Assembly (NCBI GenBank): GCA_036676985.1
Contig: JAKFBU010000028.1
Span: forward strand, 1-64,000
Length of the DNA: 64,000 bases
Direction of reading: 5' to 3'
Source: Candidatus Sericytochromatia bacterium
GTDB taxonomy: Bacteria > Cyanobacteriota > Sericytochromatia > S15B-MN24 > UBA4093
Part shown: piece by piece, positions 1 through 64,000 of the stretch
Numbering within the stretch: position 1 is the first letter of the stretch
How the letters are laid out: each line of letters begins with the position of its first letter
Made by a program: the position numbers and the translations under genes
The notes under the pieces: generated by a model
What the model was told of the DNA's origin: nothing
Seen by the model: the letters and a program-made list of their open reading frames with translations, nothing else
Databases searched by the model: none

Positions 1-168
1 GCGGTGGAGGAAGAACTCGACGGAGAGGTCGTCCGACGTGAGCCCCGTGTAGGAGGCCGGAGCGGGGCTGGCCGCGTGCCAGCGGCGCAGCAAGGCGGTC
101 TTGCCCGCGCCGGGTCCGGCGCTCAGGAAGATCGAGCACGAAGGCTCGAGGTAACGGGGTGGAACCAT
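1..168 (-). CDS. N-terminus of a MalT-like P-loop (STAND) regulator, runs off the window edge
   Basis: Manual translation from ATG at 168: MVPPRYLEPSCSIFLSAGPGAGKTALLRRW..., Walker A like MalT APAGYGKT; frame open to base 1. Confidence 0.6.
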   Translation of the reverse strand, partial: MVPPRYLEPSCSIFLSAGPGAGKTALLRRWHAASPAPASYTGLTSDDLSVEFFLHR

Positions 169-806
169 GCGGCGCAACGTTCGAATCAGCAGAGGGCAGG
201 AGGTGCAATTCAGCCTGTGAACGGCACTGCGCCACTATACCAAGGGTAGCGGGAATCGAAACTTGCAATTCCTTGCAGGCAGATGAAGTCGATGTCTCGT
301 CGACGGGCGGGCGCGGCGTGCGATCGTGAGAACTCCCTCATGAAGGCCTGGGATGTTCCGTCCTGCGCCTGTCATGAGGCCTGCTGGGCGAGCAGCGGCG
401 CTGGCCAGGCCGATAGGAAGCCACAAGGATGAAGCGAATCGTGCGCATGAGCCAGTTTGCCACCGGTTCATCCTCGCAAGGAGCCATGTCCACGCTCCAG
501 CGTCGAATATGTCCTCCAGGAGTACACCAAGTAGTCGATTGGGGTGAGACGCTCGGTGCGAACTTGGTAGGTCATTGACGGGCACACTCGGTCCCTGACG
601 GTGGCCATGGCTTGACGGCTACCTACTTTGTGCAAGGGGCTTATCCTCAGGGCCAATAAATGACGCGGCAGGGCTTCGGTGTGATGAACCGAGAGCCGCC
701 ACGCTTTCGGACCTTCGAAAGGTTGGGCGTATAATGGTCGAGCTTGAAGCCCGAGGTCTGCCCCACCACGCTGCCTAGCTTTATTCTCGAACTTGTAGGT
801 GCGAAC

Positions 807-1532
807 ATGGATTTTCTGCGATTTGGCACGGATATGCTCTTTGGTGAGCTGAAGGCCAATTTGGAGTTTGGTAAGGAATTCATCGTCAGATCTGCGAATG
901 AACTTGGCCAGATTGTTCGCGAATCGAAGATCGAATGGAATGAACTTTGGAGCGAAGGCTTCCGCCAAATCATGATCGAGGGTAACCCTGCCTGGGACGG
1001 ATCCTATAAGCAGTTCATCGCCAATCAGACGCGGCGGCGCGAGCTTGGCGAGCCTCTCGTCGGCGATGTCCTCGTCATCGAGCGGATGGGCGGCGTCTAT
1101 GATCACTACGCAATCTACCTGGGAAACCAAAGGGTCATCCATTACACGTCGGATACCGGAGATTTTGGCGACAATGAAATCCAAATCACCGGAATGGAGC
1201 GTTTTCTGGATGGACGTCGTCACTACCGGACCATCGACTTCTCGGAATACGGTACCCGCGTCGAGATCAGCTTTCCTGACCAAGATGCCGTCAACTTTTT
1301 CCATCCGCCTGCCGATTTCGATCGATTGAAGGCGAATGGTGAGTTCCGTCTGTTCAGTCCTGAGAAGACAGTCATTCGAGCTCGCGAATGCCTCGGCGAG
1401 AAGCGATATGACCTGTTCGAAAACAATTGCGAGCATTTTGCGATCTGGTGTCGGACGGGTATGGCCAAGTCTAGCCAGGTCGAGAAGTTCTTTGGTCCTC
1501 AAAGCGTCAAAAGGTTTGCGCTTCAGGCCTGA
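807..1532 (+). CDS. LRAT / NC-domain (permuted NlpC/P60) protein
   Basis: YDHYAIYLG..VIHY and YDLFENNCEHFA motifs; ATG 807 preferred over TTG 744. Confidence 0.85.
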   Translation: MDFLRFGTDMLFGELKANLEFGKEFIVRSANELGQIVRESKIEWNELWSEGFRQIMIEGNPAWDGSYKQFIANQTRRRELGEPLVGDVLVIERMGGVYDHYAIYLGNQRVIHYTSDTGDFGDNEIQITGMERFLDGRRHYRTIDFSEYGTRVEISFPDQDAVNFFHPPADFDRLKANGEFRLFSPEKTVIRARECLGEKRYDLFENNCEHFAIWCRTGMAKSSQVEKFFGPQSVKRFALQA

Positions 1533-1626
1533 GAACATGCCGTTGCCGTCCTTCCAGACCATGCGCTTGGGGGCCTCGAACGTGGAGACTTTTGGTTGAA
1601 GGTTCGGTCGGGGGCGTCCTTGGAAT
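1527..1626 (-). pseudogene. Frameshifted fragment of an SRPBCC-domain gene
   Basis: SKDAPDRTF / PKVSTFEAPKRMVWKDGNGMFSG across a 1-base frameshift near 1595; no start or end of gene. Confidence 0.45.
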
Positions 1627-1651
1627 GGCCGTGAAAGGGATTGGACGCACG

Positions 1652-2017
1652 ATGAGCTACGACGAGACGTTGGCCGCACGATTGCGCCAGGTGCTACCGC
1701 TGCGCGAGGACCTGACGGAATTGAAGATGTTCGGGGGGCTGGCGTTCATGCTCGACGGCAAGATGTTCATCGGCATCGTCCGCGACGAGTTGATGGTGCG
1801 GGTGGGGGCTGAGCGTTACGACGAGGCCCTTTCTCGCCCCCACGTTCGTCCGATGGACTTCACGGGGCGTCCGATGAAGGGCTACGTCTTCGTGACGCCG
1901 GAGGGGCACCGGGATGTGGGGGCGATCGCCGAATGGGTGGACTGGTCGATGGAGGTCGCCGCGGCTCTGCCTCGGAAGAAGCCTGCCAAGGCCCGTCCCA
2001 GGAATCCCCGGGTCTGA
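1652..2017 (+). CDS. TfoX N-terminal domain protein
   Basis: KMFGGLAFMLDGKMFIG and PMDFTGRPMKGYVFV. Confidence 0.85.
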   Translation: MSYDETLAARLRQVLPLREDLTELKMFGGLAFMLDGKMFIGIVRDELMVRVGAERYDEALSRPHVRPMDFTGRPMKGYVFVTPEGHRDVGAIAEWVDWSMEVAAALPRKKPAKARPRNPRV

Positions 2018-2021
2018 GACG

Positions 2022-2738
2022 TTACGGATCCATCAGGTTCAGGGACCAATCCGTCTTATCGTCTGCGTCAACGTCTACCCAATAGAAGCCGCCAGACAAG
2101 CCCGTTGCCGTCGAAGCCGTCGCTTGAGAGACAAGGAGCGACATTGAGAAGTAAGAAAGTCCCTGTTCGTTGCGGAGCTTAAAGGCCACCCCTTTGGCAT
2201 TTTGACCGGCACTGAAGGTCTTGAGACCGCTCGGAATTCGGTAGGGTCCAAAGATGTTTCTTCCCGTTCCGGCGAGGCTTTCAAAGGGAACGGCCTCCGA
2301 TAGGCGAGGCTGTTCCACACGAATGGACCATGTGCCGGCGGATGAGACGTTGAAGAGATATTCACCCTTCGCCAGCGACGTTAACTGGTGTTTTGAATAG
2401 GAGAGGCCGGATCCTATCGCCAGAAGCGAAACATGGCTCCCTTGGCCATTCAGGAGGGTGACGATGAACGGACCAGACTCGGTATTTTCATTCCGCATCC
2501 GAAAGACCGTAGGGCCGCCTGCAAGCAAGAAGTGCTCAGAGGCCTGCTCTCCAGTTCCATTGATCGTGAAGGGAGATGGCCCTGGTGTGGGGGTGGAAAT
2601 AGGCTGAACTGTGGGAGTCGCTGTGGGGCTGGTGCCATTAAGGGCATTTGCCTGACGCAAGCCATCGGCTTCGGCACATGCGCTCAGCATCAAGGGGATG
2701 ACAAGAGCAACCGTTCGTGGTTCAAGCCGGTGCGTCAT
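2022..2738 (-). CDS. Hypothetical lipoprotein, beta-sandwich repeats
   Basis: Lipobox LSAC, Pro/Thr linker, two beta-rich repeats. Confidence 0.7.
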   Translation of the reverse strand: MTHRLEPRTVALVIPLMLSACAEADGLRQANALNGTSPTATPTVQPISTPTPGPSPFTINGTGEQASEHFLLAGGPTVFRMRNENTESGPFIVTLLNGQGSHVSLLAIGSGLSYSKHQLTSLAKGEYLFNVSSAGTWSIRVEQPRLSEAVPFESLAGTGRNIFGPYRIPSGLKTFSAGQNAKGVAFKLRNEQGLSYFSMSLLVSQATASTATGLSGGFYWVDVDADDKTDWSLNLMDP

Positions 2739-2912
2739 CCCAGAACCGCCTGCGTCGCGGCCGGAACTACTCGTTGCATCTCGTAGTAGCACTCCTCTTC
2801 AATGTATCTGATGGCCCGCTCAAGGCCCACAAGGGCTTCTTCTGGCGAATTCATCCACGATCTCCTGGTTAGCTTTGTCCTTGCCGACTGTGGGCAGTGT
2901 TCTAGGCGACCA

Positions 2913-3332
2913 TCAATGCGTTGAAGGCATCGGAAGCACGTCTTCCGGGCCAACGATGCTTACAGCCGCGTCTGATGAGACCAGGAGCCAGTGCAAATTA
3001 AGGGCTCGACGTACCCGGCGACTGATCTGACGTAGCTGCTTTCGGTATGGGGGAATATCGGGTAAGGCCAGCCCGAAGCGGGCCGTCTCATCATCAAGCA
3101 TTCGCTTGAGCAACTGCCCCATACAAGTGTTGAAATCCAAGCCAATCGAAGAGCTGTGCCCCTTGGCCTCAATAACCCAGCGCTGCCCCGATTGGGGATC
3201 TACACAGGCCAGGTCTGTGTAGCCCTCATCAAGCAACTCGTAGCCCTGACTGGCAAAGTGAGCCTCGATCGAGTGCTGGACAAAACCCTCGGCAGGGAAC
3301 TCCGTCCCGAGCGGAAAGCGGCGTGCCTTCAT
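2913..3332 (-). CDS. PD-(D/E)XK restriction-endonuclease-like protein
   Basis: E..VQ, TDLAC, VIEAKG, GQLL motifs; start overlaps upstream stop (ATGA). Confidence 0.7.
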   Translation of the reverse strand: MKARRFPLGTEFPAEGFVQHSIEAHFASQGYELLDEGYTDLACVDPQSGQRWVIEAKGHSSSIGLDFNTCMGQLLKRMLDDETARFGLALPDIPPYRKQLRQISRRVRRALNLHWLLVSSDAAVSIVGPEDVLPMPSTH

Positions 3333-4093
3333 ATCTGGGCGCCCAGCGCGGCCTCGCCGAAAAGTTTGATCAGCAAATCGTGGACACCGTTCTCCACAGA
3401 CTCGAAGCACCCGGCAGGCACACGACGGATCGCCGGGCGGATTCCCTTGACTCCAAGGGCATTTGCCTTCGTGTGCTTCGCGGGCTTATGCATGTCTGTG
3501 AGTGGCAACGGTTCGTTTGGTTCGCCGCCGAAAAACCGGTAGCTCAACCTCATGCGCTTGGTGACGCTGTCCTCCTCAACCAAGATCCAAATGGCGCAGC
3601 CCGCCGGCTTTGCCATGAGCCTGGAGTTTAGGTTTTGGCCAGACGCCCTTGCACCTTTCCGGGTGGACTTCAATTGCACGTGTCGGACAATACCGGCAAG
3701 TTCGAGCACGAGGTCATATCCACTGGCGTCGATCTCGGAGCGCAAGACGTCAATGCGCAAGCGATGGCTCACCCAGCCTTCTTGCAACAACTCAGCGATG
3801 AAGAGGTGCTCGATAAGCTTTTCGCGGTAGGTTGAATGGAGGAAGTCCGAGTTATCGACAACCCTTACGTTTTTCACTCGTGGCTTCGTGCTTTCGCCAA
3901 CCAGCGGCCAGCTAGCAGGGGGGAAGCGTCTCTTGAACTCCTGATACCGGGCCTCTCCTGAAAGTTCGGGGAAGTCCTTGTCATGCGCCCTTCCTTTGAC
4001 GTGCGTGTCAATGCCGATATGACCTTGGGCGAACTTCTTTTCACAATCGGGAATGGGGCACATTCCACGACTGGTACGGATTTGCTGCGCCAT
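3329..4093 (-). CDS. C2H2 zinc finger + PD-(D/E)XK-like nuclease
   Basis: CPIPDCEKKF...H...H at N-terminus; GYDLVLE...HVQLKS nuclease core. Confidence 0.7.
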   Translation of the reverse strand: MAQQIRTSRGMCPIPDCEKKFAQGHIGIDTHVKGRAHDKDFPELSGEARYQEFKRRFPPASWPLVGESTKPRVKNVRVVDNSDFLHSTYREKLIEHLFIAELLQEGWVSHRLRIDVLRSEIDASGYDLVLELAGIVRHVQLKSTRKGARASGQNLNSRLMAKPAGCAIWILVEEDSVTKRMRLSYRFFGGEPNEPLPLTDMHKPAKHTKANALGVKGIRPAIRRVPAGCFESVENGVHDLLIKLFGEAALGAQI

Positions 4094-4443
4094 TTCAGTT
4101 CTCCGATATAAGCAGCGGGCGAGCGTTTGTGTTAGTTATGAATATTGCTTCCTGCGAGCGACAGGAAGCCGTCTATCAGATCTTATCCACTCGGGGCACG
4201 CTTCGACAAGCGCAATATCCCTGGCAGCTTCCATTGCGCAATGAGCGTCAATCTCGAGAATAGGTGGGTGCAACACTTAGGCTACAAGTGCCTTTATACG
4301 ATAAACCAGCTAAGGAGTGTGTTTTGACGTAAGCTTCCAGAAGCGATCATCGCCTGGGTGCCTAGGGCTATGGAGGTCGTTGCAGCCCTTCTGTACAAGA
4401 AGCCAGTCAAGCCACGCCCACCGAAGCCTATAAGCGTTCAGGC

Positions 4444-5652
4444 CTATGGGCCTGGGAGGTCAACTGTTACTAGGCGCTTGTCTTGAGCCTGGCCCGAATG
4501 ACAGATCAACTGGCGCTCATTGAGCCACCCAAGGGGCGTCATGCCCTGGGCGACGTCGGATTCTACTTTCGTTTCGAAGGAGATCAGCCGGTTGTGAGGC
4601 GGCACGACGACTTGGTCCCCGCAGCCTGAAGTCTGGCGCACGATGGAGCGGCACACAAGTACGCGGTTGCCGTCCGGAGCTGCCCAGAGGCCCTCGATTC
4701 GGTAGCTCTGCCCATCGGTGAGGGCGGGCAGGGAGACCTGCGTGATCTGGGGTGACGTCGCGCCGTTGGCGTAGCGATGGCGTGTGATCCGGTTGGTCCT
4801 ATCCAAGAAATAGGTGTCGAGGGTCGATCCGTCTGAGGACCATCCGAGGTGCGCATAGCCGGACGACCATTGCACCGTCTCCAGCGGCGTTGGCTGCCAG
4901 TCGGTCCCTTCGAAGAGAATGGGATGGGTGCCGCTTGGCTTGTCGTTCAAGACCGCGAACTTCTGGCCGGTCGGGCTCCAGCGGGCAGCATGCGTGGTCG
5001 AGAGGGACATGGCCTCCGAGGGCACGGTCTGCTTGGTCCCGCTCGCCACGGAAAGTAGCTCCAGAGGGCTGTCCGCCTTTTCGGCTCCGAAGCCGTTGAG
5101 CAAGACCTGATCGGCCAGGGGTGAAACGAAGTAACTGCCTAGATTCTTCAGCCGGGCGATCGATTGCAAGGCACCGTCCGCCACGGAGGCGCGCCAGAGC
5201 GTGAAGCCGTCCGGCAGCGGAACGGCGTCCGGTGGGGCATCCGGGCGCATGCCTGCTCGCGTGACTTCCCGCGTCAGGAAGAAGAGGGAGGTCTCGTCCG
5301 AGCTCCATTGCAAGTGCTGTGGTCCGAGCCCCGTCTTGGCGACCTTGCGGATGCTCCCACCGATGTCCCCCACGAAGAGGGAGTAATCGTCCTGGGCATC
5401 CCGTCCCTGAAAGGCCACCTTTTGGCCGCTGGGGGAGATGGCGAGCTCTGCGAACTCGCCGCTGACGTCGGAGAGCCGCTTTTGGTCGTAGTGCGCGGTC
5501 CCCTGGTAGCGGTAGGTATCGCCCGACTCCCAGAACCAGCGCCACGTCCTGGAAGGGGCCTCACCGCAGCCGCTCGCGGGGGACGTGACCGGAACGCACG
5601 CCGTCACGAACCCCTGAAGCAAGCAGATGATCAAGACACCGCGGAGTTCCAT
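4444..5652 (-). CDS. TolB-like beta-propeller lipoprotein
   Basis: Lipobox VTAC; ISPSG, WSSD, WSPTG, WAAPDG blade repeats. Confidence 0.75.
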   Translation of the reverse strand: MELRGVLIICLLQGFVTACVPVTSPASGCGEAPSRTWRWFWESGDTYRYQGTAHYDQKRLSDVSGEFAELAISPSGQKVAFQGRDAQDDYSLFVGDIGGSIRKVAKTGLGPQHLQWSSDETSLFFLTREVTRAGMRPDAPPDAVPLPDGFTLWRASVADGALQSIARLKNLGSYFVSPLADQVLLNGFGAEKADSPLELLSVASGTKQTVPSEAMSLSTTHAARWSPTGQKFAVLNDKPSGTHPILFEGTDWQPTPLETVQWSSGYAHLGWSSDGSTLDTYFLDRTNRITRHRYANGATSPQITQVSLPALTDGQSYRIEGLWAAPDGNRVLVCRSIVRQTSGCGDQVVVPPHNRLISFETKVESDVAQGMTPLGWLNERQLICHSGQAQDKRLVTVDLPGP

Positions 5653-5830
5653 GGTTGACCCTCGGATAAGCAGCCTATCGTATGGTTTTGTATTATACTC
5701 ATAATCATGCCTCGTTTGCGTACTGAAACGCTCGTCGCCTCCTGGATAGCGGAGGGGGCGATCGCGCATCGAGGCCTGGAAGGTGAGCCGGCTGCTAGGA
5801 TGGCCCACTGAGCTTGGGCGTGGAGTAGAC

Positions 5831-6436
5831 ATGCTGAGACGTGGACGGCCGTTAGCCGGAGCGTTGGTTCTCCTGGGACTGTTTGGGATGCCGGCACAGG
5901 GTGCGCCCTTGAAGGCGACGTGGGGCCTCTCGCTCACGCCCTTCACGGCGGCCCTGGAAACCGAGGTCGCCTGGGAGGGGAGCCCCTACGGGATCTCCAG
6001 CCGCCTGGGGGCAATGGGTACCCCTTACTTCACCTCGTCCGACATGGGCCTCGAGCCCCGCGGCAACTGGTGGACCACCTGGGGGCACTACACCATGGAA
6101 TTCGGGACCAGAAGCTTTCTACGGGGCATGCTGGGCCTCAGCCAGAGCTGGTTCTTCGGCGGGGCGCCCATCCCCTTCCGCAGCTGGTACTCCAGCGTTC
6201 AGCCTCTGGTGCCCTTCGTCGGCATCTCGTATGAGCACGGCTGGGACGGTGGGTGGCTTCGGCTGACACCGACCGTCACCATCATCCCGAGCCCCCCGGT
6301 CGGCTCGTCGTTCGACTTCTGGGAGGCCTCGGTCCTTGGCCCGCCCTTGATCGAGTTCGGTTTTCGTCTGGATGAGCGGTCCGAGTGGAGGCTGCGCACC
6401 AGCCTGACGCCGTTCGCCTACGTGCGCTCTTTCTAG
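5831..6436 (+). CDS. Exported protein, probable small outer-membrane beta-barrel
   Basis: Signal peptide ending AQG; alternating aromatic strands; C-terminal Phe. Confidence 0.6.
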   Translation: MLRRGRPLAGALVLLGLFGMPAQGAPLKATWGLSLTPFTAALETEVAWEGSPYGISSRLGAMGTPYFTSSDMGLEPRGNWWTTWGHYTMEFGTRSFLRGMLGLSQSWFFGGAPIPFRSWYSSVQPLVPFVGISYEHGWDGGWLRLTPTVTIIPSPPVGSSFDFWEASVLGPPLIEFGFRLDERSEWRLRTSLTPFAYVRSF

Positions 6437-6453
6437 CCTGGAGGCCTCGCGAT

Positions 6454-6939
6454 ATGCGGAAACTTGCTATTCTCACCGCGTTGTTACTGTCGGGGTGCGA
6501 CTATTCATTGCGCATCCCGTATCCCAAGGTCGAAAAGGTCGACCGCGGCACGTCATTCCAGAGCTCGGTGGCCTCGTCGAGCGTTCAGCCGAGCATGCCG
6601 ACCTTCGGGGAGACGGTCACCGTGACCTTGATGGGCTTGGATCCCAAGTACTACCACTCGTTGTATCTATCGTATGGCGATGTGTCTGGCGGGGACCCGG
6701 ACAAGCCCAGCAAAGAGAAATATGCTCCCTACTACAAGTTAGGAAATCTCGTTCCGGTCAACGATGTGGCGACCATCAGCTTCGACCTGCGCCCAGTCAT
6801 GGGTAACGATCAGAATGGTGACCCGTTCAAGCTATCGAGAGGGCAACTCGTCACAATCGCCATCAAGAGCCAGCGGATCGACAAGCCTGAAATCTACGGC
6901 TTAGAGAGTGGAGGCCCCTACTCATTCCTCATCCAGTAA
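6454..6939 (+). CDS. Hypothetical lipoprotein
   Basis: GGAGG RBS; MRKLAILTALLLSGC lipobox. Confidence 0.75.
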   Translation: MRKLAILTALLLSGCDYSLRIPYPKVEKVDRGTSFQSSVASSSVQPSMPTFGETVTVTLMGLDPKYYHSLYLSYGDVSGGDPDKPSKEKYAPYYKLGNLVPVNDVATISFDLRPVMGNDQNGDPFKLSRGQLVTIAIKSQRIDKPEIYGLESGGPYSFLIQ

Positions 6940-8025
6940 TCAGTTGAGCCGGATCTTCGAGATTCGGTAGCCGTTGGTGACATAGATGCTTCCGCTGGCA
7001 TCCACGACAATACTCGTGACCTGTCCGAGGCGGACTTTCGCGCCCTCACCCTGCTCTTGCTTGGGCGCGTCCAGGCCGTAGGATCCTGCAATGGTCGTGA
7101 CGATGCCGTCTGGCGAAATCTTGCGAACGGTGCTCCCATCCGCCACGAAGATGTTGCCGGACGCGTCGGCCGCTACGTCTTCGGCCGAAGAGAAACGGGC
7201 CTGCGCGACCGGTCCGTCAACGTGCCACATGCGATAGTCGGAGGGGCCAGCCACCTTTGAAACCTCTCCCGAGGGCGTGATTCGCAGGATGCCCCGGGAG
7301 CGATCGGCGACGAGTAGGTTGCCATTGGCATCCATGCCGAGGCCCTGGGGATCCACAAAGGGCTTGCCGGTCGAGGATCCGGGCGTCTGGAGAAGCGGAC
7401 TCGGCCCTCCGGCTAGCGTGGACACGGTGCCGGATGGAGTGATCTTCCGAACGGAGCTCTGGTCAGCCACGTACACGTTCCCGTCCCGGTCGACGGCGAC
7501 ATCCCTCGGCATGAAGAATCGGGCCTCCAGTGCGGGCCCGTCGGCGTAGCCCTGCACGCCGCCGGCTAGCGTCGAGGCGGTGGCCTCTCCGGTGATCACT
7601 CGGATGCGGTTGTTGTTCGAGTCCGCGATATACAGGCGCTCTCCGGCGCTTGCCAAGCCAAGAGGGACGCTGAATCGCGCTTGAGCCAGCGGACCATCCG
7701 TTTCGCCCATCGTGGTGCCGGCCAGGTTCGAGACGGTGCCCGCCGGATCGACTTTTCGGATTCGATAGTATGGGGTCGACCCAATGTTGCCCAGGTCATT
7801 GACGAACAGGCTCCCGCTCGCATCGACGGCCAGGCCTCGCATGGACATGAACTTCGCCTCTGCGGCCGGCCCATTCCAGTAGCCCCGGACGCTGCCGGCG
7901 ACGGTCGTCACCACGGAGGCCTCATAGTTGATGACCGGCTGCGTCTCTGGCGGTCGGTAGGGAAAGCTACATCCGGCCAGAGCAACGGTTATGCCCATAA
8001 AGCACAGCTTCAGCGAAGTTTGCAT
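6940..8025 (-). CDS. NHL-repeat beta-propeller lipoprotein
   Basis: LAGC lipobox; repeated GLAVD..G.LYVAD...IRKI blades. Confidence 0.85.
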   Translation of the reverse strand: MQTSLKLCFMGITVALAGCSFPYRPPETQPVINYEASVVTTVAGSVRGYWNGPAAEAKFMSMRGLAVDASGSLFVNDLGNIGSTPYYRIRKVDPAGTVSNLAGTTMGETDGPLAQARFSVPLGLASAGERLYIADSNNNRIRVITGEATASTLAGGVQGYADGPALEARFFMPRDVAVDRDGNVYVADQSSVRKITPSGTVSTLAGGPSPLLQTPGSSTGKPFVDPQGLGMDANGNLLVADRSRGILRITPSGEVSKVAGPSDYRMWHVDGPVAQARFSSAEDVAADASGNIFVADGSTVRKISPDGIVTTIAGSYGLDAPKQEQGEGAKVRLGQVTSIVVDASGSIYVTNGYRISKIRLN

Positions 8026-8248
8026 CTCGTTGCCATCATCTCTTCCCTTGCCAAGGGAGTTATAGCAGCCAGTTACAATGATAATGATATCAGTCTATCG
8101 AATTTTGTTCGACAGGGACCTAATCCCAATTGGATGGCCAGTCCAAGGGTTCGTACTGGAAGGCGAATCACCTGACCCAGCTGTCGACGTTCGATAGTTG
8201 TTTCGCCAGGCGCACTACAAGCCTCGCCGCCGCCCGGATCCCGGGGCT

Positions 8249-8276
8249 TTGAGCGCGCACGCCTCTTTGCTATACT
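8249..8276 (+). promoter_or_regulatory. Sigma70-like promoter of the exporter operon
   Basis: TTGAGC-N16-TATACT with extended -10 TG, about 40 bp before GTG 8319. Confidence 0.45.
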
Positions 8277-8318
8277 GATCCGTCTGCCGCTTATCCATCA
8301 AGACAGGGCTCAAACCAC

Positions 8319-8861
8319 GTGCGCAAGGTGCTCTTCATCCTGGGTGAACTGAACGACGCGGACCTCGAATGGATGGTCACGCGCGGACAGGTCATGCACG
8401 TCCCCGCCGGGCAGGCCATCATCCAGCAGGGACGCCCCATCGACTCGATGTTCATCGTCCTGGACGGCGCCTTCGCCGTCACCCTCGAGGGCCCGCAGAG
8501 CACGACGGTGGCGACGCTCGGGTCCGGTGAGATGGTGGGCGAGATGTCCCTGGTGGACAACGCCCCGCCCTCGGCGACCGTTCGCGCCCTCCGGGAGAGC
8601 CGGGTGCTCGCCATGCCGTGCCCGGCCCTCAGCAAGAAGCTAGCCGACGACACGGGCTTTGCCGCGCGCTTCTACCGCGCCATGGCCATCTTCCTCTCCG
8701 ACCGCCTGCGCAGCACCACCCGCACGCTCGGCTACGGCGACGCCGTCTCCCTCGACGAGCACGTGCGCGCGGATGACGAGATCGACCCCGCTCTCCTCGA
8801 CAAGATCGCCCTGGCCGGCCTGCGCTTCGACACCATGCTGCGCCGACTCGCGGACGCCTGA
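8319..8861 (+). CDS. Cyclic-nucleotide-binding protein of NHLP bacteriocin transport clusters (TIGR03896-like)
   Basis: GEMVGEMSL cNMP fold; C-terminal DEID..LLD.IALAGLRFD.ML; gene context. Confidence 0.8.
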   Translation: MRKVLFILGELNDADLEWMVTRGQVMHVPAGQAIIQQGRPIDSMFIVLDGAFAVTLEGPQSTTVATLGSGEMVGEMSLVDNAPPSATVRALRESRVLAMPCPALSKKLADDTGFAARFYRAMAIFLSDRLRSTTRTLGYGDAVSLDEHVRADDEIDPALLDKIALAGLRFDTMLRRLADA

Positions 8862-8865
8862 GCCC

Positions 8866-10134
8866 ATGTCCACCACGCCCCTGCCGCCCTCATCCCTGCG
8901 CGTTCGCGACTCCCAGGCCTCCGTCACCGACCTGGACGACCTCCTGCAGGTCGTCAATCCCAAGGGATGGATCGTCCTGGTCTGTCTCACGGTCATCACC
9001 GGCCTCATTGTCCTGTGGGCCATCTACGGCCACATCCCCGTCACCGTCACGGGCGCGGGCATCCTCACCCGCCCCCACAAGGTCGTGGGCATCCAGAGCT
9101 TGGGCGCGGGCAAGCTGCACGAGGTCCACCTCGTCCCCGGCGCCGAAGTCCATGAGGGCGACGTCGTCGCCGAGCTAGACCAGCCCGAGCTCACGCGCCA
9201 GCTCGCCGAACAGAAGGCCCGGCTCGATCTGCTGGAGGCCCAGACCTCCCGGACCCTGGACCTCCAGGCCCATCACGACTCCGCGGAGCGCAGCTCCCTG
9301 GCCGAGCAGGAACGCAGCCTCAAGCACCGGATCGCCCAGGCCACCGCCCTCGCGCCCACCCTCAGGGCCCGCTACGAGGACCGCAAGCGACTCTACGACC
9401 TCCACGCGCTGCCCATCGACTCGGTGATCGACGCCGAGCAGAGCTACCGGGCCAATCAGGACCGCATCCCCGATCTGCAGAACCAGCTCCGACAGCTGAG
9501 CCTGCGTCGCGACCAGATGGCCCAGCAGTTCTCGGAACTCAGCGCCACCCGCACCATGCAGCAGAAGGACCTCAAGGCCTCCATCGCGGTGATCGAGGCG
9601 CAGATCCGCAACCAGGGCGCCATGCGCAGCCGCTTCTCGGGGCGCGTGCTCGAGGTCACAGCGACGGTAGGGCAGGTGGTCACCCCCGGCACGCGCGTGG
9701 CCACCATCGCGGTGGACGACCCCAGCCAGCCCCTGGTCGCCCTGCTCTACTTCCCGGTCCGCGACGGCAAGAAGGTCCTCCCCGGGCAGGACGCGCAGAC
9801 GACCCCCGACACGTTCAAGCGCGATCGCTTCGGCGGCATCACGGGCAAGGTCCTCTCGGTCTCGAGCTACCCCGTCACCAGGCAGGCCATGGCCAACACC
9901 CTCGGCAGCGACGACCTGGCGACGGTGCTCGCCAACGCCGGCCCCCAGATCGAGGTCACGGCCGCCCTGGACCCCAACCCGCGATCGCCCAGCGGCTACC
10001 ACTGGTCCGCTTCGGAAGGACCGCACGTGCCCCAGACGCCCGGCACGACCGTCACGAGCCGCATCACGGTCGAGACCCTGACGCCCGCCCAGCTCGCCAT
10101 CTCCCTGATGAGGCAGGCCAGTGCCATCTACTAG
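8866..10134 (+). CDS. NHLP bacteriocin system secretion protein, HlyD family (TIGR03794-like)
   Basis: LDDLLQVVNPKGW, one TM, coiled coil, FGGITGKV..VS.YP, SGYHWS. Confidence 0.9.
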   Translation: MSTTPLPPSSLRVRDSQASVTDLDDLLQVVNPKGWIVLVCLTVITGLIVLWAIYGHIPVTVTGAGILTRPHKVVGIQSLGAGKLHEVHLVPGAEVHEGDVVAELDQPELTRQLAEQKARLDLLEAQTSRTLDLQAHHDSAERSSLAEQERSLKHRIAQATALAPTLRARYEDRKRLYDLHALPIDSVIDAEQSYRANQDRIPDLQNQLRQLSLRRDQMAQQFSELSATRTMQQKDLKASIAVIEAQIRNQGAMRSRFSGRVLEVTATVGQVVTPGTRVATIAVDDPSQPLVALLYFPVRDGKKVLPGQDAQTTPDTFKRDRFGGITGKVLSVSSYPVTRQAMANTLGSDDLATVLANAGPQIEVTAALDPNPRSPSGYHWSASEGPHVPQTPGTTVTSRITVETLTPAQLAISLMRQASAIY

Positions 10135-12307
10135 GAGCGGACGCGTCGCACGGACGCCCCTCCGCTTCCAGATCGAGCCCGTCGAGTGCGGCGCGGTCGC
10201 CCTCGGCATCGTGCTCGCCCACTTCGGTCGGCGCGTCCCGCCCGCCGAGTTGCGGGCCGAGTGCGGCGTGGCTCGCTTCGGCAGTAGTGCTGCGGCCATG
10301 ATCAAGGCCGCTCGGCGCTACGGCCTGATGGCCAAGGCCTTCGCCAAGGATGCCCCCCGCTTGCGCGAGCTGCCCTTCCCGCAGGTGGTGTTCTGGAACT
10401 TCACCCACTTCCTGGTGCTCGAGGGCATGGACGACCAGCGGGTCTACGTCAACGACCCGGCCCGCGGTCACCGTCAGCTCAGCCATGCCGAGTTCGCCCA
10501 GGGCTACACGGGGCTCGTGATCCTCCTGCGCCCGGGGCCCGAGTTCCGGAAGGGCGGCCCCGCCTTCGGGCTGCTCGCGCCCATCCTCGAGCGGCTCCGG
10601 AGCTCGCGACGGGCCCTGCTCTTCCTGGTGCTCATCAGCACCCTGCTGGTCGTCCCGGGGCTGGCCGTCCCGCTGGCCACGCGCATCTTCGTCGACCACA
10701 TCCTCCTGCAGCAACGCCAGGAGTGGGTCAATCCGCTCCTGCTCGGGATGCTCGCCATCGCGTTGCTCAGGGGCGTGCTCTCCCAGCTGCGCCTGTACTA
10801 CCTGAACCGACTGAGGACCAAGCTCTCGGCCCGCATGTCCCAGGGGTTCTTCAAGCACCTGCTGCAGCTGCCCCTGTCCTACTACGCGCAGCGCTTCCCG
10901 GGAGCGATCGCCATCCGCTTCCAGATCAACGGCCGGCTCGCAAACCTTCTCTCAGGGCGCCTCGCGACCACGGCCATCGACCTGCTCATGATCGTCTTCT
11001 ACGGCGCCATGATGATGGTCTACGACCACATGCTCGCGACCATCGTCTTTCTCGCGGGTGGCCTGAACCTGCTCGTCCTGTACCTGATGGGCAAGCTGCG
11101 CGTGACGGCCAACATGCGCGTCGCCCAGGAGCAGGGCGAGCTCTCGGGTATCGCCCTGGCGGGCCTGCAGGCCATCGAGACCATGAAGGCCTCGGGCGGC
11201 GAGGCCGAGTTCTTCGATCGCTGGTCGGGGCACCAGGCCCGGCACCTCAAGGCCACCCAGCGGGTGGCCGCCCTGGAGACCACGCTCAACCTGATCCCCA
11301 GCCTCCTCTCCTCGCTGGCCACGGCCGCCATCGTCGTGCTGGGCGGGGCTCGCGTGATGGAAGGCCACCTGACCCTGGGCATCCTCGCCGCCTTCCAGAC
11401 GATGATCGGCTCGTTCCTCGGGCCCATCAACAGCCTGGCGAGCATGGGGGCCTCCATGCAGGCCATGCTCTCGGACCTGGCCCAGCTCGAGGACGTCCTG
11501 GCGGAGCCCGCCGACGAATCGGGCAAGGGGGCCCGGCCCGACGAGTTCGACGCCAAGAGCCTGCGGGGAGCCCTGACGGTTTCCGACCTCTCCTTCGGCT
11601 ACCTGCCCGCCGAGCCCCCCATGCTCAAGGGCGTTTCCCTGCAGGTGGCGCCCGGGCAGCGCGCGGCCGTCGTGGGAGCGTCCGGCTCCGGCAAGTCCAC
11701 GCTCACGCGGCTCATCGCCGGCCTCGACACCCCCTGGGACGGGGAGATCCGCTTCGACGGCCGGCCGCGCGAGCAGATCCCCGAGGCCGTGCTCGCGCGC
11801 TCGATCGCGCTAGTGGACGAGGACGTCAGGCTGTTCACGGGGACGGTGCGGGACAACCTCACGCTCTGGGACAAGCAGGTCCCGGAGGCCGACCTCTTGC
11901 GCGCGCTCGAGGATGCCGCCTTGCTCGAAGACGTCCTGGCCCTGCCCAAGGGCCTCGACGCGTGGCTCATCGAGGGGGGAATGAACCTCTCGGGCGGACA
12001 GCGCCAGCGACTGGACATCGCGCGGGCCCTGGTGCACTCTCCGGCCGTCCTGATCCTGGACGAGGCCTTCAGCGCCCTCGACGCGGACACCGAGCGCCGC
12101 ATCGACCGCAACCTGCGCGCCCGTGGCTGCACCTGCCTGATCGTGGCTCACCGTCTGAGCACGCTGCGCGACTGCGACCGGATCGTCGTGCTGGACCAGG
12201 GCCAGGTGGTCGAGACGGGGACGCACAATGAGCTGGTGGCCCGAGGAGGCCTCTACGCGGAGTTGATGGCCGCCGAGCAGCCGACCGGTGAGGTGGCGTA
12301 TGCCTGA
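10121..12307 (+). CDS. NHLP export ABC transporter, C39 peptidase/permease/ATPase (TIGR03796-like)
   Basis: Q.E.VECGA, WNFTHF, NDPA peptidase residues; GASGSGKST, LSGGQ, LDEA, AHRLST. Confidence 0.92.
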   Translation: MPSTRSGRVARTPLRFQIEPVECGAVALGIVLAHFGRRVPPAELRAECGVARFGSSAAAMIKAARRYGLMAKAFAKDAPRLRELPFPQVVFWNFTHFLVLEGMDDQRVYVNDPARGHRQLSHAEFAQGYTGLVILLRPGPEFRKGGPAFGLLAPILERLRSSRRALLFLVLISTLLVVPGLAVPLATRIFVDHILLQQRQEWVNPLLLGMLAIALLRGVLSQLRLYYLNRLRTKLSARMSQGFFKHLLQLPLSYYAQRFPGAIAIRFQINGRLANLLSGRLATTAIDLLMIVFYGAMMMVYDHMLATIVFLAGGLNLLVLYLMGKLRVTANMRVAQEQGELSGIALAGLQAIETMKASGGEAEFFDRWSGHQARHLKATQRVAALETTLNLIPSLLSSLATAAIVVLGGARVMEGHLTLGILAAFQTMIGSFLGPINSLASMGASMQAMLSDLAQLEDVLAEPADESGKGARPDEFDAKSLRGALTVSDLSFGYLPAEPPMLKGVSLQVAPGQRAAVVGASGSGKSTLTRLIAGLDTPWDGEIRFDGRPREQIPEAVLARSIALVDEDVRLFTGTVRDNLTLWDKQVPEADLLRALEDAALLEDVLALPKGLDAWLIEGGMNLSGGQRQRLDIARALVHSPAVLILDEAFSALDADTERRIDRNLRARGCTCLIVAHRLSTLRDCDRIVVLDQGQVVETGTHNELVARGGLYAELMAAEQPTGEVAYA

Positions 12308-15107
12308 GGCGCTCACCACGCTTGTGGCCAATCGGCCGCTCCTCCTGGCGGACCTCCCGTGCGATGCCCGCATCGTGCAGGGAGAGGTCGGCGTGTTCGC
12401 GCTGGACGGGGACTCGCTCGAGGACGCCGTTCGGCATCCGCTGTTCACCTTGGGGCCTGGCGACGTGCTGGCCAGCGTCCCCCGGGACAGTGGGGCGCTC
12501 GCCTTGCTGGCGGTGCCCTTCGGACCGGCCGAGATCCGGACCATCCCGGCGGACGAGGAAGCGGCGGCCCTCCAGGGTTGGGCCCGACAGCTCACCGCGC
12601 TCGGGGACGAACCGGCCGCTGACGTACCGATCGCCGAGGCGGGCCGCATCGTCCTGGAGCCCGGCCAGACGATCCGGCTCCCGGACGACGGTTGGATCCA
12701 GGTCCTGGCGGGGTCCGTCCACTGGATGGCGCAGCCGGATCTCAGGTTGATGCCCGAGCTGGACCTGTTGCCGATCGGCGCCGGCACCTGGCTGGAGGCG
12801 GCAGAGCCTTCGGAACTGCTGTTGCTGGGGCCAGGCGCCGACCCCACCGAGGCCCAGCTCCAGGCGGGCCGCGTTGCGCTCGCCGCCCTTTCTCGCCCCC
12901 TGATCACGGCCTTTGTCTTCGCGCAAAAGCGCCAGGCTTCCGAGCGTGTCCGCGCCTGGATGGAGGCGGACACCCAGGCGCTCGAGGCCGCGCACGGCAA
13001 CCTCGCGGCCATCCTCGCCCCGGACACCGAGGGCATCCCCGGCGGAAACCCCCTGTTCGCCGCCATGACGGTCATCGGCGGAACGGCCGGCATCACCTTC
13101 CGCAAGGCCCCCCCGGGCGGGAACGGGTTCAAGGATCCGCTGCAGGCGATCGCCCGCGCCTCGCACGTCCGGTATCGCTTCGTACGCCTCGAAGGCGACT
13201 GGTGGCGCCGGGACAACGGCCCCCTGCTGGCCTTCGACGCGGAAGCCCATGCCCCCATCGCCCTGTTGCCCCATGGCGCCGCGCGCTACCGGTACGTGGA
13301 CCCGACGCGGCGCGCCACGGGACGGGTCGATGCGGCCATGGCCGAGAGCCTGCGGCCCGAGGCCGTCATGTTCTATCGCCCCTTTCCGGATGCCAAGCTG
13401 TCGGTGCGGGACCTGCTCGACTTCGCCTGGCGCCTGATCCGGGCGGACGCCCGGGTCATCGTGGCCGTCGCGGTCCTCTCGGCGCTGCTCGGCATCGCCA
13501 TCCCGCAGACGATCTACTGGCTGATGACGACGAGCATCCCGAGCGGCGATCGCACCCTGCTCCTGGAGCTCGGCCTCGCGCTCTTCATGGTGTCGGCGGT
13601 CATGCCCATCTTGCGGCTGGTCCAGGACTTCGCCGTCCTGCGGGCCGAGGCCCGGGCAGAGTCGGCGCTCGAGGCCGCCCTCTGGGATCGGGTGCTCGGG
13701 GCCCGGCTCTCCTTCTTCCGCACCAAGCCGTCCGGCGAGATCGCGCAACGCATGGGCACGATCGGCCAGTTGCGCCGCATGCTGGCGGGTACCACCGTGC
13801 AGAGCATCGTCAGCGGCGTCTTCTCCGTGACGTTCCTGGCCCAGCTCTTCCTCTACAACGTGCCGATGGCACTCGCGGGCCTCGGGGTGGGCGTGATCCT
13901 GGTGGCCTACATGGCGGTCTCGGCCAAGCTCTCCATCCGCGAGCGACAGCGCGTCTCCCGTCCGGCTGCCAACACGCAGGCCCAGGTCATCGAGATGATC
14001 GACGGCCTGGCCAAGATCCGCGGGGCCAAGGCCGAGTCCCGTGCCTTCGCCAACGCCGTCCAGTCCTACGCGCTGCGCGAGCGCGAGGACTTCCTCGCCC
14101 AGGCCTTCCAGGACCGGATGAGCCTGTTCATCGACGTCCTGCCCATTCTCTCGACGGCCCTGTTCTACGTTGGCTTCGCCGCGGAGGCCGACCTGCCGGG
14201 GAGTGCCTCCCAGATCGGGGCCTTCATCGCCTTCAGCGCAGCCTTCAGCGGGTTCCTCAACGGCGCCCAGGGCATGGGCAACGCGGTCGCGACGCTCATC
14301 AACTCCGAGCACCGGTGGAACAAGCTCAAGAACCTCCTCGACGCTCCTTTGGAGACCAAGCGCGACGGCACGGACCCCGGTCCACTCGAGGGCAGCCTCT
14401 CTCTCCGGCACGTGTCGTTCCGCTATGACGCCCAGACCTCCTACGTCCTGCGCGACCTGTCGTGCGAGATCGCCCCGGGAGAGTTCGTGGCCGTCGTCGG
14501 TGGCTCGGGCTCCGGGAAGTCCACCCTCCTGCGCCTCCTGCTGGGGTTCGAGCACGCCGAGTCGGGCAAGATCTACCTGGACGGCAACGACCTGGCGGGT
14601 CTCGACCTCCTGGCCGTCCGGCGCCAGATCGGGACGGTGCTACAACACGGGCGCCTCTCCAAGGGAGCGCTCTACGAGGCGATCGCAGGCGGCCGTCCCC
14701 TCAGCCACGCCGAGGCGCGGGCGGCGGCCGAGGCGGCCGGTCTCGCCGATGACATCGCCGCCATGCCGCTCGGCCTCTACACGACCCTCAACGAGGGCGG
14801 CAGCAACCTGTCGGCCGGACAGCGCCAGCGGGTCTTCATCGCGCGCGCTCTGGCCCAGCGCCCGAGCATCCTGCTCCTCGACGAGGCGACCAGCGCCCTC
14901 GATGGCAAGACGCAGGCCCTCATTTCCGAGCGGCTGCGCGCCCTCGACTGTACGCGCGTGGTCGTGGCGAACCGACTGAGCACGGTCCGTCATGCCGACC
15001 GCATCCTCGTCCTCGAAGGCGGCAGCATCGTGGAGTCGGGCACCTTCGAGGCCCTGGTCGCGCAGGGGGGCGTCTTCTGCCGGCTCATGGAGAGCCAGCT
15101 CTCATGA
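12300..15107 (+). CDS. NHLP export ABC transporter permease/ATPase (TIGR03797-like)
   Basis: WWRRDNGPLLAF, FYRPFP, GGSGSGKST, LSAGQ, LDEATSALD. Confidence 0.9.
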   Translation: MPEALTTLVANRPLLLADLPCDARIVQGEVGVFALDGDSLEDAVRHPLFTLGPGDVLASVPRDSGALALLAVPFGPAEIRTIPADEEAAALQGWARQLTALGDEPAADVPIAEAGRIVLEPGQTIRLPDDGWIQVLAGSVHWMAQPDLRLMPELDLLPIGAGTWLEAAEPSELLLLGPGADPTEAQLQAGRVALAALSRPLITAFVFAQKRQASERVRAWMEADTQALEAAHGNLAAILAPDTEGIPGGNPLFAAMTVIGGTAGITFRKAPPGGNGFKDPLQAIARASHVRYRFVRLEGDWWRRDNGPLLAFDAEAHAPIALLPHGAARYRYVDPTRRATGRVDAAMAESLRPEAVMFYRPFPDAKLSVRDLLDFAWRLIRADARVIVAVAVLSALLGIAIPQTIYWLMTTSIPSGDRTLLLELGLALFMVSAVMPILRLVQDFAVLRAEARAESALEAALWDRVLGARLSFFRTKPSGEIAQRMGTIGQLRRMLAGTTVQSIVSGVFSVTFLAQLFLYNVPMALAGLGVGVILVAYMAVSAKLSIRERQRVSRPAANTQAQVIEMIDGLAKIRGAKAESRAFANAVQSYALREREDFLAQAFQDRMSLFIDVLPILSTALFYVGFAAEADLPGSASQIGAFIAFSAAFSGFLNGAQGMGNAVATLINSEHRWNKLKNLLDAPLETKRDGTDPGPLEGSLSLRHVSFRYDAQTSYVLRDLSCEIAPGEFVAVVGGSGSGKSTLLRLLLGFEHAESGKIYLDGNDLAGLDLLAVRRQIGTVLQHGRLSKGALYEAIAGGRPLSHAEARAAAEAAGLADDIAAMPLGLYTTLNEGGSNLSAGQRQRVFIARALAQRPSILLLDEATSALDGKTQALISERLRALDCTRVVVANRLSTVRHADRILVLEGGSIVESGTFEALVAQGGVFCRLMESQLS

Positions 15108-16423
15108 GGCGCTCCGTGCTCGTCCTGACCGTGCTCGCGCTCCTCTGGGGCGTCCCGGCCCGTGCCCAGGCCGTGCTGACGCTCGATGTGGCGATCGCCC
15201 AGGCCCGTGCGTTCAGCCCCCTCTTGCGTGCCAGCCGGATCGGGCTCGACCAGGCCGATGCGGCCCGTCGAGGGGCTGAAGCCGACCGGTGGCCGGCCGT
15301 CAACCTCTCGAGCAGCCTGAGCCGGGCGGGCCAGGGCAGCGGGATCGTGACGGGCGGCAACGCCTGGAACACCAAGCTCGCGCTCACGCAGCCCGTCTTC
15401 GACGCATGGCGGGTCGACGACGCGCTGGATCAGGCCGCGATCGCCCGCGAGAAGGCGTCCTTCGAGCTGGCGAGCGCGGATCTGGATCTGCAGTACGAGG
15501 TGGCGCGGGCCTACTTCGACGTCCTCCGCACCCGCGCGCTCGAGCAGGCGGCGACCTTCGACACGACCCAGGCCCAGGCCCAGGTCGACCTGGCCAGGAC
15601 GCGCATGCGCCTGAAAGTGGGCACGCAGCTCGACGTCCTGCAGGCCCAGTCCGTGCTCGCGAGCGCGCGCGACCGCCACCTGCAGAGCCAGACGGCCGTG
15701 ACCACCGCCCTCCTGCGGCTCGAGACGGATCTCGGCGTTCCCGTGCAGTTGCCTTTGGCGGAGCCCGCACCGCTCGCCGTTGTTCCCGATGGCCCTCCTG
15801 CCAGCCCGTCGGTCGCTCTCGCCGGCCGACCGGACCTGCTGGCCCTCGAGGCGGCTCGGCGCGCGCAAGAGGTCACGGCGCGCCAGCGATCGCGAGGGAT
15901 GACGCCGAGCTTTGATGCGGGCGGCAACGTGGAGCAGACGCTCGCGGGCGCCACGAACCTCACGGTGATCGGCACGCTCACGTGGAAGCTCCTGGACTCC
16001 GGCCGACAATCGGCCCAGGTCGACCAGGCGCGCCTGGAGGCCGACCGGGCGGCGGCCATCCTGCAGGCCCGGCAGCAGGCGGCGCTACTCGACGTTGCGA
16101 GCGCCCGCGTGGCGCTGCGCAGCAGCGAGGAGCGGATCCGGCTGACGCAGGGCCAGCTCGCGACGGCCCAGGAGGCCTTGCACCTGGCGAAGCTTCGCTT
16201 CGAAGGGGGCGTCGGGACGAGCCTGGAAGTCATCCAGGCGCTCACGGCGCTCAACCAGGCGCAGACGGCCGCGATCGCCGCCCGCTTCGATCGGGCGGCG
16301 GCCGTCCTGAAGCTGGGTCAGGTCAAGGCGATTCCCGTTGCGGTGCTGCTGGATTCCGCGCGCGCCGATCGGAGCTCCGAAATAGGGGCAAGCCCCGAAA
16401 AGACTCGAGCTGCCGACAGGTAA
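15104..16423 (+). CDS. TolC family outer-membrane efflux protein
   Basis: Signal peptide; two OEP repeats (LTQPVFD, VARAYFDVL, RFEGGVGTSLEV). Confidence 0.88.
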   Translation: MRRSVLVLTVLALLWGVPARAQAVLTLDVAIAQARAFSPLLRASRIGLDQADAARRGAEADRWPAVNLSSSLSRAGQGSGIVTGGNAWNTKLALTQPVFDAWRVDDALDQAAIAREKASFELASADLDLQYEVARAYFDVLRTRALEQAATFDTTQAQAQVDLARTRMRLKVGTQLDVLQAQSVLASARDRHLQSQTAVTTALLRLETDLGVPVQLPLAEPAPLAVVPDGPPASPSVALAGRPDLLALEAARRAQEVTARQRSRGMTPSFDAGGNVEQTLAGATNLTVIGTLTWKLLDSGRQSAQVDQARLEADRAAAILQARQQAALLDVASARVALRSSEERIRLTQGQLATAQEALHLAKLRFEGGVGTSLEVIQALTALNQAQTAAIAARFDRAAAVLKLGQVKAIPVAVLLDSARADRSSEIGASPEKTRAADR

Positions 16424-16703
16424 ATGGTGCCGTTCGGCGCGATCGCCAGCGGCGTCGGCAATCCTAACCCGCCGCTCAGGGCGTTGCCGTCCCCCGGTTT
16501 CGCGAGGTTCCAGCAGCCTTTCGTCCAAGGAGCAACCGTCACTGTCTGCTCGCTTTTTCGACGCCGGCGGGTTCAGTCCCGATTTCCCGCCTTGGAACGA
16601 CAAACATTAGAATCTGCCCATGACACCGTCCTCACGCAAGGCGGTGCCTCGGGTGTCCGATGAGTAGCTTGAAGGTTAACGTGACAACAAGCGGAGTTTA
16701 TAT

Positions 16704-17117
16704 ATGCTTAAGCAACTGCTCGTATTGGGCCTGACGCTCACGATGGTGGGCTGTGGCGTGGATAACCGGTTGGCGGCGTCGACCGCAACGGTGACTAGCA
16801 AGGCGATCGCTCAGCAGCGGACTACCGAGCCCATCGGGCCCACGGATATCCAGGGTGAGCTCGTCAAGTTCGAGAAGGGCACGAGCGAGCACCGTTTCAC
16901 GGTTCGCCTCGAGGACAGCTCAACGACGATCCAGGTCCTCGTTCCAGCGACTATCACGATGCGGGTCGTCCGTGGCCAGTTCGTCGGCACGGGCAACGGC
17001 TTGCCCCTCTCATTCCTATACGACGGCGCCTACGTCCGCCTCAACCTCGCCTCACCGAAGGGCAATCCGCTGCGGGCTCGTGATGTCTACTGGGACATGA
17101 CCGGTATTCCCATTTAA
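16704..17117 (+). CDS. Hypothetical lipoprotein, small beta/OB-like fold
   Basis: MVGC lipobox; GGAG RBS. Confidence 0.7.
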   Translation: MLKQLLVLGLTLTMVGCGVDNRLAASTATVTSKAIAQQRTTEPIGPTDIQGELVKFEKGTSEHRFTVRLEDSSTTIQVLVPATITMRVVRGQFVGTGNGLPLSFLYDGAYVRLNLASPKGNPLRARDVYWDMTGIPI

Positions 17118-17224
17118 TCCAGCAGCTTCATACTGACGTGGTCCCATGATTTATGGTCTGAGGAGAAATTGAAGGTCCCGTAACTTGCTAAATTAGTTCA
17201 AGACTCTACGTGCGCGCTACTCGT

Positions 17225-17258
17225 CCCCCGCCTGCATTTGAGGCGGGGGCTGTTTTTT
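17225..17258 (+). terminator. Intrinsic terminator
   Basis: CCCCCGCCT-7-AGGCGGGGG followed by T run. Confidence 0.6.
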
Positions 17259-17329
17259 CTCCGAAACAGTGGGGGGCCTCGGAGTGGCTCGAGCTTGTGC
17301 TGACCCGAGGTTCAGGGGGATGTCAATAT

Positions 17330-18676
17330 TGCATGCTTCACGGCCAGGGCCGTGTAAGTCGCGCCATCGGCTTTACGGGTACTGCCGAGGTGAGGGCTGC
17401 CCTGGGCTTGGCCTGGGGCGACCCGGGCATCCCGAATAGCTGCTTCAGCGACTTCCAGGCCAGGCTCCTGAAGTACGACCCTGAGTGCGAGGCGTTCAAC
17501 CAGATGCTGTTGAGCCAGGGTCTTATCAAGAAGCGTGAGGCGCTGATCGTGGACGCCAGCCACATGGAGGCCAACGCCGCGGCGCACAACCCGAGGGTGC
17601 TGATCCGAAAGGCTACCCAGGCCATCCTCCGTCAGGTCCGCAAGGAGCGGCGCCATCTCTACGACGACTTGGCCAAGGCCATCGATCTCACCCCCGAGAC
17701 CAAGTTCTCGAGTGGACCCGAGTATTTCCTGTTGCCCGAGGCAGAGCGGAACGAACGCTTCAGCAAGGCCGTGACCGAGGCGCGCACGGTGATCGAGAAA
17801 CTGGAGCGTAAGAAGGTGAGTCCGGCCATCCGGAGTCAGGTCGAGCTCTTGAAGGTCATCCTGGATGAACGCTCGACCGACGAGGACGAGCCTATCGATC
17901 CGGACGACGCCCCACCCGACCGGGTCACCAGCCACCGGGATCCGGACGCGCGTTGGGGAGCCAAGGGAAAGGACAAGTACTTCCACGGATACAAGCGCAC
18001 GATCCTGACCACCAAGGACCACGGTTTCATCGCTAACGTGGACGTGGTAGCGGGCAACGCCACCGACAGCACACCGTTTGAAGCGATGCTCGAGGACAGC
18101 CAGGAGGTGTTCGGGCTCGAACCCGAGAAGGTCATTGGCGACGCGGCCTACGGGAGCCTGGCCAACCACCGCAAGCTCAAGGTCATGGGCATCCAGATGG
18201 TGGCCTCCCTCAAGCCCGCCCCCAATCCCAAGGGGCGCTTCTCGCGGAATCGCTTCAGCTACGATGCCGACAAGAAGTCGCTCTCGTGCCCCGGCGGCCA
18301 GACCACGCGAGAAGCCTATCCCAGCGCTGACGGCGAGGGGTTGACCTACCGATTCGCGGCCCACCAGTGTGGCCCCTGCAAGCACCGGGACGAGTGTACG
18401 CGGGGCGACTTCCGGAGCGTGAAGGTTGGCGAGACAGTGAAGGACATGGACGCCGCCATCGCCTACGGCAAGACCGACGACTACAAGGCGGACATGAAGG
18501 CCCGACCGGTGATCGAGGGAAAGCATTCCGAACTCGTGCGCTATCACGGCGGCCGGCGAACGCCCTACTGGACACTGTAACGAGTCTTTGCCGGAGAAGT
18601 CTGGCGCTGCCTGGTGGTGAACATCAAGCGGTGGGCGAAAGTAACGGCAAATAGCCCAATTCCGGCCGCCATATAG
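17330..18676 (+). pseudogene. IS1182-family transposase, 5'-degenerate with premature stop
   Basis: IVDASHMEANA, DPDARWG.K, GYK, GDAAYG, CPGG/C..C..R..C, R..IEGK; TAA at 18578-18580 followed in frame by RVFAGEVWRCLVVNIKRW...stop at 18676. Confidence 0.85.
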
Positions 18677-18910
18677 AGCGAAAGGGACGCTATCGCGCCC
18701 CTTTCCAGCGATCTATTCGGTTATCGATGCGACGGATCGCTTTGCGTCGCTCGGCCGCCTTTCGAGCGGTCAGCCGTTTTCGGCTATTACCAAAGCGGGA
18801 GGGGCGCCACGGCGCCCCTCCCCAACAATCTATTCGGTTATCGATGCGGTGGATCGCTCATCGCCGCTTGGCCGCCTACCAAGCTATCGGCCGTTTTCGG
18901 CTACTACCTT
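18677..18910 (+). repeat. Two tandem 117-bp imperfect repeats, each with four hairpins
   Basis: Copies 18677-18793 and 18794-18910 share ATCTATTCGGTTATCGATGCG and GCCGTTTTCGGCTA; stem differences are compensatory. Confidence 0.85.
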
Positions 18911-19019
18911 TACGGGCACCCGAGAGCACATAAGCCCTAAACTTCGCTACTTGGCAGGGGCTAAATCGCAAGAGTAATACGCGATCAAATCATTCTTCTC
19001 CGAACTTAGAAATCGAAAT

Positions 19020-20087
19020 TCATATTTTTGAATTCATGTTGGAGTTGATTTCTTTTAGTGCGGCAATAGTATCAATTCCAAGCCGCTTTAGTGACTCAAA
19101 TTCATCCTGCGATAAATAGGAGTCGATCTCATGTAGCTCTCGGTTAATTAATGGTGATAGCTGGCCAATCGCATCTTTTACGGAATTTGGTATTATGCCT
19201 GCATTGTTCAAGTGTCGAGAAAGTTGCCCGAGAGAAACGACCCGTGTGTTGGAAAACAATGCCGAGGCAGTTGCAAGCGAGCGCAACTCTGACTCAAGGC
19301 GAATCCGGATCAAGAGCAAAGCACTCTTGATGTCAAAATTATATATTTGAAATTCTTTTTGGATAAGTATTGATGGTCCGTATTTACTTTCAAGTTCAAC
19401 AGCTGATTCAAGTGCTGCTTTGTATGAGAAAGGCTCCCTAAAAAGGCGAATCTGACGAAATAATGTGCTTGATGAAGTAAATATCGATGCAGCTGCAATT
19501 GCTATTGAGGATATTGTAAAAAAGTCGAATACGTTTTTGTTTTGTTGCATGGGTCTTGAAAGCATTATGCTTTTTATGCCTGATAGTCTGCCGTTAATTG
19601 AAACTGGATCGTCGGATGGATTGTTTACGATAAAGCTCTTAAAAGAAAACCAATCTCCGGGATTTAAGAGTAGGGGTTGTAGCTCAAGTCGGTTTCCGTG
19701 CGAAAGATATAGTTTTGGGGAGAGATCTTTTGGACTCTTCTCGTTGACCACAGGTGGTTCCGGAAGCTGTCCAGAAAAATTGAAGACCAATGGGGCATCG
19801 AAGTCGGAACGATGGATTGGTTGGTTGCCATCATTTTTTACAACAAGCTGTAATGCAGTTAGCGACGATATCGTAGCGTCACCATACGTGATTCGAAGTC
19901 TTGAGATGTCGGTATTTCCAGCGATAATTGGAACCTCAGAGGCGAGAGAAATACTAAGTGAGCGCTTGTCTTGGCCGAGATAGAAAAAATAAAGTGAAAT
20001 GAATACTGACGGCACGATTGCTAGGACAATAGGCCACCAATTTTTTTTAAGAAATTCGATAAATTTTTCCACTTTTAGACCTACCAT
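19020..20087 (-). CDS. Membrane protein with C-terminal HEPN-like helical domain
   Basis: TM near residues 17-37 and 190-210; LLIRIRLESELRSL...L..L...GII...AI..L..LINRELH pattern. Confidence 0.6.
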   Translation of the reverse strand: MVGLKVEKFIEFLKKNWWPIVLAIVPSVFISLYFFYLGQDKRSLSISLASEVPIIAGNTDISRLRITYGDATISSLTALQLVVKNDGNQPIHRSDFDAPLVFNFSGQLPEPPVVNEKSPKDLSPKLYLSHGNRLELQPLLLNPGDWFSFKSFIVNNPSDDPVSINGRLSGIKSIMLSRPMQQNKNVFDFFTISSIAIAAASIFTSSSTLFRQIRLFREPFSYKAALESAVELESKYGPSILIQKEFQIYNFDIKSALLLIRIRLESELRSLATASALFSNTRVVSLGQLSRHLNNAGIIPNSVKDAIGQLSPLINRELHEIDSYLSQDEFESLKRLGIDTIAALKEINSNMNSKI

Positions 20088-20129
20088 GAATTCATGCCTG
20101 GGGTTTAGCCAGGGAGTGTTATATCCGAG

Positions 20130-20810
20130 CTAAATATAAAGAAACTTCAATTGTTCTGGCCAAAGTCTAGGTGAGCCGGCGGTCAATCGATATTCGAGAA
20201 ATTTGAGCATTGCTTTGGATGATTGAGAAAGGTGCTTAATCTTATAGGTGAGCCCAAAACTAGGGTTCTCAACGATTTCTGAGTAGGTCATATTTGTAGC
20301 TCGACCACTAGGATCATCGGGAATAAATATAGTGTCCCAATAAAAGTCTCTATTTCCTCGGAGGCCTTCAGCTATCCTCCCCTGGGTTACACCCTCGAAT
20401 ACGGATACACTTTGACCGTCACAATAAGCGACGACGGCCTTCGCACAGGCCCGACGGTTTATGGATGAAGTTTCGCGTACAAAGTTTTCCTTAAGGGTGT
20501 TCCACATTGGCTTTGTGAGCCCGCCAGGAAATCCTTGTTCCAAATATTCCTCAAAAATTAACCCTGCATGCTCAACAATACAAGGGACTCTTATTTTCTT
20601 ATACGCATCTATTACTTCTGCTATTACTAACTTCTCTAACTCAACTTCTAACGTCTCTTTTATAGATACTTCTCTGATGTCGAATTCAAATACTTCCGAA
20701 ACGGTTTTACCGTTGTTTAGTGTGCAATTTTTTTGGAATTCAAGATTTTCTTGTTTCTTGAATCTACTTGAGGTGACATAGGTTATTCTGTGCTTGGGGC
20801 TATTATACAT
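20130..20810 (-). CDS. Divergent HAM1/ITPase family protein (KomB-like)
   Basis: VTSS..K..E, IVEHAGL, FPGGLTK, FEG.TQGRI, FYWDTIFIP, TYSEI, LSQSSKAM align to the HAM1 scaffold. Confidence 0.85.
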   Translation of the reverse strand: MYNSPKHRITYVTSSRFKKQENLEFQKNCTLNNGKTVSEVFEFDIREVSIKETLEVELEKLVIAEVIDAYKKIRVPCIVEHAGLIFEEYLEQGFPGGLTKPMWNTLKENFVRETSSINRRACAKAVVAYCDGQSVSVFEGVTQGRIAEGLRGNRDFYWDTIFIPDDPSGRATNMTYSEIVENPSFGLTYKIKHLSQSSKAMLKFLEYRLTAGSPRLWPEQLKFLYI

Positions 20811-21643
20811 TACGCACCTCGCAGTTCCCGGAGGATATTTGTTATATCCTCCTCCATACTGCCACCTCTAATCGGAATGACGTCGATATTTCGAGCCCTG
20901 AATAGCTCAATTTCAAAATTCGATGGATCAGGGACTACAATATAGGCCCTGCGCCCTGTTCCAGGTAATGGTGAATTCTGAAATTTTTCATTTACAAGCC
21001 GGAATAGGTATGAGACGTTCCAATCTCTGAAACTATACCCCAGAAATAAGATTACTCTACCAAGTACATCAGCACTTAATCGGTAATCCATAGGCGAGTC
21101 CAATTTCAATCTCGTTTCGTAATCAGATTCGGATAAGACCATCGTTTCAGGGTGGTTCATGTCGCCATGAAATTTAATTATTTCAGCAATATCTGTCTGA
21201 AAACCCATATCTTGTTCCATTGCGACTACGCGAAATTCACGTTCATTCAGCTGAAAACTGCGCTCAATGAAGTTATCGTAATTAGTTGTATAAAATAGGT
21301 TGCACTTATTAAGCAAGGCGAGTTCAGTGTGGATGCTAGAGCTTAATAGGGCCTGTGACGGGGGATTCATATTTGAGTGAAGCCAAATAGTTAGCGGCGT
21401 AAATCCTCGGCTAATTATCCTAAAATATTCGAGTATTTGTAAATCAGTACCGCGAGCTCTAAGCAGTTCCGGCTCAGAAAAACCCATAATCCTTGCAGCT
21501 TCGTCTACGAGTTCGGTCCAATTAGGCCCCGTCTTAGTCATGCCATCCAATTCCCAAGAGACGGACGCAGAGATACCGGCTCCCACAAATACAATTAAGC
21601 GGCCTTCATGGTATCGAGACTTCAGATCGACAGGACATCTCAT
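20810..21643 (-). CDS. SIR2-like (SIR2_2) NADase-type protein (KomC-like)
   Basis: FVGAGIS, PNW..L, TTNYD, KFHGD, VLSESDY, LFLGYSFRD. Confidence 0.9.
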   Translation of the reverse strand: MRCPVDLKSRYHEGRLIVFVGAGISASVSWELDGMTKTGPNWTELVDEAARIMGFSEPELLRARGTDLQILEYFRIISRGFTPLTIWLHSNMNPPSQALLSSSIHTELALLNKCNLFYTTNYDNFIERSFQLNEREFRVVAMEQDMGFQTDIAEIIKFHGDMNHPETMVLSESDYETRLKLDSPMDYRLSADVLGRVILFLGYSFRDWNVSYLFRLVNEKFQNSPLPGTGRRAYIVVPDPSNFEIELFRARNIDVIPIRGGSMEEDITNILRELRGA

Positions 21644-21645
21644 AT

Positions 21646-22251
21646 CTAAGGCTTTCGTGCAATTATCCGCGTCATGGAATGCAAATGTTGTATCCGATTA
21701 TGCGGGTGCGTTTCAATAAGGTCTGAGTCCGAGCTTTCGAGAAGATGCCAGTCACTGAATAATTCTACGTATGCGCTATGGGGAATGAGACATGGATCAA
21801 AGTCTGGATGTGCTGTTTCGAGCTCCTGGTGTCGATCGTTGAAGGCACAAAGGACGACATAGCCACCCTGTCGCGTCGCATTTTTTATCTTTTTGGTGAC
21901 GCTTTTGATCTCGAATGCTGTGGACATGCAGTGAAGAAGTCCATATGCAATAACCACATCATACATTCTCTTAATATAAGCATCCCTTATGTCTAACACT
22001 TCCCAGTCTATAGGTATATCTTTCCAATTCAATTTTGCGTTAGATATTGCAAAATGAGAAACGTCTAATGCTCTTACTGCGGCGCCTTTTTGATGACAAT
22101 AGACTGCATTTTTCCCTTCACCGCAGCCGATATCTAGTATATGTGTGTTTTCTAGTGGCGTATAGTGTTCAAGTTTCTTGAGGAGGCTTCCTGGATCAGT
22201 GCCCCAAAAACATGGACAGACTTCATAGCCTTTGTCATAGCCTCCAGACAT
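21646..22251 (-). CDS. Class I SAM-dependent methyltransferase (TehB-like)
   Basis: ILDIGCGEGKNA, ALDVS, YDVVIAYGLLH, GGYVV; ATG 22251 lies 1 bp after upstream stop. Confidence 0.9.
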   Translation of the reverse strand: MSGGYDKGYEVCPCFWGTDPGSLLKKLEHYTPLENTHILDIGCGEGKNAVYCHQKGAAVRALDVSHFAISNAKLNWKDIPIDWEVLDIRDAYIKRMYDVVIAYGLLHCMSTAFEIKSVTKKIKNATRQGGYVVLCAFNDRHQELETAHPDFDPCLIPHSAYVELFSDWHLLESSDSDLIETHPHNRIQHLHSMTRIIARKP

Positions 22252-22252
22252 C

Positions 22253-23785
22253 TTACTTCCTTTCAATGCCTATTTCTTTCATTAGTTGGTTTATTGCTTT
22301 GTGGTACATAGATTTTCCGATCCAGTTGTATAAAACGGCGTCGGAATCCGAGATCATATCTTGAACATCTTGTTCAACGGGGGAGTTGCGTAGCATTAGG
22401 TAGTTTTCTATATGTATAGCCTGGTCTTCCCTTTCGCTATAAAGGTTATATGCCAAGTCTGGCGGGGCGTATACATAGAGAAGGCCGATCTTTAAGGGGC
22501 CTGCAATTCTACGTAATGAATCTAGGGTCGATTTTTGGCGAATTCCGTCGATAAGTACGCGCTCCGAACCAGAGGAGATGGCTTCTTCATAGAGTGCTTC
22601 GGCGAGTATTTCAGGCCCCTCGTCCGCTGAAATAAAATTCCAGGCAATTTCCTGAAATCTTCCTCGGGGTGTTTCTGGAACCGGTGCAATGTTAAGGATC
22701 CTTGCAAGCGTTCGCCCGCTGTTTACTTCAGTATATCCATATTTCGTACTAAGAATTCTTGTTGCTTCTGATTTGCCGCTGCCGATGCCTCCAATTACGC
22801 ATAAGATATGAGGGGGCTTTAATTTGGAGCGTTTTTGTATGCGATAGAAGGGCTGTGATGAGGTGGCCTTCGCGAAGAAAGTCCGGAGGCAGAGTTGCGA
22901 CCAGTATTCAAAATTCCAGAATAAATATGGGTCTGATGATGGATCTAACCACCGCAAGTGGGTAATCGACGTTTCACCGCGCCGCGGATTATCCCACTCT
23001 ATGTCGTCGCTTACATCATATTTGAAGACGAATCCGATGTGTTTCCTACCAGTAGACGAAGAGTCATCATTAATAATGCCAACCATTTTTAGGCGGTTTG
23101 GATCATTGAGTAAGTAAATGTCCTTTTGTGGTAATTTAAGTTCTTCGATAAGCTCGCGAATTGCGTTATGCTTAATCCCAAAATCTGCGTACGAAAAAAT
23201 GTTTCTGTCACGCTCTGTTACGTGGCCGCCAAAGCCAATACAATGGCTTCCTCTAAGATATTGTTCGACCCGATTGAAATTCCCGCGTTTATAGGCCAGC
23301 ACGCGGTCGCCTTTAGTTACCATTATGTAAGTTATAACCTGTTTATAGCTTTCATCTTGTTCCGCAGTAAGACGGTCAATATATTTAAATGGTTGGGCGG
23401 TCATGAGCGTTGAGTAAAGGCTTTCCCATTCTCTCATAACGCCTTGAGAACGGCTGTTGGCTAATAGCCATTCTGATGGAATAGCTAGCACGATCTCCGG
23501 TATCCGCTTCGGCTTTAATCGTGGTGCTTCATATATTGTTGTAGAGTCTGAAGCTAAGCGCCGAAGGAAGAATATGCCAGGCTCTGTTCTGACAAAGGCT
23601 GACGCCAATCCCTTTCGAATTATGTCAGTGCAAAGTTTGGAGCTTAATGTTTGATGGGGCGCCTTACCTGTGATTTTGTCTGAAAAGAGGTTGTTTCGGA
23701 ACGCAAGTTCGATCATTTCCTTACAACTCATTGGCCGCTTGTGCTGTTCGAGAAGGCGCTCTGCTACGTCAAGAAATTCGCTCAT
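22253..23785 (-). CDS. HARE-HTH + NUDIX-like (YmaB/COG4112-type) + P-loop nucleotide-kinase fusion
   Basis: FLDVAERLL...GKAPHQTLSS...F.RTEPGIFFL; AEQDESYKQVITY, GFGGHV, RELIEEL, INDD, WSQ; GGIGSGKS, TPR..FQ, IDGIR. Confidence 0.85.
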   Translation of the reverse strand: MSEFLDVAERLLEQHKRPMSCKEMIELAFRNNLFSDKITGKAPHQTLSSKLCTDIIRKGLASAFVRTEPGIFFLRRLASDSTTIYEAPRLKPKRIPEIVLAIPSEWLLANSRSQGVMREWESLYSTLMTAQPFKYIDRLTAEQDESYKQVITYIMVTKGDRVLAYKRGNFNRVEQYLRGSHCIGFGGHVTERDRNIFSYADFGIKHNAIRELIEELKLPQKDIYLLNDPNRLKMVGIINDDSSSTGRKHIGFVFKYDVSDDIEWDNPRRGETSITHLRWLDPSSDPYLFWNFEYWSQLCLRTFFAKATSSQPFYRIQKRSKLKPPHILCVIGGIGSGKSEATRILSTKYGYTEVNSGRTLARILNIAPVPETPRGRFQEIAWNFISADEGPEILAEALYEEAISSGSERVLIDGIRQKSTLDSLRRIAGPLKIGLLYVYAPPDLAYNLYSEREDQAIHIENYLMLRNSPVEQDVQDMISDSDAVLYNWIGKSMYHKAINQLMKEIGIERK

Positions 23786-23821
23786 GAGTAAAGCCTTTGA
23801 ATAGGATGATCTATGATGTCA

Positions 23822-23888
23822 TTAATTTCATACCCGGCTCTAACACTAAGTTTTCCTCTTAATGTCAAGTTTTAGTTAATGAAATTAA
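23822..23888 (-). promoter_or_regulatory. Putative island promoter/operator
   Basis: Perfect TTGACA on minus strand (23863-23868) between a 10-bp inverted repeat TTAATTTCAT / ATGAAATTAA; no clean -10 at 17 bp. Confidence 0.35.
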
Positions 23889-24010
23889 ATTACATCGGAG
23901 TTATTTTGAGCGCATGAACTCCCCGGGCGCGGACAGTACAGATAATGAGGTCAAGTTCGCAGGCTGTTTGGGCAAATGCTGTCCTGCCTTGAGACTCGGA
24001 CTGCCTTATT

Positions 24011-26551
24011 CTAGAAGAGCCAGGGCTGGGTAAATTTGAAGGTGACACCCAGGAGATGCCGGTTGGCCCAGTCCGGATAGACGGTGTTCCGGTACAGGTT
24101 GAGCTTGTACGTCAGGGCAGTCGTCTCAGTCAGCGGCACCGACAGGATCGACTCGTTGTCGATCAAGAGGCCGTCCTTGGCGAAGTCCGGGGTGGCGAAG
24201 AGCTTGAGGTCGGTCGACAGGTTCAGCCAGAACAGCGTCTGCTTCCACACCGCCTGGAACGTGCCACCGGTCTTGTCCGGCTGCTTCGTGTCGAAGAAAT
24301 GGTGACGGTACTCAATACCTTCCCGGAGCTCCAGGCCGAAGGGAAAGGGGTGGCTCACGCCCGAACCGAGCTGGCCCAGGAAGTAGCGCGGGTCCTGGTC
24401 GTTGTTGAAGCGCGTCGTCAGCGTCAGGGTCGCGTAGGGCTTGGCCACCGACCACAGGATGTCGCTCTTGTAATCCGTGACGAGCTGGATCTTGTCGCTC
24501 GAGATCTGGCTCTTGCCGTCCGAGAGCTGGTCGCTGTGATACGAGAGGTTCAGCGTGTTGTCCAGCTCGTGCGGGCCCCAGTTGGTGCCAAGGTCGTACT
24601 TCAGGTCACCGCCCCAGCTCATGCCGCTCTTGTCGGCCTTCCAGGCCAGGTCCGGGTAGCGCTTGGCGTCGGCCTCCACCTGCCGGCGCTGTAGGTCGGT
24701 GGTGAACTGCACGGACGACTTCCAGAAGGGGATCTGGTAGTAGTCCGGGAAGCCCGTGGGCGTGACCTCGAGGCCCTTCTTCGCCTGGTTGCGGAAGTAG
24801 CGCATGACCGCGCGGCGCACCGAGATGGTCAGGACGCGGTTGGGGCCGCTCGCCAGCACCTCCAGGCCCGTGTGCTTGCCGACGGCCGCCGGATGGGTCG
24901 TCGCGACCGTGTAGTTGGCCTTCTTCTCCAGGACGCGGCCATTCACCCAGACGACCGAGTCCTTCTCCGTCACTCCAGCGAAGAAGGCCTGTCGCCCGCG
25001 GGCCGCGTAGAAGAGGTCCGAGAGCTGGGAGCCCGTGAGCTCGACGACGGCCACCGCGTCCTCCCAGGGCATGGAGTAGAAGAGGCTGCGCGGCGAGTTC
25101 ACCGGGCCGAAGACCCGCTCGTTGTGGAAGAACGAGCGCGGTACCAGGCCCACCTCGGCGCGGGCCTGCAGGCGGACGATCTCGGGCACGAGCCCCATCA
25201 CCTGGTCCGAGGTCAGGTTGTCGGCGAGCTTCGCCAGGTTGCCCTGCTCGTCGGTCCAGGCCTTGGCAGCCAGGCGCTTGGTCTCCAGGCTCAGCTTCAT
25301 GACGGGCGAGCTCGTGGCCTCGGCGATCTTGTTGGGCAGGGTCTCCTCGTCCAGGCGGATGAGGCCCGGCTCGATGCGCGCCAGCTGATAGTCGCCTTGC
25401 GGCGAGGGCTCGAAGGTGAGGCGGGCCTTGCCGATGGCCGTGCCGAAGCCGCCCGCGTGCAGCGCGCGCTTGCCGTCCACGCCCACCACCTCATGGATGG
25501 CGATCGCCGTCGCGTTCGCCGTGTTGAACCCCCCGAGCACCAGGTCCACGCCCGAGTCGCGGGTGAGGAGCGCCATCTCGCGGTCCAGGGTGAGGTGGGT
25601 CATGGCCACGATGATGTCCGGAGTGGCCGCCCGGCGGATCAGGGGCACCCAGCGCGCGACCGCCTCCATGGGCGGATCGATGGTGACGCGCGAGATTTCC
25701 GAGAAATCGATGTACGGCCGGGCATCCGGGTCCACCAGCCCGAGCACCGCCACCTTGAGGCCGCCCCGCTCGAAGAGGGCGTAGGGGCGCGCGAGCGTCT
25801 GGTCGGTCTTGGCCCAGCGGACGTTGGTGAGGACCGCCGAGGCCGAGGACTCGCGGATGCGCTCGCGCAGGACGTCGAGGCCGTAGTTGAAGTCGTGGTT
25901 GCTCGGCAGCCAGGCGTCGTAGCCCATGTGGTTCATGGCCTCGACCATGGCCTTGCCCTTGGAGGCCGCCGAGACCATGTTGGGGCCGAGCACGTTGCCC
26001 GAGCTGAGCAATAGCGTGGGCAGGCCGTTCTTTCGCTCCTTCTCGATCAGGGCCGCCGCGCGCGGCAGGCCGCCGACGATCTTGGGCCGGGACGAGTAGG
26101 GGTCGAGCTTGACCGGGTCGAAGAGCCCGTAGGAGTCGTTGGTGTGCAGCACCATGAGGGTCTTGGGCCGGGGCACGACGACCTTGGGGGGCGCCAGGAG
26201 GTCGTCGAGCGGGTTCGAGGCCGCTGCCGACGCCGTAGCCGGCACGGAGCCCGAGGCGTCGGGCGAGAGGCTGGTCGTTGCCAGCGACGGGCGGATGCCA
26301 CCCAGGGACACCTCGAGCAGAGGCTCGGGCGTGGGCACGGCGGCAACGCTGGGGCTCGCCTCGACGACGGTGGCCATGAGGCTGGGGCTCGCGACGGCCG
26401 CCGGAGCCTGGACGCTCGCCGTCGCCTCGCTGGCGGGGCTGGGGGCGGGCGTGGCCGCGGGGAGCGTCTGCGCGCGGGCCGAGCCCACGGCGAGCGCGAA
26501 CAGGAAGAGGAGCGCGACGAGGCGCAGGGCGGGAGAGGCTAGGACAGGCAT
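24011..26551 (-). CDS. 5'-nucleotidase-like (degenerate metallophosphoesterase) fused to C-terminal outer-membrane beta-barrel
   Basis: Signal peptide, Pro/Ala linker, LHTND, GGLPR, NHDFNYG, VVELTGSQL; amphipathic strands ending in WLF. Confidence 0.75.
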   Translation of the reverse strand: MPVLASPALRLVALLFLFALAVGSARAQTLPAATPAPSPASEATASVQAPAAVASPSLMATVVEASPSVAAVPTPEPLLEVSLGGIRPSLATTSLSPDASGSVPATASAAASNPLDDLLAPPKVVVPRPKTLMVLHTNDSYGLFDPVKLDPYSSRPKIVGGLPRAAALIEKERKNGLPTLLLSSGNVLGPNMVSAASKGKAMVEAMNHMGYDAWLPSNHDFNYGLDVLRERIRESSASAVLTNVRWAKTDQTLARPYALFERGGLKVAVLGLVDPDARPYIDFSEISRVTIDPPMEAVARWVPLIRRAATPDIIVAMTHLTLDREMALLTRDSGVDLVLGGFNTANATAIAIHEVVGVDGKRALHAGGFGTAIGKARLTFEPSPQGDYQLARIEPGLIRLDEETLPNKIAEATSSPVMKLSLETKRLAAKAWTDEQGNLAKLADNLTSDQVMGLVPEIVRLQARAEVGLVPRSFFHNERVFGPVNSPRSLFYSMPWEDAVAVVELTGSQLSDLFYAARGRQAFFAGVTEKDSVVWVNGRVLEKKANYTVATTHPAAVGKHTGLEVLASGPNRVLTISVRRAVMRYFRNQAKKGLEVTPTGFPDYYQIPFWKSSVQFTTDLQRRQVEADAKRYPDLAWKADKSGMSWGGDLKYDLGTNWGPHELDNTLNLSYHSDQLSDGKSQISSDKIQLVTDYKSDILWSVAKPYATLTLTTRFNNDQDPRYFLGQLGSGVSHPFPFGLELREGIEYRHHFFDTKQPDKTGGTFQAVWKQTLFWLNLSTDLKLFATPDFAKDGLLIDNESILSVPLTETTALTYKLNLYRNTVYPDWANRHLLGVTFKFTQPWLF

Positions 26552-26829
26552 AGCTCAGTCTCGAGCCGGCTCGACTGGACCTCCAGGTGCACCATGCGCG
26601 TGCGCTCGTCGCCCGGCGCGAGGCCGGCGTGGGGGAAGCGGTCGTAGAGCGACGTGAGCTCCTGGTGGATGCGCTGGTGCTCCAGGGTCTTGCTCTTGAA
26701 GGCCTGGTAGGAGAGTACGGGCAGGCGGCCGTCGCCGTAGCGAGGGTAGGCGTCGGTGCGGTACGCGACGAACCATTGCCGGATCCGGCGGGTGGTCAGT
26801 TCGGGCAAGGACTCGAGCGATCGTGTCAT
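26539..26829 (-). CDS. Small hypothetical protein
   Basis: ATG 2 bp after upstream stop; fills the gap and overlaps the next start. Confidence 0.5.
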   Translation of the reverse strand: MTRSLESLPELTTRRIRQWFVAYRTDAYPRYGDGRLPVLSYQAFKSKTLEHQRIHQELTSLYDRFPHAGLAPGDERTRMVHLEVQSSRLETELCLS

Positions 26830-26831
26830 GG

Positions 26832-27623
26832 CTAGCGCGACGACTTCGCCCTCTTCCGCTCGGCCTTGTAGACGTGGGAGTAGAGGTCGTCGAGCGCGAT
26901 CTTCTTGTACTCCATGAGGTAGTCCACGCGCTTCAGGACGCCGCCCGGCGTGACGTCGGCGGGCACCTCCTCGGGCATGACGGCGTTCCAGTCGGGCACG
27001 AGCAGCAAGGAGCCGATCTTGTCCTCGTCCAGCGAGGCCTGGTAGATGATGAACCGGCCGTCGCTCAGGATCTGCTTGTAGCGCTTCTCCTTGAGGACCA
27101 CGCGCGCGTACCAGCGCTTGAAGCCTTCGATGAGGTTCTTGGCCGGGGGCACCCGGCGGGCCGCCTCCAGCTCGTTGTCCGCAAGGAACTTCTCGATGGC
27201 CGCGGGGTCGGTGAACGCCACCTGCTTCCACTCGCTCAGCACGAAGCGCTGGTTCTGCGGGGTCTTCATGACGATGAGCGAGTGCTTGGGCAGGTAGATG
27301 AAGCCCGAGGTATCCGACGGATCGGCCGGCACGAAGGTCTCGGAGAAGGTGGCCTCCTTGCCCCGGAGCCCCTCGAAGATCTCGAACTCGAAGCCGCGTC
27401 CGGCCCCCCGCACGGCGATGCCGCCCGTCTTCTTGAGGGCGGGGTAGCGCTTGAGGTAGTCGGTCATGTTCTGGCCGGGCACCGGATCGGGCACGACCAC
27501 CTTCTGGGCGGGCTTGGTGGCCGCGGGCTCGGACGATGCGACCGCCGGCAAGGCGATCGCCAGCGCCATCAGCAGCGCGCCAATCATGCGAGTCCAGTTG
27601 AAGGGCTTCAGGATTGCGTTCAT
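26832..27623 (-). CDS. Exported hypothetical protein
   Basis: Signal peptide (LALPAVAS-like); typical high-GC codon pattern. Confidence 0.7.
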   Translation of the reverse strand: MNAILKPFNWTRMIGALLMALAIALPAVASSEPAATKPAQKVVVPDPVPGQNMTDYLKRYPALKKTGGIAVRGAGRGFEFEIFEGLRGKEATFSETFVPADPSDTSGFIYLPKHSLIVMKTPQNQRFVLSEWKQVAFTDPAAIEKFLADNELEAARRVPPAKNLIEGFKRWYARVVLKEKRYKQILSDGRFIIYQASLDEDKIGSLLLVPDWNAVMPEEVPADVTPGGVLKRVDYLMEYKKIALDDLYSHVYKAERKRAKSSR

Positions 27624-27801
27624 CGCCCCTATTCTACCCCTCTTTCTCCCCCCTCAATCGCCTGCATACCAGATGAACAACCGCTTTAACCATTTCTTAG
27701 TCTCAGGTTAGCCGTCCGATAAGAAAGAGGGCTTGGTTATGAAACGATAAAGAGGGTGTTAAGTCATGGCAAGAAGTTTAAAGACGCTGTCAGGAGGCTC
27801 C

Positions 27802-28932
27802 ATGTCGAACCCGCTCCAGCGCTCATCCTTTGCGGTCACTCCCCTGGTCGCGCGGCGCCCTGCCTCCACGGTGGGCAAGTCCCCGGTGCAGGCGGGCGGC
27901 GGGACGCTCGGCGAGGATTCGTTCCAGCGATCGCGCCCCTACGAGCCTACGAGCCGCATGACGTCGAGCCAGGTCGCGGCCTACGGCAAGCTTACGGCCC
28001 AGCAGCGCGAGTCCTTCGACAAGGTCTTCTTCGGCGCGAACCGGATGGGCCAGGTGTCCCTCGCCAAGCTGCTGGAGGACGGCCGCCTCCTGTCCAGCAA
28101 GGACCTGCGCAAGGGCGGGACCCTGCTCAGCCACCTGGATCGCCTCTCGACCCAGCCCCTCGCGAGCGGCCTCAACCGCATGAACCTGCTGTCCGGCCTC
28201 CTCGAGCAGGCCGAGAACCCCGGCAACATCTCCCAGGGCGGCCGCGGGACCTGCACGGTGACGACCGTCGAGTACCTGCTGGCGAAGCGCTCGCCCGCGG
28301 AGTACGCGCGCCTCGTCACCGACCTCGCGAGCTCCGGCGGAAAGGCGGTGCTCGCCAACGGCGCGACCGTGAGCCGTGAGCCCGGAACGGCGAGCGCGGA
28401 CGATTCCGGTCGCTCGGACGCGAGCCGCCTCTTCGAGGCCGCGATGATGGAGTACGGCAACGGCTTGCTCGACTACAGCAACGAGAAGGACAAGCACGGC
28501 GTGGGCGGGGCCTCCATCCTGCCGGGCGGCCTCAGCAACGGCGACACCGTCAAGGTCCTGAGCGGCGTCTTCAACGAGAAGTGGCGCTCCATCCAGGCGG
28601 TGCCCGTCCTCGGGCAGGTGCCCTTCACGAGCGTGGGGACCGGCCCCCTCTTCGAGAAGCTGGAGAGCTACGTGAAGAAGGGCCAGGAAGTGCCCATCGG
28701 CATGGACTGGCGCGGATCGGGCGAGTGGAAGCCCTCGGGCCACGAGGTGCTCGTCACCAAGATCGAAGGCGGCCGGGTCTACTTCCGGAACCCCTGGGGC
28801 AACTACGACGCGCCCGGCACCGTGACCGACGGCAAGGGGAGCCCGGTGCGCCGCATTGAGGACGACAAGGGGCTCGAGAGCATGACCGTCGACGAGTTCC
28901 GCAAGCGCTTGAAGGGCATCGCCGTTCGGTAG
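27802..28932 (+). CDS. Papain/calpain-like cysteine peptidase
   Basis: AGGAGG RBS; QGGRGTC, SGHEVLV, RNPWG catalytic-triad pattern. Confidence 0.75.
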   Translation: MSNPLQRSSFAVTPLVARRPASTVGKSPVQAGGGTLGEDSFQRSRPYEPTSRMTSSQVAAYGKLTAQQRESFDKVFFGANRMGQVSLAKLLEDGRLLSSKDLRKGGTLLSHLDRLSTQPLASGLNRMNLLSGLLEQAENPGNISQGGRGTCTVTTVEYLLAKRSPAEYARLVTDLASSGGKAVLANGATVSREPGTASADDSGRSDASRLFEAAMMEYGNGLLDYSNEKDKHGVGGASILPGGLSNGDTVKVLSGVFNEKWRSIQAVPVLGQVPFTSVGTGPLFEKLESYVKKGQEVPIGMDWRGSGEWKPSGHEVLVTKIEGGRVYFRNPWGNYDAPGTVTDGKGSPVRRIEDDKGLESMTVDEFRKRLKGIAVR

Positions 28933-28933
28933 C

Positions 28934-30544
28934 ATGACGACCCGCGACTTGAAGTCCGACCTCCTCGATCAGAGAGCCGCTCTTGCAGCGGCTCTTCTCG
29001 ACGTTTCGCTCAAGCTGGGCCAGGGGCTCGACAAGCAGGGACAGCCCTACCAGTGGATGGTGGACAGCCGCGAGCTGCTGCTGACGGGGCCTTGGCTCCA
29101 GATCGCCGCCCGCTTGATCTGGGAGCGGATCAAGCCTTACAAGCCGGAGATGGTCGGCGGCATGACCCTCGCCGCCAACCCGCTCACCATCGCCGTGATG
29201 TACGAGAGCCGCGCGGACGGCATGCCCGTGGACGGCTTCATCATCCGCAAGGAGCCCAAGGAAGACGGCCTGCGCAAGCTGATCGAGGGTCCGCCCATCA
29301 AGCCGGGCGCCCGGGTGGTGCTCCTGGACGACATCGTCAACTCGGGAGACACCCAGAAGACCGCTCTCGAGGCCCTAGAGCCGACCGGCGCCGAGGCGGT
29401 GGCCGTGGGAGCGCTCATCGATTGCGAGCGCACGGGTGCCCAGTGGTTGCAAGGGCAGCATGTGCCCCTGGAGGCTCTGTTCACGCTCCGCGAGCTCGGG
29501 ATCTCGCAGCAGGTGCCCGAGCAGCCTGAGTCCTGCCGCCTGCTCTGGACCCTGGACGGTGTGAACCGGGGTGGGTACCAGGCGCCCAAATCCACGCCCT
29601 GCTTCAGCGAGGAGGCGATCTTCGTGGGAAGCGACCGGGGGCTCATCCTCTCGCTGGACCAGGAGGGCCAGGTGCGCTGGCACCATCAGGTCCGGGACAC
29701 GGAGCGGGGCGTCCACTCGTCGCCGGTTCTCTACAAGGGGCGGGTGTACGCGGGGGCCTACGATGGTTTCCTTTATTGCCTCTCGGCGGAGACGGGCGAG
29801 TTGGTCTGGGAGGTGCGGCCCGGCCAATGGATCGGCTCCAGTCCTGCGGTGGACGAGGCGCGCGATCGCCTCTACGTGGGCATCGAGTACGGCGAGGCGG
29901 GCGGCAGCCTGATCGCGGTCGATGCGAACGACGGCCGGACCCTCTGGGAGCTGCGGGCCAACGGGTACATGCACGGGTCGCCGCTGCTGGATGCGGAGCG
30001 CGGCCAGGTGATCGTGGGAGCCAACGACGGCGTGCTGTTCTCGGCGGATGCCGGTACCGGGGCCGAGCGCTGGCGCTTTGCGACCGGTGGCGCGATCAAG
30101 GGCAAGGCGGCCGTGGATGACGAGGGGCGGTGCTTCACGGGCTCCTTTGACGGGAACCTGTACGCCCTGGATGCCGGGACCGGTGCGTTGCTCTGGCAGC
30201 GTCGGTTGGGGCATCGGCTCTACACGACGCCCGTGTTGTGGCGGGATCTCGTGATCGTGGGCAGCTACGCCTCGCGCCTCGTTGCCTTGGATCGTCGGAC
30301 GGGCCAGGTCCGCTGGGTGGCCACGACGGGTGGTCCCCTGATCGGCGGGGCGGCGATCGTGGGTGAGGACCGGGTGGCTGCGGGGTCCGCGGATGGCGGG
30401 TTCTACCTGTTCGATGCGGCCACGGGACGGACCCTGTTCCAGTTCCGGACGGGGGGCCAGATCATGGGCACCCCGGCCGTGGGGCTCGGACAGGTGGTGG
30501 TGTCGTCGTTCGATGGAAAGCTGTACGGGTTTGAGGTATCGTAA
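28934..30544 (+). CDS. Orotate-PRTase-like domain fused to PQQ-type beta-propeller
   Basis: IIRKEPKEDG.RKLIEG, VVLLDDIVNSGDT; repeated G..DG.LYALDA.TG..LW blades. Confidence 0.8.
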   Translation: MTTRDLKSDLLDQRAALAAALLDVSLKLGQGLDKQGQPYQWMVDSRELLLTGPWLQIAARLIWERIKPYKPEMVGGMTLAANPLTIAVMYESRADGMPVDGFIIRKEPKEDGLRKLIEGPPIKPGARVVLLDDIVNSGDTQKTALEALEPTGAEAVAVGALIDCERTGAQWLQGQHVPLEALFTLRELGISQQVPEQPESCRLLWTLDGVNRGGYQAPKSTPCFSEEAIFVGSDRGLILSLDQEGQVRWHHQVRDTERGVHSSPVLYKGRVYAGAYDGFLYCLSAETGELVWEVRPGQWIGSSPAVDEARDRLYVGIEYGEAGGSLIAVDANDGRTLWELRANGYMHGSPLLDAERGQVIVGANDGVLFSADAGTGAERWRFATGGAIKGKAAVDDEGRCFTGSFDGNLYALDAGTGALLWQRRLGHRLYTTPVLWRDLVIVGSYASRLVALDRRTGQVRWVATTGGPLIGGAAIVGEDRVAAGSADGGFYLFDAATGRTLFQFRTGGQIMGTPAVGLGQVVVSSFDGKLYGFEVS

Positions 30545-30607
30545 GTCGGCTTGTCTCGTGGGGTCGGAGTGCCCTCGTACCGATCGGAGGCTGCTGAGTC
30601 GGCGACG

Positions 30608-30871
30608 CTGGATTCCCGCTTCCGCGGGAATGACGGGAGCGGTCTTTCAGGTCTTGTAGGAGAGCTACCTTAAGGCGCAAGTCGGCGCTCCCGTCACCCT
30701 CGCGAATGACGGGAGCGGTCTTTCAGGTCTTGAAGGAGAGCTACCTTAAGGCGCAAGTCGGCGCTCCCATCACCCTCGCGAATGACGGGAGCGGTCTTTC
30801 AGGTCTTGAAGGAGAGCTGCCTTTAGGCGCAAGTCGGCGCTCCCGTCACCCTCGCGAACGCGGGGGTCCAG
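30608..30871. repeat. REP-like (dRS3/RPE4-type) inverted pair with internal 76-bp triplication
   Basis: ATTCCC-N8-GGGAAT at left; units start 30628, 30704, 30780; degenerate inverted copy ends at 30871. Confidence 0.85.
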
Positions 30872-30954
30872 AGTAGGGCCTACGGATGCACCTATTGGTG
30901 GGCGCCTGGCGTGATCGATGATGACGAGATCGGCGTGACTTTTCCTGAAATGCC

Positions 30955-31782
30955 TTAAATCTCGTTGAACCACATGTCGTTCACGAGCTCGGTCTTGCCA
31001 TCCCGCACGAAGGAGCCTTGCTCCGTGATGCGGTTGCCGGCCGAGTCGCGCTGATCGACCTTCTGGCCGCCGAGACTCATCTGCGTGATGCCGAGCTCCG
31101 TGGGCTTCATGGCCTGGTTCGTGCCGTCGCCGTTGCTGACGAGCATCGTGAGGCCCTGATCCTCGAGCTTCTGGAGGTCGGCCTTGTCCAGGTAACCCTT
31201 GGAGACGTCGATGCCGGCCAGGGCGGCCTTGTCGCGGAGGTTCTCGTAGGCGTCCTTGTACTTGCCGCCCTCGGTGTCCAGGGGCTCGTCGCCCATGGCG
31301 AGCACGCCGTCGCCCTTTTCGGCCCACTTGGTGTGCTTGAGGCCGTCCACGTCGATGCCGTGCTGGTCGACCGTGGCGTTGGTGTCGCCGTCCGAGTTGA
31401 GGTCGAAGACCAGGGGATCGCCCCCGCCGCCACCATCGCCGCCGCCACCGCCGGAGTCTTGCTGGACGCTCTGGCCGGGCTGCCCAGGCTGGGCCGCGGG
31501 CTGGGCGCTCGGGGGCGGGGAGGTGTTGAGGAAGCACATGTCGAAGTCGGTGTCGCCGCGCGCCGCCTTCATGAGCTTGCGGTTGATATCTTCGGCCAGT
31601 TGCATGTGCTGCAGGGACATGGACGACACGATGCCGCCGCCGACCGCTGCGCTGTCCTGGTTGAGCGGGGCGACCGCCTCGCCGGCAGGCGCGGCCGCCG
31701 CGATCATGGCGGCCTCCGTGGCAGGCGCGGCCGCCTTGGGTAAGATGTTGGGGTCGATCGAACTGGCGCGGATGGGCTCCAT
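30955..31782 (-). CDS. Protein with FrpC-like Asp-Pro self-processing module
   Basis: GGGG-DPLVFDLNSDG...W...DGVLA...ELGITQMSL...GN.I...GSFVRDG....DMWF. Confidence 0.65.
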   Translation of the reverse strand: MEPIRASSIDPNILPKAAAPATEAAMIAAAAPAGEAVAPLNQDSAAVGGGIVSSMSLQHMQLAEDINRKLMKAARGDTDFDMCFLNTSPPPSAQPAAQPGQPGQSVQQDSGGGGGDGGGGGDPLVFDLNSDGDTNATVDQHGIDVDGLKHTKWAEKGDGVLAMGDEPLDTEGGKYKDAYENLRDKAALAGIDVSKGYLDKADLQKLEDQGLTMLVSNGDGTNQAMKPTELGITQMSLGGQKVDQRDSAGNRITEQGSFVRDGKTELVNDMWFNEI

Positions 31783-31862
31783 CGGTGGTCCACCTTTCCT
31801 GGATGCTTCTAATTAATCTTTCCCCGCGGAGGGTGTGTGGCTTGACTAAACGCTCATTAAAA

Positions 31863-33011
31863 GTGAATTCGCTCGCATTAAGAGTTCGTCATGCGTTCGC
31901 CGTGGCCCTCCTGGCCGTACAGGTGGCGATCGCCCCCGCGATGGCCGCCGAGCCGACCTTCCGGGACGACGCGGACAAGGACTCCTTGCTCATCGCCCTG
32001 GAGCGCCAGTGGTCGTACCTGGCCAAGGATCCGGGGACGAGGTTCGTGCTGGGCGATCGCCCCGTCACCCGCGAGGCCCTGCGCAAGACGAGCGAAGCCT
32101 TCCACCGCCTGGTCAAGGAGTCGTGGGGGACGCCCGAGTTCGAGCGTAAGCTCCGCGAGGAGTTCGAGCTCTTGCCCGCCTCCCAGTCGGCGCACGTGAC
32201 GGGCTACTACCTACCCCTGCTGGAGGCTCGCCGGAAGCGGGACAAGACCTTCCGCTTCCCCCTCTACAAGCCGCCTTCGGATCTGATGCGCGTGGATCTC
32301 GGGGCTTTCCGGCCGCAGCTGTCCGGCGAGAGCATCTTCGGACGCATGGAAAAGGGGCGCCTGGTCCCCTACCACTCGCGCCTCGACATCGAGGATCGTG
32401 GGGCGCTGAACGGCAAGCGCCTGGAGATCGCCTGGGTCAAGGACGAGTTCGCGCGCTTCCTCCTGATGGTCCAGGGCTCGGGGCTCCTGCGGTTCGAGGA
32501 TGGACGCATCCAGCCCGTGAACTTCGCGGGCTCGAACGGACGTCCCTACACCAGTCTCGGGAAGCTCCTGGTCGGCGACGGCAAGATCCCCCGGGAGCGC
32601 ATCTCGATCCCAGCCATCCAAGAGTACTTCGCGGCGAAGCCCGATGAGCTGCACGGCTACCTCGTGCGCAACGAGAGCTACGTGTTCTTCCGGCTGGCGG
32701 AGTCCGGTCCGTTCGGCTCGGCCGGCGTCCTGCTCACGCCGGGGCGGTCCGTCGCGACCGACAAGAAGGTCTCGCCCGCAGGGGCGATCGCCTACCTGAG
32801 CTATCCCCGGCAGATGCTGGGTCCGGACCTCAAGCCCAGGGGCCTCGCCGAGACGGGCCGCTTCGTCCTGGACCAGGACACAGGCTCGGCCATCAAGGGC
32901 ATCGGGCGGGTGGACACCTTCTGGGGCGGCGGGCCGGAGGCGGAGGCGATCGCGGGAACCCTCAACGCGACGGGGTCCATCACCTACCTGCTTCTCAAGG
33001 ACTTGCGCTGA
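31863..33011 (+). CDS. mltA: Murein transglycosylase A (start uncertain)
   Basis: TGYY.P, VQGSG, NGRPYTSLG, N.SYVFF, QDTGSAIKG.GRVD.FWG. Confidence 0.9.
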   Translation: MNSLALRVRHAFAVALLAVQVAIAPAMAAEPTFRDDADKDSLLIALERQWSYLAKDPGTRFVLGDRPVTREALRKTSEAFHRLVKESWGTPEFERKLREEFELLPASQSAHVTGYYLPLLEARRKRDKTFRFPLYKPPSDLMRVDLGAFRPQLSGESIFGRMEKGRLVPYHSRLDIEDRGALNGKRLEIAWVKDEFARFLLMVQGSGLLRFEDGRIQPVNFAGSNGRPYTSLGKLLVGDGKIPRERISIPAIQEYFAAKPDELHGYLVRNESYVFFRLAESGPFGSAGVLLTPGRSVATDKKVSPAGAIAYLSYPRQMLGPDLKPRGLAETGRFVLDQDTGSAIKGIGRVDTFWGGGPEAEAIAGTLNATGSITYLLLKDLR

Positions 33012-33103
33012 ATCATTCCCTGATCTTAGCGTCAGGCCTATATTAGCGGACTGGCTTGGGTACAAAAGCGAGGCCGCTACTAGGTTTGACGAGGATTATT
33101 CGG

Positions 33104-34309
33104 ATGCCCTGCAAGTCGTTGCACTGCTTTCTACTATCGATCGTGGCGCTCTCCCTCATCGGCTGTACGCCGCTCGCGATGCCCAACGGATCGCTGCCTA
33201 CCGGATCGCAGGGTGACAATCCCTTGACCACCGTGCCGCCGCTGACGACGGTGGCACCCCTGACGAGGACGTCGGTGTCCGACCTCCAGCAACTTTCGGC
33301 CCTGTCGGCGCTGGCGGCCCTCAAAGGGGCGGGCGGTACCGTCAGCCTGGGATCCACCCCGGCGAGATTCGGCATCTTCGCCATTCCCGAGTCGACGGCC
33401 TCGTGGGTCCCCCTCGACGAGTTCGAGATCGCGGACGCGGGCTCCCGCATGCGCGAGCCCGCCGGCAGCCTCCGCTGGAGCTTCGCCATCGAGCAGGGCT
33501 ACCGGGCGCCGGAAGGCGGAGCGGGCATGTTCCAGGGCCTCACGCTCGTGAGCAGCGTGGCGGATGAACTGCTCGAAGAGGGCTCGCTGACCATGTACTA
33601 CCAGCGGGAGGCGGGCGCGGTGGACGGCGAGTGGAGCGGGACGGACGACATGATTGAAGACGTCGTCACTTCCTCGATCCGGCCGGTCGGGCGTTACGTC
33701 CGGGAGCGGAGCGCCGTCCTGCGCTTCGTCGGGGACGACGAACTCCAGGAGGCGACCGAGAGCATCACCTTCACGCCCGGTGGCGGCTCGACGAGCTTCG
33801 CCAACCAGCAGGTGCGTTCGGTGAGGCGCATGGCCTCTGGCGATGAGGTGTATCGGCAGCAGCTGTCGGGTCGCTTGCCGAGCGGCCACAGTTTCCTCCA
33901 GACGCGAGCCGGCACCCAGAGCCTCGAGGTGATGGCCTTTTCGGACGAAACCAGGGTCACGCTCGCCGATGGGCGCTACCTGTCGACGGTGGTGCGGGTG
34001 ACGGGCACCCCGGATTCCGGACGGAATCTACTTCAGGCGGTCGAGCCCGACTCGGCCATCCGGGTGGCGCTGCACCGTGCGGACGGCAGCCGACTGGTTC
34101 TCCTGGCCCTCGACGCGTTCGAGCCGCAAGCGGCTGAGCGGACCATGCGGACGGGAGGCCAGGTGCTGGACGGCGAAGACCGGATGGTCGGGACCTTCGA
34201 GGGCACGATCGACTTCTCGGCGTCGACCTGGCGCGGGAAGGTGAGCTTCATCGACGGCACGGAGAGCCTTCTGACCCTGGATGCCATGACGCAGGCGCTG
34301 ACCCGCTAG
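33104..34309 (+). CDS. Hypothetical lipoprotein
   Basis: LIGC lipobox; beta-rich mature region. Confidence 0.65.
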   Translation: MPCKSLHCFLLSIVALSLIGCTPLAMPNGSLPTGSQGDNPLTTVPPLTTVAPLTRTSVSDLQQLSALSALAALKGAGGTVSLGSTPARFGIFAIPESTASWVPLDEFEIADAGSRMREPAGSLRWSFAIEQGYRAPEGGAGMFQGLTLVSSVADELLEEGSLTMYYQREAGAVDGEWSGTDDMIEDVVTSSIRPVGRYVRERSAVLRFVGDDELQEATESITFTPGGGSTSFANQQVRSVRRMASGDEVYRQQLSGRLPSGHSFLQTRAGTQSLEVMAFSDETRVTLADGRYLSTVVRVTGTPDSGRNLLQAVEPDSAIRVALHRADGSRLVLLALDAFEPQAAERTMRTGGQVLDGEDRMVGTFEGTIDFSASTWRGKVSFIDGTESLLTLDAMTQALTR

Positions 34310-34440
34310 CGGGATCCGTACCACCCAGGACTGGTTTCCGCTTCCTCGCTCGCCCGGGGAGAGACTGGGCGAGCCGTCGGGTAGAACACAGTAATGTGTT
34401 CTAAACGGAGGCTTCGCATGTACGTCTCGAGGATCCGGCG

Positions 34441-37400
34441 ATGAGCCAAGAGCTCGGTGGCCGCTATGAGCTGGTCCGCCCCCTGGGAGAGGGCGGGATG
34501 GGGCAGGTGTTCCTGGCCGTCGATCGCCAGACCCGCCAAGAGGTCGCCCTCAAGGTCCTCAGCCAGGAGCTCGCCCACTCGCCCGAGGCCCGTGTGCGCT
34601 TCCGCGAAGAGTTCCTCACCATGCGCCGGGTCGCTCACCCGCGCGTGGTCGCGGCCTACGACTTCGGCGCCCTCGCGGACGATCGCCTCTACATGGCCAT
34701 GGAAGTGGTCCCCGGGCCGGGGCTCGAGGAGCAGATCCCGCTTCGGGCCGAGGTCGCCCGCACGTACCTCGTACAAGCTCTGGAAGGCCTCGCCTATCTG
34801 CATGCGAGCGGCCTGATCCACGGCGACCTCAAGCCGGACAACCTGCGCCTGGGAGCCGATGGCGCTCTCAAGCTCATGGACCTGGGCCTCGCGGTCCCCG
34901 TGGGCGCGCAGCCGCGCTCCGTGCAGGGAACGCCCCTCTACCTCGCGCCGGAGGCCGTTCGGTGCGATCGCCTCGACGGACGGTCAGACCTCTACGCCCT
35001 GGGAGCCGTGTTCTACCACCTCCTCGCCGGGCACCCGCCCTTCGCGGCGGAGTCCGCCGTGCAGTTGCTGCAGGCACACCTGCATGAGGCACCGGTTCCG
35101 CTTGCCGAGCGCGTGACCGGCGTTCCCTCGGACCTGGCAGCCTTGATCGACGCGATGCTCGCCAAGGCCCCTCAGGACCGCCCGGCATCGCCTGCCGCGG
35201 CCCTGCGCATGCTCGGCCTCGAGCCGGGGGCGTCCGCAGGTCTTCTTCCTGCGCCCTTCGTGGGCCGGGTGTCGGAGCTGGAGACACTCGTCGGGCGCCT
35301 GGGCGGCGAGCAACTCACCAGCACCGTCGTTGCGGGCCCCTTGGGCATTGGCAAGAGCCGGCTCTTGCAAGAGGTGGCGTCCCGTCTGCAGGTCGCTGGC
35401 CGCACGGTCGTCTCCACGACGGCCGAGCCGACGGCGCAGCCCCTGGGATCGCTGTCGCCGCTGCGCCGCAAGCTCGAGTCGATGGTCGCGGATGCGGCCA
35501 CCCTGGAAGGCATTCGACGCGTCCTAGATCAAGCGGGTGATGTCCTGGACCCGCGTTCGGCGATGCTCGCGCGCCAGGGAGCCTGGCAGGAGCTCGTGCA
35601 GGCGGCGGCAGGCCGACTGCCCCTCGTCATCGCGATCGACGACTGGGAGGCGGCGGACGAGGCCAGTCGCAGCGTCGTCTCGGGGCTAATCGATCGCCGG
35701 GACCTGCGGGTCGGCTTTCTGCTCGCGTCCACCGACGAAGGAAGCGCCGACGCGCTTTGCCTGGGGCCGCTCTCCGAGGTGGAAGTGGGCGAATTTGCCG
35801 CGCGGTCGCTGGGACTGACCGAGGTCTCGCCCTTGCTCGCGGCGGGCCTCGTCGAGCGCTCCGGCGGTAGCCCGCTGCTGGTCGAGGCGCTGCTCGCCGA
35901 GCTGGTGAAGCAAGACGCCATCCCCCGCGAGGGCGACCTGTGGCGGACGGACAAGGTCGACTGGGCCCGGGCCAAGCTGCCCGAGGGTGCTCAGGGCTTG
36001 ATCCGGCGCAGGGCGGAGGAGCTGTCCGAGGCCGAGAAGTCGCTCGTCCGGGCCTTTGCGCTGTTACGCCAGCCGCGCGCATTGATAGATGTCGGGGCCT
36101 GGCTGGGCTGGGAAGAGGGCCCGCTCGTCGCGGCGGCCGCCGGTCTTCGGCAGAAGGCCTTCCTGAGCGAGGGAGAGTGGGGCATGCGCCTGGCGCAGCC
36201 GGCCATGGCTCCCGTGTTGCTCGAAGGCTGTGCCGTCGAGGAGCTGCACCGGGCGATCGCGGCCGGCCTGGAAGCACGGGCCGCCGAGGACGATGCCCCC
36301 GATCTCGCTTTCCACCTCTTGGCGGCCGGCGAGCCGCAAAGGGCCCTGCCGTTCGCCATCAAGGGTGCCCGCCTCTTGCTCGGGCGCTACGGGCTGCAGG
36401 AGGCGGAGCGTCTCCTCGCGTCGACTCTGGAGCTTGCCGCGGGTGACGACCGCTCGCAGGTCCAGGAGCTGAGGGGCGACCTCCTGCGCATGCGGGGCGA
36501 CCTCGCCGAGGCCGAGGCATGCTACCGCGAGGCCCTGGAGCACCGGAACGGCCGAACCGCGCACCTCAAGACGAGCCTATCGCTCGTCTGCCAGATGCTC
36601 TCGCGCTTCGACGAGGCCCTGTCCTTCGCTCGGTCCGGTGCCGACGCCGCCGCCCAGGAAGGCCTTCCCGGCGAGGGGGCGCGTGCCTGGACGACGGTCT
36701 CCCGGATCCACAGCTTGACCGGGGACATGGCCCAGGCCGAGGTGGCCGCCCAGCGTGCGCTGGAGTTGGCGCGCGCCGGGCATGCGCGTGGCTTCGAGGC
36801 GGAGGCCCTGGGGCTGCTCGGCTACTACAAGGTCGCCGAGCCCGGCCAGGCGGAGCAGGCGATCGCCTACCTCCAGGAAGCCCTCGCGATCCGCACGGAG
36901 CTCGGGGACCGGGTGGGCCTCAACGACGCCTACATGTTCCTCGGCAACGCCCAGATGGCGCTCGGCCGCTACCCCGAGGCGCACGAGACCTTCGAGCGCA
37001 ACCTCGCCCTGTGCCGGGAGCTCGGGGCGGCGCGCAACGACGAGATCACCGCTCTCTTGAACCTCGCGCAGGTGGACGCAGAGGCGGGGGCGCTGGACCC
37101 GGCGCTCTCGCGCCTGTCAGAAGCCCTCGACATGGCCGAGGCCGCGGGCGACCAGTTCCTCAAGGGTTATGCGCTCGCTCTGCGGGCACGCGTCAGGGCC
37201 GAGCTCGGCCAGCTGGCCACCGCCCTGGAGGATGCCCGGGGTGCCCGTGCGCTCGCGGATGAATTGGAGAGCAAGTACCTGGCGCTGGTAGCCGAGGCCT
37301 TCCACGCCCAGGTCCTCCTGGCGGCGGGCGATCGCCTCGGGGCCCTGGAGAGCCTCCGCACGGGCCTGGCGCTCAGCGCAGAAACCGGTATCTCCGAGTT

Positions 37401-39369
37401 CGACCTCCTGATGCTTGTGACCCAGGGCGAGGCCTACGGACAGCTGGGCGATCGCCGGCGTTCCATCCAATCGCTCGACAAGGCCCTATCCGGAGCCGAG
37501 GAGACGCGGGCCATGGGCGCGATCGCGCGGGTGCGGCTCGCCCGCACGGCTCTCGAGTTGCCCGTCGCCACGGAGACAGCGCGCATACAGCTCGCCGAGA
37601 CCAAGGCCGCCATTGCAGAGACCGGCATGCAGGCTCTCGGCGCCCGGGCGATGCTCCTCGAAGCGGCGCTGCTCGTCAAAGAGGGCCGGGTACACGAGGC
37701 TGCGCACCTGTACCGCGAGGCCCAGGTCGAGGCCGTGCGCCTGGGACTGACGCTCGTGGCGGCGGACGCCGCTCGCGGCCTCGCCGAGTGGGATCCCGCC
37801 GAGGACGCGCAGCTCGTCTGGCGAGCCTCGGAGGCGAGCCTCGCCCGATTGCTCGGGACCCTGCCCGAGGACCTCCAGGAGAGCTTCCGGGCGCGCTACC
37901 AGCGTCCGCTCGCTGCGGCCGAGGCCCCGCAGGCCGGGCACGATCGCTCCATGGCCTCGGTGGTCGCGGACTTTGGCCGCATGGTGACGGGAACCCTCAG
38001 CTACCGTGAGGTCCTCGACCGGGTGATCGATCAGGTCATGAGCATCACCCGCGCGGAGCGGGGCATGATCATGCTCGTCGACTCCGACGGAGCCCTCGGC
38101 GGTCTTCTCGTTCGGCCGCGCCTCGAAGGGGACGCGAGCCTCATGGCCTTCAGCCGCTCCTTCGCCGATGCCGCCCTGCGCGAGCGCCGCTCCATCTGGG
38201 TGGCAGACGCCCAGTCCGACGCGCGCTTCGCCGCGGCCAAGAGCGTCATGGCGCTTGATCTGCGGACCGTCATCTGCGTCCCCTTGCTCGTGGACGACGC
38301 GGTCATCGGCCTCCTGTACCTGGACCAGCAGAGCGTCAACCGCAAGTTCAGCGAGGCCGACCTGCACCTGGTGGAGGGGCTCGCGGGGTTCGCGGCGCTC
38401 GCGATCGCCAACGCCCGCCGCTTCGAGGAGGCCCAGGAACGCACCAAGCTGCTCTCCGCCATCCAGGAGCTGAGCCGTCTGGTCTCCGCTCAGCTGGAGC
38501 GCGCGGAGATCGAGCGCGTCATCCTCCAGGAGGTCCTCTCGGTCGGACGATCGGAGCAGGGCTCGCTCCTCCTCGGGGAGCCCTTGCAGGCCGTGCTCAC
38601 GCAGGGCGGGCCGCAGGAAGGAGCCTCCCTCGTCGAGCGGGCGCGCCAGACGGGACGCTCGGCCACCGAGGTGGACGCCGAGCGGGTGAGCCGCCTGGCC
38701 CTGCCCCTCATGGCCAACCACCGCCTCTGCGGGGTGCTCTACCTGGAGCGCGCGGGCCAGCAGCCCGTGTTCACGCCCTCCGAGGTCTCGGTGCTCGAGG
38801 CCATCGGGGCCCAGGCGGCGATCGCCCTCGACACCCTCGACTGGCGGGAGCAGCAGCTCGTCCGTTCGTCCCGGCTGGAGAAGGCGCTGCAGCTCATCGA
38901 CGACCAGCGCGACGCGACTAAAGTGGACGAGCTGACGGGCCTCTTCACGCCCGACTACCTGTCGGACCGGCTCGCGCAGGAGATCCGGGAGGCGTCGCGC
39001 TACCAGCAGCCCCTCTCCCTGATGGTGCTGGATCCCGAGCGGATGGGTGAGCTCAACGAGCGCTTCGGCACCGAGACGGGCGATGCCATGCTGCGGCAGA
39101 TCGCCGAGGAGCTGGCCGGCAAGTGCCGGAAGACGGACGTGCTCTGCCGGCTGGGCGGCGACGAGTTCGCCATCGTGATGCCGCAGACGCCCGCGGTGGG
39201 CGCCGAGATCTTCTCGGAGCGGCTGCGCAAGCACCTGTCGGAGCTTGCCATCTGCGACGACGCCGGTACCGAGCTGTGGAGCTTCGAGGCGGCGATCGCC
39301 GTGGTGGAGTGGCGGGCTGCTGAAGCCCCCGAGGCCTTCCTGGATCGGGCGATCTCGGCCCTGGGCTAG
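34441..39369 (+). CDS. Ser/Thr kinase + AAA/STAND ATPase + TPR + 2xGAF + GGDEF
   Basis: GEGGMG, HGDLKPDN, DLG; GPLGIGKS; TPRs; RTVICVPL; RLGGDEF. Confidence 0.88.
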   Translation: MSQELGGRYELVRPLGEGGMGQVFLAVDRQTRQEVALKVLSQELAHSPEARVRFREEFLTMRRVAHPRVVAAYDFGALADDRLYMAMEVVPGPGLEEQIPLRAEVARTYLVQALEGLAYLHASGLIHGDLKPDNLRLGADGALKLMDLGLAVPVGAQPRSVQGTPLYLAPEAVRCDRLDGRSDLYALGAVFYHLLAGHPPFAAESAVQLLQAHLHEAPVPLAERVTGVPSDLAALIDAMLAKAPQDRPASPAAALRMLGLEPGASAGLLPAPFVGRVSELETLVGRLGGEQLTSTVVAGPLGIGKSRLLQEVASRLQVAGRTVVSTTAEPTAQPLGSLSPLRRKLESMVADAATLEGIRRVLDQAGDVLDPRSAMLARQGAWQELVQAAAGRLPLVIAIDDWEAADEASRSVVSGLIDRRDLRVGFLLASTDEGSADALCLGPLSEVEVGEFAARSLGLTEVSPLLAAGLVERSGGSPLLVEALLAELVKQDAIPREGDLWRTDKVDWARAKLPEGAQGLIRRRAEELSEAEKSLVRAFALLRQPRALIDVGAWLGWEEGPLVAAAAGLRQKAFLSEGEWGMRLAQPAMAPVLLEGCAVEELHRAIAAGLEARAAEDDAPDLAFHLLAAGEPQRALPFAIKGARLLLGRYGLQEAERLLASTLELAAGDDRSQVQELRGDLLRMRGDLAEAEACYREALEHRNGRTAHLKTSLSLVCQMLSRFDEALSFARSGADAAAQEGLPGEGARAWTTVSRIHSLTGDMAQAEVAAQRALELARAGHARGFEAEALGLLGYYKVAEPGQAEQAIAYLQEALAIRTELGDRVGLNDAYMFLGNAQMALGRYPEAHETFERNLALCRELGAARNDEITALLNLAQVDAEAGALDPALSRLSEALDMAEAAGDQFLKGYALALRARVRAELGQLATALEDARGARALADELESKYLALVAEAFHAQVLLAAGDRLGALESLRTGLALSAETGISEFDLLMLVTQGEAYGQLGDRRRSIQSLDKALSGAEETRAMGAIARVRLARTALELPVATETARIQLAETKAAIAETGMQALGARAMLLEAALLVKEGRVHEAAHLYREAQVEAVRLGLTLVAADAARGLAEWDPAEDAQLVWRASEASLARLLGTLPEDLQESFRARYQRPLAAAEAPQAGHDRSMASVVADFGRMVTGTLSYREVLDRVIDQVMSITRAERGMIMLVDSDGALGGLLVRPRLEGDASLMAFSRSFADAALRERRSIWVADAQSDARFAAAKSVMALDLRTVICVPLLVDDAVIGLLYLDQQSVNRKFSEADLHLVEGLAGFAALAIANARRFEEAQERTKLLSAIQELSRLVSAQLERAEIERVILQEVLSVGRSEQGSLLLGEPLQAVLTQGGPQEGASLVERARQTGRSATEVDAERVSRLALPLMANHRLCGVLYLERAGQQPVFTPSEVSVLEAIGAQAAIALDTLDWREQQLVRSSRLEKALQLIDDQRDATKVDELTGLFTPDYLSDRLAQEIREASRYQQPLSLMVLDPERMGELNERFGTETGDAMLRQIAEELAGKCRKTDVLCRLGGDEFAIVMPQTPAVGAEIFSERLRKHLSELAICDDAGTELWSFEAAIAVVEWRAAEAPEAFLDRAISALG

Positions 39370-40142
39370 TCCCGCTTGATCTTCTTGAGGAACCCCTGAA
39401 GCAGCCCCTCCTGGGGCGGAGGCGTCGGAAGGGTCTGAACGGGCTTGGGAGCCGGACGCGGTGGCTTCTCGCTCGCACCGTTCGGCTGGGAGTTGCTCAC
39501 CGGCTTGAGGACGTTCGCTTCGCGCTCGATGGGCGGGAACATCTGGTTGAGCACGGGATCGCTCTTGAAGAGCAGATCGTAGGTCGTCAGCAGAAAGAGC
39601 TTGGACTTGACCTTCGCCAGGTCGAAGTCGGCGATGAGCTCCCGCCGCCGGGCCGACTCCTGGGTGCCGATGCGGTTGAGGATCTCGAGCACCGCGTGGA
39701 TGTTCTCGGCCTCGAGCGTGCTCTCGACGCTCAGGAAGGCGCGGGTCTCCTGGACGACCTGGGCCGCGTCGTCGTAGCGCTCGAGCGCGATCCGGATCCG
39801 CTTGCCGACGCCCGCGTCCGAGCCCATGCGCTGCAAGACGGCCCGGACCATGGTCGCGTGGTCGGCGCGGAGGCTCCGGAGGGAGCCTTCCCACATGGGC
39901 TGCGGGATCTTGGCGAGGTCGTGGATGAAGCGCAGCATCTTCATGCGCCCCGCGAGGTTCTGGTCCATCTGATCGAAGAGGTCGACGTACTTCTGGGCGT
40001 CGGCCCTCAACTGCTGCCACTTCTCGCGATCGAGCAGGCGCTCGACCGGCTTGTTGGCAGGCCGCCGCACGTGGACCGCGGGGTGGCCCTTCGGGGCTCC
40101 CGGTGTGGGGGGCGCTGGCTTTCGGGGAGTCGGATCGGTCAC
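39366..40142 (-). CDS. Hypothetical helical protein
   Basis: Natural composition ORF; stop overlaps convergent gene. Confidence 0.65.
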   Translation of the reverse strand: MTDPTPRKPAPPTPGAPKGHPAVHVRRPANKPVERLLDREKWQQLRADAQKYVDLFDQMDQNLAGRMKMLRFIHDLAKIPQPMWEGSLRSLRADHATMVRAVLQRMGSDAGVGKRIRIALERYDDAAQVVQETRAFLSVESTLEAENIHAVLEILNRIGTQESARRRELIADFDLAKVKSKLFLLTTYDLLFKSDPVLNQMFPPIEREANVLKPVSNSQPNGASEKPPRPAPKPVQTLPTPPPQEGLLQGFLKKIKRD

Positions 40143-40258
40143 GCGTACTTCCGGGCCCGGTCGACAGAGGGACGCTTGGCATTATACCCGTCAAGCGACC
40201 CGCGCAAAGGTCGAGAGGCAAGCGATCGCTTGCCTCTCGAAGGGGTGTCCGGTTCGGG

Positions 40259-41272
40259 CTACATCACCGACAGCTTGTAGCGGTGCTGCAGGAACTGGTC
40301 CGGGGTGGGACGGGGCGAGCTGGTGTCCTGCTGCCAGGCCCTGAACGCCTTGTCGAACTCCTTGACGGCGGTCTTGATCTCGTCGTCGCTCAGGCCCTTG
40401 GTCTTGCCCGCGTCGTAGAAGTCGCCGACGGCCTTGAGGATGCCGGGATCGCTGTACTTGCCGTCGGTCGCCGTGTTGACGCCGTTCTTGAAGATGGTGT
40501 CCGTGAGCAGGAAGTCCTTGAACTCCTTGAGCTTGGCGGCCTGCTCGGCCTCGTAGGCGGGCTGCGCCACCTGCTTGATCTCGTTGGAGCGCTGGGCGAA
40601 CTGCTCCTTGGTGATGGTGCCGCCGTCGATGCCCTCGTCGAAGTTGGGATTGAGCCAGGGCTTGTCGATGCCGTCGATGCCCTGGAGCTCGGCGCCCTTG
40701 AGGACGCCGTCGCCGTCCTTGTCACGCTGGGCGAAGGCGGCGTCGATCTCGGGATCGGCCTGGCCCACGTTCTTGGTGGCCTCCTGGGCGGCGAGGACGG
40801 CGGCGGCACCGGCCGCGGCCGCCTTCGCCTGGGCCTCGGGGCTGTTGGCGATCTCCTGGCGCACCTGATCGAGCGGCTTGCCGCTGTCCATCCAGCCCTG
40901 GATGCCCGGATCCGGCTCGCGGCCGAGGATGTCGCGGTACATCTGGGCGATCGCGTCGTAACGCTCCTGGTCGAAGGCCGGGGCCGCGCCGGCGCCCTGG
41001 AAGTCGGCGCCCGGAGGGGCGGCCTGCTGGTCGCCACCCGTCATGGAGTCGATGGCCCCTTCGACCAGGTTGCTCACCACGCCGAAGGCGAAGCCCGCGG
41101 CGGCTCCCAGAGCGGTCCCGACCCCAGGAACGATGCTACCAGCTAGGGCTCCGGCCGCCGTGGCGCCGGCAATCTCACCAAGTGTCTCGTTGGCCTTGGC
41201 CTGCTCCTCGGGAGTGGGCTTGCGGACGGGCTGGGGCTGGGCGCCGGGACCCCCGATCGGGCTCATGGTCAT
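40259..41272 (-). CDS. Glycine-zipper + EF-hand hypothetical protein
   Basis: AAGGAG RBS; GALAGSIVPGVGTALGAAAG; YRDILGREPD (DUF4214-like); DKDGDGVLKGAE. Confidence 0.7.
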   Translation of the reverse strand: MTMSPIGGPGAQPQPVRKPTPEEQAKANETLGEIAGATAAGALAGSIVPGVGTALGAAAGFAFGVVSNLVEGAIDSMTGGDQQAAPPGADFQGAGAAPAFDQERYDAIAQMYRDILGREPDPGIQGWMDSGKPLDQVRQEIANSPEAQAKAAAAGAAAVLAAQEATKNVGQADPEIDAAFAQRDKDGDGVLKGAELQGIDGIDKPWLNPNFDEGIDGGTITKEQFAQRSNEIKQVAQPAYEAEQAAKLKEFKDFLLTDTIFKNGVNTATDGKYSDPGILKAVGDFYDAGKTKGLSDDEIKTAVKEFDKAFRAWQQDTSSPRPTPDQFLQHRYKLSVM

Positions 41273-41560
41273 GATGCTCTCCTTGTCATTAACTGGGGAC
41301 GATTGCTATCAGGTCAAGCAGTCTCTCCCCATATCCCCGGACGGCCGCCAATCCTTGATTGCTTGCTGGATAAAACTTCATTAAAAGTCCATTGGGTGCC
41401 AATGCCCTACGGGGGTTCCCTCGCGATGAAGGCGGCGGGGCGCGCTTTTTCACGCAGAGCCCTCCGGGCGGCCATGCGGCCGTTGGGTAACGGAGCGCTT
41501 TTTTTGGGAACAAGCGTTTCTAGTTGGTAATTTTTTGGGCCTGGAAAGACGGTGCGACGG

Positions 41561-43690
41561 ATGCTTCGTAAGTTGGCGACGGTCCTGCTGAGCGGCTTGC
41601 TGATCGGCTGCACGCCGGGGATGCTGGGGACGCTCGGCAATCCCAACGGGGCGACCAAGGTGGCCTCCGAGGCCAAGACCTACGCGGGCCAGGTGCTCGG
41701 CCTCGACGGCAAGCCCGCGGCGGGCGTCGAGGTGCAGGGCTATATCGTCTCCAACAACACCGGCAGCCTCGTCTCGAACAACACGGGCAGCCTCATCAGC
41801 CACAACGGCTCCAAGTACGGCATCCAGGCCGACGAGCTGAAGACCGTCACGGACATCGACGGGCGCTTCACCCTCGCGAGCGGCACCGGCCTGCCCTTGA
41901 ACGTGGAAGCCGTGCTCTCGAACGACGTGAAGGCCATCCGCCTCAAGGTGGACGCCGGAGCCAACGATCTGACGCTGCAGCTGGCCTACACGGGCACCAT
42001 CTCGGGTCGGGTCACGGCGCCGAGCGCGCCCACGGTCACGGACTTCACGGGCGTGGACGTCTTCATCCCGGGCACGTCGTACCTGGCCAAGACCAACGCG
42101 ACGGGCATGTTCACGCTCTCCAACGTGGCGGTGGGCACCTTCGATCTGGTGGCGACCAAGCAGGGCCTGGGCCGCGGCAACGCCACGGACGTGCGCGTCC
42201 AGTCCAAGAAGGTGACGACCACCGCGGACATCCCCATGTCCGTGACGGCTCCCGTCGTGTCCTCGCTCAGCCAGGGCAACGGAGGCCCCGGCAGCCTCGT
42301 GACCCTCACGGGCGAGTACTTCGGGGCCTCGACGGGCGAGACCTTCGACGTGTCCTTCGGCGGGGCGATCGCGGCCAACCCCGAACGGCTCGACGACCAG
42401 ACCATCCGGGTGGCCGTGCCGGACGCGGCTGTTTCCGGGGCGGTGGTGGTCACGGTCTCGGGCATCCGCAGCAACGCGACGTCCTTCAAGGTGATCGATC
42501 GCTTGGTGGTGAGCCCGGAGGTGGCCTACCTCAAGGCCGGCCGGGCGCAGCCCTACACGGTGACGGCCTACGAGCGGGACGGCGCGGTCGTCGAGAGCCC
42601 GAGCGTCACCTGGGGGGTGGACGGCACGGCTGCTACGTACAGCAATGGGGCCGTCACCTTCGCGAGCCCCGGCCGGGCCATGCTGAGCGTGCTGAGCGGG
42701 GTCAAGGCGGCGACGCGATCGCTGGAGGCCTTCAACGGGCCGGTGGTCAACACGCTCGCGGGTGGGGTGGCCGGATTCGCCGACGGGCGCGGCAGCGCGG
42801 CCAAGTTCGCCTATCCGAACGGCCTCACGGTGGACCAGGACGGCACGGTCTACGTGGCCGACCGGGACAACCACCGGATCCGCAAGGTCTCGCCCAGCGG
42901 GGACGTGACGACGGTGGTGGGCTCCGAGCGCTGGGGCAACATCAACGGCGTGGGGGATGCGGTCCAGTTCAACTCGCCGGTATGCGTGGCGCTGGATGGG
43001 AAGGGGAACCTGTTCGTCAGCGAGACGGGCAACCACCAGATCCGCAAGGTCGACCTCGCGTCGCGGGCCGTGACGACCTTTTCGGGCACCGGGGCATCCG
43101 GAGCCTCGGATCAGCTTCTCTTCTTGGGCCCAGCTACCTACTATTCCCCGCACGGTCTGGCGGTGGACGCCTCGGGCTCGGTCTTCGTCGCGGATTGGAT
43201 GAACTCCAAGATCCGCAAGATCGAGGCCAGCGGCAACGTCGTCATGACCTACGCGGGCAAGGGGTTGCCAGGGTTCATCGACGCGACGGCCTCGGTGGAC
43301 GCGGTCTTCCAGTATCCGATCGGGGTGGCGGTGAGTCCCCAGGGCGTGGTTTTCGTCTCGGACATGTACAACAACCGGATCCGGAAGATCGAGAACGGCC
43401 AGGTCACGACCTACTTCGGAAACGGGGATCCGGCGATCCTGAACAGGCCGCATGACCTGGCCTTGGATGCCAACGGCAGCCTCTACGTCGCCGATAGCCA
43501 GAACCACCGGGTGGTGAAGATCCGGCCGGACAAGACGTCGGTGGTCGTGGCGGGCAGCACCCGGGGCTATGCGGACGGGGCGGGAGCGAATGCTCAGTTC
43601 AACGAGCTCTTCGGCATCGCCGTGGGGCCGGATGGGCTGGTGTATGTAGGGGATCGGAACAACAACCGGATCCGGGTGATCTCGCCCTAG
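41561..43690 (+). CDS. Lipoprotein with carboxypeptidase-regulatory-like, IPT/TIG, Ig-like and NHL domains
   Basis: LIGC lipobox; SNNTGSL repeats; VTLTGEYFG; six NHL blades. Confidence 0.85.
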   Translation: MLRKLATVLLSGLLIGCTPGMLGTLGNPNGATKVASEAKTYAGQVLGLDGKPAAGVEVQGYIVSNNTGSLVSNNTGSLISHNGSKYGIQADELKTVTDIDGRFTLASGTGLPLNVEAVLSNDVKAIRLKVDAGANDLTLQLAYTGTISGRVTAPSAPTVTDFTGVDVFIPGTSYLAKTNATGMFTLSNVAVGTFDLVATKQGLGRGNATDVRVQSKKVTTTADIPMSVTAPVVSSLSQGNGGPGSLVTLTGEYFGASTGETFDVSFGGAIAANPERLDDQTIRVAVPDAAVSGAVVVTVSGIRSNATSFKVIDRLVVSPEVAYLKAGRAQPYTVTAYERDGAVVESPSVTWGVDGTAATYSNGAVTFASPGRAMLSVLSGVKAATRSLEAFNGPVVNTLAGGVAGFADGRGSAAKFAYPNGLTVDQDGTVYVADRDNHRIRKVSPSGDVTTVVGSERWGNINGVGDAVQFNSPVCVALDGKGNLFVSETGNHQIRKVDLASRAVTTFSGTGASGASDQLLFLGPATYYSPHGLAVDASGSVFVADWMNSKIRKIEASGNVVMTYAGKGLPGFIDATASVDAVFQYPIGVAVSPQGVVFVSDMYNNRIRKIENGQVTTYFGNGDPAILNRPHDLALDANGSLYVADSQNHRVVKIRPDKTSVVVAGSTRGYADGAGANAQFNELFGIAVGPDGLVYVGDRNNNRIRVISP

Positions 43691-43694
43691 GCGC

Positions 43695-43858
43695 ATGCAC
43701 ATAGGGAACCGTTCGCCCTTCGAGAGCCTCAGGGTGAACGGGATGGTTGTGGGTCTCAAGGGATCGCGTCTGAGCTCATGAGAAGTCCACTCAAGCCGCC
43801 AACAATAAAACCGTTCGTCCTGAGGCTCTCGAAGGAACGAACGGTTCCTCATGTGCAT
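43695..43858. repeat. Inverted pair of REP-like palindromes
   Basis: ATGCACAT..GGAACCGTTCG..CTTCGAGAGCCTCAGG and its reverse complement, between convergent genes. Confidence 0.75.
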
Positions 43859-43882
43859 GTAGGGCACAAGAGCACGCCATTC

Positions 43883-43911
43883 AAAAAGGGCCGCCCAACC
43901 GGGCGGCCCTT
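43883..43911 (-). terminator. Intrinsic terminator of the subtilase gene
   Basis: AAGGGCCGCCC-loop-GGGCGGCCCTT plus A run on plus strand. Confidence 0.7.
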
Positions 43912-43926
43912 CGTGATTCGATTGGG

Positions 43927-45147
43927 TTACTTGACCGCCGCAGCAGCATCCACCAGGCCGTGGCCGTAGTACTTGTCGAACCCAGGCTCGCCCAGGTCCT
44001 TGGCCGTCTTGATCAGATGCTCCCGCACCTGCTCCCGGTTGAAGTTCGGGAACCGCGAACGGATGAGACCCACCACGCCGGCCGCGCAGGGCGCGGCCAT
44101 CGACGTGCCGCTCATGAGCTCGTACTTCTTGCCCGGCACCGTCGAGAGGATGTCCACGCCAGGCGCCGCCACCGTCACCGTGTTGCCCCAGTTCGAGAAA
44201 TTGGCCTTCTTGTTGCTGCTGTCCGTCGCCGCCACCTCGATGACGCCCGGATAGGTCGAGGGCAGGTGCGGGGCCTTCTTCGGATCGTTCTCCGCGTTGT
44301 TGTTGCCCGCCGACGCGCAGATGACGACGTCCTTGTTCAGGGCGTACTGGAGCGCGTCCTCCAGCACCTTCGAGGGCTTGTAGATGCCCTGGCTGATGGA
44401 CATGACCGTCGCGCCATGGTCGGCCGCCCAGATGATGCCCTCCGCGATCGTGGCATCCGAGCCCTGGCCCGTCGCGCGGTCCGAGATCTGCACGGCCATC
44501 ATGCCGCAGCCGGGCGCCACGCCCGCGATGCCCTCGCCGTTGTTGGCCGCCGCCCCGAAAATGCCCAGGCAGTGGCTGCCGTGACCGCTGCCCGGCGTCA
44601 GCTCGGACTTGCGGGTCAGCACGCTCCAGGACTGCACGATCTGCGACTTGATATCCGGGTGGTCGAGCTCCGTGCCCGAGTCGATAACGGCGATGATGGT
44701 GCGCTTGGCGCCCGCCGTCGTCTTCCATGCGTCCAGCGCGTTGATGGCCCGCAGGTTGTACTGGTCCTTGAGGCGCGGGTCGTTGGGAGCCGTCTTGTAG
44801 GTCTTCTCGTCGACGTCCTCCTTCTCGACCCGGTTCACGAAGTCCGCGTAGGTGACGTTCGGGTTCTGGGCGAACTCCGCGAGCACGTCCTCGGGCGACT
44901 TGGTGGCGGGCACCTCGACGATGGCCGCGTTGAGGGCGTCGATGCTCCGGCGCGCCTTGTAGCCGTTCAGGCGGATGCCGCTCTTGCTGGCGAACTTGAC
45001 GACCACCTCGCGCTTGGAGGTGCCGTTCGCGCGGAAGTCCGACGTGCCGCTGGTGGGCGTGAGCCCCAAAGGAGACGAGGTCGGCGCGGCGCAGCCGGCG
45101 AGGACCGAGAGGATCAGGGATCCGGCAAGAAGGCGGAATTTCTTCAA
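43927..45147 (-). CDS. S8 subtilisin-like serine peptidase, lipoprotein
   Basis: LAGC; AVIDSG, HGSHC, SAGN, GTSMAAP. Confidence 0.92.
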   Translation of the reverse strand: MKKFRLLAGSLILSVLAGCAAPTSSPLGLTPTSGTSDFRANGTSKREVVVKFASKSGIRLNGYKARRSIDALNAAIVEVPATKSPEDVLAEFAQNPNVTYADFVNRVEKEDVDEKTYKTAPNDPRLKDQYNLRAINALDAWKTTAGAKRTIIAVIDSGTELDHPDIKSQIVQSWSVLTRKSELTPGSGHGSHCLGIFGAAANNGEGIAGVAPGCGMMAVQISDRATGQGSDATIAEGIIWAADHGATVMSISQGIYKPSKVLEDALQYALNKDVVICASAGNNNAENDPKKAPHLPSTYPGVIEVAATDSSNKKANFSNWGNTVTVAAPGVDILSTVPGKKYELMSGTSMAAPCAAGVVGLIRSRFPNFNREQVREHLIKTAKDLGEPGFDKYYGHGLVDAAAAVK

Positions 45148-45288
45148 CGTGGCGCTCCCTCTGAAGACACGGCGGGTGTTCCTCGGGTGTTATCCGCCGA
45201 CCTACGCGCCAAGTTTCTTAAGGCGGGTCTAAGCTGAGGACAACCTTTATTTATTGTCGTGGCGCCCCTCGGCCGTTTTCCGGGCAGC

Positions 45289-45316
45289 AAAAAGCCCCCG
45301 GCCATCGGCCGGGGGC
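45289..45316 (-). terminator. Intrinsic terminator
   Basis: GCCCCCGGCC-3-GGCCGGGGGC preceded by A run. Confidence 0.7.
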
Positions 45317-45328
45317 GAAGGGGGCGGA

Positions 45329-46681
45329 CTAGGCGAGGGTGGCTCTGAGGACCTCGCGGAACTCCTGGGTCGTGGCGTACCGGCCGTTGGGCAACGGGTT
45401 CATGGCCTTGACGATGGCGTCGCTCAGGGCCTCGGGGAGGTCCGGGTTCAGCTCCCTGGGCGGCTTGTTGATGGTCCGCGAGATGAAGCTCTCGGGCTTG
45501 GTGCCCGTCACCAGGTGATACAGGGTGGCGCCCAGGCCGTAGACGTCGCTGCGCGGATCGGCGGCCGACGCGTTGCTGAAGAGCTCCGGCGCCGAGTAGG
45601 CGGGATCACGACCGTGGATGGCCTCGGTGAAGACGATCGAGGGGTCGCCCTCGATGCGCGCGCCCGAGAAGTTCGTGACCTTGACGATCTCGTCCGACAC
45701 CCGGATGGAGGCCGGCGTGACGTTGCGGTGCACCACGGGCGGGTTGGCCTGGTGGGCGGCGTTGAGGCCCGCGGCAGCCTGGGCCACGAAGCCCGTGGCC
45801 TGCCGCCAGGTCAAGGAGCCGATCTGGTCGATGAGGTTGAAGCCCTCCACCCACTCGGAGATGATGTAGAGGTTGCCCTCGTCCTCCAGGACGTCGAGGA
45901 TCGTCACGAGGTTGGGGTGCGAGAGCTTGGCCGTCGCGCGGGCCTCGCGCACCGCGCGGTTGCGCCACAACGCGAGCTTGTCCGGCGGCAGGTTGACGTC
46001 CGAGACGAGCTTCTTGATGAAGACCTGGCGCTCGGTGATGACGTTGATGGCCTTGTAGGAGACCGATCGGGGCGAGCTCTTGAGGACCTCCGCGATCCGG
46101 TAGTTCTCGAAGGGCAGGGCCTCTTCCATGGAGAGGTTGCTGCCGACCAGCAGCTGAGCGATGTCCCGGACCTGCGTGTCCGTGGCCTCGTGGCTCATCT
46201 TCTTGGCGTCCGCCTCGATGTAGGGCAAGAGGCCCTCCAGCGAGATGAGGTCGATGTCCGTGGGGTTCTCGACGGCCATGGGCGTGTGCGGCGGCACGAC
46301 GATGAGCGCCTTGGTCTTGAGCTTGCCCATGAGGCCGGAGTTCCACCGCGAGAGGATGGTGTTGAGGGTCTTGGCCTTCATCTCGCAGCGCTGGAGCGGG
46401 TTCTCGATCTGGTGCGGCGGGTTGCCGTCGCGGTACACCACCCAGTTCTTCTGGTTGACATGCCCCTTGACCTCACCCTGCCAGTACTTGGTCTCGATGG
46501 CATACACCGCATGGGTCGACAGCAGGATGATGTCGATCTCGATGTTGCTCTGCTTGTGGTAGTAGCCGGGCAGGATGACGTTGGTGAGCGCCACGAAGCC
46601 CTCACCCAGGTGGCTTAGCGTGCGGGCGACGGTCTTCTCGAACTCGTTGACCGGGTTTCCAGCGACGATGATCTGAGCCAT
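45329..46681 (-). CDS. NERD nuclease-related domain + degenerate Ser/Thr kinase
   Basis: EIDIILL..IETKYWQG, NPLQ; kinase with HRNVTPAS and NFS in place of HRDxKPxN and DFG. Confidence 0.85.
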   Translation of the reverse strand: MAQIIVAGNPVNEFEKTVARTLSHLGEGFVALTNVILPGYYHKQSNIEIDIILLSTHAVYAIETKYWQGEVKGHVNQKNWVVYRDGNPPHQIENPLQRCEMKAKTLNTILSRWNSGLMGKLKTKALIVVPPHTPMAVENPTDIDLISLEGLLPYIEADAKKMSHEATDTQVRDIAQLLVGSNLSMEEALPFENYRIAEVLKSSPRSVSYKAINVITERQVFIKKLVSDVNLPPDKLALWRNRAVREARATAKLSHPNLVTILDVLEDEGNLYIISEWVEGFNLIDQIGSLTWRQATGFVAQAAAGLNAAHQANPPVVHRNVTPASIRVSDEIVKVTNFSGARIEGDPSIVFTEAIHGRDPAYSAPELFSNASAADPRSDVYGLGATLYHLVTGTKPESFISRTINKPPRELNPDLPEALSDAIVKAMNPLPNGRYATTQEFREVLRATLA

Positions 46682-46748
46682 GCGGGCAGCGACTCCTTCC
46701 GTCCAGCAGGGGTGGGTTCAATGTATCCTACCCCCGAATGGTGGGAGC

Positions 46749-48380
46749 CTACCCGAGCCGGAGGGCCTCCATCTTGTGCCAGACCCCCTCGAGGGCCCGC
46801 TTGAAGGAAAGGGCGTCCGCGTAGCGATCGACCGGGTTCTCCTCGAAGGCGCGGCGGACGATGGCGTTCAATTCGTCGATCCAGGAGGCATGCGCCAGGG
46901 GCAGGTTGGCCTGCTCGAGGAACATGACCACCCCCGGGCTGTCCTTGGTGATGGGCCGGAACTGGTCCGGCGGCACGAAGCCGAAGGTCCGGGGCCCGAG
47001 CCACGGCTCGGTCGGCATCTCCGAGGTGATGAGCCGGTACAGCGTGAGGCCCAGCGAGTAGATGTCGGCGGGCGGCTTGGCCTGGTTGGGGGCCGCGAAC
47101 TGCTCGGGCGGCATGTAGGTGAACGTCCCGATGGGCACGTTGGCGTCCAGCGTCAGGTTGGAGGTGCCGAGGGACGTGTTCTTGGCGATGCCGAAGTCCA
47201 AGAGCTTGACGTGCTTGGTGTGCGCCGTGAGCATCACGTTGGAGGGCTTGATGTCCCGGTGTACGATGCCCCGCTCGTGGGCGAAGGCGAGCACGTCGCA
47301 GAGCGCGATGCCGATGGCCAGGATGGCGTCGGCCGTCAGCTGCGGGCTCTCTTCGAGGTTGTTGCCCTCCACCCACTCGGTGACGAGCGTGGCGGGCTCG
47401 AGGAAGTCGTAGACCTTCACGACGCCGTCGTGGTGATTGGAGAGGGCGATGAGGCTCTGCACTTCCTTCTGGAAGCGGCTCATGACCGCATCCGACGCCG
47501 CGGCCCCGGCGCCCACCTGCTTGAGGGCGACCTGGCGCTTGAGCTTGGTGTCCTCGGCGCAGTAGAGGACCGAGTGCAGGCTCGAGCCCACCACCCGCAG
47601 GATCTTGTAGTGCTCGATGATGTCGCCCGGCTCGCGCAGGCGCACGCCCACCGGCCCGTAGGTGACCGGCCCGGTCTGCTCGACCCGGGAAGGCACCGGC
47701 GCGGGGGCGGGCTCCGGGGGAGCTTGGCGGCGCTGGCGGCGCAGCAGCCAGAGGATCATGGCGCCCATCTGGACGAGCAGGATGACGAGCACCGCGAGGA
47801 GCCACGAGAAGGGGACGTTCCGCGCGGGAGCGGGCTGGGGGCTGGGAGCGCTCGAGGGGGGCAAGCCGCCGATAGTGCCCGACTGGATCTGGTAGATGAG
47901 GTCCTGGGCCGCGAGGCGCACGGCCGGATCGTGTTGGCTCGCCTCTGTGCAGAGGGCGATCGCCGCCTCCGGGCGCCCCGCCTCGACGAGGATCCGGGCG
48001 ACGGGCAGGTAGATCCAGCCGTTTTCGGGCCAGGCCTGGATGGCGTCCTGGCCGTGGGCGATCGCCGCGTCCCATTCCCGGCGCTGGGCGTAGATGGAGG
48101 CGAGGCGCAGGTGGACCTCGCTCGCGCGCAGCTGGGGGGCGGACTGCAAGAGGGCTTCTAGCCGGTGCAGGGCCTCATCCGCCTTGCCCTCGGTGACGAG
48201 ATCGTCCACCGCCCGCAGGGAGTCGGCCCAGGCCGCGTCCGCCTGGGGGGCGACCACGGGCGCCTGCGCCGATGCCGGAAGCGCGCCTGAGACAGGCGCG
48301 CCAAGCAGTACGGCACAGATGAGGGCAGCCTTCCAGTTCAAGCGGGATCCCTTCGTCGAGACGCGAAACCGCCGCGCCAT
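46749..48380 (-). CDS. Membrane Ser/Thr kinase with extracytoplasmic TPRs
   Basis: Signal peptide, TPRs, TM, VALKQ, HRDIKPSN, DFGIAK, YMPPE. Confidence 0.88.
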   Translation of the reverse strand: MARRFRVSTKGSRLNWKAALICAVLLGAPVSGALPASAQAPVVAPQADAAWADSLRAVDDLVTEGKADEALHRLEALLQSAPQLRASEVHLRLASIYAQRREWDAAIAHGQDAIQAWPENGWIYLPVARILVEAGRPEAAIALCTEASQHDPAVRLAAQDLIYQIQSGTIGGLPPSSAPSPQPAPARNVPFSWLLAVLVILLVQMGAMILWLLRRQRRQAPPEPAPAPVPSRVEQTGPVTYGPVGVRLREPGDIIEHYKILRVVGSSLHSVLYCAEDTKLKRQVALKQVGAGAAASDAVMSRFQKEVQSLIALSNHHDGVVKVYDFLEPATLVTEWVEGNNLEESPQLTADAILAIGIALCDVLAFAHERGIVHRDIKPSNVMLTAHTKHVKLLDFGIAKNTSLGTSNLTLDANVPIGTFTYMPPEQFAAPNQAKPPADIYSLGLTLYRLITSEMPTEPWLGPRTFGFVPPDQFRPITKDSPGVVMFLEQANLPLAHASWIDELNAIVRRAFEENPVDRYADALSFKRALEGVWHKMEALRLG

Positions 48381-48505
48381 CGGGCGTCTGGCGGCTGTTC
48401 AATTGTACCCCGATACCCTTTCATGTATCGGGGACTCATGTGATCGCTCGTGTGATTGTCGGGCAGTAGGGTGGTATCGTAAGGAAGCCCGCGAAAGGAG
48501 CCCTC

Positions 48506-49072
48506 ATGCGCCTCCATACCCTGCTTGCCCTGTCACTTTCGACCTTCGCCCTCGCGGCTTGCACGCTCGACCCCAGCTTGCTCAGCATTCTTCCCCTTCG
48601 CCCCGTCGGGGGCGGGACGCCCGGCCCCACTCCCACGGGTGACTGCACGATGGTCCAGCCGATCCCCGCGCCCATCTTCCACGTGGGCTTCGTCAGCCCG
48701 GCCTCCGCCGGGGCGACCGTCTCTTTGGAGCCGTGGGTCTTCCTCGAGGCCCCGGTCATGGTGCATGACGCGGTCCTGCCCGAGACCTTCGCGGCCACGG
48801 TCGACGAGCAGGCCCGCGAGATCGTCGTGGCGGGCCAGGTCAAGGCCACCCGGCCGAACCCCGCTGCCGACTGCGGCTTCCCGGCCATCTACACCTTCCC
48901 GAAGGCGGCGACCATGAGCCTGCCCGTGGTCCTGCAGGCCTCGGGGACCTATACCGTCCGCATCGCCGCGGAGTCCTTCACGACCCGGCGGCCGGAAGAG
49001 ATGCAGCACCCGAACGACCCCCCGAAGACCTACCCCCAGCCCGCCGAGACGCGGACGCTGGTGATCAACTAG
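48506..49072 (+). CDS. Hypothetical lipoprotein (paralog 1)
   Basis: AAGGAG RBS; LAAC lipobox. Confidence 0.8.
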   Translation: MRLHTLLALSLSTFALAACTLDPSLLSILPLRPVGGGTPGPTPTGDCTMVQPIPAPIFHVGFVSPASAGATVSLEPWVFLEAPVMVHDAVLPETFAATVDEQAREIVVAGQVKATRPNPAADCGFPAIYTFPKAATMSLPVVLQASGTYTVRIAAESFTTRRPEEMQHPNDPPKTYPQPAETRTLVIN

Positions 49073-49084
49073 GAGGTGGCCGTC

Positions 49085-49597
49085 ATGGGTCGTCGACTGT
49101 TGGCGCTCGCCCTGGGCGGCGCCCTCCTCACCGCCTGCGCCCAGTTTCGCGCTCCGGGATCCGACGAGTGCTACCTGGTCCAGGAGGCGCCTGCGCCCAT
49201 GTTCCATGTAGGCTTCGTCACTCCGGCCTCGGCCGGGGCGACCGTGTCCCTGGAGCCCTGGGTCTTCCTGAGTGCTCCGGCCGTGCGCATGGACGAGCTG
49301 TTGCCTGGGACCTTCAAGGCCCAGGTGAACACCGAGACCCGGGAGATCCTGGTGACGGGGCGAGTGAAGCGCTCGGTCGTCAACCCGCAGGCCAACTGCG
49401 CCATCCCGGCGATCGCGGTGGTGCCCGAGGCGGCGACCTTGAGCCTGCCGGTGGTGCTGACAGCGACGGGCACCTACACGGTGCGCATCGCGTCGGAGTC
49501 GTTCACGACCAACCGTCCGCCCGCGCAGCCGCGCCCGGACGTTCCGGCCAGGACGTATCCGGAGCCTGCAGCGACGCGATCGTTGGTGATCGACTAG
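49085..49597 (+). CDS. Hypothetical lipoprotein (paralog 2)
   Basis: AGGAGG RBS; LTAC; shares FHVGFV.PASAGATVSLEPWVFL with paralog 1. Confidence 0.8.
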   Translation: MGRRLLALALGGALLTACAQFRAPGSDECYLVQEAPAPMFHVGFVTPASAGATVSLEPWVFLSAPAVRMDELLPGTFKAQVNTETREILVTGRVKRSVVNPQANCAIPAIAVVPEAATLSLPVVLTATGTYTVRIASESFTTNRPPAQPRPDVPARTYPEPAATRSLVID

Positions 49598-50346
49598 CTC
49601 TTGCGGGCCAGGTACGCGATCCGGTACGTCGAGGCCGTCACGGCATCCAGCGTGAGGCACTTGTACGCGTTCACGAGCTCGAAGCCCGCGGCCTCCAGGG
49701 CCTCGCGCACGTCCCAGACGGAGTACCCCCGGTGCCGGTGCACCTCGTGCACCCGCCGGTACAGCCCGCCGGGGCCCTCCTTGACGAAGTAGTCCACCTC
49801 CAAGGAGCCGATCCGCGTGCGCGCATCGTACGACGCCCGCCAGATCCGCGCGAGGTCCTCCTCGACCCGGACCTCCGTCTCGTTGCCCCAGGTGTTCGCC
49901 ACCGCATGCTCGGTGATGGCGTCGAACAGGAACAGCCCCCCCGGCACGAGGTGCGCCCGGACGCGCTCGAAGGCCTTTTGCAAGTCCTCGGGAACCAAAA
50001 AGTAGTTGACGGAGTCGTAGAAACAGGTGGCCGCATCGAAGGGGCCACCGGCTCGGAGATCCAGGAGATCCTGCTCGAGGAACCGGACCTGGGCGTCCCA
50101 GCGCTGGGCCTTTGCGCGCGCGATGTCGAGCATCGCCGCGGATCGATCCACCGCCGTGACGTCGTAACCCCGGTTGGCGAAGGCGATCGCCGCCGATCCC
50201 GTGCCACAGGCCAACTCAAGGACCGAATGGACGTCATGCCCCGACAGCTCCCAGAGCTCCCGAGCATAGCGGACCATCCGGAGCGAGAAGCGGCTCTGTC
50301 CGGTCCGGTCGTAGAGGGGCGCGTAGCCTTCGTAGAGGGCGTTCAT
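49594..50346 (-). CDS. Class I SAM-dependent methyltransferase
   Basis: VLELACGTG, VDRSAAML, DSVNY, PGGLFLFD. Confidence 0.88.
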   Translation of the reverse strand: MNALYEGYAPLYDRTGQSRFSLRMVRYARELWELSGHDVHSVLELACGTGSAAIAFANRGYDVTAVDRSAAMLDIARAKAQRWDAQVRFLEQDLLDLRAGGPFDAATCFYDSVNYFLVPEDLQKAFERVRAHLVPGGLFLFDAITEHAVANTWGNETEVRVEEDLARIWRASYDARTRIGSLEVDYFVKEGPGGLYRRVHEVHRHRGYSVWDVREALEAAGFELVNAYKCLTLDAVTASTYRIAYLARKS

Positions 50347-50690
50347 GGCGTGGTCGGCTGATACAAAAAAGAGGGCACGGGTACGAACAGGTACCCTGGC
50401 CCCCGGGTGGGGCGCCATTAAAACAATTTTAAAGAAAGATAAAAAAGACGCTAGAAATCAGAGTCAGTTGTCTATATAGTAAGAGATTGCCGAGCAAGAT
50501 CGTGCGGTCTGCCGTGACTATGGTCACAAACTCAGACAGCGCGCGCTGGACAACCTGGGGCATTAAACCGCAAGTGGGCCATTTTGGCAACCAAGGCCCA
50601 TCTCAAGCCGGAAAACCGGCGCGCCCCTTGTCCGACGCGGCTGCCACGGCGCCACGATCTGCAGGCATTTGATAGTGTAGGAGGTGCTAG

Positions 50691-51740
50691 TTGCCAAAGC
50701 TCGCCGGTGAAATGCTCGTTGCTGACATTGCCGCTCCGGTCCCCTTCGAAGAGGAGACCTTGACCCATACAGCTGATATCGCCTTCACCATGATCGAGGA
50801 GGAGCCCGCGGACGAGCTCGAGGCCGCCGAAGAGACGCCGGCCGAAGAGGAAGCCCCGCTGACCCTCACCAAAAAGGTGAACGTCGCCACTTCCACCGCT
50901 CACCATGAGCAGTCCGACGACTCTATCCGGATGTACCTCCAGGAGATCGGTCGTCGTCGCCTCTTGACCCATGCCGAGGAGCTCGACCTCGCCCGCCGTA
51001 TCTCCAACGGCGACGAGCGCGCCAAGCGTCAGCTGGTCGCGGCCAACCTCCGCCTGGTCGTCTCCATCGCCCGCAAGCACCTGGGCCGCGGCCTGTCGTT
51101 CCTGGATCTCATCCAGGAGGGCAACATGGGCCTGATGCGCGCTGCCGAGAAGTACGACTACCGCAAGGGCTACAAGTTCTCGACCTACGCCACCTGGTGG
51201 ATCCGCCAGGCCATTACCCGCGCGATCGCCGACCAGGGCCGCACCATCCGCGTGCCGGTTCACATGGTCGAGACCATCTCGCGCGTCAAGAAGACCATCC
51301 GCCTCATGAGCCAGAAGCTCGGTCGCCAGCCGAACGAGCACGAGGTCGCCGCCGAGCTCCAGATCACCGTCGAGAAGCTCCGCGAGATCACCAAGGCGGA
51401 CCGCGAGCCCATCTCGCTCGAGACCCCGATCGGCAAGGACGATGACAGCCGTCTCGGCGACATCATCAAGGATCAGTACGCCGCGAGCCCGCCCGCGACG
51501 GTCATGAACCGCATGCTCACCGAGGACGTCCAGATGATGCTCGAGACGCACCTCACCGAGCGCGAGCTCTACGTCGTGCGCCGCCGCTTCGGCCTGGACG
51601 GCGAGAGCCAGCGCACCCTCGAGGGGATCGGCCATGACATGGGCGTCACCCGCGAGCGCGTCCGCCAGATCGAGGCCAAGGCCCTCCAGAAGCTCCGCAC
51701 CTCGGCCATGAAGGAGCAGCTGCGCGGCTACCTGAGCTAA
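50691..51740 (+). CDS. rpoD: RNA polymerase sigma70 factor, RpoD/SigA family (could be a group-2 paralog)
   Basis: [52 protein letters not shown]. Confidence 0.92.
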
Positions 51741-51763
51741 GGTTCGCTCGAACCCCCGTCTTC

Positions 51764-51792
51764 CCCCGGGTCCGGCATCGCCGGATCCGGGG
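51764..51792 (+). terminator. Hairpin after sigma gene
   Basis: CCCCGGGTCCGGC-3-GCCGGATCCGGGG, short T tail. Confidence 0.45.
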
Positions 51793-51812
51793 ATTTGGCG
51801 TATCATGGGCCC

Positions 51813-52652
51813 ATGAACGAGCTTGTGACACCCGATCCCCTGCACCTGAACCCCGCGCTCGCCTCCTCTTTCCTCGAGCGCTTCCTGGTCAACGAAGTCA
51901 CGAAGGTGGGCTTCTCGAACGTCGTGCTCGGCCTGTCGGGCGGCATCGACTCGGCGTTGGCCATCTACCTCTGCGTGCGCGCCCTCGGCGCCAAGGCGGT
52001 CACGGCCGTCGCCATGCCCTACAAGACCAGCAACCCCGAGAGCCTAGAGCATGCGAGGCTCTGCGCCGAGGACCTGGGCGTGGAGATGCTCGTCGAGGAG
52101 GTGACGCCCATGGTGGACGCCTACTTCGAGCGCCACCCGGACGCGAGCCCCCTGCGCCGCGGCAACATGATGGCCCGTCAGCGCATGTGCATCCTCTACG
52201 ACCACTCGGCCCGCCTCCGGGCGCTGGTCATCGGCACGTCCAACAAGACCGAGCTGCTCCTGGGCTACGGCACCCAGCACGGGGACCTGGCCTCGGCGCT
52301 CAACCCGCTCGGCGACCTCTACAAGACCCAGGTCCGCCAGCTGTCGCGCTACGTGGGCGTGCCCGCGCCCGTCATCGAGAAGCCCCCCTCGGCGGACCTG
52401 TGGGCCGGCCAGACGGACGAGGCGGAGCTCGGCTTCTCCTACGAGATGGCCGATCGCCTGCTCTACGACATGGTCGATCGCGGCATGACCGACGAGGAGC
52501 TGTTCGCCAATGGCTTTGCGCCCGAGATGGTCGCCACCGTGCGCACCCGGATCCGGCAGAACCACTTCAAGCGCCGCCCTCCGATCCTGCCCAAGCTCTC
52601 GGCCCGCACGCTCGACAAGGACTTCCATTACCTGCGCGACTGGGGCGTCTGA
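51813..52652 (+). CDS. nadE: NH3-dependent NAD+ synthetase
   Basis: [42 protein letters not shown]. Confidence 0.93.
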
Positions 52653-52765
52653 CGCCCGCTTGCAAAGCCCCATGCGATCCATGGCCATGTCGGCCGATGG
52701 TCTAGCGGCGCCCAGCCTCTAAGATGGGCGACCGGTCCAGGGACCGGCGCACAGAGGAGGCTTTC

Positions 52766-53011
52766 ATGCGCGGACAGTTGATGATGGGCTTGATGACGGC
52801 GATGGCGATCGCTGGCGTGGCGGCCTGCGGGCCCTCGCCCGCTGGCGGCGGTGGCGGCGGTGGCGTCCCACCCGCGCCCGCGCCGGACGGCGGTGCGTCC
52901 CCCAGCCCGGTTCCCACCAACGACTGGGGCGGCCGCCCCGACTCGGGCTGGGGCGCTCCGGACTCGGGGACGGGCGCTCCGGACTCGGGCACTATCACGC
53001 CCCCGCAGTGA
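52766..53011 (+). CDS. Small Gly/Pro-rich lipoprotein
   Basis: GAGGAGG RBS; VAAC; three PDSG repeats. Confidence 0.7.
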   Translation: MRGQLMMGLMTAMAIAGVAACGPSPAGGGGGGGVPPAPAPDGGASPSPVPTNDWGGRPDSGWGAPDSGTGAPDSGTITPPQ

Positions 53012-53205
53012 TCCCCTAGAACGTCGCGACGCCCGCCGGTGTGTGATCGGCGGGCGTTGCGTTTGCTCAGAGAGGTGTGTTCCTTATGCGCCTATCATGC
53101 CACCGGGCGAAAGCCCCGGCAATGAACGGTCGCACACTTGGATCGTGAGCGGGCTATCGCCCGGTCGCCCGCTTCTTGGAGCAAGCGACCGGACAGATGC
53201 CGGGG

Positions 53206-54924
53206 CTACCGCTTCTTGGCGGGAGCCTTGGCGGGGGCCTTGGCGGGCGCAGCCTTGGCGGCCGGAGCCGACTTGGTGGTCTTGGCCGGAGCCGCCTTCG
53301 CGGCCGGAGCCTTCACCGCAGCCGACTTGGTCGCCGTGGCGGTCTTGGCCGGGGCCTTGGCGGCAGCCGGCTTGGCGGCGGCAGCCTTCAGGGGCGTGGG
53401 AGCCTCGGCCGCCTCGTCGGCGTTCGCGTAGTCCTCGGCCAGCTCGACCAGGAGGCGCACGCCGATGCCCGACGCGCCCTTGGGGGTATAGGGCTTGCCC
53501 TTCTCCTCCCAGGCCGTGCCCGCGATGTCGAGGTGCGTCCACTTGTAGTTCTTGGCGAACTTCGAGAGGAACGCGCCCGCGGTGATGGTGCCGCCGGGAC
53601 GGCCGCCCGTGTTCTTGAGGTCGGCGATGTCGCTCTTGATCTGCTCGTGGTACTCGTCCCAGAGGGGCAGCTTCCACGCGCGCTCGGACGCACGCTCGCC
53701 GGCCTGGCGGACGCGCTCGCCGAACTCGTCGTCGTTGGTCATCAGGCCGATGGCGTTGCTGCCGAGGGCGATGACGCAGGCGCCCGTGAGGGTGGCGAGG
53801 TCCACCACGCCGCGGGGCTTGTAGCGCTCGGCGTAGGTGAGGGCGTCGGCGAGGATCAGGCGGCCCTCGGCGTCGGTGTTGATGACCTCGATGGTGATGC
53901 CGCTCATGGAGGTGAGGACGTCACCGGGGTGGATGGCGTCGCCCGACGGCATGTTCTCGGTGGCGGGCACCAGGCCGACCACGTTGAGGGGCAGCTGGAG
54001 CCGGGCGATCGCGCGCAGAGCGCCGATGACGGCCGCACCGCCCGCCATGTCGTACTTCATCTTCTCCATGCCCTCGCTGGGCTTGATGGAGATGCCGCCG
54101 GTGTCGAAGGTGATGCCCTTGCCGACGAAGACCAGAGGAGCCTGCTTCGAGCCGTTGGGCATGTACTCGAGGACGATGAAGCGGGGCGGCTCGTCGTTGA
54201 TGGAGCCCTGGGCGACGCCCAGCAGCGCGCCCATGCCGAGCTTCTCCATGTCCTTCTCGGTCAGGACGCGGCAGGTGAGGCCGACCTCGCTCGCCATCTT
54301 CTTGGCGGCGTTGGCCATGTCCGAGGGCGTCATGTCGTTGGCGGGAGCCGAGACGAGGTCCTTGGTGAAGGCCACCGAGCTTGCGATCGCATGAGCGTAG
54401 TCGGCAGCCTCGTCGACCAGCTCGACCATGGCCTTGTCGGCCACCAAGAGGGTCACGGCGTCGACGCTCTTCTGCTTGTCCTTGTCGAGCGTGCGGTACT
54501 TGTTGTACTGGTAGGTCGCAAGCTCCAGGCCCTCGGCGAACGCCTTGGCGGCATCGCCCGCGTCCAGCCCGTCCACGTCGGTGCCGTAGACGGTGGTCGC
54601 GAAGGTCTTGACGCCCATGTCGCGCACGGTCGTCAGGGTCTTGCCGGCCGCCTGGCGGATCCGGTCGATGGTCAGGTCGTCGCTCTTGCCGAGGCCGACC
54701 AGCAGGACGCGCTTGGCGCCGACCTTGCCGCCGGTGGGGAACACCAGCGTCTGGTTGAGCTTGCCCGTGAAGTCGCCCGACTTGAGGACGTCCGCGATGA
54801 GCCCGCCCAGGGCCTTGTCCACGGCGGTCGCCTCACCGGCGACGCCAGAGCCCTCGAACAGGCCGAGGGCGATCAACTCTCCCTTTTCGCTGGCGGGAAC
54901 GCCTGCTTTGACTGTTAGCTTCAT
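53206..54924 (-). CDS. pepA: Leucyl aminopeptidase (M17) with Ala/Lys/Pro tail
   Basis: GKGITFDTGG, MKYDMAG, NTDAEGRL, ATLTGA, HLDIAGT. Confidence 0.95.
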   Translation of the reverse strand: MKLTVKAGVPASEKGELIALGLFEGSGVAGEATAVDKALGGLIADVLKSGDFTGKLNQTLVFPTGGKVGAKRVLLVGLGKSDDLTIDRIRQAAGKTLTTVRDMGVKTFATTVYGTDVDGLDAGDAAKAFAEGLELATYQYNKYRTLDKDKQKSVDAVTLLVADKAMVELVDEAADYAHAIASSVAFTKDLVSAPANDMTPSDMANAAKKMASEVGLTCRVLTEKDMEKLGMGALLGVAQGSINDEPPRFIVLEYMPNGSKQAPLVFVGKGITFDTGGISIKPSEGMEKMKYDMAGGAAVIGALRAIARLQLPLNVVGLVPATENMPSGDAIHPGDVLTSMSGITIEVINTDAEGRLILADALTYAERYKPRGVVDLATLTGACVIALGSNAIGLMTNDDEFGERVRQAGERASERAWKLPLWDEYHEQIKSDIADLKNTGGRPGGTITAGAFLSKFAKNYKWTHLDIAGTAWEEKGKPYTPKGASGIGVRLLVELAEDYANADEAAEAPTPLKAAAAKPAAAKAPAKTATATKSAAVKAPAAKAAPAKTTKSAPAAKAAPAKAPAKAPAKKR

Positions 54925-55153
54925 ATGACTCCTCGTTGAGATGCTGCGGACGATGGTATAAGCTCGTCTGAATCTCATATTAACAGATTTGCGGCCGATC
55001 CTCACGCCGCCGCTCGCCTGATACCGAGAGGATCGCCAGGGTCCCCGGCGGTCTGTCACGATAGATTGATCGCTTGGAGGGTATAAAGCGTTCGTGAGGG
55101 TCTTGGCGCCGCCAGGCCCTCAAGCCGTCCCGATTCGAGCCAAACGAGATGCA

Positions 55154-56455
55154 ATGAACGCGTCGATACGGACTACCCTGGAAGACCTCAGGCCCGGCAT
55201 GGTCCTGGCGGAGCCCGTGTACCACCCGGGCAACCGTCAGCAGCTGCTGGCGCCCGGCACGGTGATTTCCGCGCACAACATCTCGCTGCTCTACCGGGCG
55301 GGGGTGCCTGCGGTGGTGGTCATCAACTTCAACGCGCAGGCGCACGGCGCTCCGGCTCATGAAGAGCCGGTCCAGGCCCCGCCGCCCCCGGCGCCGCCCG
55401 TCGTGCCCGCGGCCATGCCGTCCCGCGCCCCCCAGGCCGCGACCTCCAAGACCGGTCCTTTGGGCAACCTCTTCCAGTCGGGCTTCCTGCCCAAGCGGCC
55501 CGCTCCGGCGGCACCCGCGCGCACGGGCCCCCTGCCCCAGCTGCCGCCCCGCCCCGAGACCGGCCCCTTGTCCCGGGTCTCCGAGGAGCGCATCGAGAAG
55601 CTCGCACGCGACGTCGTCAGCCACAACGTCACCTCCATCCGCGAGATCGCCAAGACTTACAAGGACTCGGCGGCCATCGACTTCGACAAGGCGGACACCT
55701 GCGTTCAGACGACGATCCAAGAGATCATCATGAACAAGGAGATCCTCAACAGCCTCTGCGACCTGAGGGTCTACGACGAGTACACCTACGCCCACTCCGC
55801 CAACGTCATGAGCCTCTCGCTCCTCATGGGCGTGACGCTCGGCTACCCCATCGACAAGCTGCGCCAGCTGGGTATCGGCGCGCTGTTGCACGACATCGGC
55901 AAGAACCTCGTCCCCGACTTCATCCTCAACAAGCCGGGCAAGCTGACGGATGCCGAGTTCACGGTCATGAAGACCCACCCCGAGAAGGGGCTGCGCCTGG
56001 TCCAGAACCACCGGTGGGCCACGCCCGAGATCAAGGGCATCATTATGCACCACCACGAGAAGTGGGCGGGCGGCGGCTACCCCTACGGCCTCAAGGGCAA
56101 CGACATCCCCGAGATGGCCCGCGTGGTCGCCGTGTGCGACGTGTGGGACGCCCTCATCTCCAACCGGGTCTACAAGAAGGGCATGCCCCCCAACCAGGCC
56201 TACAAGATCATCCTCGACTCCATGGACACGCACTTCGAGCGGCGCATGGTCTGGGCCTTCCAGAACTTCATCGTGCCCTACCCGAAGAACTCGCATGTGC
56301 TCCTGAACTCCGGCGAGATCGCCAAGGTCTACGCGGTCAACCGCGAGGACCCCACCCGCCCGGTGGTGGAGCTGGAAGGCCAGTTCATCGACCTGCGGCA
56401 GCACGGACGCCTGGTGGTGACGGACCTGTTCAGGCCCGAAGCCCCCAACGCATGA
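55154..56455 (+). CDS. HD-GYP c-di-GMP phosphodiesterase
   Basis: YTYAHS, LHDIGK, HHEKW.G.GYP, DVWDAL. Confidence 0.9.
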   Translation: MNASIRTTLEDLRPGMVLAEPVYHPGNRQQLLAPGTVISAHNISLLYRAGVPAVVVINFNAQAHGAPAHEEPVQAPPPPAPPVVPAAMPSRAPQAATSKTGPLGNLFQSGFLPKRPAPAAPARTGPLPQLPPRPETGPLSRVSEERIEKLARDVVSHNVTSIREIAKTYKDSAAIDFDKADTCVQTTIQEIIMNKEILNSLCDLRVYDEYTYAHSANVMSLSLLMGVTLGYPIDKLRQLGIGALLHDIGKNLVPDFILNKPGKLTDAEFTVMKTHPEKGLRLVQNHRWATPEIKGIIMHHHEKWAGGGYPYGLKGNDIPEMARVVAVCDVWDALISNRVYKKGMPPNQAYKIILDSMDTHFERRMVWAFQNFIVPYPKNSHVLLNSGEIAKVYAVNREDPTRPVVELEGQFIDLRQHGRLVVTDLFRPEAPNA

Positions 56456-56462
56456 CGCTCGA

Positions 56463-56497
56463 AGAGCCTCGCCCCGCGGGCGGGGCTCTCGTTTTTT
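56463..56497 (+). terminator. Intrinsic terminator
   Basis: AGAGCCTCGCCC/GGGCGGGGCTCT stem + T run. Confidence 0.7.
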
Positions 56498-56587
56498 GTT
56501 CAACTGACGACGGAACGCTATCCTTCACGGAACTTTATGGTTATACTTTAAATGTTCCCGCGTTTTGGTATTAAGAGGTAGCGCTAC

Positions 56588-57466
56588 ATGGCAAGAATGG
56601 TGCGGTGCGGCTTGATTCAGGCTGCCAACGTCGAAAAGGACACCTCCAAGCCCATCGAGCAGATCAAGAAGGCGATGATCGATCGCCACGTGGAGATGAT
56701 CCACGACGCCGGCAAGAAGGGCGTCCAGATCCTCTGCCTCCAGGAGATTTTCTACGGCCCGTACTTCTGCGCCGAGCAGGAGACCCGGTGGTACGAGTCG
56801 GCCGAGCGGATCCCCGACGGCCCCACCACCAAGCTCATGCAGGAGCTCGCCAAGGCCTACCAGATGGTCATCATCGTGCCCATCTACGAGGAGGAGATGA
56901 CGGGCGTCTACTACAACACGGCGGCGGTCATCGACGCGGACGGCAAGTACCTCGGCAAGTACCGCAAGCAGCACATCCCCCACTGCCAGCCCGGCTTCTG
57001 GGAGAAGTTCTACTTCAAGCCCGGCAACATGGGCTACCCGACCTTCAAGACCCGCTACGGCACGGTCGGTGTCTACATCTGCTACGATCGCCACTTCCCC
57101 GAAGGCGCGCGCCTGCTGGGCCTCAACGGCGCCGAGATCGTCTTCAACCCGTCGGCGACGGTGGCGGGCCTCTCGGAGTACCTCTGGAAGCTCGAACAGC
57201 CGGCCCATGCCGTGGCCAACGGCTACTTCGTCGGCGCCATCAACCGGGTGGGCACCGAGGCCCCCTGGAACATCGGCGAGTTCTACGGCCAGAGCTACTT
57301 CTGCGATCCGCGCGGGCAGATCGTCGCCCAGGCGAGCCGCGACCAGGACGAGCTCGTGGTGGCGGACCTGGACCTCGACATGATCAAGGACGTCCGCAAC
57401 ACCTGGCAGTTCTACCGGGACCGCCGTCCCGAGACCTACCAGGACATGGCGCACCTCCTGCCCTAG
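56588..57466 (+). CDS. Nitrilase-superfamily C-N hydrolase (beta-ureidopropionase / N-carbamoylputrescine amidase-like)
   Basis: LQEIF, YRKQHIP, FWEKFYF, ICYDRHFPE triad. Confidence 0.9.
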   Translation: MARMVRCGLIQAANVEKDTSKPIEQIKKAMIDRHVEMIHDAGKKGVQILCLQEIFYGPYFCAEQETRWYESAERIPDGPTTKLMQELAKAYQMVIIVPIYEEEMTGVYYNTAAVIDADGKYLGKYRKQHIPHCQPGFWEKFYFKPGNMGYPTFKTRYGTVGVYICYDRHFPEGARLLGLNGAEIVFNPSATVAGLSEYLWKLEQPAHAVANGYFVGAINRVGTEAPWNIGEFYGQSYFCDPRGQIVAQASRDQDELVVADLDLDMIKDVRNTWQFYRDRRPETYQDMAHLLP

Positions 57467-57479
57467 TCGCTCCTCCGTT

Positions 57480-57507
57480 GGGCGCCCCCGGCTCGCCGGG
57501 GGCGCCC
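57480..57507. terminator. GC hairpin between convergent genes
   Basis: GGGCGCCCCCGG-4-CCGGGGGCGCCC. Confidence 0.5.
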
Positions 57508-57508
57508 T

Positions 57509-58102
57509 TCACTTGTCGGCCCGGAGACTCTCCACCGAGCAGAGGGTGGGCTTGCCGCGGGCCGTGCGCATGACGCAGCGGCCGCCCGCGATCACCACGA
57601 CCGTGTGGTCCTTGGGGCAGAAGAGCTCGGTGTCCGTGCGTCCCCGGTACGTCAGCCGGCTGCCGCAGGTGGGGCAGTGGTAGCTGCTGACGTGGCGGCG
57701 GGTCCGGACGGTGTCGAGGACCTCCTCGATGCGCTGGACGTACGTCTCGACCTCGTCCGGAAAGGCGAGGAACAAGTCGTAGTCGATGCCCGGAGGCATG
57801 TAGTCCTCCTTGATCGAGTCCCCGATGATGACGAAGGGGATCAGGTTCAGGGGCGGGTAGGTCGAGAGCTCCAGGAGCTCCTTGAAGCCCGTCACCTCCT
57901 CGTCGGGGTGCGTGATGGGCCGGTCCTGGGCGATTTGCCGCCGGTCCAGCCCGAAGACCATCACGTTGGGGTCGAACCGCCGCAGTTCGTGGCTGTCGAG
58001 CGGCGGCGAGTAGATGCGCACGTCGTGCCCGCGCGCCTGCAGCGGCGCGGCGAGCATCTCGGCGAGGGTGTGATAGCCGTCGATGACCGCGATCTTGGGC
58101 AT
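57509..58102 (-). CDS. Atypical receiver-like domain + Zn ribbon
   Basis: KIAVID...L..RGHDV...PNV; CPTCG...CPKDH. Confidence 0.6.
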   Translation of the reverse strand: MPKIAVIDGYHTLAEMLAAPLQARGHDVRIYSPPLDSHELRRFDPNVMVFGLDRRQIAQDRPITHPDEEVTGFKELLELSTYPPLNLIPFVIIGDSIKEDYMPPGIDYDLFLAFPDEVETYVQRIEEVLDTVRTRRHVSSYHCPTCGSRLTYRGRTDTELFCPKDHTVVVIAGGRCVMRTARGKPTLCSVESLRADK

Positions 58103-58260
58103 GCCGGTTCCTCGTCCCCGAAAGGGTGGCCGTCATGGTGAGCCTGTATCGCCGGAATGTCACCAGTCGGGCGAGGCCGCGACAAGCGAAGGTTTAACGT
58201 CCGGATAACCGAGTTTGGGCGATGGCGGGCCGATAACCATGGGGTCGCAAGGAGGTTCTC

Positions 58261-59412
58261 ATGCCCGACTTCTCGCTGCCCTCGATCTCGCTGCCCAAGC
58301 TGTCGCTGCCGAAGGTCTCGTTGCCCGGCAAGGACCGCTTGCTGCAGGAGACGCTCGAGGCCTATCACGGCGCGGTGGAGCGGATGGACTCCTTCGATCG
58401 CTTCACCCCGAGCCAGGCGGCCAAGGCGAGCCAGGGCTCGCGGCTGCGCGCCATGAGCTACAACGTCATGCTCGGCGGCAAGGACTACGCGGGCGTGCTC
58501 GCCACCATCCGCAAGGCCAATCCCGACGTGGCGGGGCTGCAGGAGGTCTCGCGGTCGAACGCGGAGCGGCTCGCCAAGGATCTCGGCATGCACGTGGCAT
58601 TCTATGGAGAACGCAAAGCCCCCTTCCAGGAGCCCGTGGGCAAGGCCATCCTGAGCAAGCACCCGCTCGAGACCGCCCGCCATGACCTGATGGGCGAGTC
58701 CAAGGACCACTGGGAGGCCATCAAGCGCTACTCCGCAAGCTCCGGCAAGAGCCTCAAGGACGCCATCCTCCACACGGAGCTCGGTTCGCGTCGGGGCGTG
58801 CTGGAGGCGACCTTCGAGGCGGGCGGCAAGAAGTTCGCCATGCTCGACACCCACCTGACGCTCAAGGACGCGCAGCTGAACGGCCGGCAGGTCGCCGAGC
58901 TCGATCGCCGTGCCAAGGAACTCGAGGCCAAGGGCTACGAGGTCCTCCTGGTGGGCGACTTCAACACCAATCTTTCCCTCAAGGGCGGCAAGACCACGGA
59001 TGGCAAGGCCTTCGCGGATCAGACGGACACGGTCGCGGAGTGGAAGCAGCGCTACGGTCATCCGAATGCGGGCAACATCGCCAACGCCGATAACATGCGC
59101 GCGGCGGATGGGCTGCGGGGCACGTTGCAGTCGGCCTGGGAGACGAGCGACAAGCGCTACTCCGTGACGACCCGAGACGCCGAGCTCACGCCCGAGGAGG
59201 CGCGGGCGCTGTTGGCCGAGGGCAAGGCGAAGCCCGGCTCCGAGGAGTGGAAGGTGCTCGCCTCGGCGGCGGACGGCGTGACGCACCTGGGGGCTGCCAA
59301 GCGTTTCGACAACATCCTGGTCTCGCAGGACCTGCACGTGACGGAGGCCGCCATCGACATGGTCTCCAAGGCCTCGGACCACCAGGCGGTGATCGCAGAC
59401 CTCGCGTGGTAG
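58261..59412 (+). CDS. Endonuclease/exonuclease/phosphatase family protein
   Basis: SYNV, LQEV, THL, GDFN, FDNI, SDH. Confidence 0.88.
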   Translation: MPDFSLPSISLPKLSLPKVSLPGKDRLLQETLEAYHGAVERMDSFDRFTPSQAAKASQGSRLRAMSYNVMLGGKDYAGVLATIRKANPDVAGLQEVSRSNAERLAKDLGMHVAFYGERKAPFQEPVGKAILSKHPLETARHDLMGESKDHWEAIKRYSASSGKSLKDAILHTELGSRRGVLEATFEAGGKKFAMLDTHLTLKDAQLNGRQVAELDRRAKELEAKGYEVLLVGDFNTNLSLKGGKTTDGKAFADQTDTVAEWKQRYGHPNAGNIANADNMRAADGLRGTLQSAWETSDKRYSVTTRDAELTPEEARALLAEGKAKPGSEEWKVLASAADGVTHLGAAKRFDNILVSQDLHVTEAAIDMVSKASDHQAVIADLAW

Positions 59413-59422
59413 GGACGGATCG

Positions 59423-59458
59423 AAAAAGGGCTCGGCCAGACGGCCGAGCCCTTTTTTT
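59423..59458. terminator. Bidirectional intrinsic terminator
   Basis: AAAAAGGGCTCGGCC-4-GGCCGAGCCCTTTTTTT. Confidence 0.85.
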
Positions 59459-59472
59459 GATCCGATGACTTC

Positions 59473-60918
59473 CTACTCCACCATCGCCGGGACCATGATC
59501 GAGTCGGTCATGCCGTGAATGGCCTTCTTGTCGGCCGGGCAGACCGTGACCAGGACGCCCGAGAGCTGGGCCTGGTCGCCCTCGACGTAGTAGTAGGGGC
59601 AGAGCCGCGCGCGGCCGTCGAACGTCCGCACCTCGCCCCGGTGGAAGTCGTAGTAACGGCTCTGCACCTTGGCGGGCTTGTGGTACTCCTGCAGCAGGTA
59701 CGGCGTGTCGGGGAAGCTCGCGAGCGCCTTGTCGAGGCGCTCGGTCCACTCTTCGACGGGCAGGTCGCTGCCGAAGGAGATGCCGCGGCTGCCCCAGGCG
59801 AGCTCCGAGAAGCCGGAGGGCTTGAGGACGTAGTCCCGCTGCTTCTTGGTGGTCTGGACCAGCTGCCGGAAGTCGTTCACGGGCTTGCCGTCGATGGTGA
59901 GCCCCGGGATCACCCCGTGCGGGGGCATGGGACGCGGATCGACGATCCAGGTGCGGGGCAGGAGCCGCTCCAGGGCGTAGAAGCCCTCCTGGCCCAGCTC
60001 CTGGGTCCAGTAGTCCCGGAGCATGGGGTGGTGGAAGAGGCCGAAGAGCATCTTCTCCTCGAGGAAGGTCTTGAAGGGCGGCGTCACCACGACCTGCTGC
60101 TTCTTGGCGGCGTACATCAAGAGCTCGGTCTTGGGCACGTTCTTGAGGTCGAAGAGCTCGAAGAAGCGGTAGACGACGTCGATCTTGGTGCCGTCGTGGT
60201 AGAAGGCGTCGTCCGCGTAGCGCAGCTCCTCGGGGCGGACCACCCGCGACTTGAGGAGGCCCTTGGCGTTGAGCGCCTGGCTGACGTAGACCATCTCGAA
60301 CCAGTAGTCGCTCGACTCCTGGGAGATGACGATGGCGACCTCGGGGTCGGCCACCTCCGGCGCCTGGGCGCGGATCATGCCGGCGAAGCCCCGCAGCAGG
60401 CCGTCCTGGCCGCCGATCACGTCGAAGCCCAGGTGCGTGTACTGGTCGGAGAGGCTCGCGACGAAGCCCTGGCCGCCCGGGATGGAGTCGAGCTCGCAGG
60501 CGATCGCCCGCCCGTCCTCGGTGAAGATGAGGTCGGGCCGGATCACCGCCGGCATGAGCCGCTTCTGGCGGTTCATGCGCTGGAAGTCGACGAGGGCCTG
60601 CGGCTTGCCCTGGTCCAGGTACTCGGCGACCCACGGCGCGCGGCTGCCCTTGGCGCTCTCGTAGTAGAGCTTGTTGGCGGCCTGATAGAAGCGCAAGAGG
60701 TGGTTGCCCAGGCTCTTGAGGTAGAGGTAGGTGCCCTTGGAGATGCAGAAGGGCTCGGGCGAGATGCGCCAGGGAATGTTGCTCGCCGGGTGCGGCGGGT
60801 TGGCGTCGCTCTTGAAGATGGGATCCCCCGCCGCACGGCGGTTGAGCTCAAGGCAGGCCTCGACGGGGTCGGTCGGGGCGGGCTTCAAGGCGCAGTTCCC
60901 TACGATGCTCTGGCTCAT
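59473..60918 (-). CDS. Circularly permuted ATP-grasp / glutathionylspermidine-synthase-like ligase
   Basis: IRPDL, CELD, VVYRFFE, EEK, YVLKPSG, WGSRG, LLQEY. Confidence 0.65.
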   Translation of the reverse strand: MSQSIVGNCALKPAPTDPVEACLELNRRAAGDPIFKSDANPPHPASNIPWRISPEPFCISKGTYLYLKSLGNHLLRFYQAANKLYYESAKGSRAPWVAEYLDQGKPQALVDFQRMNRQKRLMPAVIRPDLIFTEDGRAIACELDSIPGGQGFVASLSDQYTHLGFDVIGGQDGLLRGFAGMIRAQAPEVADPEVAIVISQESSDYWFEMVYVSQALNAKGLLKSRVVRPEELRYADDAFYHDGTKIDVVYRFFELFDLKNVPKTELLMYAAKKQQVVVTPPFKTFLEEKMLFGLFHHPMLRDYWTQELGQEGFYALERLLPRTWIVDPRPMPPHGVIPGLTIDGKPVNDFRQLVQTTKKQRDYVLKPSGFSELAWGSRGISFGSDLPVEEWTERLDKALASFPDTPYLLQEYHKPAKVQSRYYDFHRGEVRTFDGRARLCPYYYVEGDQAQLSGVLVTVCPADKKAIHGMTDSIMVPAMVE

Positions 60919-60924
60919 GCCGAC

Positions 60925-61236
60925 CTACTGTCCGGCGCCGGTGGCGCGGGCGATGGCCCACGCCCCCAGGGCGACGACCAGGACCAGGATCAGGATGATG
61001 CCGAACCAGGAGTCCTTGCCCTCGGACGCCTCGTCGCCGAAGTCGTTGCCCTCGATGCCGACCGTGTCGATATCGGAGGCCTTGAAGCCTTCCTGGGCGC
61101 TCGGCGGCGGAATCGTCACGCCGGTGTACTGCGGGGCCTGAAGGTAGTTGGCCTTGGCCTCCGTGACCATCACCGCGCCGCAGTGCTTGCAGAATTTGGC
61201 GTTCTCTTTGAAGCCGCAAGTCGGACAGATCATCAT
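60925..61236 (-). CDS. Zinc-ribbon membrane protein
   Basis: CPTCG....AKFCKHCG; C-terminal TM. Confidence 0.75.
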   Translation of the reverse strand: MMICPTCGFKENAKFCKHCGAVMVTEAKANYLQAPQYTGVTIPPPSAQEGFKASDIDTVGIEGNDFGDEASEGKDSWFGIILILVLVVALGAWAIARATGAGQ

Positions 61237-61330
61237 CGCTTCGAAATCCTCAAGGCATGCCGGGAAGTAACCCATTATCGACGATCTGGCCGTGTCTGGC
61301 TAGAGGGCGCGCCGTGAGGGGCTGGAAGCC

Positions 61331-61786
61331 TCAGAGGATGACGACGTTGGGCGGCAGGAGTACCGAAGAAGCAGGCCAGACTGCCCGGCAGCCGTGGGTG
61401 TCCACCACGAACCGCGCGATGCTCTGATAAGTGCCGCCGCCCGAGTCGGAGACCGTGACGTAGACCCGGTACTCGCCCCACAGGGAGGGCGGCTGGTAGG
61501 CCGTGTAGCTCTGGGCGATAGAGCCGCTCGCGAGCGGGACGCTCTCGCTGGCCACCGAGAGGAGGCCGCCGTTGGTCTGCCACTGGAAGTTGAGGGTCCC
61601 TTGCCCGCTCGCGGTGGCGAGCAGCTCGAAGGGGCCGTTCGGCGTCTGGGGCCGGGGGAAGACCTCGAGCCGCGTGACGATGGGGTTCTGCTCGCGCGGC
61701 GGCCCCACCTGGAGACCCCAGTCGGGCGCGCAGCCCGCCCCCAGGCTCAGTGCGATCGCCATCCCCCCCACCACGCGTCGACGCAT
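61331..61786 (-). CDS. Lipoprotein with Ig/PKD-like domain
   Basis: GAGC lipobox; LNFQW, VTVSDSGG. Confidence 0.7.
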   Translation of the reverse strand: MRRRVVGGMAIALSLGAGCAPDWGLQVGPPREQNPIVTRLEVFPRPQTPNGPFELLATASGQGTLNFQWQTNGGLLSVASESVPLASGSIAQSYTAYQPPSLWGEYRVYVTVSDSGGGTYQSIARFVVDTHGCRAVWPASSVLLPPNVVIL

Positions 61787-61931
61787 GCCGTTCCCTCCTG
61801 GCAACCAAGGCTTTCCCAGGGAGCACCAGGCTCACCGTAGCGCCGGAGGCGGCGGGGGGGCTAGGGCAAGTTGGCCGAAAACGGCCGCCGCCCCGGAACA
61901 ACCGTTCCGGGGCGGCGAGGTCGAAAAGGGG

Positions 61932-62414
61932 CTAGTACATGGACATCATGTCGCGGCCGCGGGCCATGTTCTGGTCCTGGCCGAGGGGGTTCTGGAACGC
62001 CTGTTGCTGCTGGGACTGCTGGCTGAAGCCCGAGGCCTCCATGCCGGCCGCCTGGGCGATGGTCTCGATCTGCTTCTTGAGGTCGTCGAGCTTCTTGGCG
62101 ATCTCCAGGGCCGCGGCCCCCGAGGTACCGCCCTGCCCACCGCCGCCCGCGGCCCCGATGCCCTGGCCGGCGTCCGACGGCGCGATGTCGGCCGTCTGCT
62201 GCAGCTGGGCGAGCTGCGCCTGGAGGGCGCGCAGGGCCTCGGGGTTGGCGCCGTTCGCGATCGCGTTCTTGACCAGCTCCTCGAGCTGCCGGACCTTCTG
62301 CTCGAGGTCGGCGCCGGCCTCCTGCATGCGCTGGAGGTCGGGCCCGCCCTGCTTGGCCTGCAGGCCCTGGAGCCGTTGCAGCCCGCCGCCGCCGGAAATG
62401 CCTTCGATGCCCAT
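61932..62414 (-). CDS. Gln/Gly-rich coiled-coil hypothetical protein
   Basis: AAGGAGG RBS; two heptad segments. Confidence 0.7.
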   Translation of the reverse strand: MGIEGISGGGGLQRLQGLQAKQGGPDLQRMQEAGADLEQKVRQLEELVKNAIANGANPEALRALQAQLAQLQQTADIAPSDAGQGIGAAGGGGQGGTSGAAALEIAKKLDDLKKQIETIAQAAGMEASGFSQQSQQQQAFQNPLGQDQNMARGRDMMSMY

Positions 62415-62535
62415 GGGTCCTCCTTCGCAAGCGTACGAGGATGTTATCCCGCCCGCCGGGCGCCGGGTTGCCGCCTGGTCGATAAGTGTTCGTTGGAGGC
62501 ATGTTAAATCTTCGTTCGGCTGCTAGGATGAAGGC

Positions 62536-63186
62536 ATGATCCTCGTGCGAACGCTACAAGTCGGCATGCCCCGCACCTTCGGAGATCCGGACGCCCGGGA
62601 CCCGGAGGACCGCCCGTGGACGAGCGGCATCGTCAAGGATCCGGTCGAGGGCCCCGTCTGGCTGCATGCCACCCACTTCGAGGGGGACGGCCAGGCCGAC
62701 CTCAAGCACCACGGCGGCCCCGAGATGGCCGTGCTCGCCTACTGCGCCGAGCATTACCCCGCGTGGCACGCGGAGCTCGACCCGTTGCGGCTGCCCTTCG
62801 GGGCCTTCGGAGAGAACCTCACGGTCACGGGCCTCAGCGAGGAGACCGTGAGCATCGGGGACACGTTCGAACTGGGAGGGGCCATCGTCCAGGTCTCCCA
62901 GCCCCGCTCGCCGTGCTGGAAGCTCGCGCGTCGCTGGAACGTGCCGGACCTGGTCGCCCGCGTCCAGCGGACCGGCCGGTCGGGCTGGTACCTGCGCGTG
63001 CTGAAGGAGGGGCTCGTGGCCCCGGGTCAGGAGATGGTGCTCGTGGAGCGGCCGTTTCCGCGCTTCACCGTCGCCCTCGTCACCCGGGCGGCGGTCTCGC
63101 CGCAGGACTTCGCGGAGGCGTCGGAGCTTGCGGCCTGCCCGCTCCTGTCGGAGACGTGGCGACGCCGGGTCGGCCGGGCTACCTGA
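62536..63186 (+). CDS. MOSC domain protein (YiiM-like)
   Basis: GDGQADLKHHGG, FGENL, QPRSPCWKL, GWYLRVL. Confidence 0.92.
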   Translation: MILVRTLQVGMPRTFGDPDARDPEDRPWTSGIVKDPVEGPVWLHATHFEGDGQADLKHHGGPEMAVLAYCAEHYPAWHAELDPLRLPFGAFGENLTVTGLSEETVSIGDTFELGGAIVQVSQPRSPCWKLARRWNVPDLVARVQRTGRSGWYLRVLKEGLVAPGQEMVLVERPFPRFTVALVTRAAVSPQDFAEASELAACPLLSETWRRRVGRAT

Positions 63187-63285
63187 GGTCCGGATTCAGG
63201 AGCTAGAAGGCGCCAACCGAAGGACTTTCGGACGGACGCGAAACAGGGCGCGGTTTGTCCGCGCCCTGCTTTTCCTAGGCCAACG

Positions 63286-63882
63286 TTACCACCAGAAGCG
63301 GCCGAAGCGGGCGTGGTACGGATAGTAGTAGGAGCCGTAGTTGAGGTAGTACGGATAGCTGTAGTAGGGGGCGGCGTAGGCGTAGACCGGGTAGTAGTAG
63401 CCGGCCGACTGATAGTAGGGATAGTACAGCGTGCCGATGTTGATGTAACGGAACGGATAGGCATAGCCATAGGCCAACGCGCCGTAGCCGAGGCCGCCGT
63501 AACCATAGGCACCGTAGCCGAGGCCGCCGTAGCCGAAGCCGCCATAGGCGGAGCCGCAGACGTCACACGGGTTAGCGTCGTAGCCACCGTAGCCACCGTA
63601 GTCCTTGCCGCCTTGGACCGCACGGCTGGACTGGTTACCCGTGAGCGACGCCTTGAGCCTGTTGGCCGGCAGGTCGACCAAGATGCGATCGCCTTCCGCC
63701 TTGGTCAGCATCTTGGGAAGCCTCGCCTGGAGCTGCTCCATGGTCGTCGAGCCGTCGGCCAGGACGGACCGACTGGTCATGACGGGATCCATCGAGACCG
63801 GCTCGTTCGCGGTGGGGGCGGCGGTGGAACAGCCGGCTGCCATGATCGAGATCGCGGTCACGAGGAACGTCGAGCGCTTCAT
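63286..63882 (-). CDS. Lipoprotein with Tyr/Gly-rich C-terminus
   Basis: AAGGAGG RBS; AAGC lipobox; GYGG and YYPYY repeats. Confidence 0.75.
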   Translation of the reverse strand: MKRSTFLVTAISIMAAGCSTAAPTANEPVSMDPVMTSRSVLADGSTTMEQLQARLPKMLTKAEGDRILVDLPANRLKASLTGNQSSRAVQGGKDYGGYGGYDANPCDVCGSAYGGFGYGGLGYGAYGYGGLGYGALAYGYAYPFRYINIGTLYYPYYQSAGYYYPVYAYAAPYYSYPYYLNYGSYYYPYHARFGRFWW

Positions 63883-64000
63883 TACTTAACCTCCTTTGCC
63901 CGCAGGCGTTCCGTGCCTTCCCTGAGGCTTTGACCTGCGAGCGACTTTATGAAACGAGGTCAAGTCTAGTAAGAGCAGGGGCTGACTACAACAGATGGTT

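What the first reader, a model, noticed from the sequence alone, without database searches (positions are those of the whole stretch)
20130..23785. Kongming-like operon with a methyltransferase and own kinase/NUDIX: candidate methylated-nucleotide signalling defence system
Seen: four AT-rich minus-strand genes with near-zero spacing (gaps of 1 bp and 2 bp, then a TAATG overlap): HARE-HTH/NUDIX/kinase, SAM methyltransferase, SIR2 (TTNYD and KFHG intact), HAM1-like. Established: in Kongming, adenosine deaminase KomA plus a phage nucleotide kinase makes dITP, which the HAM1-like KomB senses to activate the SIR2 NADase KomC. Here the HAM1+SIR2 pair is present but no deaminase. Inference: the methyltransferase writes a base-methylated nucleotide, the kinase raises its phosphorylation state, HAM1 senses it, SIR2 depletes NAD+, and NUDIX removes or processes the signal. 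I do not recognise this four-gene arrangement as a described system.
Basis: partly seen in the sequence, partly recalled or inferred. Interest (0 to 1): 0.93.

Follow-up and report, generated by a model that had tools for sequence, protein, structure and literature searches.

The report
Kongming-like defence operon without deaminase
A horizontally acquired four-gene operon joins the NAD-destroying effector pair of the Kongming anti-phage system to a different, strongly conserved set of nucleotide-handling enzymes, which points to a second, still unidentified alarm nucleotide.

Summary
Four tightly packed minus-strand genes (20130-23785) lie in a 41-45% GC island of a 61-72% GC genome. They are A (HARE-HTH + YmaB/Tm1382-type NUDIX + adenylate-kinase-like P-loop kinase), B (TehB-like SAM methyltransferase), C (SIR2) and D (HAM1). 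By sequence, the closest solved structures to C and D are KomC and KomB of Kongming. D carries the His that marks the inactive "defensive" HAM1 clade.

The set is a real unit. All 48 metagenome loci with enough downstream DNA carry all four genes, 45 of them in the same order. Fusion proteins joining A to a methyltransferase exist in nature. No KomA deaminase is present.

- 39 of 60 related loci have a Dam-like DNA adenine methyltransferase directly upstream of the HARE-HTH gene; the window copy lacks it.
- D belongs to a separate KomB clade in which residues that contact hypoxanthine in KomB are replaced.
- Five loci pair the same A+B genes with a more canonical KomBC.

The Kongming preprint already notes KomBC next to "NTPase" and "SAM-dependent methyltransferase", so this is an uncharacterised variant of a known kind. 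That the signal is a methylated nucleotide remains an inference.

The parts
18995..24011 (.). Low-GC island carrying the system, bounded on the right by the stop of a native 846-aa gene and on the left by an IS/transposase region
   Evidence: GC is 0.41-0.45 against 0.61-0.72 in the flanks. Contigs of X2 and X3 diverge from the window left of 18995. One X1 contig diverges right of 24012. X1 and X2 contigs bridge the right junction.
22253..23785 (-). Gene A, 510 aa: HARE-HTH - NUDIX-like - P-loop NMP-kinase-like protein
   Evidence: Full-length homologues at 45-53% identity. 258 cluster representatives at E <= 1e-30.
23558..23776 (-). HARE-HTH domain of A (aa 4-76)
   Evidence: Pfam PF05066, E 1.7e-7, 31.9 bits, over the cut-off of 25.9. 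The same family is precomputed for most homologues.
22886..23458 (-). NUDIX-like domain of A (about aa 110-300), YmaB/Tm1382 type. GFGGH and the RE-x2-EE helix are invariant.
   Evidence: PDB 3e57 at E 3.5e-9 and 2.8e-12 with the profile. Invariant G186 G187 H188 D193 R210 E211 E214 E215. A Bacillus homologue annotated as a NUDIX protein sits in an nrdI-nrdE-nrdF-NUDIX operon. The window protein itself does not reach Pfam NUDIX; relatives do.
22271..22828 (-). P-loop kinase domain of A (about aa 320-505). GxxGSGKS and DGIRQ are conserved.
   Evidence: PDB 3lw7/3h0k (AdkA-like / UPF0200) at E 2.3e-12 with the profile; adenylate kinase 1 at 5e-4 to 4e-3. NCBIfam adenylate kinase at E 1.9e-4, far below its cut-off. 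Invariant G332 S336 G337 K338 G414 R416.
21646..22251 (-). Gene B, 201 aa from the ATG (206 aa from TTG 22266): class I SAM methyltransferase, TehB-like
   Evidence: Pfam Methyltransf_25 and TehB, each about E 2e-11. Profile against PDB: 8gdu, TehB 4dq0/2xva and 6mro at about E 1e-17. Invariant D40 G42 G44 G46 N48 (motif I), plus a conserved C-terminal His-rich motif.
20810..21643 (-). Gene C, 277 aa: KomC-like SIR2 NADase
   Evidence: Best PDB hit is KomC 8zsf, E 3.1e-37 over aa 8-269. N121, H159 (= KomC H146) and D207 (= KomC D194) are invariant in 33 and 50 sequences. The role of D194 comes from PMC13454610, section 11.
20130..20810 (-). Gene D, 226 aa: KomB-like, catalytically dead HAM1 (predicted nucleotide sensor)
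   Evidence: Best PDB hit is KomB 8zsg, E 2.1e-23. His81 aligns with KomB His65 and is invariant in 42 of 42 sequences. It belongs to a distinct clade with 99/98 support.
19020..20087 (-). Gene E, 355 aa, same strand and island, N-terminal hydrophobic stretch. Probably not part of the system.
   Evidence: No Pfam, PADLOC or NCBIfam family. Only 4 distant homologues besides itself. Absent from all 80 related loci. Present in the related strains of X2 and X3.

Best explanation
This is a horizontally acquired member of the Kongming family of abortive-infection systems. It has the KomBC effector but a different input module.

Shown by homology and conservation:
- C is a KomC-type SIR2 NADase with all residues needed for NAD+ hydrolysis.
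- D is a KomB-type HAM1 that has lost the catalytic acid, so it should bind a non-canonical purine nucleotide rather than hydrolyse it.
- C and D are translationally coupled.
- A and B are inherited together with C and D, and in some bacteria they are fused into one protein.

Inferred pathway:
1. The YmaB-type NUDIX domain of A turns a (d)NTP into the (d)NMP.
2. The SAM methyltransferase B modifies that monophosphate.
3. The dedicated kinase domain of A re-phosphorylates the modified nucleotide, which host NMP kinases would not accept.
4. Host nucleoside-diphosphate kinase makes the triphosphate.
5. D binds that triphosphate and switches on C, which depletes NAD+ and aborts infection.

The kinase is built in, so the phage kinase that triggers Kongming cannot be the trigger here. 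The likely control point is the HARE-HTH domain of A. In most relatives this gene is paired with a Dam-like DNA adenine methyltransferase, so it probably reads the methylation state of DNA (self versus incoming). The window copy lacks its own Dam gene. It may rely on a native D12 methyltransferase elsewhere in the genome, or work without this layer.
For: KomBC identity:
- Best PDB hits are KomC (E 3.1e-37) and KomB (E 2.1e-23).
- D His81 = KomB His65 in 42 of 42 sequences.
- C N121, H159 and D207 are invariant, matching KomC H146 and D194.
- The C-D spacing is -10 to +5 nt in 50 of 50 loci.

Unit of four genes:
- 48 of 48 loci with at least 2.2 kb downstream of A hold B, C and D. 45 are colinear.
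- Pairwise-distance correlations are A-D 0.77, A-C 0.67, B-D 0.65 and C-D 0.65 (descriptive only).

A and B share one pathway:
- 6 of 6 scanned proteins of 668-753 aa carry the A architecture plus a C-terminal class I methyltransferase.
- That domain matches the B profile at 96.6% hhalign probability.

Catalytic motifs of the NUDIX, kinase and methyltransferase parts are invariant.

NUDIX type: the Bacillus homologue sits in an nrdI-nrdE-nrdF-NUDIX operon. YmaB is reported to have preliminary dNTP pyrophosphohydrolase activity (PMC5960316, Discussion passage).

A different ligand is plausible. The KomB residues that contact hypoxanthine or ribose (H11, T66, R168; PMC13454610 section 9) are kept in 4 of 4 KomBs from plasmid records (two with KomA adjacent). 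They are replaced in all 34 KomBs linked to A+B. Q141 is Y in 29 of 29 and K49 is E in 26 of 26 of the window's clade.

Defence context and horizontal transfer:
- Low-GC island.
- 0 of 400 other genomes of the same phylum carry A.
- Neighbours in other loci include HmaC, DpdB/DndB-like and type III Res genes.

Dam link:
- A D12 methyltransferase lies directly upstream on the same strand in 39 of 60 loci.
- HARE-HTH is recurrently tied to N6A methyltransferases, and the ASXL1 domain bound 6mA DNA in vitro (passages in PMC4738411 and PMC6591016).
Against: - There is no biochemical evidence for any step.
- B's nearest characterised relatives are TehB (an oxyanion methyltransferase), phosphoethanolamine N-methyltransferases and other small-molecule enzymes, not nucleotide methyltransferases. 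The methyl acceptor (base, sugar, phosphate or something else) is open.
- Five loci (L013, L020, L029, L043, L079) carry the same A+B genes with a KomB that keeps Q141, K49 and N9. They nest among Y157-type loci in the A tree. The Q141Y and K49E changes are therefore not required by A+B.
- Only 4 plasmid KomBs were available for the pocket comparison, only two of them with KomA adjacent, and the alignment at the R168 column near the C-terminus is less certain.
- The A-B distance correlation is only 0.36.
- The window copy lacks the Dam-like gene, as do 14 of 60 relatives by the main profile; 4 of those have another D12 methyltransferase nearby. Dam distances correlate weakly with the core genes (0.16-0.44). 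Genes upstream of Dam are often restriction-like, so Dam may belong to a neighbouring system.
- A self-contained pathway needs a still unknown off-switch to avoid killing the host.
- In two loci B is split by an IS element.
- One locus (L070) has A with no B or C in 1.8 kb downstream.
Confidence: 0.5

Rival explanations
1. A and B do not write the signal. They make NAD+ depletion irreversible and so defeat phage NAD+ reconstitution. The NUDIX domain destroys ADP-ribose, B methylates nicotinamide, and the kinase recycles AMP. D senses a nucleotide that the phage itself causes to appear.
For: SIR2 NADases release ADP-ribose and nicotinamide, and phages rebuild NAD+ from these products (abstracts of PMC13586617 and PMC12774641 in the listing). 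ADP-ribose pyrophosphatase is a classical NUDIX activity, and the kinase part resembles adenylate kinase. KomBC pairs without any adjacent signal-making gene exist on Pantoea plasmids.
Against: The NUDIX domain is of the YmaB/Tm1382 type, linked to deoxynucleotide synthesis. The same HARE-HTH-NUDIX module is coupled to CHAT proteases, where NAD products play no part. B is TehB-like and gave no hit to a nicotinamide N-methyltransferase family. KomB base-pocket residues change specifically in A+B-linked lineages.
Confidence: 0.12
2. The messenger is not methylated. A alone, using its NUDIX and kinase domains, shifts the phosphorylation state of a deaminated, damaged or phage-derived purine nucleotide into the triphosphate that D senses. 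B has a side role, such as keeping the pathway silent, detoxifying a by-product or modifying a protein.
For: Five loci combine A+B with a KomB that keeps the dITP-type residues Q141, K49 and N9. B's characterised relatives are not nucleotide enzymes. The A-B co-variation is the weakest within the core (0.36).
Against: B is present in every informative locus and is fused to A in several lineages. Its SAM-binding motifs are invariant. H11, T66 and R168 of KomB are also replaced in the five 'canonical-looking' KomBs.
Confidence: 0.15
3. The system senses breakdown of host DNA. The Dam-like enzyme marks the chromosome with 6mA. When a phage degrades the chromosome, N6-methyl-dAMP is released, the kinase of A raises it to the triphosphate, and D senses it. 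NUDIX and B tune or reset the pool.
For: A Dam-like methyltransferase lies directly upstream of A in 39 of 60 loci. A carries a dedicated NMP-kinase-like domain. The hypoxanthine O6 contacts of KomB are replaced by aromatic residues.
Against: This gives B no clear role, although B is the most constant partner. The window and at least 10 relatives have no D12 methyltransferase in the locus. Dam co-varies only weakly with the core. It also leaves no role for the HARE-HTH DNA-binding domain.
Confidence: 0.07
4. This is not an immune system. It is a metabolic or regulatory nucleotide-sanitising cluster, or a selfish addiction module.
For: HAM1, NUDIX and TehB families are mostly housekeeping or detoxification enzymes. 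PADLOC 2.0 recognises no system here.
Against: D lacks the catalytic acid. C is a KomC-type NADase with the immune-specific Asp. The cluster sits on a low-GC island with patchy distribution. Other loci have defence neighbours. PADLOC 2.0 dates from 2023, before Kongming.
Confidence: 0.05

Closest known systems
Kongming (KomA adenosine deaminase, KomB HAM1-like sensor, KomC SIR2 NADase)
   Same: C and D are homologues of KomC and KomB, which are their best solved-structure hits. D has the Asp-to-His change of the defensive HAM1 clade. C keeps H146 and D194. The two genes are coupled. The logic is the same: nucleotide messenger, HAM1 sensor, NAD+ depletion.
   Different: There is no KomA. The input is instead a HARE-HTH-NUDIX-kinase protein plus a SAM methyltransferase, often with a Dam-like methyltransferase. 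The gene order is SIR2 then HAM1, against KomA-KomB-KomC on the Vibrio and Zymomonas plasmids. The system has its own kinase, so it does not depend on a phage dNMP kinase. D belongs to a separate clade. The dITP-contacting residues H11, T66, Q141 and R168 are replaced, and K49 is replaced in the main clade.
KomA-less 'candidate types' of Kongming named in the Kongming preprint (section 11, fig. S19)
   Same: The preprint reports KomBC beside nucleotide-metabolism genes including 'NTPase' and 'SAM-dependent methyltransferase'. This fits A and B.
   Different: The text I could read gives only a list of associated genes. There is no domain analysis of A, no Dam or HARE-HTH link, no pocket comparison and no experiment. 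I could not see the figure, so identity with this arrangement is likely but not verified.
HARE-HTH-NUDIX + CHAT protease gene pairs on alphaproteobacterial plasmids
   Same: The N-terminal two-domain module of A (24-28% identity over aa 1-218 up to 1-305) lies directly upstream of the effector gene, among TIR and caspase-like genes.
   Different: These have no kinase, no methyltransferase and no KomBC. The effector is a CHAT protease, so the module there probably acts as a sensor that talks to a protein effector.
Restriction-modification-like self-marking (orphan or type II Dam-family methyltransferase plus a reader of 6mA)
   Same: A D12 N6-adenine DNA methyltransferase is operonic with a HARE-HTH protein in 39 of 60 relatives. 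HARE-HTH has been proposed, and for ASXL1 assayed, as a 6mA-DNA reader.
   Different: There is no nuclease, and the output would be a messenger and NAD+ depletion. The window copy has no adjacent Dam. A native D12 methyltransferase lies on another contig.
Thoeris ThsA / DSR2 and other defence SIR2 NADases
   Same: The SIR2 domain gives PADLOC hits to ThsA, LmuA, Dsr1/2 and PDC-S25.
   Different: Only the SIR2 domain matches. There is no SLOG, TIR or long sensor region, and KomC is by far the better match (E 3e-37 against 5e-13 for ThsA).

Membership tests
Kongming (KomABC) | KomC-type SIR2 NADase with catalytic Asn/His and the NADase-specific Asp (KomC H146, D194) | tested here: met
   KomC 8zsf is the best PDB hit at E 3.1e-37. 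The H146N mutant entry aligns at KFHGD. N121, H159 and D207 are invariant. The role of D194 comes from PMC13454610, section 11.
Kongming (KomABC) | KomB-type HAM1 of the defensive clade: the catalytic acid is replaced by His, and the nucleotide-binding Lys and Glu are kept | tested here: met
   KomB 8zsg is the best PDB hit at E 2.1e-23. His81 = His65. H81, K18 and E21 are invariant in 42 of 42 sequences. The canonical Asn9 is Ser in 40 of 42.
Kongming (KomABC) | The HAM1 and SIR2 genes are adjacent and co-inherited | tested here: met
   There is a 1-nt overlap in the window. The spacing is -10 to +5 nt in 50 of 50 loci. The order is reversed (SIR2 first) compared with the plasmid Kongming loci.
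Kongming (KomABC) | A KomA adenosine deaminase makes the deaminated nucleotide | tested here: not met
   The island proteins have no deaminase domain. phmmer with two KomA proteins gave 0 hits in the window and the 80 loci.
Kongming (KomABC) | A dITP-specific pocket in KomB (H11, K49, T66, F140, Q141, W142, R168) | tested here: not met
   The window has F17, E65, A82, F156, Y157, W158 and S197. Only F140 and W142 are kept. The residue roles come from PMC13454610, section 9.
Kongming (KomABC) | Triggered by a phage dNMP kinase, and protects against phage through NAD+ depletion | not testable with these tools
   This needs infection assays. The built-in kinase domain argues for another trigger (inference).
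Housekeeping HAM1/RdgB/ITPase | A catalytic acidic residue in the (D/E)-(D/E)-(S/T)-G motif | tested here: not met
   D has VEHAGL. The genome's own RdgB-like gene on contig C6 has DDSG.
NUDIX hydrolases (YmaB/Tm1382 subgroup) | A Nudix helix RE-U-x-EE preceded by a Gly-rich strand, with homology to a solved family member | tested here: met
   R210, E211, E214, E215 and G186-H188 are invariant. 3e57 scores E 2.8e-12. The spacing between the Gly strand and the helix is longer than in the textbook box, and the window protein misses Pfam PF00293. That 3e57 is a Nudix fold is recalled; the Bacillus homologue's annotation supports it.
Nucleoside-monophosphate kinases (adenylate-kinase-like) | A P-loop plus an NMP-binding Arg motif, with family-level score | tested here: inconclusive
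   The P-loop and DGIRQ are conserved. Best hits are UPF0200/AdkA-like at E 2e-12 and adenylate kinase 1 at about 1e-3. NCBIfam adenylate kinase scores 21 bits against a cut-off of 284. The substrate is unknown.
TehB-family SAM methyltransferases | A class I SAM-binding fold with the TehB-type C-terminal substrate region, scoring above family cut-offs | tested here: inconclusive
   Pfam TehB scores 44 bits, over its cut-off of 20.4. The profile aligns to TehB structures over about 159 columns at E about 1e-17. NCBIfam TehB equivalogs score 43-56 bits against cut-offs of 218-303. It is a relative, not an orthologue.
   The window has only 225 nt between the start of A and the native gene. The feature is met in 39 of 60 relatives. 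The genome holds a native-GC D12 methyltransferase elsewhere, 38-41% identical to the system-linked ones.

The most novel reading that the evidence does not exclude
This would be a five-part immune circuit. A Dam-like enzyme marks self DNA. The HARE-HTH domain of A reads the missing (or foreign) adenine methylation on incoming DNA. That switches on a private nucleotide factory: NUDIX, then a SAM methyltransferase, then a dedicated kinase. The factory makes a methyl-modified (d)NTP, a new class of second messenger, which a re-tuned KomB senses to fire the KomC NADase. Restriction-modification-style discrimination would then be wired to abortive infection through a methylated nucleotide instead of a nuclease.
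Probability: 0.2. Interest if true: 0.88.

Novelty: new variant of a known kind. Interest (0 to 1): 0.68.

Why it matters
Kongming showed that a base-modified nucleotide (dITP) can act as an immune messenger. Its authors proposed that other KomBC systems use other nucleotides.

This locus is a concrete and abundant test case. There are 258 cluster representatives of gene A at E <= 1e-30. Related loci come from many metagenome samples, including ocean-survey (TARA) contigs, and named relatives come from Nitrospiraceae, Pirellulales, Tepidisphaeraceae, Corallococcus, Nannocystis and a Bacteroidota MAG.

The input module is complete and self-contained, the sensor pocket is visibly re-tuned, and natural fusions tie the enzymes together. 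Identifying the product of A+B would give a new messenger chemistry. It would also explain how a KomB pocket is re-specified.

The link between Dam and HARE-HTH would, if real, show how epigenetic self-marking can gate a messenger-based abortive system. Apart from the SIR2 domain hits, PADLOC 2.0 flags no system here, so current tools probably miss it.

Tried and rejected
Searches that gave little:
- The genome search found A in 1 of 401 genomes of the window's phylum, and that one was the window's own genome.
- A D-like gene was found in 0 of 3 and then 0 of 401 genomes around another phylum's handle. The tool notes that an empty answer there shows little.
- Nothing turned up in the phage records with D as query or in the viral contigs with the A profile.
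- The word-index search for forms of A of 894 aa or more found none. The 668-753 aa fusions came from the exhaustive search instead.

Uninformative scans:
- The promoter and terminator scan gave fewer sites than shuffled sequence.
- No tRNA gene lies within 14000-28000.
- No direct repeats delimit the island.
- No RNA holder was listed for the stretch, so nothing can be said about expression.

Gene E as a fifth component: rejected. It is in 0 of 80 loci and has only 4 distant homologues.

Q141Y and K49E as a signature imposed by A+B: weakened by the five loci with FQWD-type KomB.

Dam as an obligatory component: rejected. It is adjacent in 39 of 60 loci, co-varies weakly with the core, and has variable restriction-like genes upstream.

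Literature searches for a named four-gene system gave search listings only, and none describes it. The library holds only CC-licensed PMC papers and bioRxiv. Supplements are closed, so fig. S19 of the Kongming preprint, which may show this arrangement, was not seen.

Independence of the loci: at least five pairs look like the same sequence sampled twice (L035/36, L045/46, L063/64, L066/68, L082/83; identical scores). The locus counts therefore overstate independence somewhat.

Full report
OBSERVATION

- A: 22253-23785, 510 aa.
- B: 21646-22251 from its ATG. A TTG five codons upstream is also open, but homologues align from the GGYD just after the ATG.
- C: 20810-21643, 277 aa.
- D: 20130-20810, 226 aa.

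The spacings are 1 bp, 2 bp and a one-base stop/start overlap. The genes lie in a block of 0.41-0.45 GC (19001-24000) inside sequence of 0.61-0.72 GC.

A fifth low-GC ORF, E (19020-20087, 355 aa), follows D after 42 nt. It has no family and only four distant homologues. It is absent from every related locus.

The island is not an assembly artefact. One contig of run X1, the probable source, covers 18640-24188 without a mismatch. A contig of run X2, from a different study and about 96% identical, bridges the start of A and the native gene at 24011. Contigs of X2 and X3 diverge from the window left of 18995, where the window has a transposase and repeats.

WHAT THE PROTEINS ARE

A has three parts:
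- A HARE-HTH domain, aa 4-76 (Pfam E 1.7e-7).
- A middle domain whose only solved relative is Tm1382 (3e57; E 3.5e-9 with the protein, 2.8e-12 with the family profile).
- A C-terminal P-loop domain. It is closest to the AdkA-like/UPF0200 proteins 3lw7 and 3h0k (E 2.3e-12) and then to adenylate kinase 1.

Across 34 and 71 homologues several motifs are invariant: the Gly-rich strand GFGGH; the Nudix helix residues R210, E211, E214 and E215; the P-loop G332/S336-G337-K338; and the DGIRQ motif.

The window protein itself misses Pfam NUDIX, but relatives reach it. The nearest Bacillus homologue (36.6% identity over aa 96-259) is annotated as a NUDIX protein and sits right after nrdI-nrdE-nrdF. That is the position of YmaB. 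A passage in the Discussion of PMC5960316 reports preliminary dNTP pyrophosphohydrolase activity for YmaB.

B is a class I SAM methyltransferase with an invariant motif I and a conserved His-rich C-terminal motif. Its best solved relatives are two uncharacterised archaeal enzymes, TehB, and phosphoethanolamine N-methyltransferases. It falls far below the NCBIfam TehB cut-offs.

C matches KomC over nearly its whole length (8zsf, E 3.1e-37; ThsA scores only 5e-13).

D matches KomB (8zsg, E 2.1e-23).

KomBC MEMBERSHIP

The preprint that defined Kongming says defensive HAM1 proteins replace the catalytic acid by His (KomB H65) while keeping the nucleotide-binding residues (passage and section 11). 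D His81 aligns with H65 and is invariant in 42 of 42 sequences of its family, as are K18 and E21.

The structural paper (PMC13454610, section 11) shows that KomC D194 is needed for NADase activity. C has the equivalent D207, together with N121 and H159. H159 aligns with the residue mutated in the KomC(H146N) entry. All three are invariant.

C and D are therefore a KomBC pair, though in the order SIR2-HAM1. Kongming loci on Vibrio and Zymomonas plasmids have adenosine deaminase, HAM1 and SIR2, with HAM1 directly upstream of SIR2.

No KomA is present. There is no deaminase domain in the island. Two plasmid KomA proteins used as queries gave no hit in the 64-kb window or in 80 related loci.

CO-CONSERVATION

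A has many full-length relatives at 45-53% identity (364 hits among the 8000 candidates scored). In the exhaustive search of 1.84 billion representatives it has 258 cluster representatives at E <= 1e-30.

A scan of metagenome contigs with the family alignment found 197 relatives; the best 80 loci were kept.

- 48 of the 80 loci have at least 2.2 kb downstream of A. All 48 contain B, C and D.
- 45 of the 48 are colinear, A-B-C-D on one strand.
- Two are cyclically permuted (L018, L076) and one is divergent (L072).
- Among the 32 shorter loci, missing genes are explained by contig ends, with two exceptions.
  - In L065 an IS3-like insertion splits B and pushes C and D off the contig.
  - In L070, 1.8 kb downstream of A holds neither B nor C.
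- L019 also has an IS inside B.

At least five pairs of loci are probably duplicates, so the independent count is a little lower.

The C-D spacing is -10 to +5 nt in 50 of 50 loci.

Pairwise-distance correlations within the set are 0.36 to 0.77. A-D is the highest and A-B the lowest (descriptive only, since relatives are not independent).

ROSETTA-STONE FUSIONS

Among the best 150 representatives are eight proteins of 668-753 aa in which the A profile covers the first 490-500 residues or so. I scanned six of the eight. All six carry a C-terminal class I methyltransferase domain.

For one of them the domain matches the B family profile with 96.6% hhalign probability over 146 columns, including the HP-x-F-x-P motif. 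It is only 23-24% identical to B.

One fusion, P0248, also passes the Pfam cut-off for the mRNA cap guanine-N7 methyltransferase domain (32.5 against 26.6 bits), but generic methyltransferase models score higher. I take that only as a hint that a nucleotide base could be the acceptor.

I could not fetch the gene neighbourhoods of these fusions.

A FIFTH GENE IN MOST RELATIVES

Clustering of the flanking ORFs revealed a D12-class N6-adenine DNA methyltransferase (Pfam PF02086, E 1.5e-43; PADLOC type II/orphan methyltransferase models).

60 loci have an intact A N-terminus and more than 900 nt upstream. Among them:
- 39 have this gene directly upstream on the same strand, with a gap of -17 to +64 nt.
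- 6 have it farther away or on the other strand.
- 1 has it on the other strand, overlapping the start of A.
- 14 lack it. Four of these have a second, divergent D12 methyltransferase nearby (L007, L053, L072, L078).

What lies upstream of the Dam-like gene varies: HmaC in 6 loci, DndB/DpdB-like proteins in 9, and a type III Res in L019. Its distances correlate only weakly with the core genes (0.16-0.44).

It is therefore a frequent but looser partner, and could in part belong to neighbouring restriction-like systems.

The window has no room for it, with 225 nt between A and the native gene. The genome does have a native-GC D12 methyltransferase on another contig, 38-41% identical to the system-linked ones.

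HARE-HTH domains are known for recurrent fusion or operon linkage with N6A methyltransferases and restriction enzymes. The ASXL1 HARE-HTH bound 6mA DNA in pull-downs (passages in PMC4738411 and PMC6591016).

The HARE-HTH-NUDIX module without a kinase also occurs directly upstream of CHAT protease genes on Leisingera and Agrobacterium plasmids, among TIR and caspase-like genes. This marks it as a reusable sensor or input module of conflict systems.

THE SENSOR POCKET

PMC13454610, section 9, names the KomB residues that recognise dITP:
- H11, F140 and Q141 contact the O6 carbonyl.
- R168 and F140 stack on or stabilise the base.
- Q141, W142 and T66 are at the deoxyribose.
- K49 and R8 are at the phosphates.

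I aligned 34 KomB-like proteins from A+B loci with four plasmid KomBs (two of which have KomA adjacent) and the genome's own RdgB.

The four plasmid KomBs keep N9, H11, K49, T66, Q141 and R168.

The window's clade (29 sequences) has:
- S at N9 (27 of 29).
- F or Y at H11 (27 of 29).
- A at T66 (29 of 29).
- Y at Q141 (29 of 29).
- S at R168 (29 of 29).
- E at K49 in the main subclade (26 of 26). The three marine sequences keep K.

This clade is well separated in a maximum-likelihood tree (99/98 support, long stem).

Five loci (L013, L020, L029, L043, L079) carry a different KomBC under the same A+B. Their KomB keeps N9, K49 and Q141 but has F at H11, G at T66 and A at R168. In a FastTree of A these five loci fall in an eight-leaf clade (support 0.94) together with two Y157-type loci. 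KomBC was therefore exchanged at least once under a constant input module.

Two conclusions follow:
- Loss of H11, T66 and R168 is common to every KomB that works with A+B, which fits a ligand other than dITP.
- Q141Y and K49E are not demanded by A+B, so they cannot be read as a 'methyl pocket'.

The comparison rests on only four plasmid KomB sequences.

ORIGIN AND SPREAD

A is found in no other genome among 400 sampled from the window's phylum. Together with the GC contrast, this indicates horizontal acquisition.

No tRNA, integrase or flanking direct repeats mark the island. A DDE transposase and a 115-117-nt tandem repeat lie at its left edge.

Named relatives of A come from Nitrospiraceae, Pirellulales, Tepidisphaeraceae, Corallococcus and Nannocystis, and a fused form comes from a Bacteroidota MAG. 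Nothing was found in phage or viral collections.

MECHANISM

Shown by homology:
- A KomBC-type effector with an inactive HAM1 sensor and a competent SIR2 NADase.
- An input module of three apparently active enzymes that is inherited, and sometimes fused, as a unit.

Inferred: modification happens at the monophosphate level, as it does for KomA, which prefers dAMP.
1. NUDIX makes the (d)NMP.
2. B methylates it.
3. The dedicated kinase restores the diphosphate, because host NMP kinases are base-specific.
4. Host Ndk finishes the triphosphate.
5. D binds it and C depletes NAD+.

Such a pathway must be kept off in uninfected cells. The HARE-HTH domain, with the Dam partner, is the obvious candidate gate.

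I give the whole chain about 0.5. The narrower statement that this is a KomBC-effector defence system with a non-KomA input I hold at about 0.85.

Rivals, all set out in their own section:
- Product scavenging against phage NAD+ reconstitution.
- An unmethylated messenger, with B in a side role.
- Salvage of N6-methyl-dAMP from degraded, Dam-marked host DNA.
- A non-immune function.

NOVELTY

PADLOC 2.0 (2023) sees only the SIR2 domain and a generic methyltransferase hit.

Four literature searches found no paper that describes this gene set. [quoted passage not shown] The structural paper repeats this idea (Discussion passage). The relevant supplementary figure could not be opened.

I therefore rate the locus as a new, uncharacterised variant of a known kind. 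Four points appear to be new relative to the text I could read:
- The three-domain anatomy of A.
- The A-methyltransferase fusions.
- The Dam/HARE-HTH link.
- The re-tuned KomB pocket together with a KomBC swap.

LIMITS

There is no structure or complex prediction, no expression data and no biochemistry.

Noticed in passing
window 17210-18580 (+) and 18677-18908: A DDE transposase ORF (DDE_Tnp_1, E 8e-16) lies at the left edge of the island. It is followed by two tandem copies of a 115-117-nt repeat (79% identical). Read depth over the transposase is 2-3 times that of its flanks in X1, as expected for a multi-copy IS.
   Followed up: partly
window 19020-20087 (-): An orphan 355-aa gene with an N-terminal hydrophobic stretch sits 42 nt downstream of D in the same low-GC island. 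It has no family and four distant homologues. It is present in the related strains of runs X2 and X3, but not in any other locus with the system.
   Followed up: partly
L088 6001-8609; L089 6001-8618: On Leisingera and Agrobacterium (pTi) plasmids, a 308-aa HARE-HTH-NUDIX protein overlaps the start of a CHAT-domain protease gene. On the Agrobacterium plasmid the pair lies among TIR, caspase and further CHAT genes. This looks like a two-gene conflict system that shares A's input module.
   Followed up: partly
L019 6724-7967; L065 7667-9109: In two metagenome loci the methyltransferase gene B is split by an insertion of 1.2-1.4 kb encoding IS3-like transposase ORFs. These may be inactivated copies.
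   Followed up: partly
L092 3845-5196 (Pantoea plasmid) and 71 further Pantoea records: KomB-KomC pairs occur on large Pantoea plasmids. In the record inspected, no adenosine deaminase or other nucleotide enzyme is annotated next to them.
   Followed up: no
L091 3857-4414; L093 about 4001-4339: The KomB homologues of Zymomonas (next to an adenosine deaminase) and Novosphingobium have Gln, not His, at the KomB H65 position (VEQTC). The preprint says defensive HAM1s invariably carry His there.
   Followed up: no
window 24012: One contig of run X1 matches the native 846-aa gene but continues with unrelated sequence exactly where the island begins. This hints that a co-occurring strain has a different or empty site. 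It is a single contig, so the hint is weak.
   Followed up: no
P0248 (668 aa), P0182 (750 aa): The methyltransferase domain of the fused A-methyltransferase proteins gives weak hits to the mRNA cap guanine-N7 methyltransferase family. P0248 is over the Pfam cut-off and P0182 just under it. The window's B gives no such hit.
   Followed up: partly
L021 10700-11134; L033, L038, L051, L071 downstream of D; L042, L049 upstream: A small protein of 145-188 aa with no Pfam or PADLOC family recurs in 7 loci. In five of them it lies directly after D.
   Followed up: no
L066 2080-2670; L084 2422-2973: A P-loop protein of about 190 aa (IAIDGAQ-x-TGKT motif) lies upstream of the Dam-like gene or of A in a few loci. 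It has no PADLOC family.
   Followed up: no

Follow-up and report, generated by a model that had tools for sequence, protein, structure and literature searches.

The window analyzed here (the whole stretch of 64,000 nucleotides) encodes a HAM1 protein that has lost the catalytic Asp of ITP/XTP pyrophosphatases, and its gene lies directly beside a SIR2 gene. Two questions arise from this arrangement: what such a protein does, and what it might bind. From sequence comparison and predicted structures we think that it is probably the ligand-sensing, non-hydrolysing subunit of a four-gene, horizontally mobile, Kongming-like abortive-infection system. The features concerned are the following.

Positions 18950..24000, no strand: low-GC island carrying the cassette (36-49% G+C vs. 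62-75% for the genome)
Positions 20130..20810, minus strand: HAM1 gene, predicted KomB-like sensor (226 aa; PF01725; H81 at the catalytic Asp site)
Positions 20810..21643, minus strand: SIR2 gene, KomC-like predicted NADase effector (277 aa; Pfam SIR2_2, 94.4 bits)
Positions 21646..22266, minus strand: gene for a class I SAM-dependent methyltransferase, TehB-like (206 aa; Pfam Methyltransf_25 and TehB)
Positions 22253..23785, minus strand: gene for a three-domain protein (510 aa; HARE-HTH, Nudix-like and P-loop kinase-like)

The translated ORF at 20130-20810 scored 63.2 bits against Pfam Ham1p_like (PF01725; cut-off 22.5), which places it in the HAM1 superfamily. Five NCBIfam ITPase models matched it as well, each with a score under the curated cut-off (best 73.2 vs. 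203 bits). Four altered motifs had been pointed out in the initial annotation:

TSS: HAM1 residues 13-15, window positions 20766-20774
EHAGL: residues 80-84, window positions 20559-20573
FYWDTIF: residues 156-162, window positions 20325-20345
LSQSSKA: residues 194-200, window positions 20211-20231

All four changes are real and are kept across a large clade. Both sequence and alignment place H81 where an active ITP/XTP pyrophosphatase has its catalytic Asp within (E/D)D(S/T)G, a replacement already published as a hallmark of defensive HAM1 proteins and KomB. The SHR motif is also lost, S195-Q196-S197 standing in its place in an alignment of 227 HAM1 proteins. Right before SQS there is a conserved insertion, G186-L-x-Y-K190, which, together with a C-terminal extension, distinguishes the protein from the 184-aa KomB.

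These departures do not look like decay. A word-indexed search returned 1027 related proteins at E <= 0.001, the best 120 of the 1027 being about 56-62% identical. Among 15 aligned homologues H81, F156, Y157, W158, D159, S195 and S197 were invariant, and S15 and Q196 were at least 90% conserved. Such strong conservation of the unusual residues marks a selected state rather than chance or decay, and conservation across phyla rules out that HAM1 is a pseudogene. The same genome encodes on another contig a housekeeping RdgB (206.9 bits) with canonical TTN..K, DDSG, FGYDP and SHR motifs; the island HAM1 is therefore an additional, divergent copy. None of the PADLOC (2023) models covers it.

SIR2 and HAM1 are translationally coupled neighbours, the stop codon of the former sharing one base with the start codon of the latter (TAATG). 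Against the PDB, SIR2 matched KomC (8zsf) over its whole length (residues 8-269; E 3.1e-37), and against PADLOC it matched a ThsA-type SIR2 (E 5.1e-25). N121, H159 (equivalent to KomC H146) and D207 (equivalent to KomC D194) were invariant in 37 aligned homologues. Zeng et al. (bioRxiv 10.1101/2024.12.20.629578) report that KomC H146 and D194 are needed for defence and for NADase activity. SIR2 thus has both marks of the anti-phage SIR2 NADase effectors (KomC, ThsA, DSR), namely the catalytic His and the immune-clade Asp.

The top PDB sequence matches of HAM1 were KomB (8zsg, E 2.1e-23) and the KomBC entry 9v0g (E 1e-22), both with VEH(T/G)(G/A)L at the catalytic site. When its AlphaFold2 model (pLDDT 95.1) was submitted to Foldseek, 8zsg_E came first (E 2.7e-16; TM 0.85 normalised to the target; about 32% identity vs. 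KomB), followed by 9xvc_A and 9v0g_A; ITPases ranked lower (E 1e-13 to 1e-8), and Maf chains were weak fold matches. Zeng et al. describe KomB as a HAM1 without catalytic activity that activates KomC upon binding dITP, and defensive HAM1s are said to have invariably His for the catalytic Asp and to act as signal sensors for the SIR2 effector. The same preprint and Li et al. (2026; PMC13454610) agree that KomB with His at the catalytic site has no hydrolytic activity. Our alignment of 227 proteins follows this division: the catalytic column contained no Asp in any of the 156 SIR2-linked HAM1s (149 His, 7 Gln), and Asp in 70 of the 71 without SIR2. HAM1-SIR2 fusions were present in 13 of the 16 long representatives scanned.

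The phylogeny was computed with FastTree on 135 rows, comprising 60 of the 60 methyltransferase-linked sequences, 25 of the 45 KomA-linked, 38 of the 51 SIR2-only and 12 of the 71 without SIR2 (RdgB of this genome included). The window HAM1 was placed among the 123 SIR2-linked rows, where it lies within clade 2 (support 96). Defensive HAM1s formed two clades, in agreement with Zeng et al., and their split from housekeeping HAM1s had a support of only 84. Within this tree the window HAM1 belongs to a 63-row clade (support 99) with a stem of 1.04 changes per column; a methyltransferase gene accompanies 58 of these rows, the remaining 5 being truncated or degraded loci. The tree came with long-branch warnings.

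His for Asp, a tight link to a KomC-type SIR2 and the grouping in the tree, the traits by which Zeng et al. recognize defensive HAM1s, are all found in the window protein. We have little doubt in calling it a sensor of the KomB type, paired with an effector of the KomC type. It had been suggested from the sequence that HAM1 would be a non-hydrolysing sensor; the KomB match and the His residue support this prediction, which is already established for the KomB family. As the replacement of Asp by His has been published for defensive HAM1s, the change first singled out in this protein turns out to be a known family signature.

Which ligand would such a sensor read? The KomB dITP contacts of Li et al. 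(2026; PMC13454610) were mapped by alignment, using canonical KomABC loci from plasmids for comparison. In that article, hypoxanthine recognition is attributed to H11, F140, Q141 and R168 and phosphate contact to R8 and K49, and mutation is reported to identify Q141, K49, R8, F140 and W142 as essential. The correspondence is as follows:

KomB R/K8: window HAM1 S14
KomB N9: window HAM1 S15
KomB H11: window HAM1 F17
KomB K12: window HAM1 K18 (kept)
KomB E15: window HAM1 E21 (kept)
KomB K49: window HAM1 E65
KomB H65: window HAM1 H81
KomB T66: window HAM1 A82
KomB F140: window HAM1 F156 (kept)
KomB Q141: window HAM1 Y157
KomB W142: window HAM1 W158 (kept)
KomB S166-M167-R168: window HAM1 S195-Q196-S197

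The pocket residues of the window protein are S15, F17, L54, E65, A82, Y157, Q196 and S197. Three of the four hypoxanthine-reading residues of KomB (H11, Q141 and R168) are replaced, as are both mutation-tested phosphate contacts (R8 and K49), and among the dITP contacts R8, H11, K49, T66, F140, Q141, W142 and R168 only F140 and W142 are kept. Column counts were taken from the alignment of 227 HAM1s, in which 60 are linked to both methyltransferase and SIR2, 45 are KomA-linked and 71 lack SIR2:

N9 column: S in 54/60 methyltransferase-linked, N in 44/45 KomA-linked
H11 column: F or Y in 53/60 methyltransferase-linked, H in 30/45 KomA-linked
T66 column: A in 58/60 methyltransferase-linked, T in 44/45 KomA-linked
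Q141 column: Y in 58/60 methyltransferase-linked, Q in 45/45 KomA-linked
M167 column: Q in 60/60 methyltransferase-linked, M in 45/45 KomA-linked
R168 column: S in 58 and A in 2 of 60 methyltransferase-linked, R in 45/45 KomA-linked

All 60 methyltransferase-linked HAM1s have His in the catalytic column. The Arg of the SHR motif is kept in 67 of the 71 housekeeping HAM1s without SIR2, which are mostly from Patescibacteria and archaea and came from a scan pattern that also admitted FGWDP. Of the methyltransferase-linked proteins 98% have Leu for the Gln of the ExQ motif, a residue conserved in 97% of the housekeeping and 100% of the KomA-linked ones. The K49 column is less uniform, with Glu in only 34 of the 60 methyltransferase-linked HAM1s and Lys in 25. 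Because loci were fetched with patterns containing FYWD and VEHAGL, conservation of the FxWD and VEHxGL columns is partly by construction; the N9/S15, H11 and M167/R168 (SQS) columns and the neighbouring genes were part of no pattern, and a HMMER search without patterns gave the same residue states.

The initial annotation had proposed that the pocket is tuned to a base other than inosine, and had named as grounds for giving this up the occurrence of the same substitutions in dITP-binding KomB. They do occur there for one of the four motifs (VEHTGL), and not for the other three, KomB keeping the TGN Asn (N9) and having FQWDC instead of FYWD and SMR instead of SQS. The proposal survives, and it gains support from the replacement of three hypoxanthine-reading residues (H11 by F17, Q141 by Y157 and R168 by S197). 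As far as aligned residues can tell, we lean toward a ligand other than dITP.

For the gene neighbourhoods, a collection of species-representative genomes was scanned three more times, and tblastn searches used the window's neighbour genes and two KomA queries. All four genes were intact in 51 of the 69 loci of the FYWD clade; the other 18 comprise 6 cut by a contig end, 6 with frameshifted genes and 6 remnants. A methyltransferase homologue stands beside the SIR2-HAM1 pair in each of the 51 intact cassettes, and in the 69 loci we saw no intact pair of this clade without the other two genes. The order methyltransferase-SIR2-HAM1 never varies; the gene for the 510-aa protein is found upstream of it in the same orientation in 36 loci and at another nearby position in 15. 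Hosts belong to many phyla, including Acidobacteriota, Pseudomonadota, Actinomycetota, Bacteroidota, Verrucomicrobiota, Nitrospirota and Myxococcota. KomA, an adenosine deaminase, was detected with the two queries neither in the window cassette nor in any of the 69 loci, and Pfam found no deaminase family among the island proteins. Of the FQWDC-type KomB loci, SIR2 accompanies 80 of 80 and KomA 43 of 80, and a homologue of the methyltransferase or of the 510-aa protein was found in none of the 80. Two Chitinophagaceae loci (L078 and L079) have the same four gene types and a 183-aa HAM1 with Asn, FQWDP and SQA. Since they keep Asn and FQWD, the link of Y157 and S15 to the methyltransferase is not a strict one; the missing Arg (SQ[SA]), which they share as SQA, follows the methyltransferase more closely than either of these residues.

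In the window the four genes run head to tail on the minus strand in the order 510-aa protein, methyltransferase, SIR2 and HAM1, with an IS-type DDE transposase (Pfam) beside the island. A search of 40 related genomes found no close HAM1 homologue, and so the island was probably acquired horizontally. A 355-aa membrane protein encoded downstream at 19020-20087 is not part of the cassette as a fifth component, having no tblastn match in any other locus. A scan for promoters and terminators returned fewer sites than shuffled sequence.

The AF2 model of the methyltransferase (pLDDT 93.8) has among its nearest folds TehB, echinomycin Ecm18, the M. tuberculosis heterocyclic-toxin methyltransferase, ToxA and UbiG; the fold matches listed include no DNA methyltransferase, and the tRNA methyltransferase METTL6 appears only at rank 37. 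Judging from this model, and with the substrates of the nearest folds taken from their titles, it would be a methyltransferase of the small-molecule type. The 510-aa protein is composed of three parts:

About residues 4-76: HARE-HTH domain (Pfam)
About residues 91-300: TM1382-like Nudix fold (GFGGH184-188; R210, E211, E214, E215)
About residues 320-500: AdkA/adenylate-kinase-like P-loop kinase domain (G332..G337-K338; D413-G414-x-R416)

Its family profile matched TM1382 (3e57, E 1.4e-15) and the AdkA-like 3lw7 (E 3.3e-13) in the PDB, and the protein itself matched phrog_8902 (E 7.2e-23). GFGGH, R210, E211, E214, E215 and the P-loop G332...G337-K338 are invariant in the family and DGxR is conserved, the latter presumably resembling the DGFPR motif of adenylate kinases. 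Our literature search found nothing on an architecture of HARE-HTH, Nudix and SIR2. We propose the 510-aa protein as a candidate sensor and signal-synthesis component, and the methyltransferase as helping to make the signal. The Nudix domain might act either in supplying substrate or in removing the signal. It is plausible from these domains that the cassette encodes a route to a modified nucleotide, its own NMP-kinase-like step included.

The course of events that we propose would be the following. Upon infection, the 510-aa protein, with HARE-HTH as its likely input or DNA-sensing domain, and the methyltransferase would produce a modified, possibly methylated, nucleotide, and the cassette's own kinase domain would take over the step for which canonical Kongming borrows a dNMP kinase from the phage. 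A HAM1 dimer would bind this nucleotide without cleaving it, the HAM1-SIR2 assembly would be remodelled, and NAD+ hydrolysis would be switched on, which would stop phage replication. HAM1 would then be a KomB-family sensor in an uncharacterised Kongming variant, for which a methylated nucleotide is a plausible ligand. The suggestion in the initial annotation that a neighbouring enzyme makes a methylated ligand is consistent, on comparative grounds, with the obligate methyltransferase link; that the ligand actually is a methylated nucleotide made by the cassette we regard as possible but somewhat doubtful. Equally tentative is the broader idea of self-contained immune signalling, in which a methylated or otherwise non-deaminated messenger from the methyltransferase and the Nudix/NMP-kinase protein would be read by a rebuilt KomB-type pocket, with F17, Y157, Y189, Q196 and S197 as its proposed aromatic and small polar residues.

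HAM1 might instead still sense a deaminated purine such as dITP or ITP, as canonical KomB does; its two partners, the methyltransferase and the 510-aa protein, would then have a role in regulation, self-protection or substrate supply and make no new messenger. The shared fold, the retained stacking and ribose residues F156, W158 and D159, and K18 and E21 are compatible with this; Q196 and the inserted K190 might stand in for the lost Arg and read the 6-oxo group of a purine, and the sister four-gene type (L078 and L079) keeps Asn and FQWD, two points that also count against a ligand other than dITP. Zeng et al. leave open "dITP or other nucleotide-based" signals from associated enzymes. Against it, none of the 69 loci gave a deaminase match, the Arg shared by KomA-linked and nearly all housekeeping proteins is Ser or Ala in 60 of 60 methyltransferase-linked ones, the base-reading and essential Q141 is Tyr in 58 of these 60, and the clade stem is long. 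We consider deaminated-purine sensing unlikely.

It is less probable still that HAM1 binds no small molecule and is a structural or allosteric partner of SIR2, activated by contact with HARE-HTH or with a phage protein. The changes on the phosphate side (R8 to S14, N9 to S15, and K49 to E65) would fit such a role, but K18, E21, E52, F156, Y157, W158, D159, S195 and Q196 are near-invariant across phyla, which is hard to explain without a ligand, and methyltransferase, Nudix-like and kinase-like domains with conserved catalytic motifs travel along. An active house-cleaning pyrophosphatase of altered specificity, for instance one removing methylated NTPs made by its neighbour, is highly improbable: the related Maf fold hydrolyses m5UTP, m5CTP and m7GTP (PMC3899018) and was weakly matched by the HAM1 model, but catalytic His is universal in the methyltransferase-linked group and non-hydrolytic in KomB, the scores lie far under the NCBIfam ITPase cut-offs, and the protein is always coupled to a KomC-type SIR2 in a genome that has a normal RdgB. 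The Maf activities show no more than a capacity of this fold superfamily to read methylated bases.

Kongming is a precedent for a base-modified nucleotide, dITP, serving as an immune messenger. The widespread clade described here keeps the KomBC effector but has a methyltransferase and a Nudix/kinase protein where Kongming has its deaminase, and in step with this exchange the sensor differs in its base-reading residues. If self-contained signalling is confirmed, it would constitute a second chemical class of base-modified immune messenger, for which a phage kinase is not needed. Should the ligand prove to be a different modified nucleotide, modification of bases would become a general code for signalling in bacterial immunity, one open to diversification; the pocket of the sensor would show which code is in use, four or five residues might suffice to predict it, and HAM1 sensors might serve as detectors of modified nucleotides.

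Compared with housekeeping ITPases (RdgB, ITPA, MJ0226 and PH1917), the window HAM1 has the same fold and belongs to the same family, PF01725, but it is SIR2-linked and has other residues in place of five of theirs: the catalytic Asp, the Asn of TGN, the Gln of ExQ, the Gly of FG(W/Y)D and the Arg of S(H/M)R.

For the Archangium-type KomBC (9v0g series, "Helical structure of KomBC complex"), our literature search found no paper. Its HAM1 is also a SIR2-paired member of clade 2, has VEH at the catalytic site and lacks the SHR Arg. It differs in being 180 aa long and in having the Asn kept, FHWDP and SPx, and the genes next to it encode a DUF4388 protein and an Arf-like GTPase; neither a methyltransferase nor the kinase protein nor KomA is encoded nearby. 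Should this KomBC, which lacks R168 and Q141, be found to bind dITP, the residue argument for another ligand would weaken.

With KomB of E. coli NCTC13216 (8zsg, 8zsh, 8zsi and 9xvc) the window protein shares the HAM1 fold and His for Asp. Both adjoin, and co-evolve with, a KomC-type SIR2 NADase and both lie on a mobile island. The equivalents of K12, E15, F140, W142 and D143 are kept, whereas N9 is replaced by Ser, H11 by Phe, Q38 by Leu, K49 by Glu, T66 by Ala, Q141 by Tyr, M167 by Gln and R168 by Ser, in a protein of 226 rather than 184 aa that has the GLxYK insertion and the C-terminal extension. Canonical Kongming is defined by KomA in the operon and by the dITP contacts of KomB. The window cassette has neither this gene nor this set of contacts, and in place of KomA it has the methyltransferase and the HARE-HTH/Nudix/kinase protein. 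Canonical Kongming also relies on a phage dNMP kinase, according to Zeng et al., whereas the window cassette encodes its own NMP-kinase-like domain.

The same preprint lists KomBC pairs without KomA that are associated with a SAM-dependent methyltransferase and an NTPase among others (fig. S19), and suggests that such proteins may generate "dITP or other nucleotide-based" signals. The window cassette very probably falls in this candidate subtype of KomBC plus enzymes, and its methyltransferase form has probably already been listed in print as a candidate; the literature searched yielded no experimental test, characterisation or pocket analysis of it. Defensive HAM1s are also said there to retain conserved nucleotide-binding residues, a statement that fails for the FYWD clade at the Asn, Gln and Arg positions. 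The dead sensor was thus already published, and what the present alignments add to it is the pocket change in detail, which comparison of the sequences and loci supports well.

Besides the four genes of the cassette, the low-GC island (window 18950-24000) contains a gene for a membrane protein, and further features lie at its left edge:

window 17210-18580, plus strand: IS-type DDE transposase (DDE_Tnp_1), at the left edge
window 18677-18908: tandem repeat pair, each about 115 nt and 79% identical, at the left edge
window 19020-20087, minus strand: predicted membrane protein of 355 aa, within the island

The transposase and the tandem repeats may mark the route by which the island arrived, and no tRNA gene was found near this edge. 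The membrane protein gene lies 42 bases downstream of HAM1, and its product was assigned to no family in Pfam, NCBIfam or PADLOC. Because tblastn against all other loci fetched for comparison returned zero matches, we regard it as island cargo that lies outside the conserved cassette. The gene might have a defence role of its own.

The cassette itself recurs elsewhere. All four genes were found in a Kiritimatiellia MAG (L009), but split over several frames; either this copy is decaying or the assembly contains indel errors. A sister four-gene cassette is present in Chitinophagaceae:

L078:2068-6410, also in L079: 494-aa HARE-HTH/kinase protein, TehB-like methyltransferase, SIR2 and short HAM1

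The HAM1 of this sister cassette has 183 aa, retains the Asn, and carries FQWDP and SQA. In L078, a D12-class N6-adenine DNA methyltransferase comes after the cassette. The Archangium loci (L080-L085) hold the SIR2-HAM1 pair corresponding to PDB entry 9v0g; neither KomA nor a methyltransferase was found near it, and among its neighbors are an Arf-like GTPase and a protein with DUF4388.

The TM1382-like Nudix domain of the 510-aa cassette protein has stand-alone phage-encoded homologues of about 200-265 aa on IMG/VR viral contigs (L241-L275), for example:

L243:5845-6510 and L245:5845-6642: phage homologues of the Nudix domain

These proteins belong to phrog_8902, a family of unknown function. 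The contig of one also codes for a nuclear-shell protein and for a subunit of a phage RNA polymerase, and another adjoins thymidylate synthase. Their role might lie in nucleotide metabolism or in countering the signaling of the cassette.

Among 71 housekeeping HAM1s without SIR2 from Patescibacteria, DPANN archaea and others (L087-L157), SMR was more common than SHR, with Met in 62 and His in 5 at the middle column, and the Arg was the conserved residue (67/71). Since most of these Asp-keeping proteins carry SMR, the His of SHR is not a general requirement.

According to a preprint, substitution of the catalytic Asp in defensive HAM1 is invariably to His (Zeng et al., bioRxiv 10.1101/2024.12.20.629578). 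However, 7 of 45 KomA-linked KomB proteins, from a Zymomonas plasmid (L013) and sphingomonads (L178, L179, L183, L218, L224, L232), differ from that description by having Gln at this position, in the motif VEQT[CG]L.

Follow-up and report, generated by a model that had tools for sequence, protein, structure and literature searches.

A HARE-HTH/NUDIX/kinase-fold fusion protein in a candidate Kongming-like cassette from a Sericytochromatia bacterium

The four-gene cassette and its island

The window, a 64,000-nucleotide stretch of a contig from Candidatus Sericytochromatia bacterium, contains a cassette of four genes on its minus strand, encoding a fusion protein, a methyltransferase, a SIR2 protein and a HAM1 protein. 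The cassette is located on a 5-kb island of low GC content (36-48%, against about 67% for the genome), with an IS adjoining. The first gene (22253..23785, minus strand) has an ATG start and encodes a 510-aa protein built of a HARE-HTH, a NUDIX and an NMP-kinase-fold domain, as delimited by the open reading frame, its homologues and an AlphaFold2 model (mean pLDDT 88.6, pTM 0.74). Upstream of it, a low-GC region recognizable in the GC profile (23786..24010, minus strand) extends to the end of a host gene at 24011, and no Dam gene is found upstream of the fusion in the window. This region presumably holds the promoter; a consensus promoter scan of 23786..24010 returned no site.

The second gene (21646..22251, minus strand) encodes a TehB-like small-molecule SAM methyltransferase, matching the Pfam families TehB and Methyltransf_25. 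Translation probably begins at the ATG at 22251, 1 base past the stop of the fusion gene, and homologues start at the equivalent methionine. The model of this protein (pLDDT 92.4) has E. coli TehB as its best fold match (2xva; E 6.6e-13, TM 0.76). A complex prediction for the fusion and the methyltransferase, run without controls, gave a score of 0.00 and counts neither way.

The last two genes are related to components of Kongming. This E. coli system consists of the adenosine deaminase KomA, the HAM1-like dITP sensor KomB and the SIR2 NADase KomC (bioRxiv 10.1101/2024.12.20.629578; PMC13454610). The SIR2 gene of the window (20810..21643, minus strand) encodes a predicted KomC-like NADase, which matches KomC (PDB 8zsf) with an E-value of 3.1e-37 and Pfam SIR2_2 with 8e-27; its invariant residues H159 and D207 align to H146 and D194 of KomC. 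The HAM1 gene (20130..20810, minus strand) encodes a predicted KomB-like sensor, similar to KomB (PDB 8zsg) at E 2.1e-23 and, by profile, at E 2.7e-40 over the full length. In this protein, His81 replaces the catalytic acidic residue and aligns to KomB His65, within a stretch (E80-H81-A82-G83-L84) that is conserved in 47 sequences. The HAM1 start overlaps the SIR2 stop by 1 base, so that the two genes are translationally coupled. The pair is thus homologous to KomB and KomC, keeps the inactivating His and the NADase His/Asp and, like the Kongming genes, is coupled and placed on mobile DNA. These matches bear out the SIR2/HAM1 context in which an earlier note on this DNA had placed the fusion.

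Kongming contains KomA, whereas the cassette of the window lacks it and has instead the methyltransferase together with the NUDIX-kinase fusion, which is headed by a DNA-binding domain; relatives usually have a Dam as well. No deaminase family was detected by Pfam among the five open reading frames of the island, and no conserved deaminase cluster in the flanks of 80 related metagenome loci. Judged by its sequence, the cassette would be a Kongming-like variant in which the signal-making side is new and the sensor-effector pair is known. The preprint mentions such partner genes only generically (bioRxiv 10.1101/2024.12.20.629578). No description of the cassette was found in the Kongming, KomB and KomC literature, within a scope that stopped short of fig. 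S19 of the preprint, which may show the operon as a 'candidate type'.

The same island also carries, 3' of HAM1, an open reading frame for a 355-aa orphan protein (19020..20087, minus strand), outside the conserved cassette. It has no notable family assignment in Pfam, PADLOC or NCBIfam, and its best Atlas score of 0.79 is below the lead threshold of 0.9. It was rejected as a fifth component, since none of the 80 loci gave a tblastn match to it.

Domain composition of the fusion protein

The earlier note had read the fusion as an N-terminal winged HTH, a YmaB-type NUDIX carrying a RELIEEL string and a P-loop kinase with TPRxxFQ and DGIR motifs. Foldseek and profile comparisons, run domain by domain, agree with this division. 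The HARE-HTH winged helix (residues 4-76; 23558..23776, minus strand) matches Pfam PF05066 with an E-value of 1.7e-7, scoring 31.9 bits where the curated threshold is 25.9. The domain is present in most of the fusion homologues listed. HARE-HTH, which occurs fused to N6A methyltransferases and to restriction endonucleases of N6A-modifying restriction-modification systems, has been proposed to read modified bases (PMC4738411). According to one review, the modifications that it senses may be those of cytosine and not of adenine (PMC11037411). The fusion shares with the former proteins the domain family at its N-terminus and, in most relatives, a paired adenine methyltransferase gene; the output of the endonuclease fusions is a nuclease, whereas that of the window cassette is predicted to be nucleotide chemistry and an NADase (PMC4738411). 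The literature searched yielded no paper on a HARE-HTH-Nudix-kinase fusion, or on SIR2-HAM1-Nudix-methyltransferase acting against phage; Aravind and Iyer 2012, which possibly describes the architecture, was outside that scope.

The NUDIX domain (residues about 92-316; 22838..23512, minus strand) is of the TM1382/YmaB type. It matches TM1382 (PDB 3e57, a 'putative Nudix hydrolase') by sequence (E 3.5e-9), by profile (E 7.9e-12) and by fold, where Foldseek gives an E-value of 3e-11 and a TM of 0.80-0.82 on the target, indicating a Nudix fold. The canonical Nudix box is a 23-residue motif, GX5EX7REUXEEXGU. In the fusion, the RELIEEL string (R210, E211, L, I, E214, E215) forms the REUXEE helix of this box, and a long insert separates it from GGH (186-188), so that the spacing departs from the canonical one; the same insert between GGH and the REx2EE helix is found in TM1382. 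The isolated domain scores 16.3 bits against Pfam NUDIX PF00293, under its cut-off of 21.1. TM1382 and B. subtilis YmaB are stand-alone proteins of about 200 aa, whereas the NUDIX domain of the fusion is preceded by a HARE-HTH and followed by a kinase. The assignment to the YmaB type is by comparison with TM1382.

Many NUDIX enzymes are ADP-ribose pyrophosphatases, and their frequency gives room to another role for the domain. The cassette could be an accessory against counter-defence: with the SIR2-HAM1 signal made elsewhere, the NUDIX would destroy the NADase product ADP-ribose and the methyltransferase would methylate the other product, nicotinamide, blocking the rebuilding of NAD+ by the phage. 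Both compounds do feed phage NARP pathways (PMC12774641). For NUDIX proteins of the YmaB/TM1382 type, dNTP hydrolysis is the sole activity reported; YmaB is credited with a preliminary dNTP pyrophosphohydrolase activity, and a conversion of dATP to dAMP is proposed (PMC5960316). Moreover, the methyltransferase is TehB-like and no comparison made here ties it to nicotinamide methyltransferases, and the kinase, the HARE-HTH and the Dam would all be left unexplained. We consider such an accessory role very unlikely.

The C-terminal P-loop domain (residues about 322-505; 22271..22822, minus strand) has an NMP-kinase fold. Its motifs are a Walker A at G332-S339 (G332, G337, K338, S339), TPRxxFQ (R374, Q378) and DGIR at 413-416 (G414, R416). 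The closest solved relative is SSO1041 of the UPF0200 family (3lw7/3h0k), with a profile E-value of 3e-12 and a Foldseek E-value of 4.8e-8 (TM 0.85), followed in Foldseek by AK1/AK5 and UMP-CMP kinases (E 1e-7 to 1e-6). SSO1041 has the same GxxGSGKSE P-loop and DG[IV]R motif. It differs in being an archaeal stand-alone protein, AMP-bound in 3lw7, and its identity to the kinase domain is only 18-19%. The Walker A and the modelled fold thus point to a nucleoside-monophosphate kinase, with an activity that is predicted. The likeness to dephospho-CoA-kinase-like enzymes that the earlier note had seen in this domain did not hold: neither profile of that family matched significantly (PF01121, E 0.2; TIGR00152, 14.3 bits where 65.55 are required), and an identification as CoaE was rejected on these values. 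A likeness to phage dNMP kinases was not supported either, residues 318-510 having matched none of 50,697 phage records in tblastn at E <= 0.01.

Relatives of the fusion and their neighbourhoods

A protein search gave 364 homologues of the fusion at E <= 0.001, of which the best 120 share 44-53% identity with the query across 94-100% of its length; this number, identity and coverage place the fusion architecture far above chance. Thirteen positions (R210, E211, E214, E215, G332, S336, G337, K338, R374, Q378, G414, R416 and R452) hold the residue of the window in at least 97% of 78 homologues, and R210, E211, E214 and E215 are invariant in an alignment of 24 sequences. With the Nudix-box glutamates, the Walker A and the arginines conserved in this way, both enzyme domains look catalytically competent, as far as conserved motifs can predict. 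Members of the family are frequent in metagenomes from soil, peat and the sea, and among the homologues listed there are also proteins from named myxobacterial genomes (Corallococcus, Nannocystis).

The neighbourhoods were compared in 80 metagenome loci, retained from 209 relatives. Where at least 700 nt of sequence follow the fusion, the methyltransferase is present in 64 of 65 loci; for SIR2 the figure is 56 of 58 (at least 1.6 kb downstream) and for HAM1 47 of 47 (at least 2.3 kb). These counts overstate independence because near-duplicate loci are included (e.g., L052/L053 and L042/L043). All four genes are present in 55 loci, 51 of which have the order fusion-methyltransferase-SIR2-HAM1, with the genes abutting or overlapping. 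The fusion and the TehB-like methyltransferase are inherited together with SIR2 and HAM1 as one operon.

This distribution bears on the idea that the fusion is a housekeeping or regulatory enzyme of the nucleotide pool, keeping for instance a dNTP/dNMP balance under an autoregulatory HTH, and merely rides on the island. The gene for YmaB does sit in the Bacillus ribonucleotide reductase operon (PMC5960316), and PADLOC has no model in its defence library that matches the fusion of the window. However, the full-length fusion was found in none of 60 related genomes, and it lies on an island of foreign GC content beside an IS. Its linkage to KomBC-like genes is nearly constant, the accompanying effector pair has been exchanged for another in some loci, and defence-type genes occur as neighbours elsewhere (HEPN_Swt1/DUF499; TIR, caspase and CHAT for a two-domain form). 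A function outside defence is, in our view, the least probable of all the readings considered.

In other loci of the family, the neighbours include the defence-type genes HEPN_Swt1/DUF499. A likeness of the kinase part to the PADLOC model 'dCTPase' was set aside as too weak: only three of 24 family members gave weak matches (best E 5.5e-5), while the four-domain relative P0191 matched the model at 1.8e-10.

Upstream of the fusion, a Dam-type methyltransferase of the D12 class (PF02086, E 2.9e-43) occurs in 49 of the 59 loci with at least 900 nt of upstream sequence. Forty-six of these 49 genes are on the same strand as the fusion and 44 are within 600 nt of its start; in the rearranged cassettes L025 and L083, Dam still adjoins the fusion. 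Given the window and the 10 of 59 loci that have no adjacent Dam, the gene does not appear to be obligatory. In the source genome, a native D12 methyltransferase is located on another contig. The frequent pairing with Dam provides indirect support for a HARE-HTH that recognizes DNA modification.

Other architectures are also found. Seven of the best 150 NUDIX-domain representatives are 730-800 aa long, and the five of these that were scanned all end in a SAM methyltransferase, which follows the NUDIX-kinase part. P0191, one such four-domain protein, aligns to residues 4-487 of the fusion (E 7e-55). The fused methyltransferase shows only a generic likeness to that of the window (25% identity, E 3e-4). 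Viral contigs contain NUDIX-only relatives (5 loci) and no four-domain form, and genome contigs searched with the single protein gave HARE-HTH-only relatives (4 loci).

On alphaproteobacterial plasmids (L094, L095), two-domain HARE-HTH-NUDIX proteins adjoin CHAT proteases. They correspond to the first two domains of the fusion (24-28% identity over residues 1-218 to 1-305), and their gene overlaps that of the partner, with TIR, caspase and CHAT genes around. These loci differ from the cassette in lacking the kinase, the methyltransferase and SIR2/HAM1, and their predicted effector is a protease; no characterisation of the pair was found in the literature searched. The earlier note had tied its reading to the fusion being confined to SIR2/HAM1 contexts. 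This stands for the three-domain form, with HAM1 in 47 of 47 loci, and does not extend to the two-domain proteins with their CHAT partners.

The two-domain proteins also weigh on a model of opposing activities, which the earlier note had proposed. Here, the kinase would build the activating nucleotide and the NUDIX would destroy that nucleotide or its triphosphate, in a futile cycle that holds SIR2-HAM1 off; during infection, the HARE-HTH would bind DNA and so shift the equilibrium. The NTPs that are the usual targets of NUDIX cleavage would be rebuilt by an NMP kinase with NDK, both active sites are invariant, and the model puts both domains in one confident chain (pTM 0.74). A host-encoded kinase would also need an insulator against autoimmunity, following the logic of the Kongming preprint (bioRxiv 10.1101/2024.12.20.629578). 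The source of the monophosphate substrate is nevertheless left unexplained, and the pairing of kinase-less HARE-HTH-NUDIX proteins with CHAT proteases argues for a NUDIX role that is independent of opposing a kinase. We regard opposing activities as unlikely.

A candidate route to a methylated messenger

In Kongming, KomA prefers dAMP, and the step from monophosphate to diphosphate is borrowed from a dNMP kinase of the phage (bioRxiv 10.1101/2024.12.20.629578). Since the cassette of the window encodes a kinase itself, this published trigger is not obviously needed; with neither KomA nor a phage-type kinase encoded, it is reasonable to suppose that the self-encoded kinase replaces the phage DNK step. 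In 64 of 65 loci a methyltransferase adjoins the fusion, and some relatives carry one joined to the kinase in a single protein, so that the activities can equally be read as successive steps around methylation of a monophosphate.

Our preferred reading, to which we give about an even chance, is that the fusion serves as the subunit for signal making and sensing in a Kongming-type abortive infection system, in which host-encoded parts replace both KomA and the hijacked phage dNMP kinase in a pathway of stripping, modifying and recharging, gated by the HARE-HTH. The YmaB-type NUDIX would cleave a (deoxy)purine NTP to its monophosphate, with dATP as the likeliest substrate. The methyltransferase would then act on this monophosphate and methylate its base, in parallel to the deamination of dAMP by KomA, after which the kinase domain would re-phosphorylate the methylated dNMP and host NDK would complete the methylated dNTP. 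Binding of this dNTP to the HAM1 sensor would switch on the SIR2 NADase, and the resulting NAD+ depletion would abort the infection. That the NUDIX acts first, the methyltransferase second and the kinase third is our inference. The HARE-HTH would tie the nucleotide chemistry to DNA, so that the pathway runs only during infection. Because Dam is usually directly upstream in relatives, the domain most likely reads the adenine-methylation state, which would distinguish self from incoming DNA; the copy of the window, which comes without a Dam, may depend on the D12 methyltransferase that is native to the genome and encoded elsewhere in it.

A fuller version of this gate resembles the self/non-self test of a restriction-modification system. 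Dam would mark the host DNA, and the HARE-HTH would meet unmarked or degraded DNA. The NUDIX-TehB-kinase line would then make the methylated dNTP that turns on the KomBC-type NADase, with the HARE-HTH-NUDIX head being portable to CHAT proteases. We put this version forward tentatively, as somewhat unlikely in all its parts.

The binding pocket of the sensor is consistent with a different ligand. KomB H11 and Q141, reported to contact the O6 of hypoxanthine (PMC13454610), align to F17 and Y157 in the HAM1 of the window, and Y157 is present in 46 of 51 complete HAM1 proteins. The pockets differ in all at KomB R8, N9, H11, T66 and Q141. These differences are suggestive only, in that the messenger may not be dITP. 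In five loci, the same fusion-methyltransferase module is combined with a divergent SIR2/HAM1 pair keeping the KomB-like Gln (FQWD), and the fusion genes of these loci are nested among those of the FYWD loci. The Tyr-for-Gln exchange alone is thus no proof of a new ligand, and dITP may still be the one that is sensed.

The HAM1 family was named for sensitivity to an N6-substituted adenine analogue. This origin of the name, together with a pocket that is more aromatic at both O6-contacting positions, favors an alarm raised by marked self DNA. A phage degrading the Dam-methylated chromosome would release N6-methyl-dAMP, which the kinase and NDK would convert to N6-methyl-dATP to be read by HAM1, while the NUDIX clears the background. 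Two observations point the same way: 49 of 59 loci have a Dam linked to the fusion, and the nearest relative of the kinase binds AMP. Yet the TehB-like methyltransferase, more constant than Dam (64/65 versus 49/59), would have no role, nor would the DNA-binding domain, and the cassette of the window has no Dam of its own. We find this alarm improbable, and the stepwise synthesis by NUDIX, methyltransferase and kinase remains the reading we prefer.

With Kongming, a base-modified nucleotide (dITP) was shown to act as an immune messenger, but a phage kinase is needed to finish the signal. The cassette has a sensor-effector pair as in Kongming, with the signal side swapped for a methyltransferase and a NUDIX-kinase fusion that bears a DNA-reading head, frequently with Dam. 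The presence of the family in Corallococcus and Nannocystis genomes means that it may be testable in culture. If the preferred reading is true, methylated nucleotides would form a second class of base-modified messengers, a methylated dNTP in this role being not described so far, and abortive infection would be triggered without a borrowed phage enzyme. DNA methylation marks would be directly linked to nucleotide signalling, and YmaB/TM1382 NUDIX proteins, UPF0200-like kinases and bacterial HARE-HTH domains outside nucleases would gain their first functional context.

The low-GC island and its fusion gene

Five minus-strand ORFs occupy a low-GC island in the window, whose GC content of about 67% falls to only 36-48% between approximately 19,000 and 24,100. 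The fusion gene (22253-23785; 510 aa) is followed by a methyltransferase ORF (21646-22266, but probably starting at 22251; 201 aa), a SIR2 ORF (20810-21643; 277 aa), a HAM1 ORF (20130-20810; 226 aa) and, 42 nt downstream of HAM1, an orphan ORF (19020-20087; 355 aa). A DDE transposase gene of native-like GC (DDE_Tnp_1 + DDE_Tnp_1_6; 17210-18580, plus strand) directly adjoins the island and is possibly its insertion route, or a later arrival. The full-length fusion was found in 0/60 genomes related to that of the window, where matches were confined to the HARE-HTH region except for a single weak one in the kinase region. The GC drop, the adjoining IS and the lack of a full fusion in these relatives mark the island as acquired DNA.

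No tRNA gene was found near the island. Its upstream neighbour is a GC-rich host gene (24011-26551, minus strand, ending at 24011), encoding an 846-aa protein with a signal-peptide-like N-terminus and weak matches to 5'-nucleotidase C-terminal and PGA_cap domains (E ~3e-3). A GATC (23805-23815, minus strand) lies between an AT-rich upstream stretch with a TTGACA hexamer and the fusion start codon, a single case that carries no weight. The orphan protein has an N-terminus that is hydrophobic by eye and is without a notable family match (best Atlas score, 0.79). No counterpart was found by tblastn in any of the 80 related loci, and the protein may be a passenger without relation to the cassette or an addition peculiar to the lineage.

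The three-domain architecture proposed in the earlier note was borne out, by Pfam for the HARE-HTH (residues 4-76, over the cut-off) and by sequence and Foldseek for the NUDIX and kinase folds. The middle domain resembles TM1382 (PDB 3e57, annotated on deposition as a putative Nudix hydrolase) in sequence (E 3.5e-9; profile E 7.9e-12) and in fold (Foldseek E 3e-11, TM 0.80-0.82). The generic Pfam NUDIX model reaches 16.3 bits, below its cut-off of 21.1, because of a long insert between the GGH stretch and the REx2EE helix, which TM1382 shares. The C-terminal domain has a P-loop NMP-kinase fold by sequence, profile and Foldseek, closest to the AMP-bound, adenylate-kinase-related SSO1041 (3lw7/3h0k, TM 0.85), followed by adenylate kinases and UMP-CMP kinases. 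A likeness to dephospho-CoA kinase, also put forward earlier, was not significant, and no kinase-domain relative was found encoded in phage records. The AlphaFold2 model of the fusion, built from a 24-sequence alignment, is a confident one, with a pLDDT of 88.6 and a pTM of 0.74.

A near-length protein search with the fusion yielded 364 proteins at E ≤ 0.001. Among the 120 best, identity is 44-53% across almost the entire length; names given among those listed include Nitrospiraceae, Pirellulales, Tepidisphaeraceae, Corallococcus and Nannocystis. A housekeeping role of the fusion is an unlikely alternative. Across 78 homologues from metagenome loci, the Nudix-box residues R210, E211, E214 and E215, the Walker A residues G332, S336, G337 and K338, and the kinase-domain residues R374, Q378, G414, R416 and R452 are at least 97% conserved; the NUDIX and kinase domains therefore both look catalytically competent. 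Their activities could oppose each other, as the earlier note suggested, or follow one another.

Downstream partners and the Dam link

The nearest solved relative of the SIR2 protein is KomC (8zsf, E 3.1e-37), the NADase of the anti-phage system Kongming. The catalytic H146 and NADase-specific D194 of KomC (roles from PMC13454610) align to the invariant H159 and D207. In a rather unlikely alternative, the fusion and the methyltransferase would be accessories against NAD+ reconstitution. HAM1 is best matched by the dITP sensor KomB (8zsg, E 2.1e-23; full-length profile E 2.7e-40), with His81 at the position of the inactivating His65 of KomB. In Kongming, dAMP is deaminated by KomA and then built up to dITP by a phage dNMP kinase together with host NDK; binding of dITP to KomB activates the NADase KomC (bioRxiv 10.1101/2024.12.20.629578). 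The KomA adenosine deaminase has no counterpart in the window's cassette. The KomB pocket is altered at five positions in HAM1 (R8->S14, N9->S15, H11->F17, T66->A82 and Q141->Y157), H11 and Q141 being reported hydrogen-bond partners of hypoxanthine O6 (PMC13454610). These changes would fit a different, more hydrophobic base.

The remaining partner belongs to the TehB-type SAM methyltransferases, which act on small molecules (model pLDDT 92.4; top fold match TehB 2xva, TM 0.76). Its family carries an unusual invariant Cys/His set (C12, C43, H107, C108, H148, H158, H182, H189 and H191) and the C-terminal motif HPHN..H.HS.TR, features suggestive of a metal site or of a specialised substrate pocket.

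Metagenomes scanned with the family alignment yielded 209 relatives, of which the 80 best loci were kept and searched by tblastn with the window proteins, a match being counted wherever it lay in the locus; several are near-duplicates, so that these are not 80 independent observations. The methyltransferase was present in 64/65 loci with at least 700 nt downstream, SIR2 in 56/58 with at least 1.6 kb and HAM1 in 47/47 with at least 2.3 kb. All four genes occur in 55 loci, in the window's order in 51. Neighbouring cassette genes abut or overlap. Among the misses, the fusion gene of L077 is followed by unrelated genes, and L072 has a methyltransferase gene interrupted by an IS3-type insertion.

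Clustering of flanking ORFs revealed a D12-class DNA N6-adenine methyltransferase (Dam-type, hereafter Dam) of two types (PF02086, E 2.9e-43 and 8.6e-14) directly upstream of the fusion gene in relatives. Dam is present in 49 of the 59 loci with at least 900 nt upstream and in none of the other 10; it shares the fusion's strand in 46 of the 59 and lies within 600 nt of its start in 44 (37 by the strict rule of -60 to +300 nt). In L025 and L083, the methyltransferase, SIR2 and HAM1 genes lie upstream, yet Dam still adjoins the fusion; in L079 it is convergent. The window's own cassette has no Dam. On another contig, its genome encodes a D12 methyltransferase of native GC (C39:179225-179944; 64%), 38% identical to a cassette-linked Dam, which could supply the mark. 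HARE-HTH domains have been described in fusions with restriction endonucleases of N6A-modifying R-M systems and with N6A methyltransferases, and a role as readers of modified bases was proposed for them (PMC4738411), although a later caution is that they may read cytosine modifications (PMC11037411). A less likely rival reading of the system is an alarm arising from breakdown of Dam-marked DNA.

Among other neighbours, seven loci (L038 275-1030 and six more) have a ~250-aa AAA_28 P-loop protein ahead of the cassette or of its Dam, and a ~150-aa family-less protein occurs in eight, directly after HAM1 in five. Both are missing from the window and are possible accessory genes. A 1,114-aa HEPN_Swt1 + DUF499 protein about 0.9 kb upstream of the cassette in five loci (L037 2705-6046 and four more) suggests a defence-island setting.

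Other architectures and effector exchange

The NUDIX domain alone, searched against 1.84 billion representatives, gave 3,032 matches at E ≤ 0.001 (513 at 1e-10 and 57 at 1e-30). By length, from which the forms are inferred, the best 150 comprise 59 proteins of likely three-domain size (460-600 aa), seven of likely four-domain size (730-800 aa), 29 of likely two-domain size (260-345 aa), 17 likely intermediates or fragments (345-460 aa) and 38 likely stand-alone domains or fragments (<260 aa). The four-domain-size proteins (P0189, P0191, P0194, P0205, P0218, P0257 and P0259) measure 738-753 aa, and all five scanned carry a class I SAM methyltransferase after the HARE-HTH-NUDIX-kinase chain. P0191 aligns to fusion residues 4-487 (E 7e-55), its methyltransferase resembling that of the window only generically.

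On plasmids of Leisingera aquaemixtae and Agrobacterium tumefaciens (L094 6001-8609; L095 6001-8618), a 308-aa HARE-HTH-NUDIX protein is encoded by a gene that overlaps the start of the next, for a CHAT-domain protease of 561-564 aa; the Agrobacterium pair lies among TIR, caspase and further CHAT genes. The pair appears to be a distinct two-gene conflict module, not described so far, that uses the same sensor head. On viral contigs (L098-L102), relatives consisting of the NUDIX domain alone are 32-36% identical to the middle domain, and no full fusion was found there.

Five cassette loci have a very divergent SIR2/HAM1 pair (SIR2 clade support 1.0, stem 1.6), with a KomB-like FQWD in HAM1 in place of FYWD. 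The fusion genes of these loci do not form a group apart but are nested within those of FYWD loci, so effector pairs have been swapped around a constant Dam-fusion-methyltransferase side. Because of these FQWD loci, the pocket changes are not decisive for another base.

A possible route to the sensed nucleotide

The homologies, the linkage, the conserved active sites and the lack of KomA are established. The mechanism is wholly inferential; in it, the nucleotide sensed by HAM1 would be a product of the fusion and the methyltransferase. A sequential use of the two fusion activities is the most economical model. The YmaB-type NUDIX would turn a dNTP into a dNMP, YmaB itself having preliminary dNTP pyrophosphohydrolase activity, with dATP to dAMP proposed (PMC5960316). 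The methyltransferase would then modify the monophosphate, as KomA acts on dAMP, and the kinase domain with host NDK would rebuild the triphosphate. Such a system would be self-sufficient and would therefore need a gate; the HARE-HTH and Dam in combination are the evident candidate.

The SIR2/HAM1 effector side is already known from Kongming, and its preprint links KomBC modules lacking KomA to genes of nucleotide metabolism, an NTPase and a SAM-dependent methyltransferase among them (bioRxiv 10.1101/2024.12.20.629578); fig. S19 there may depict the operon. We found no literature describing the HARE-HTH/NUDIX/kinase fusion, its Dam link, or the four-domain or CHAT-linked forms. For the study of phage defence the cassette is clearly of interest.
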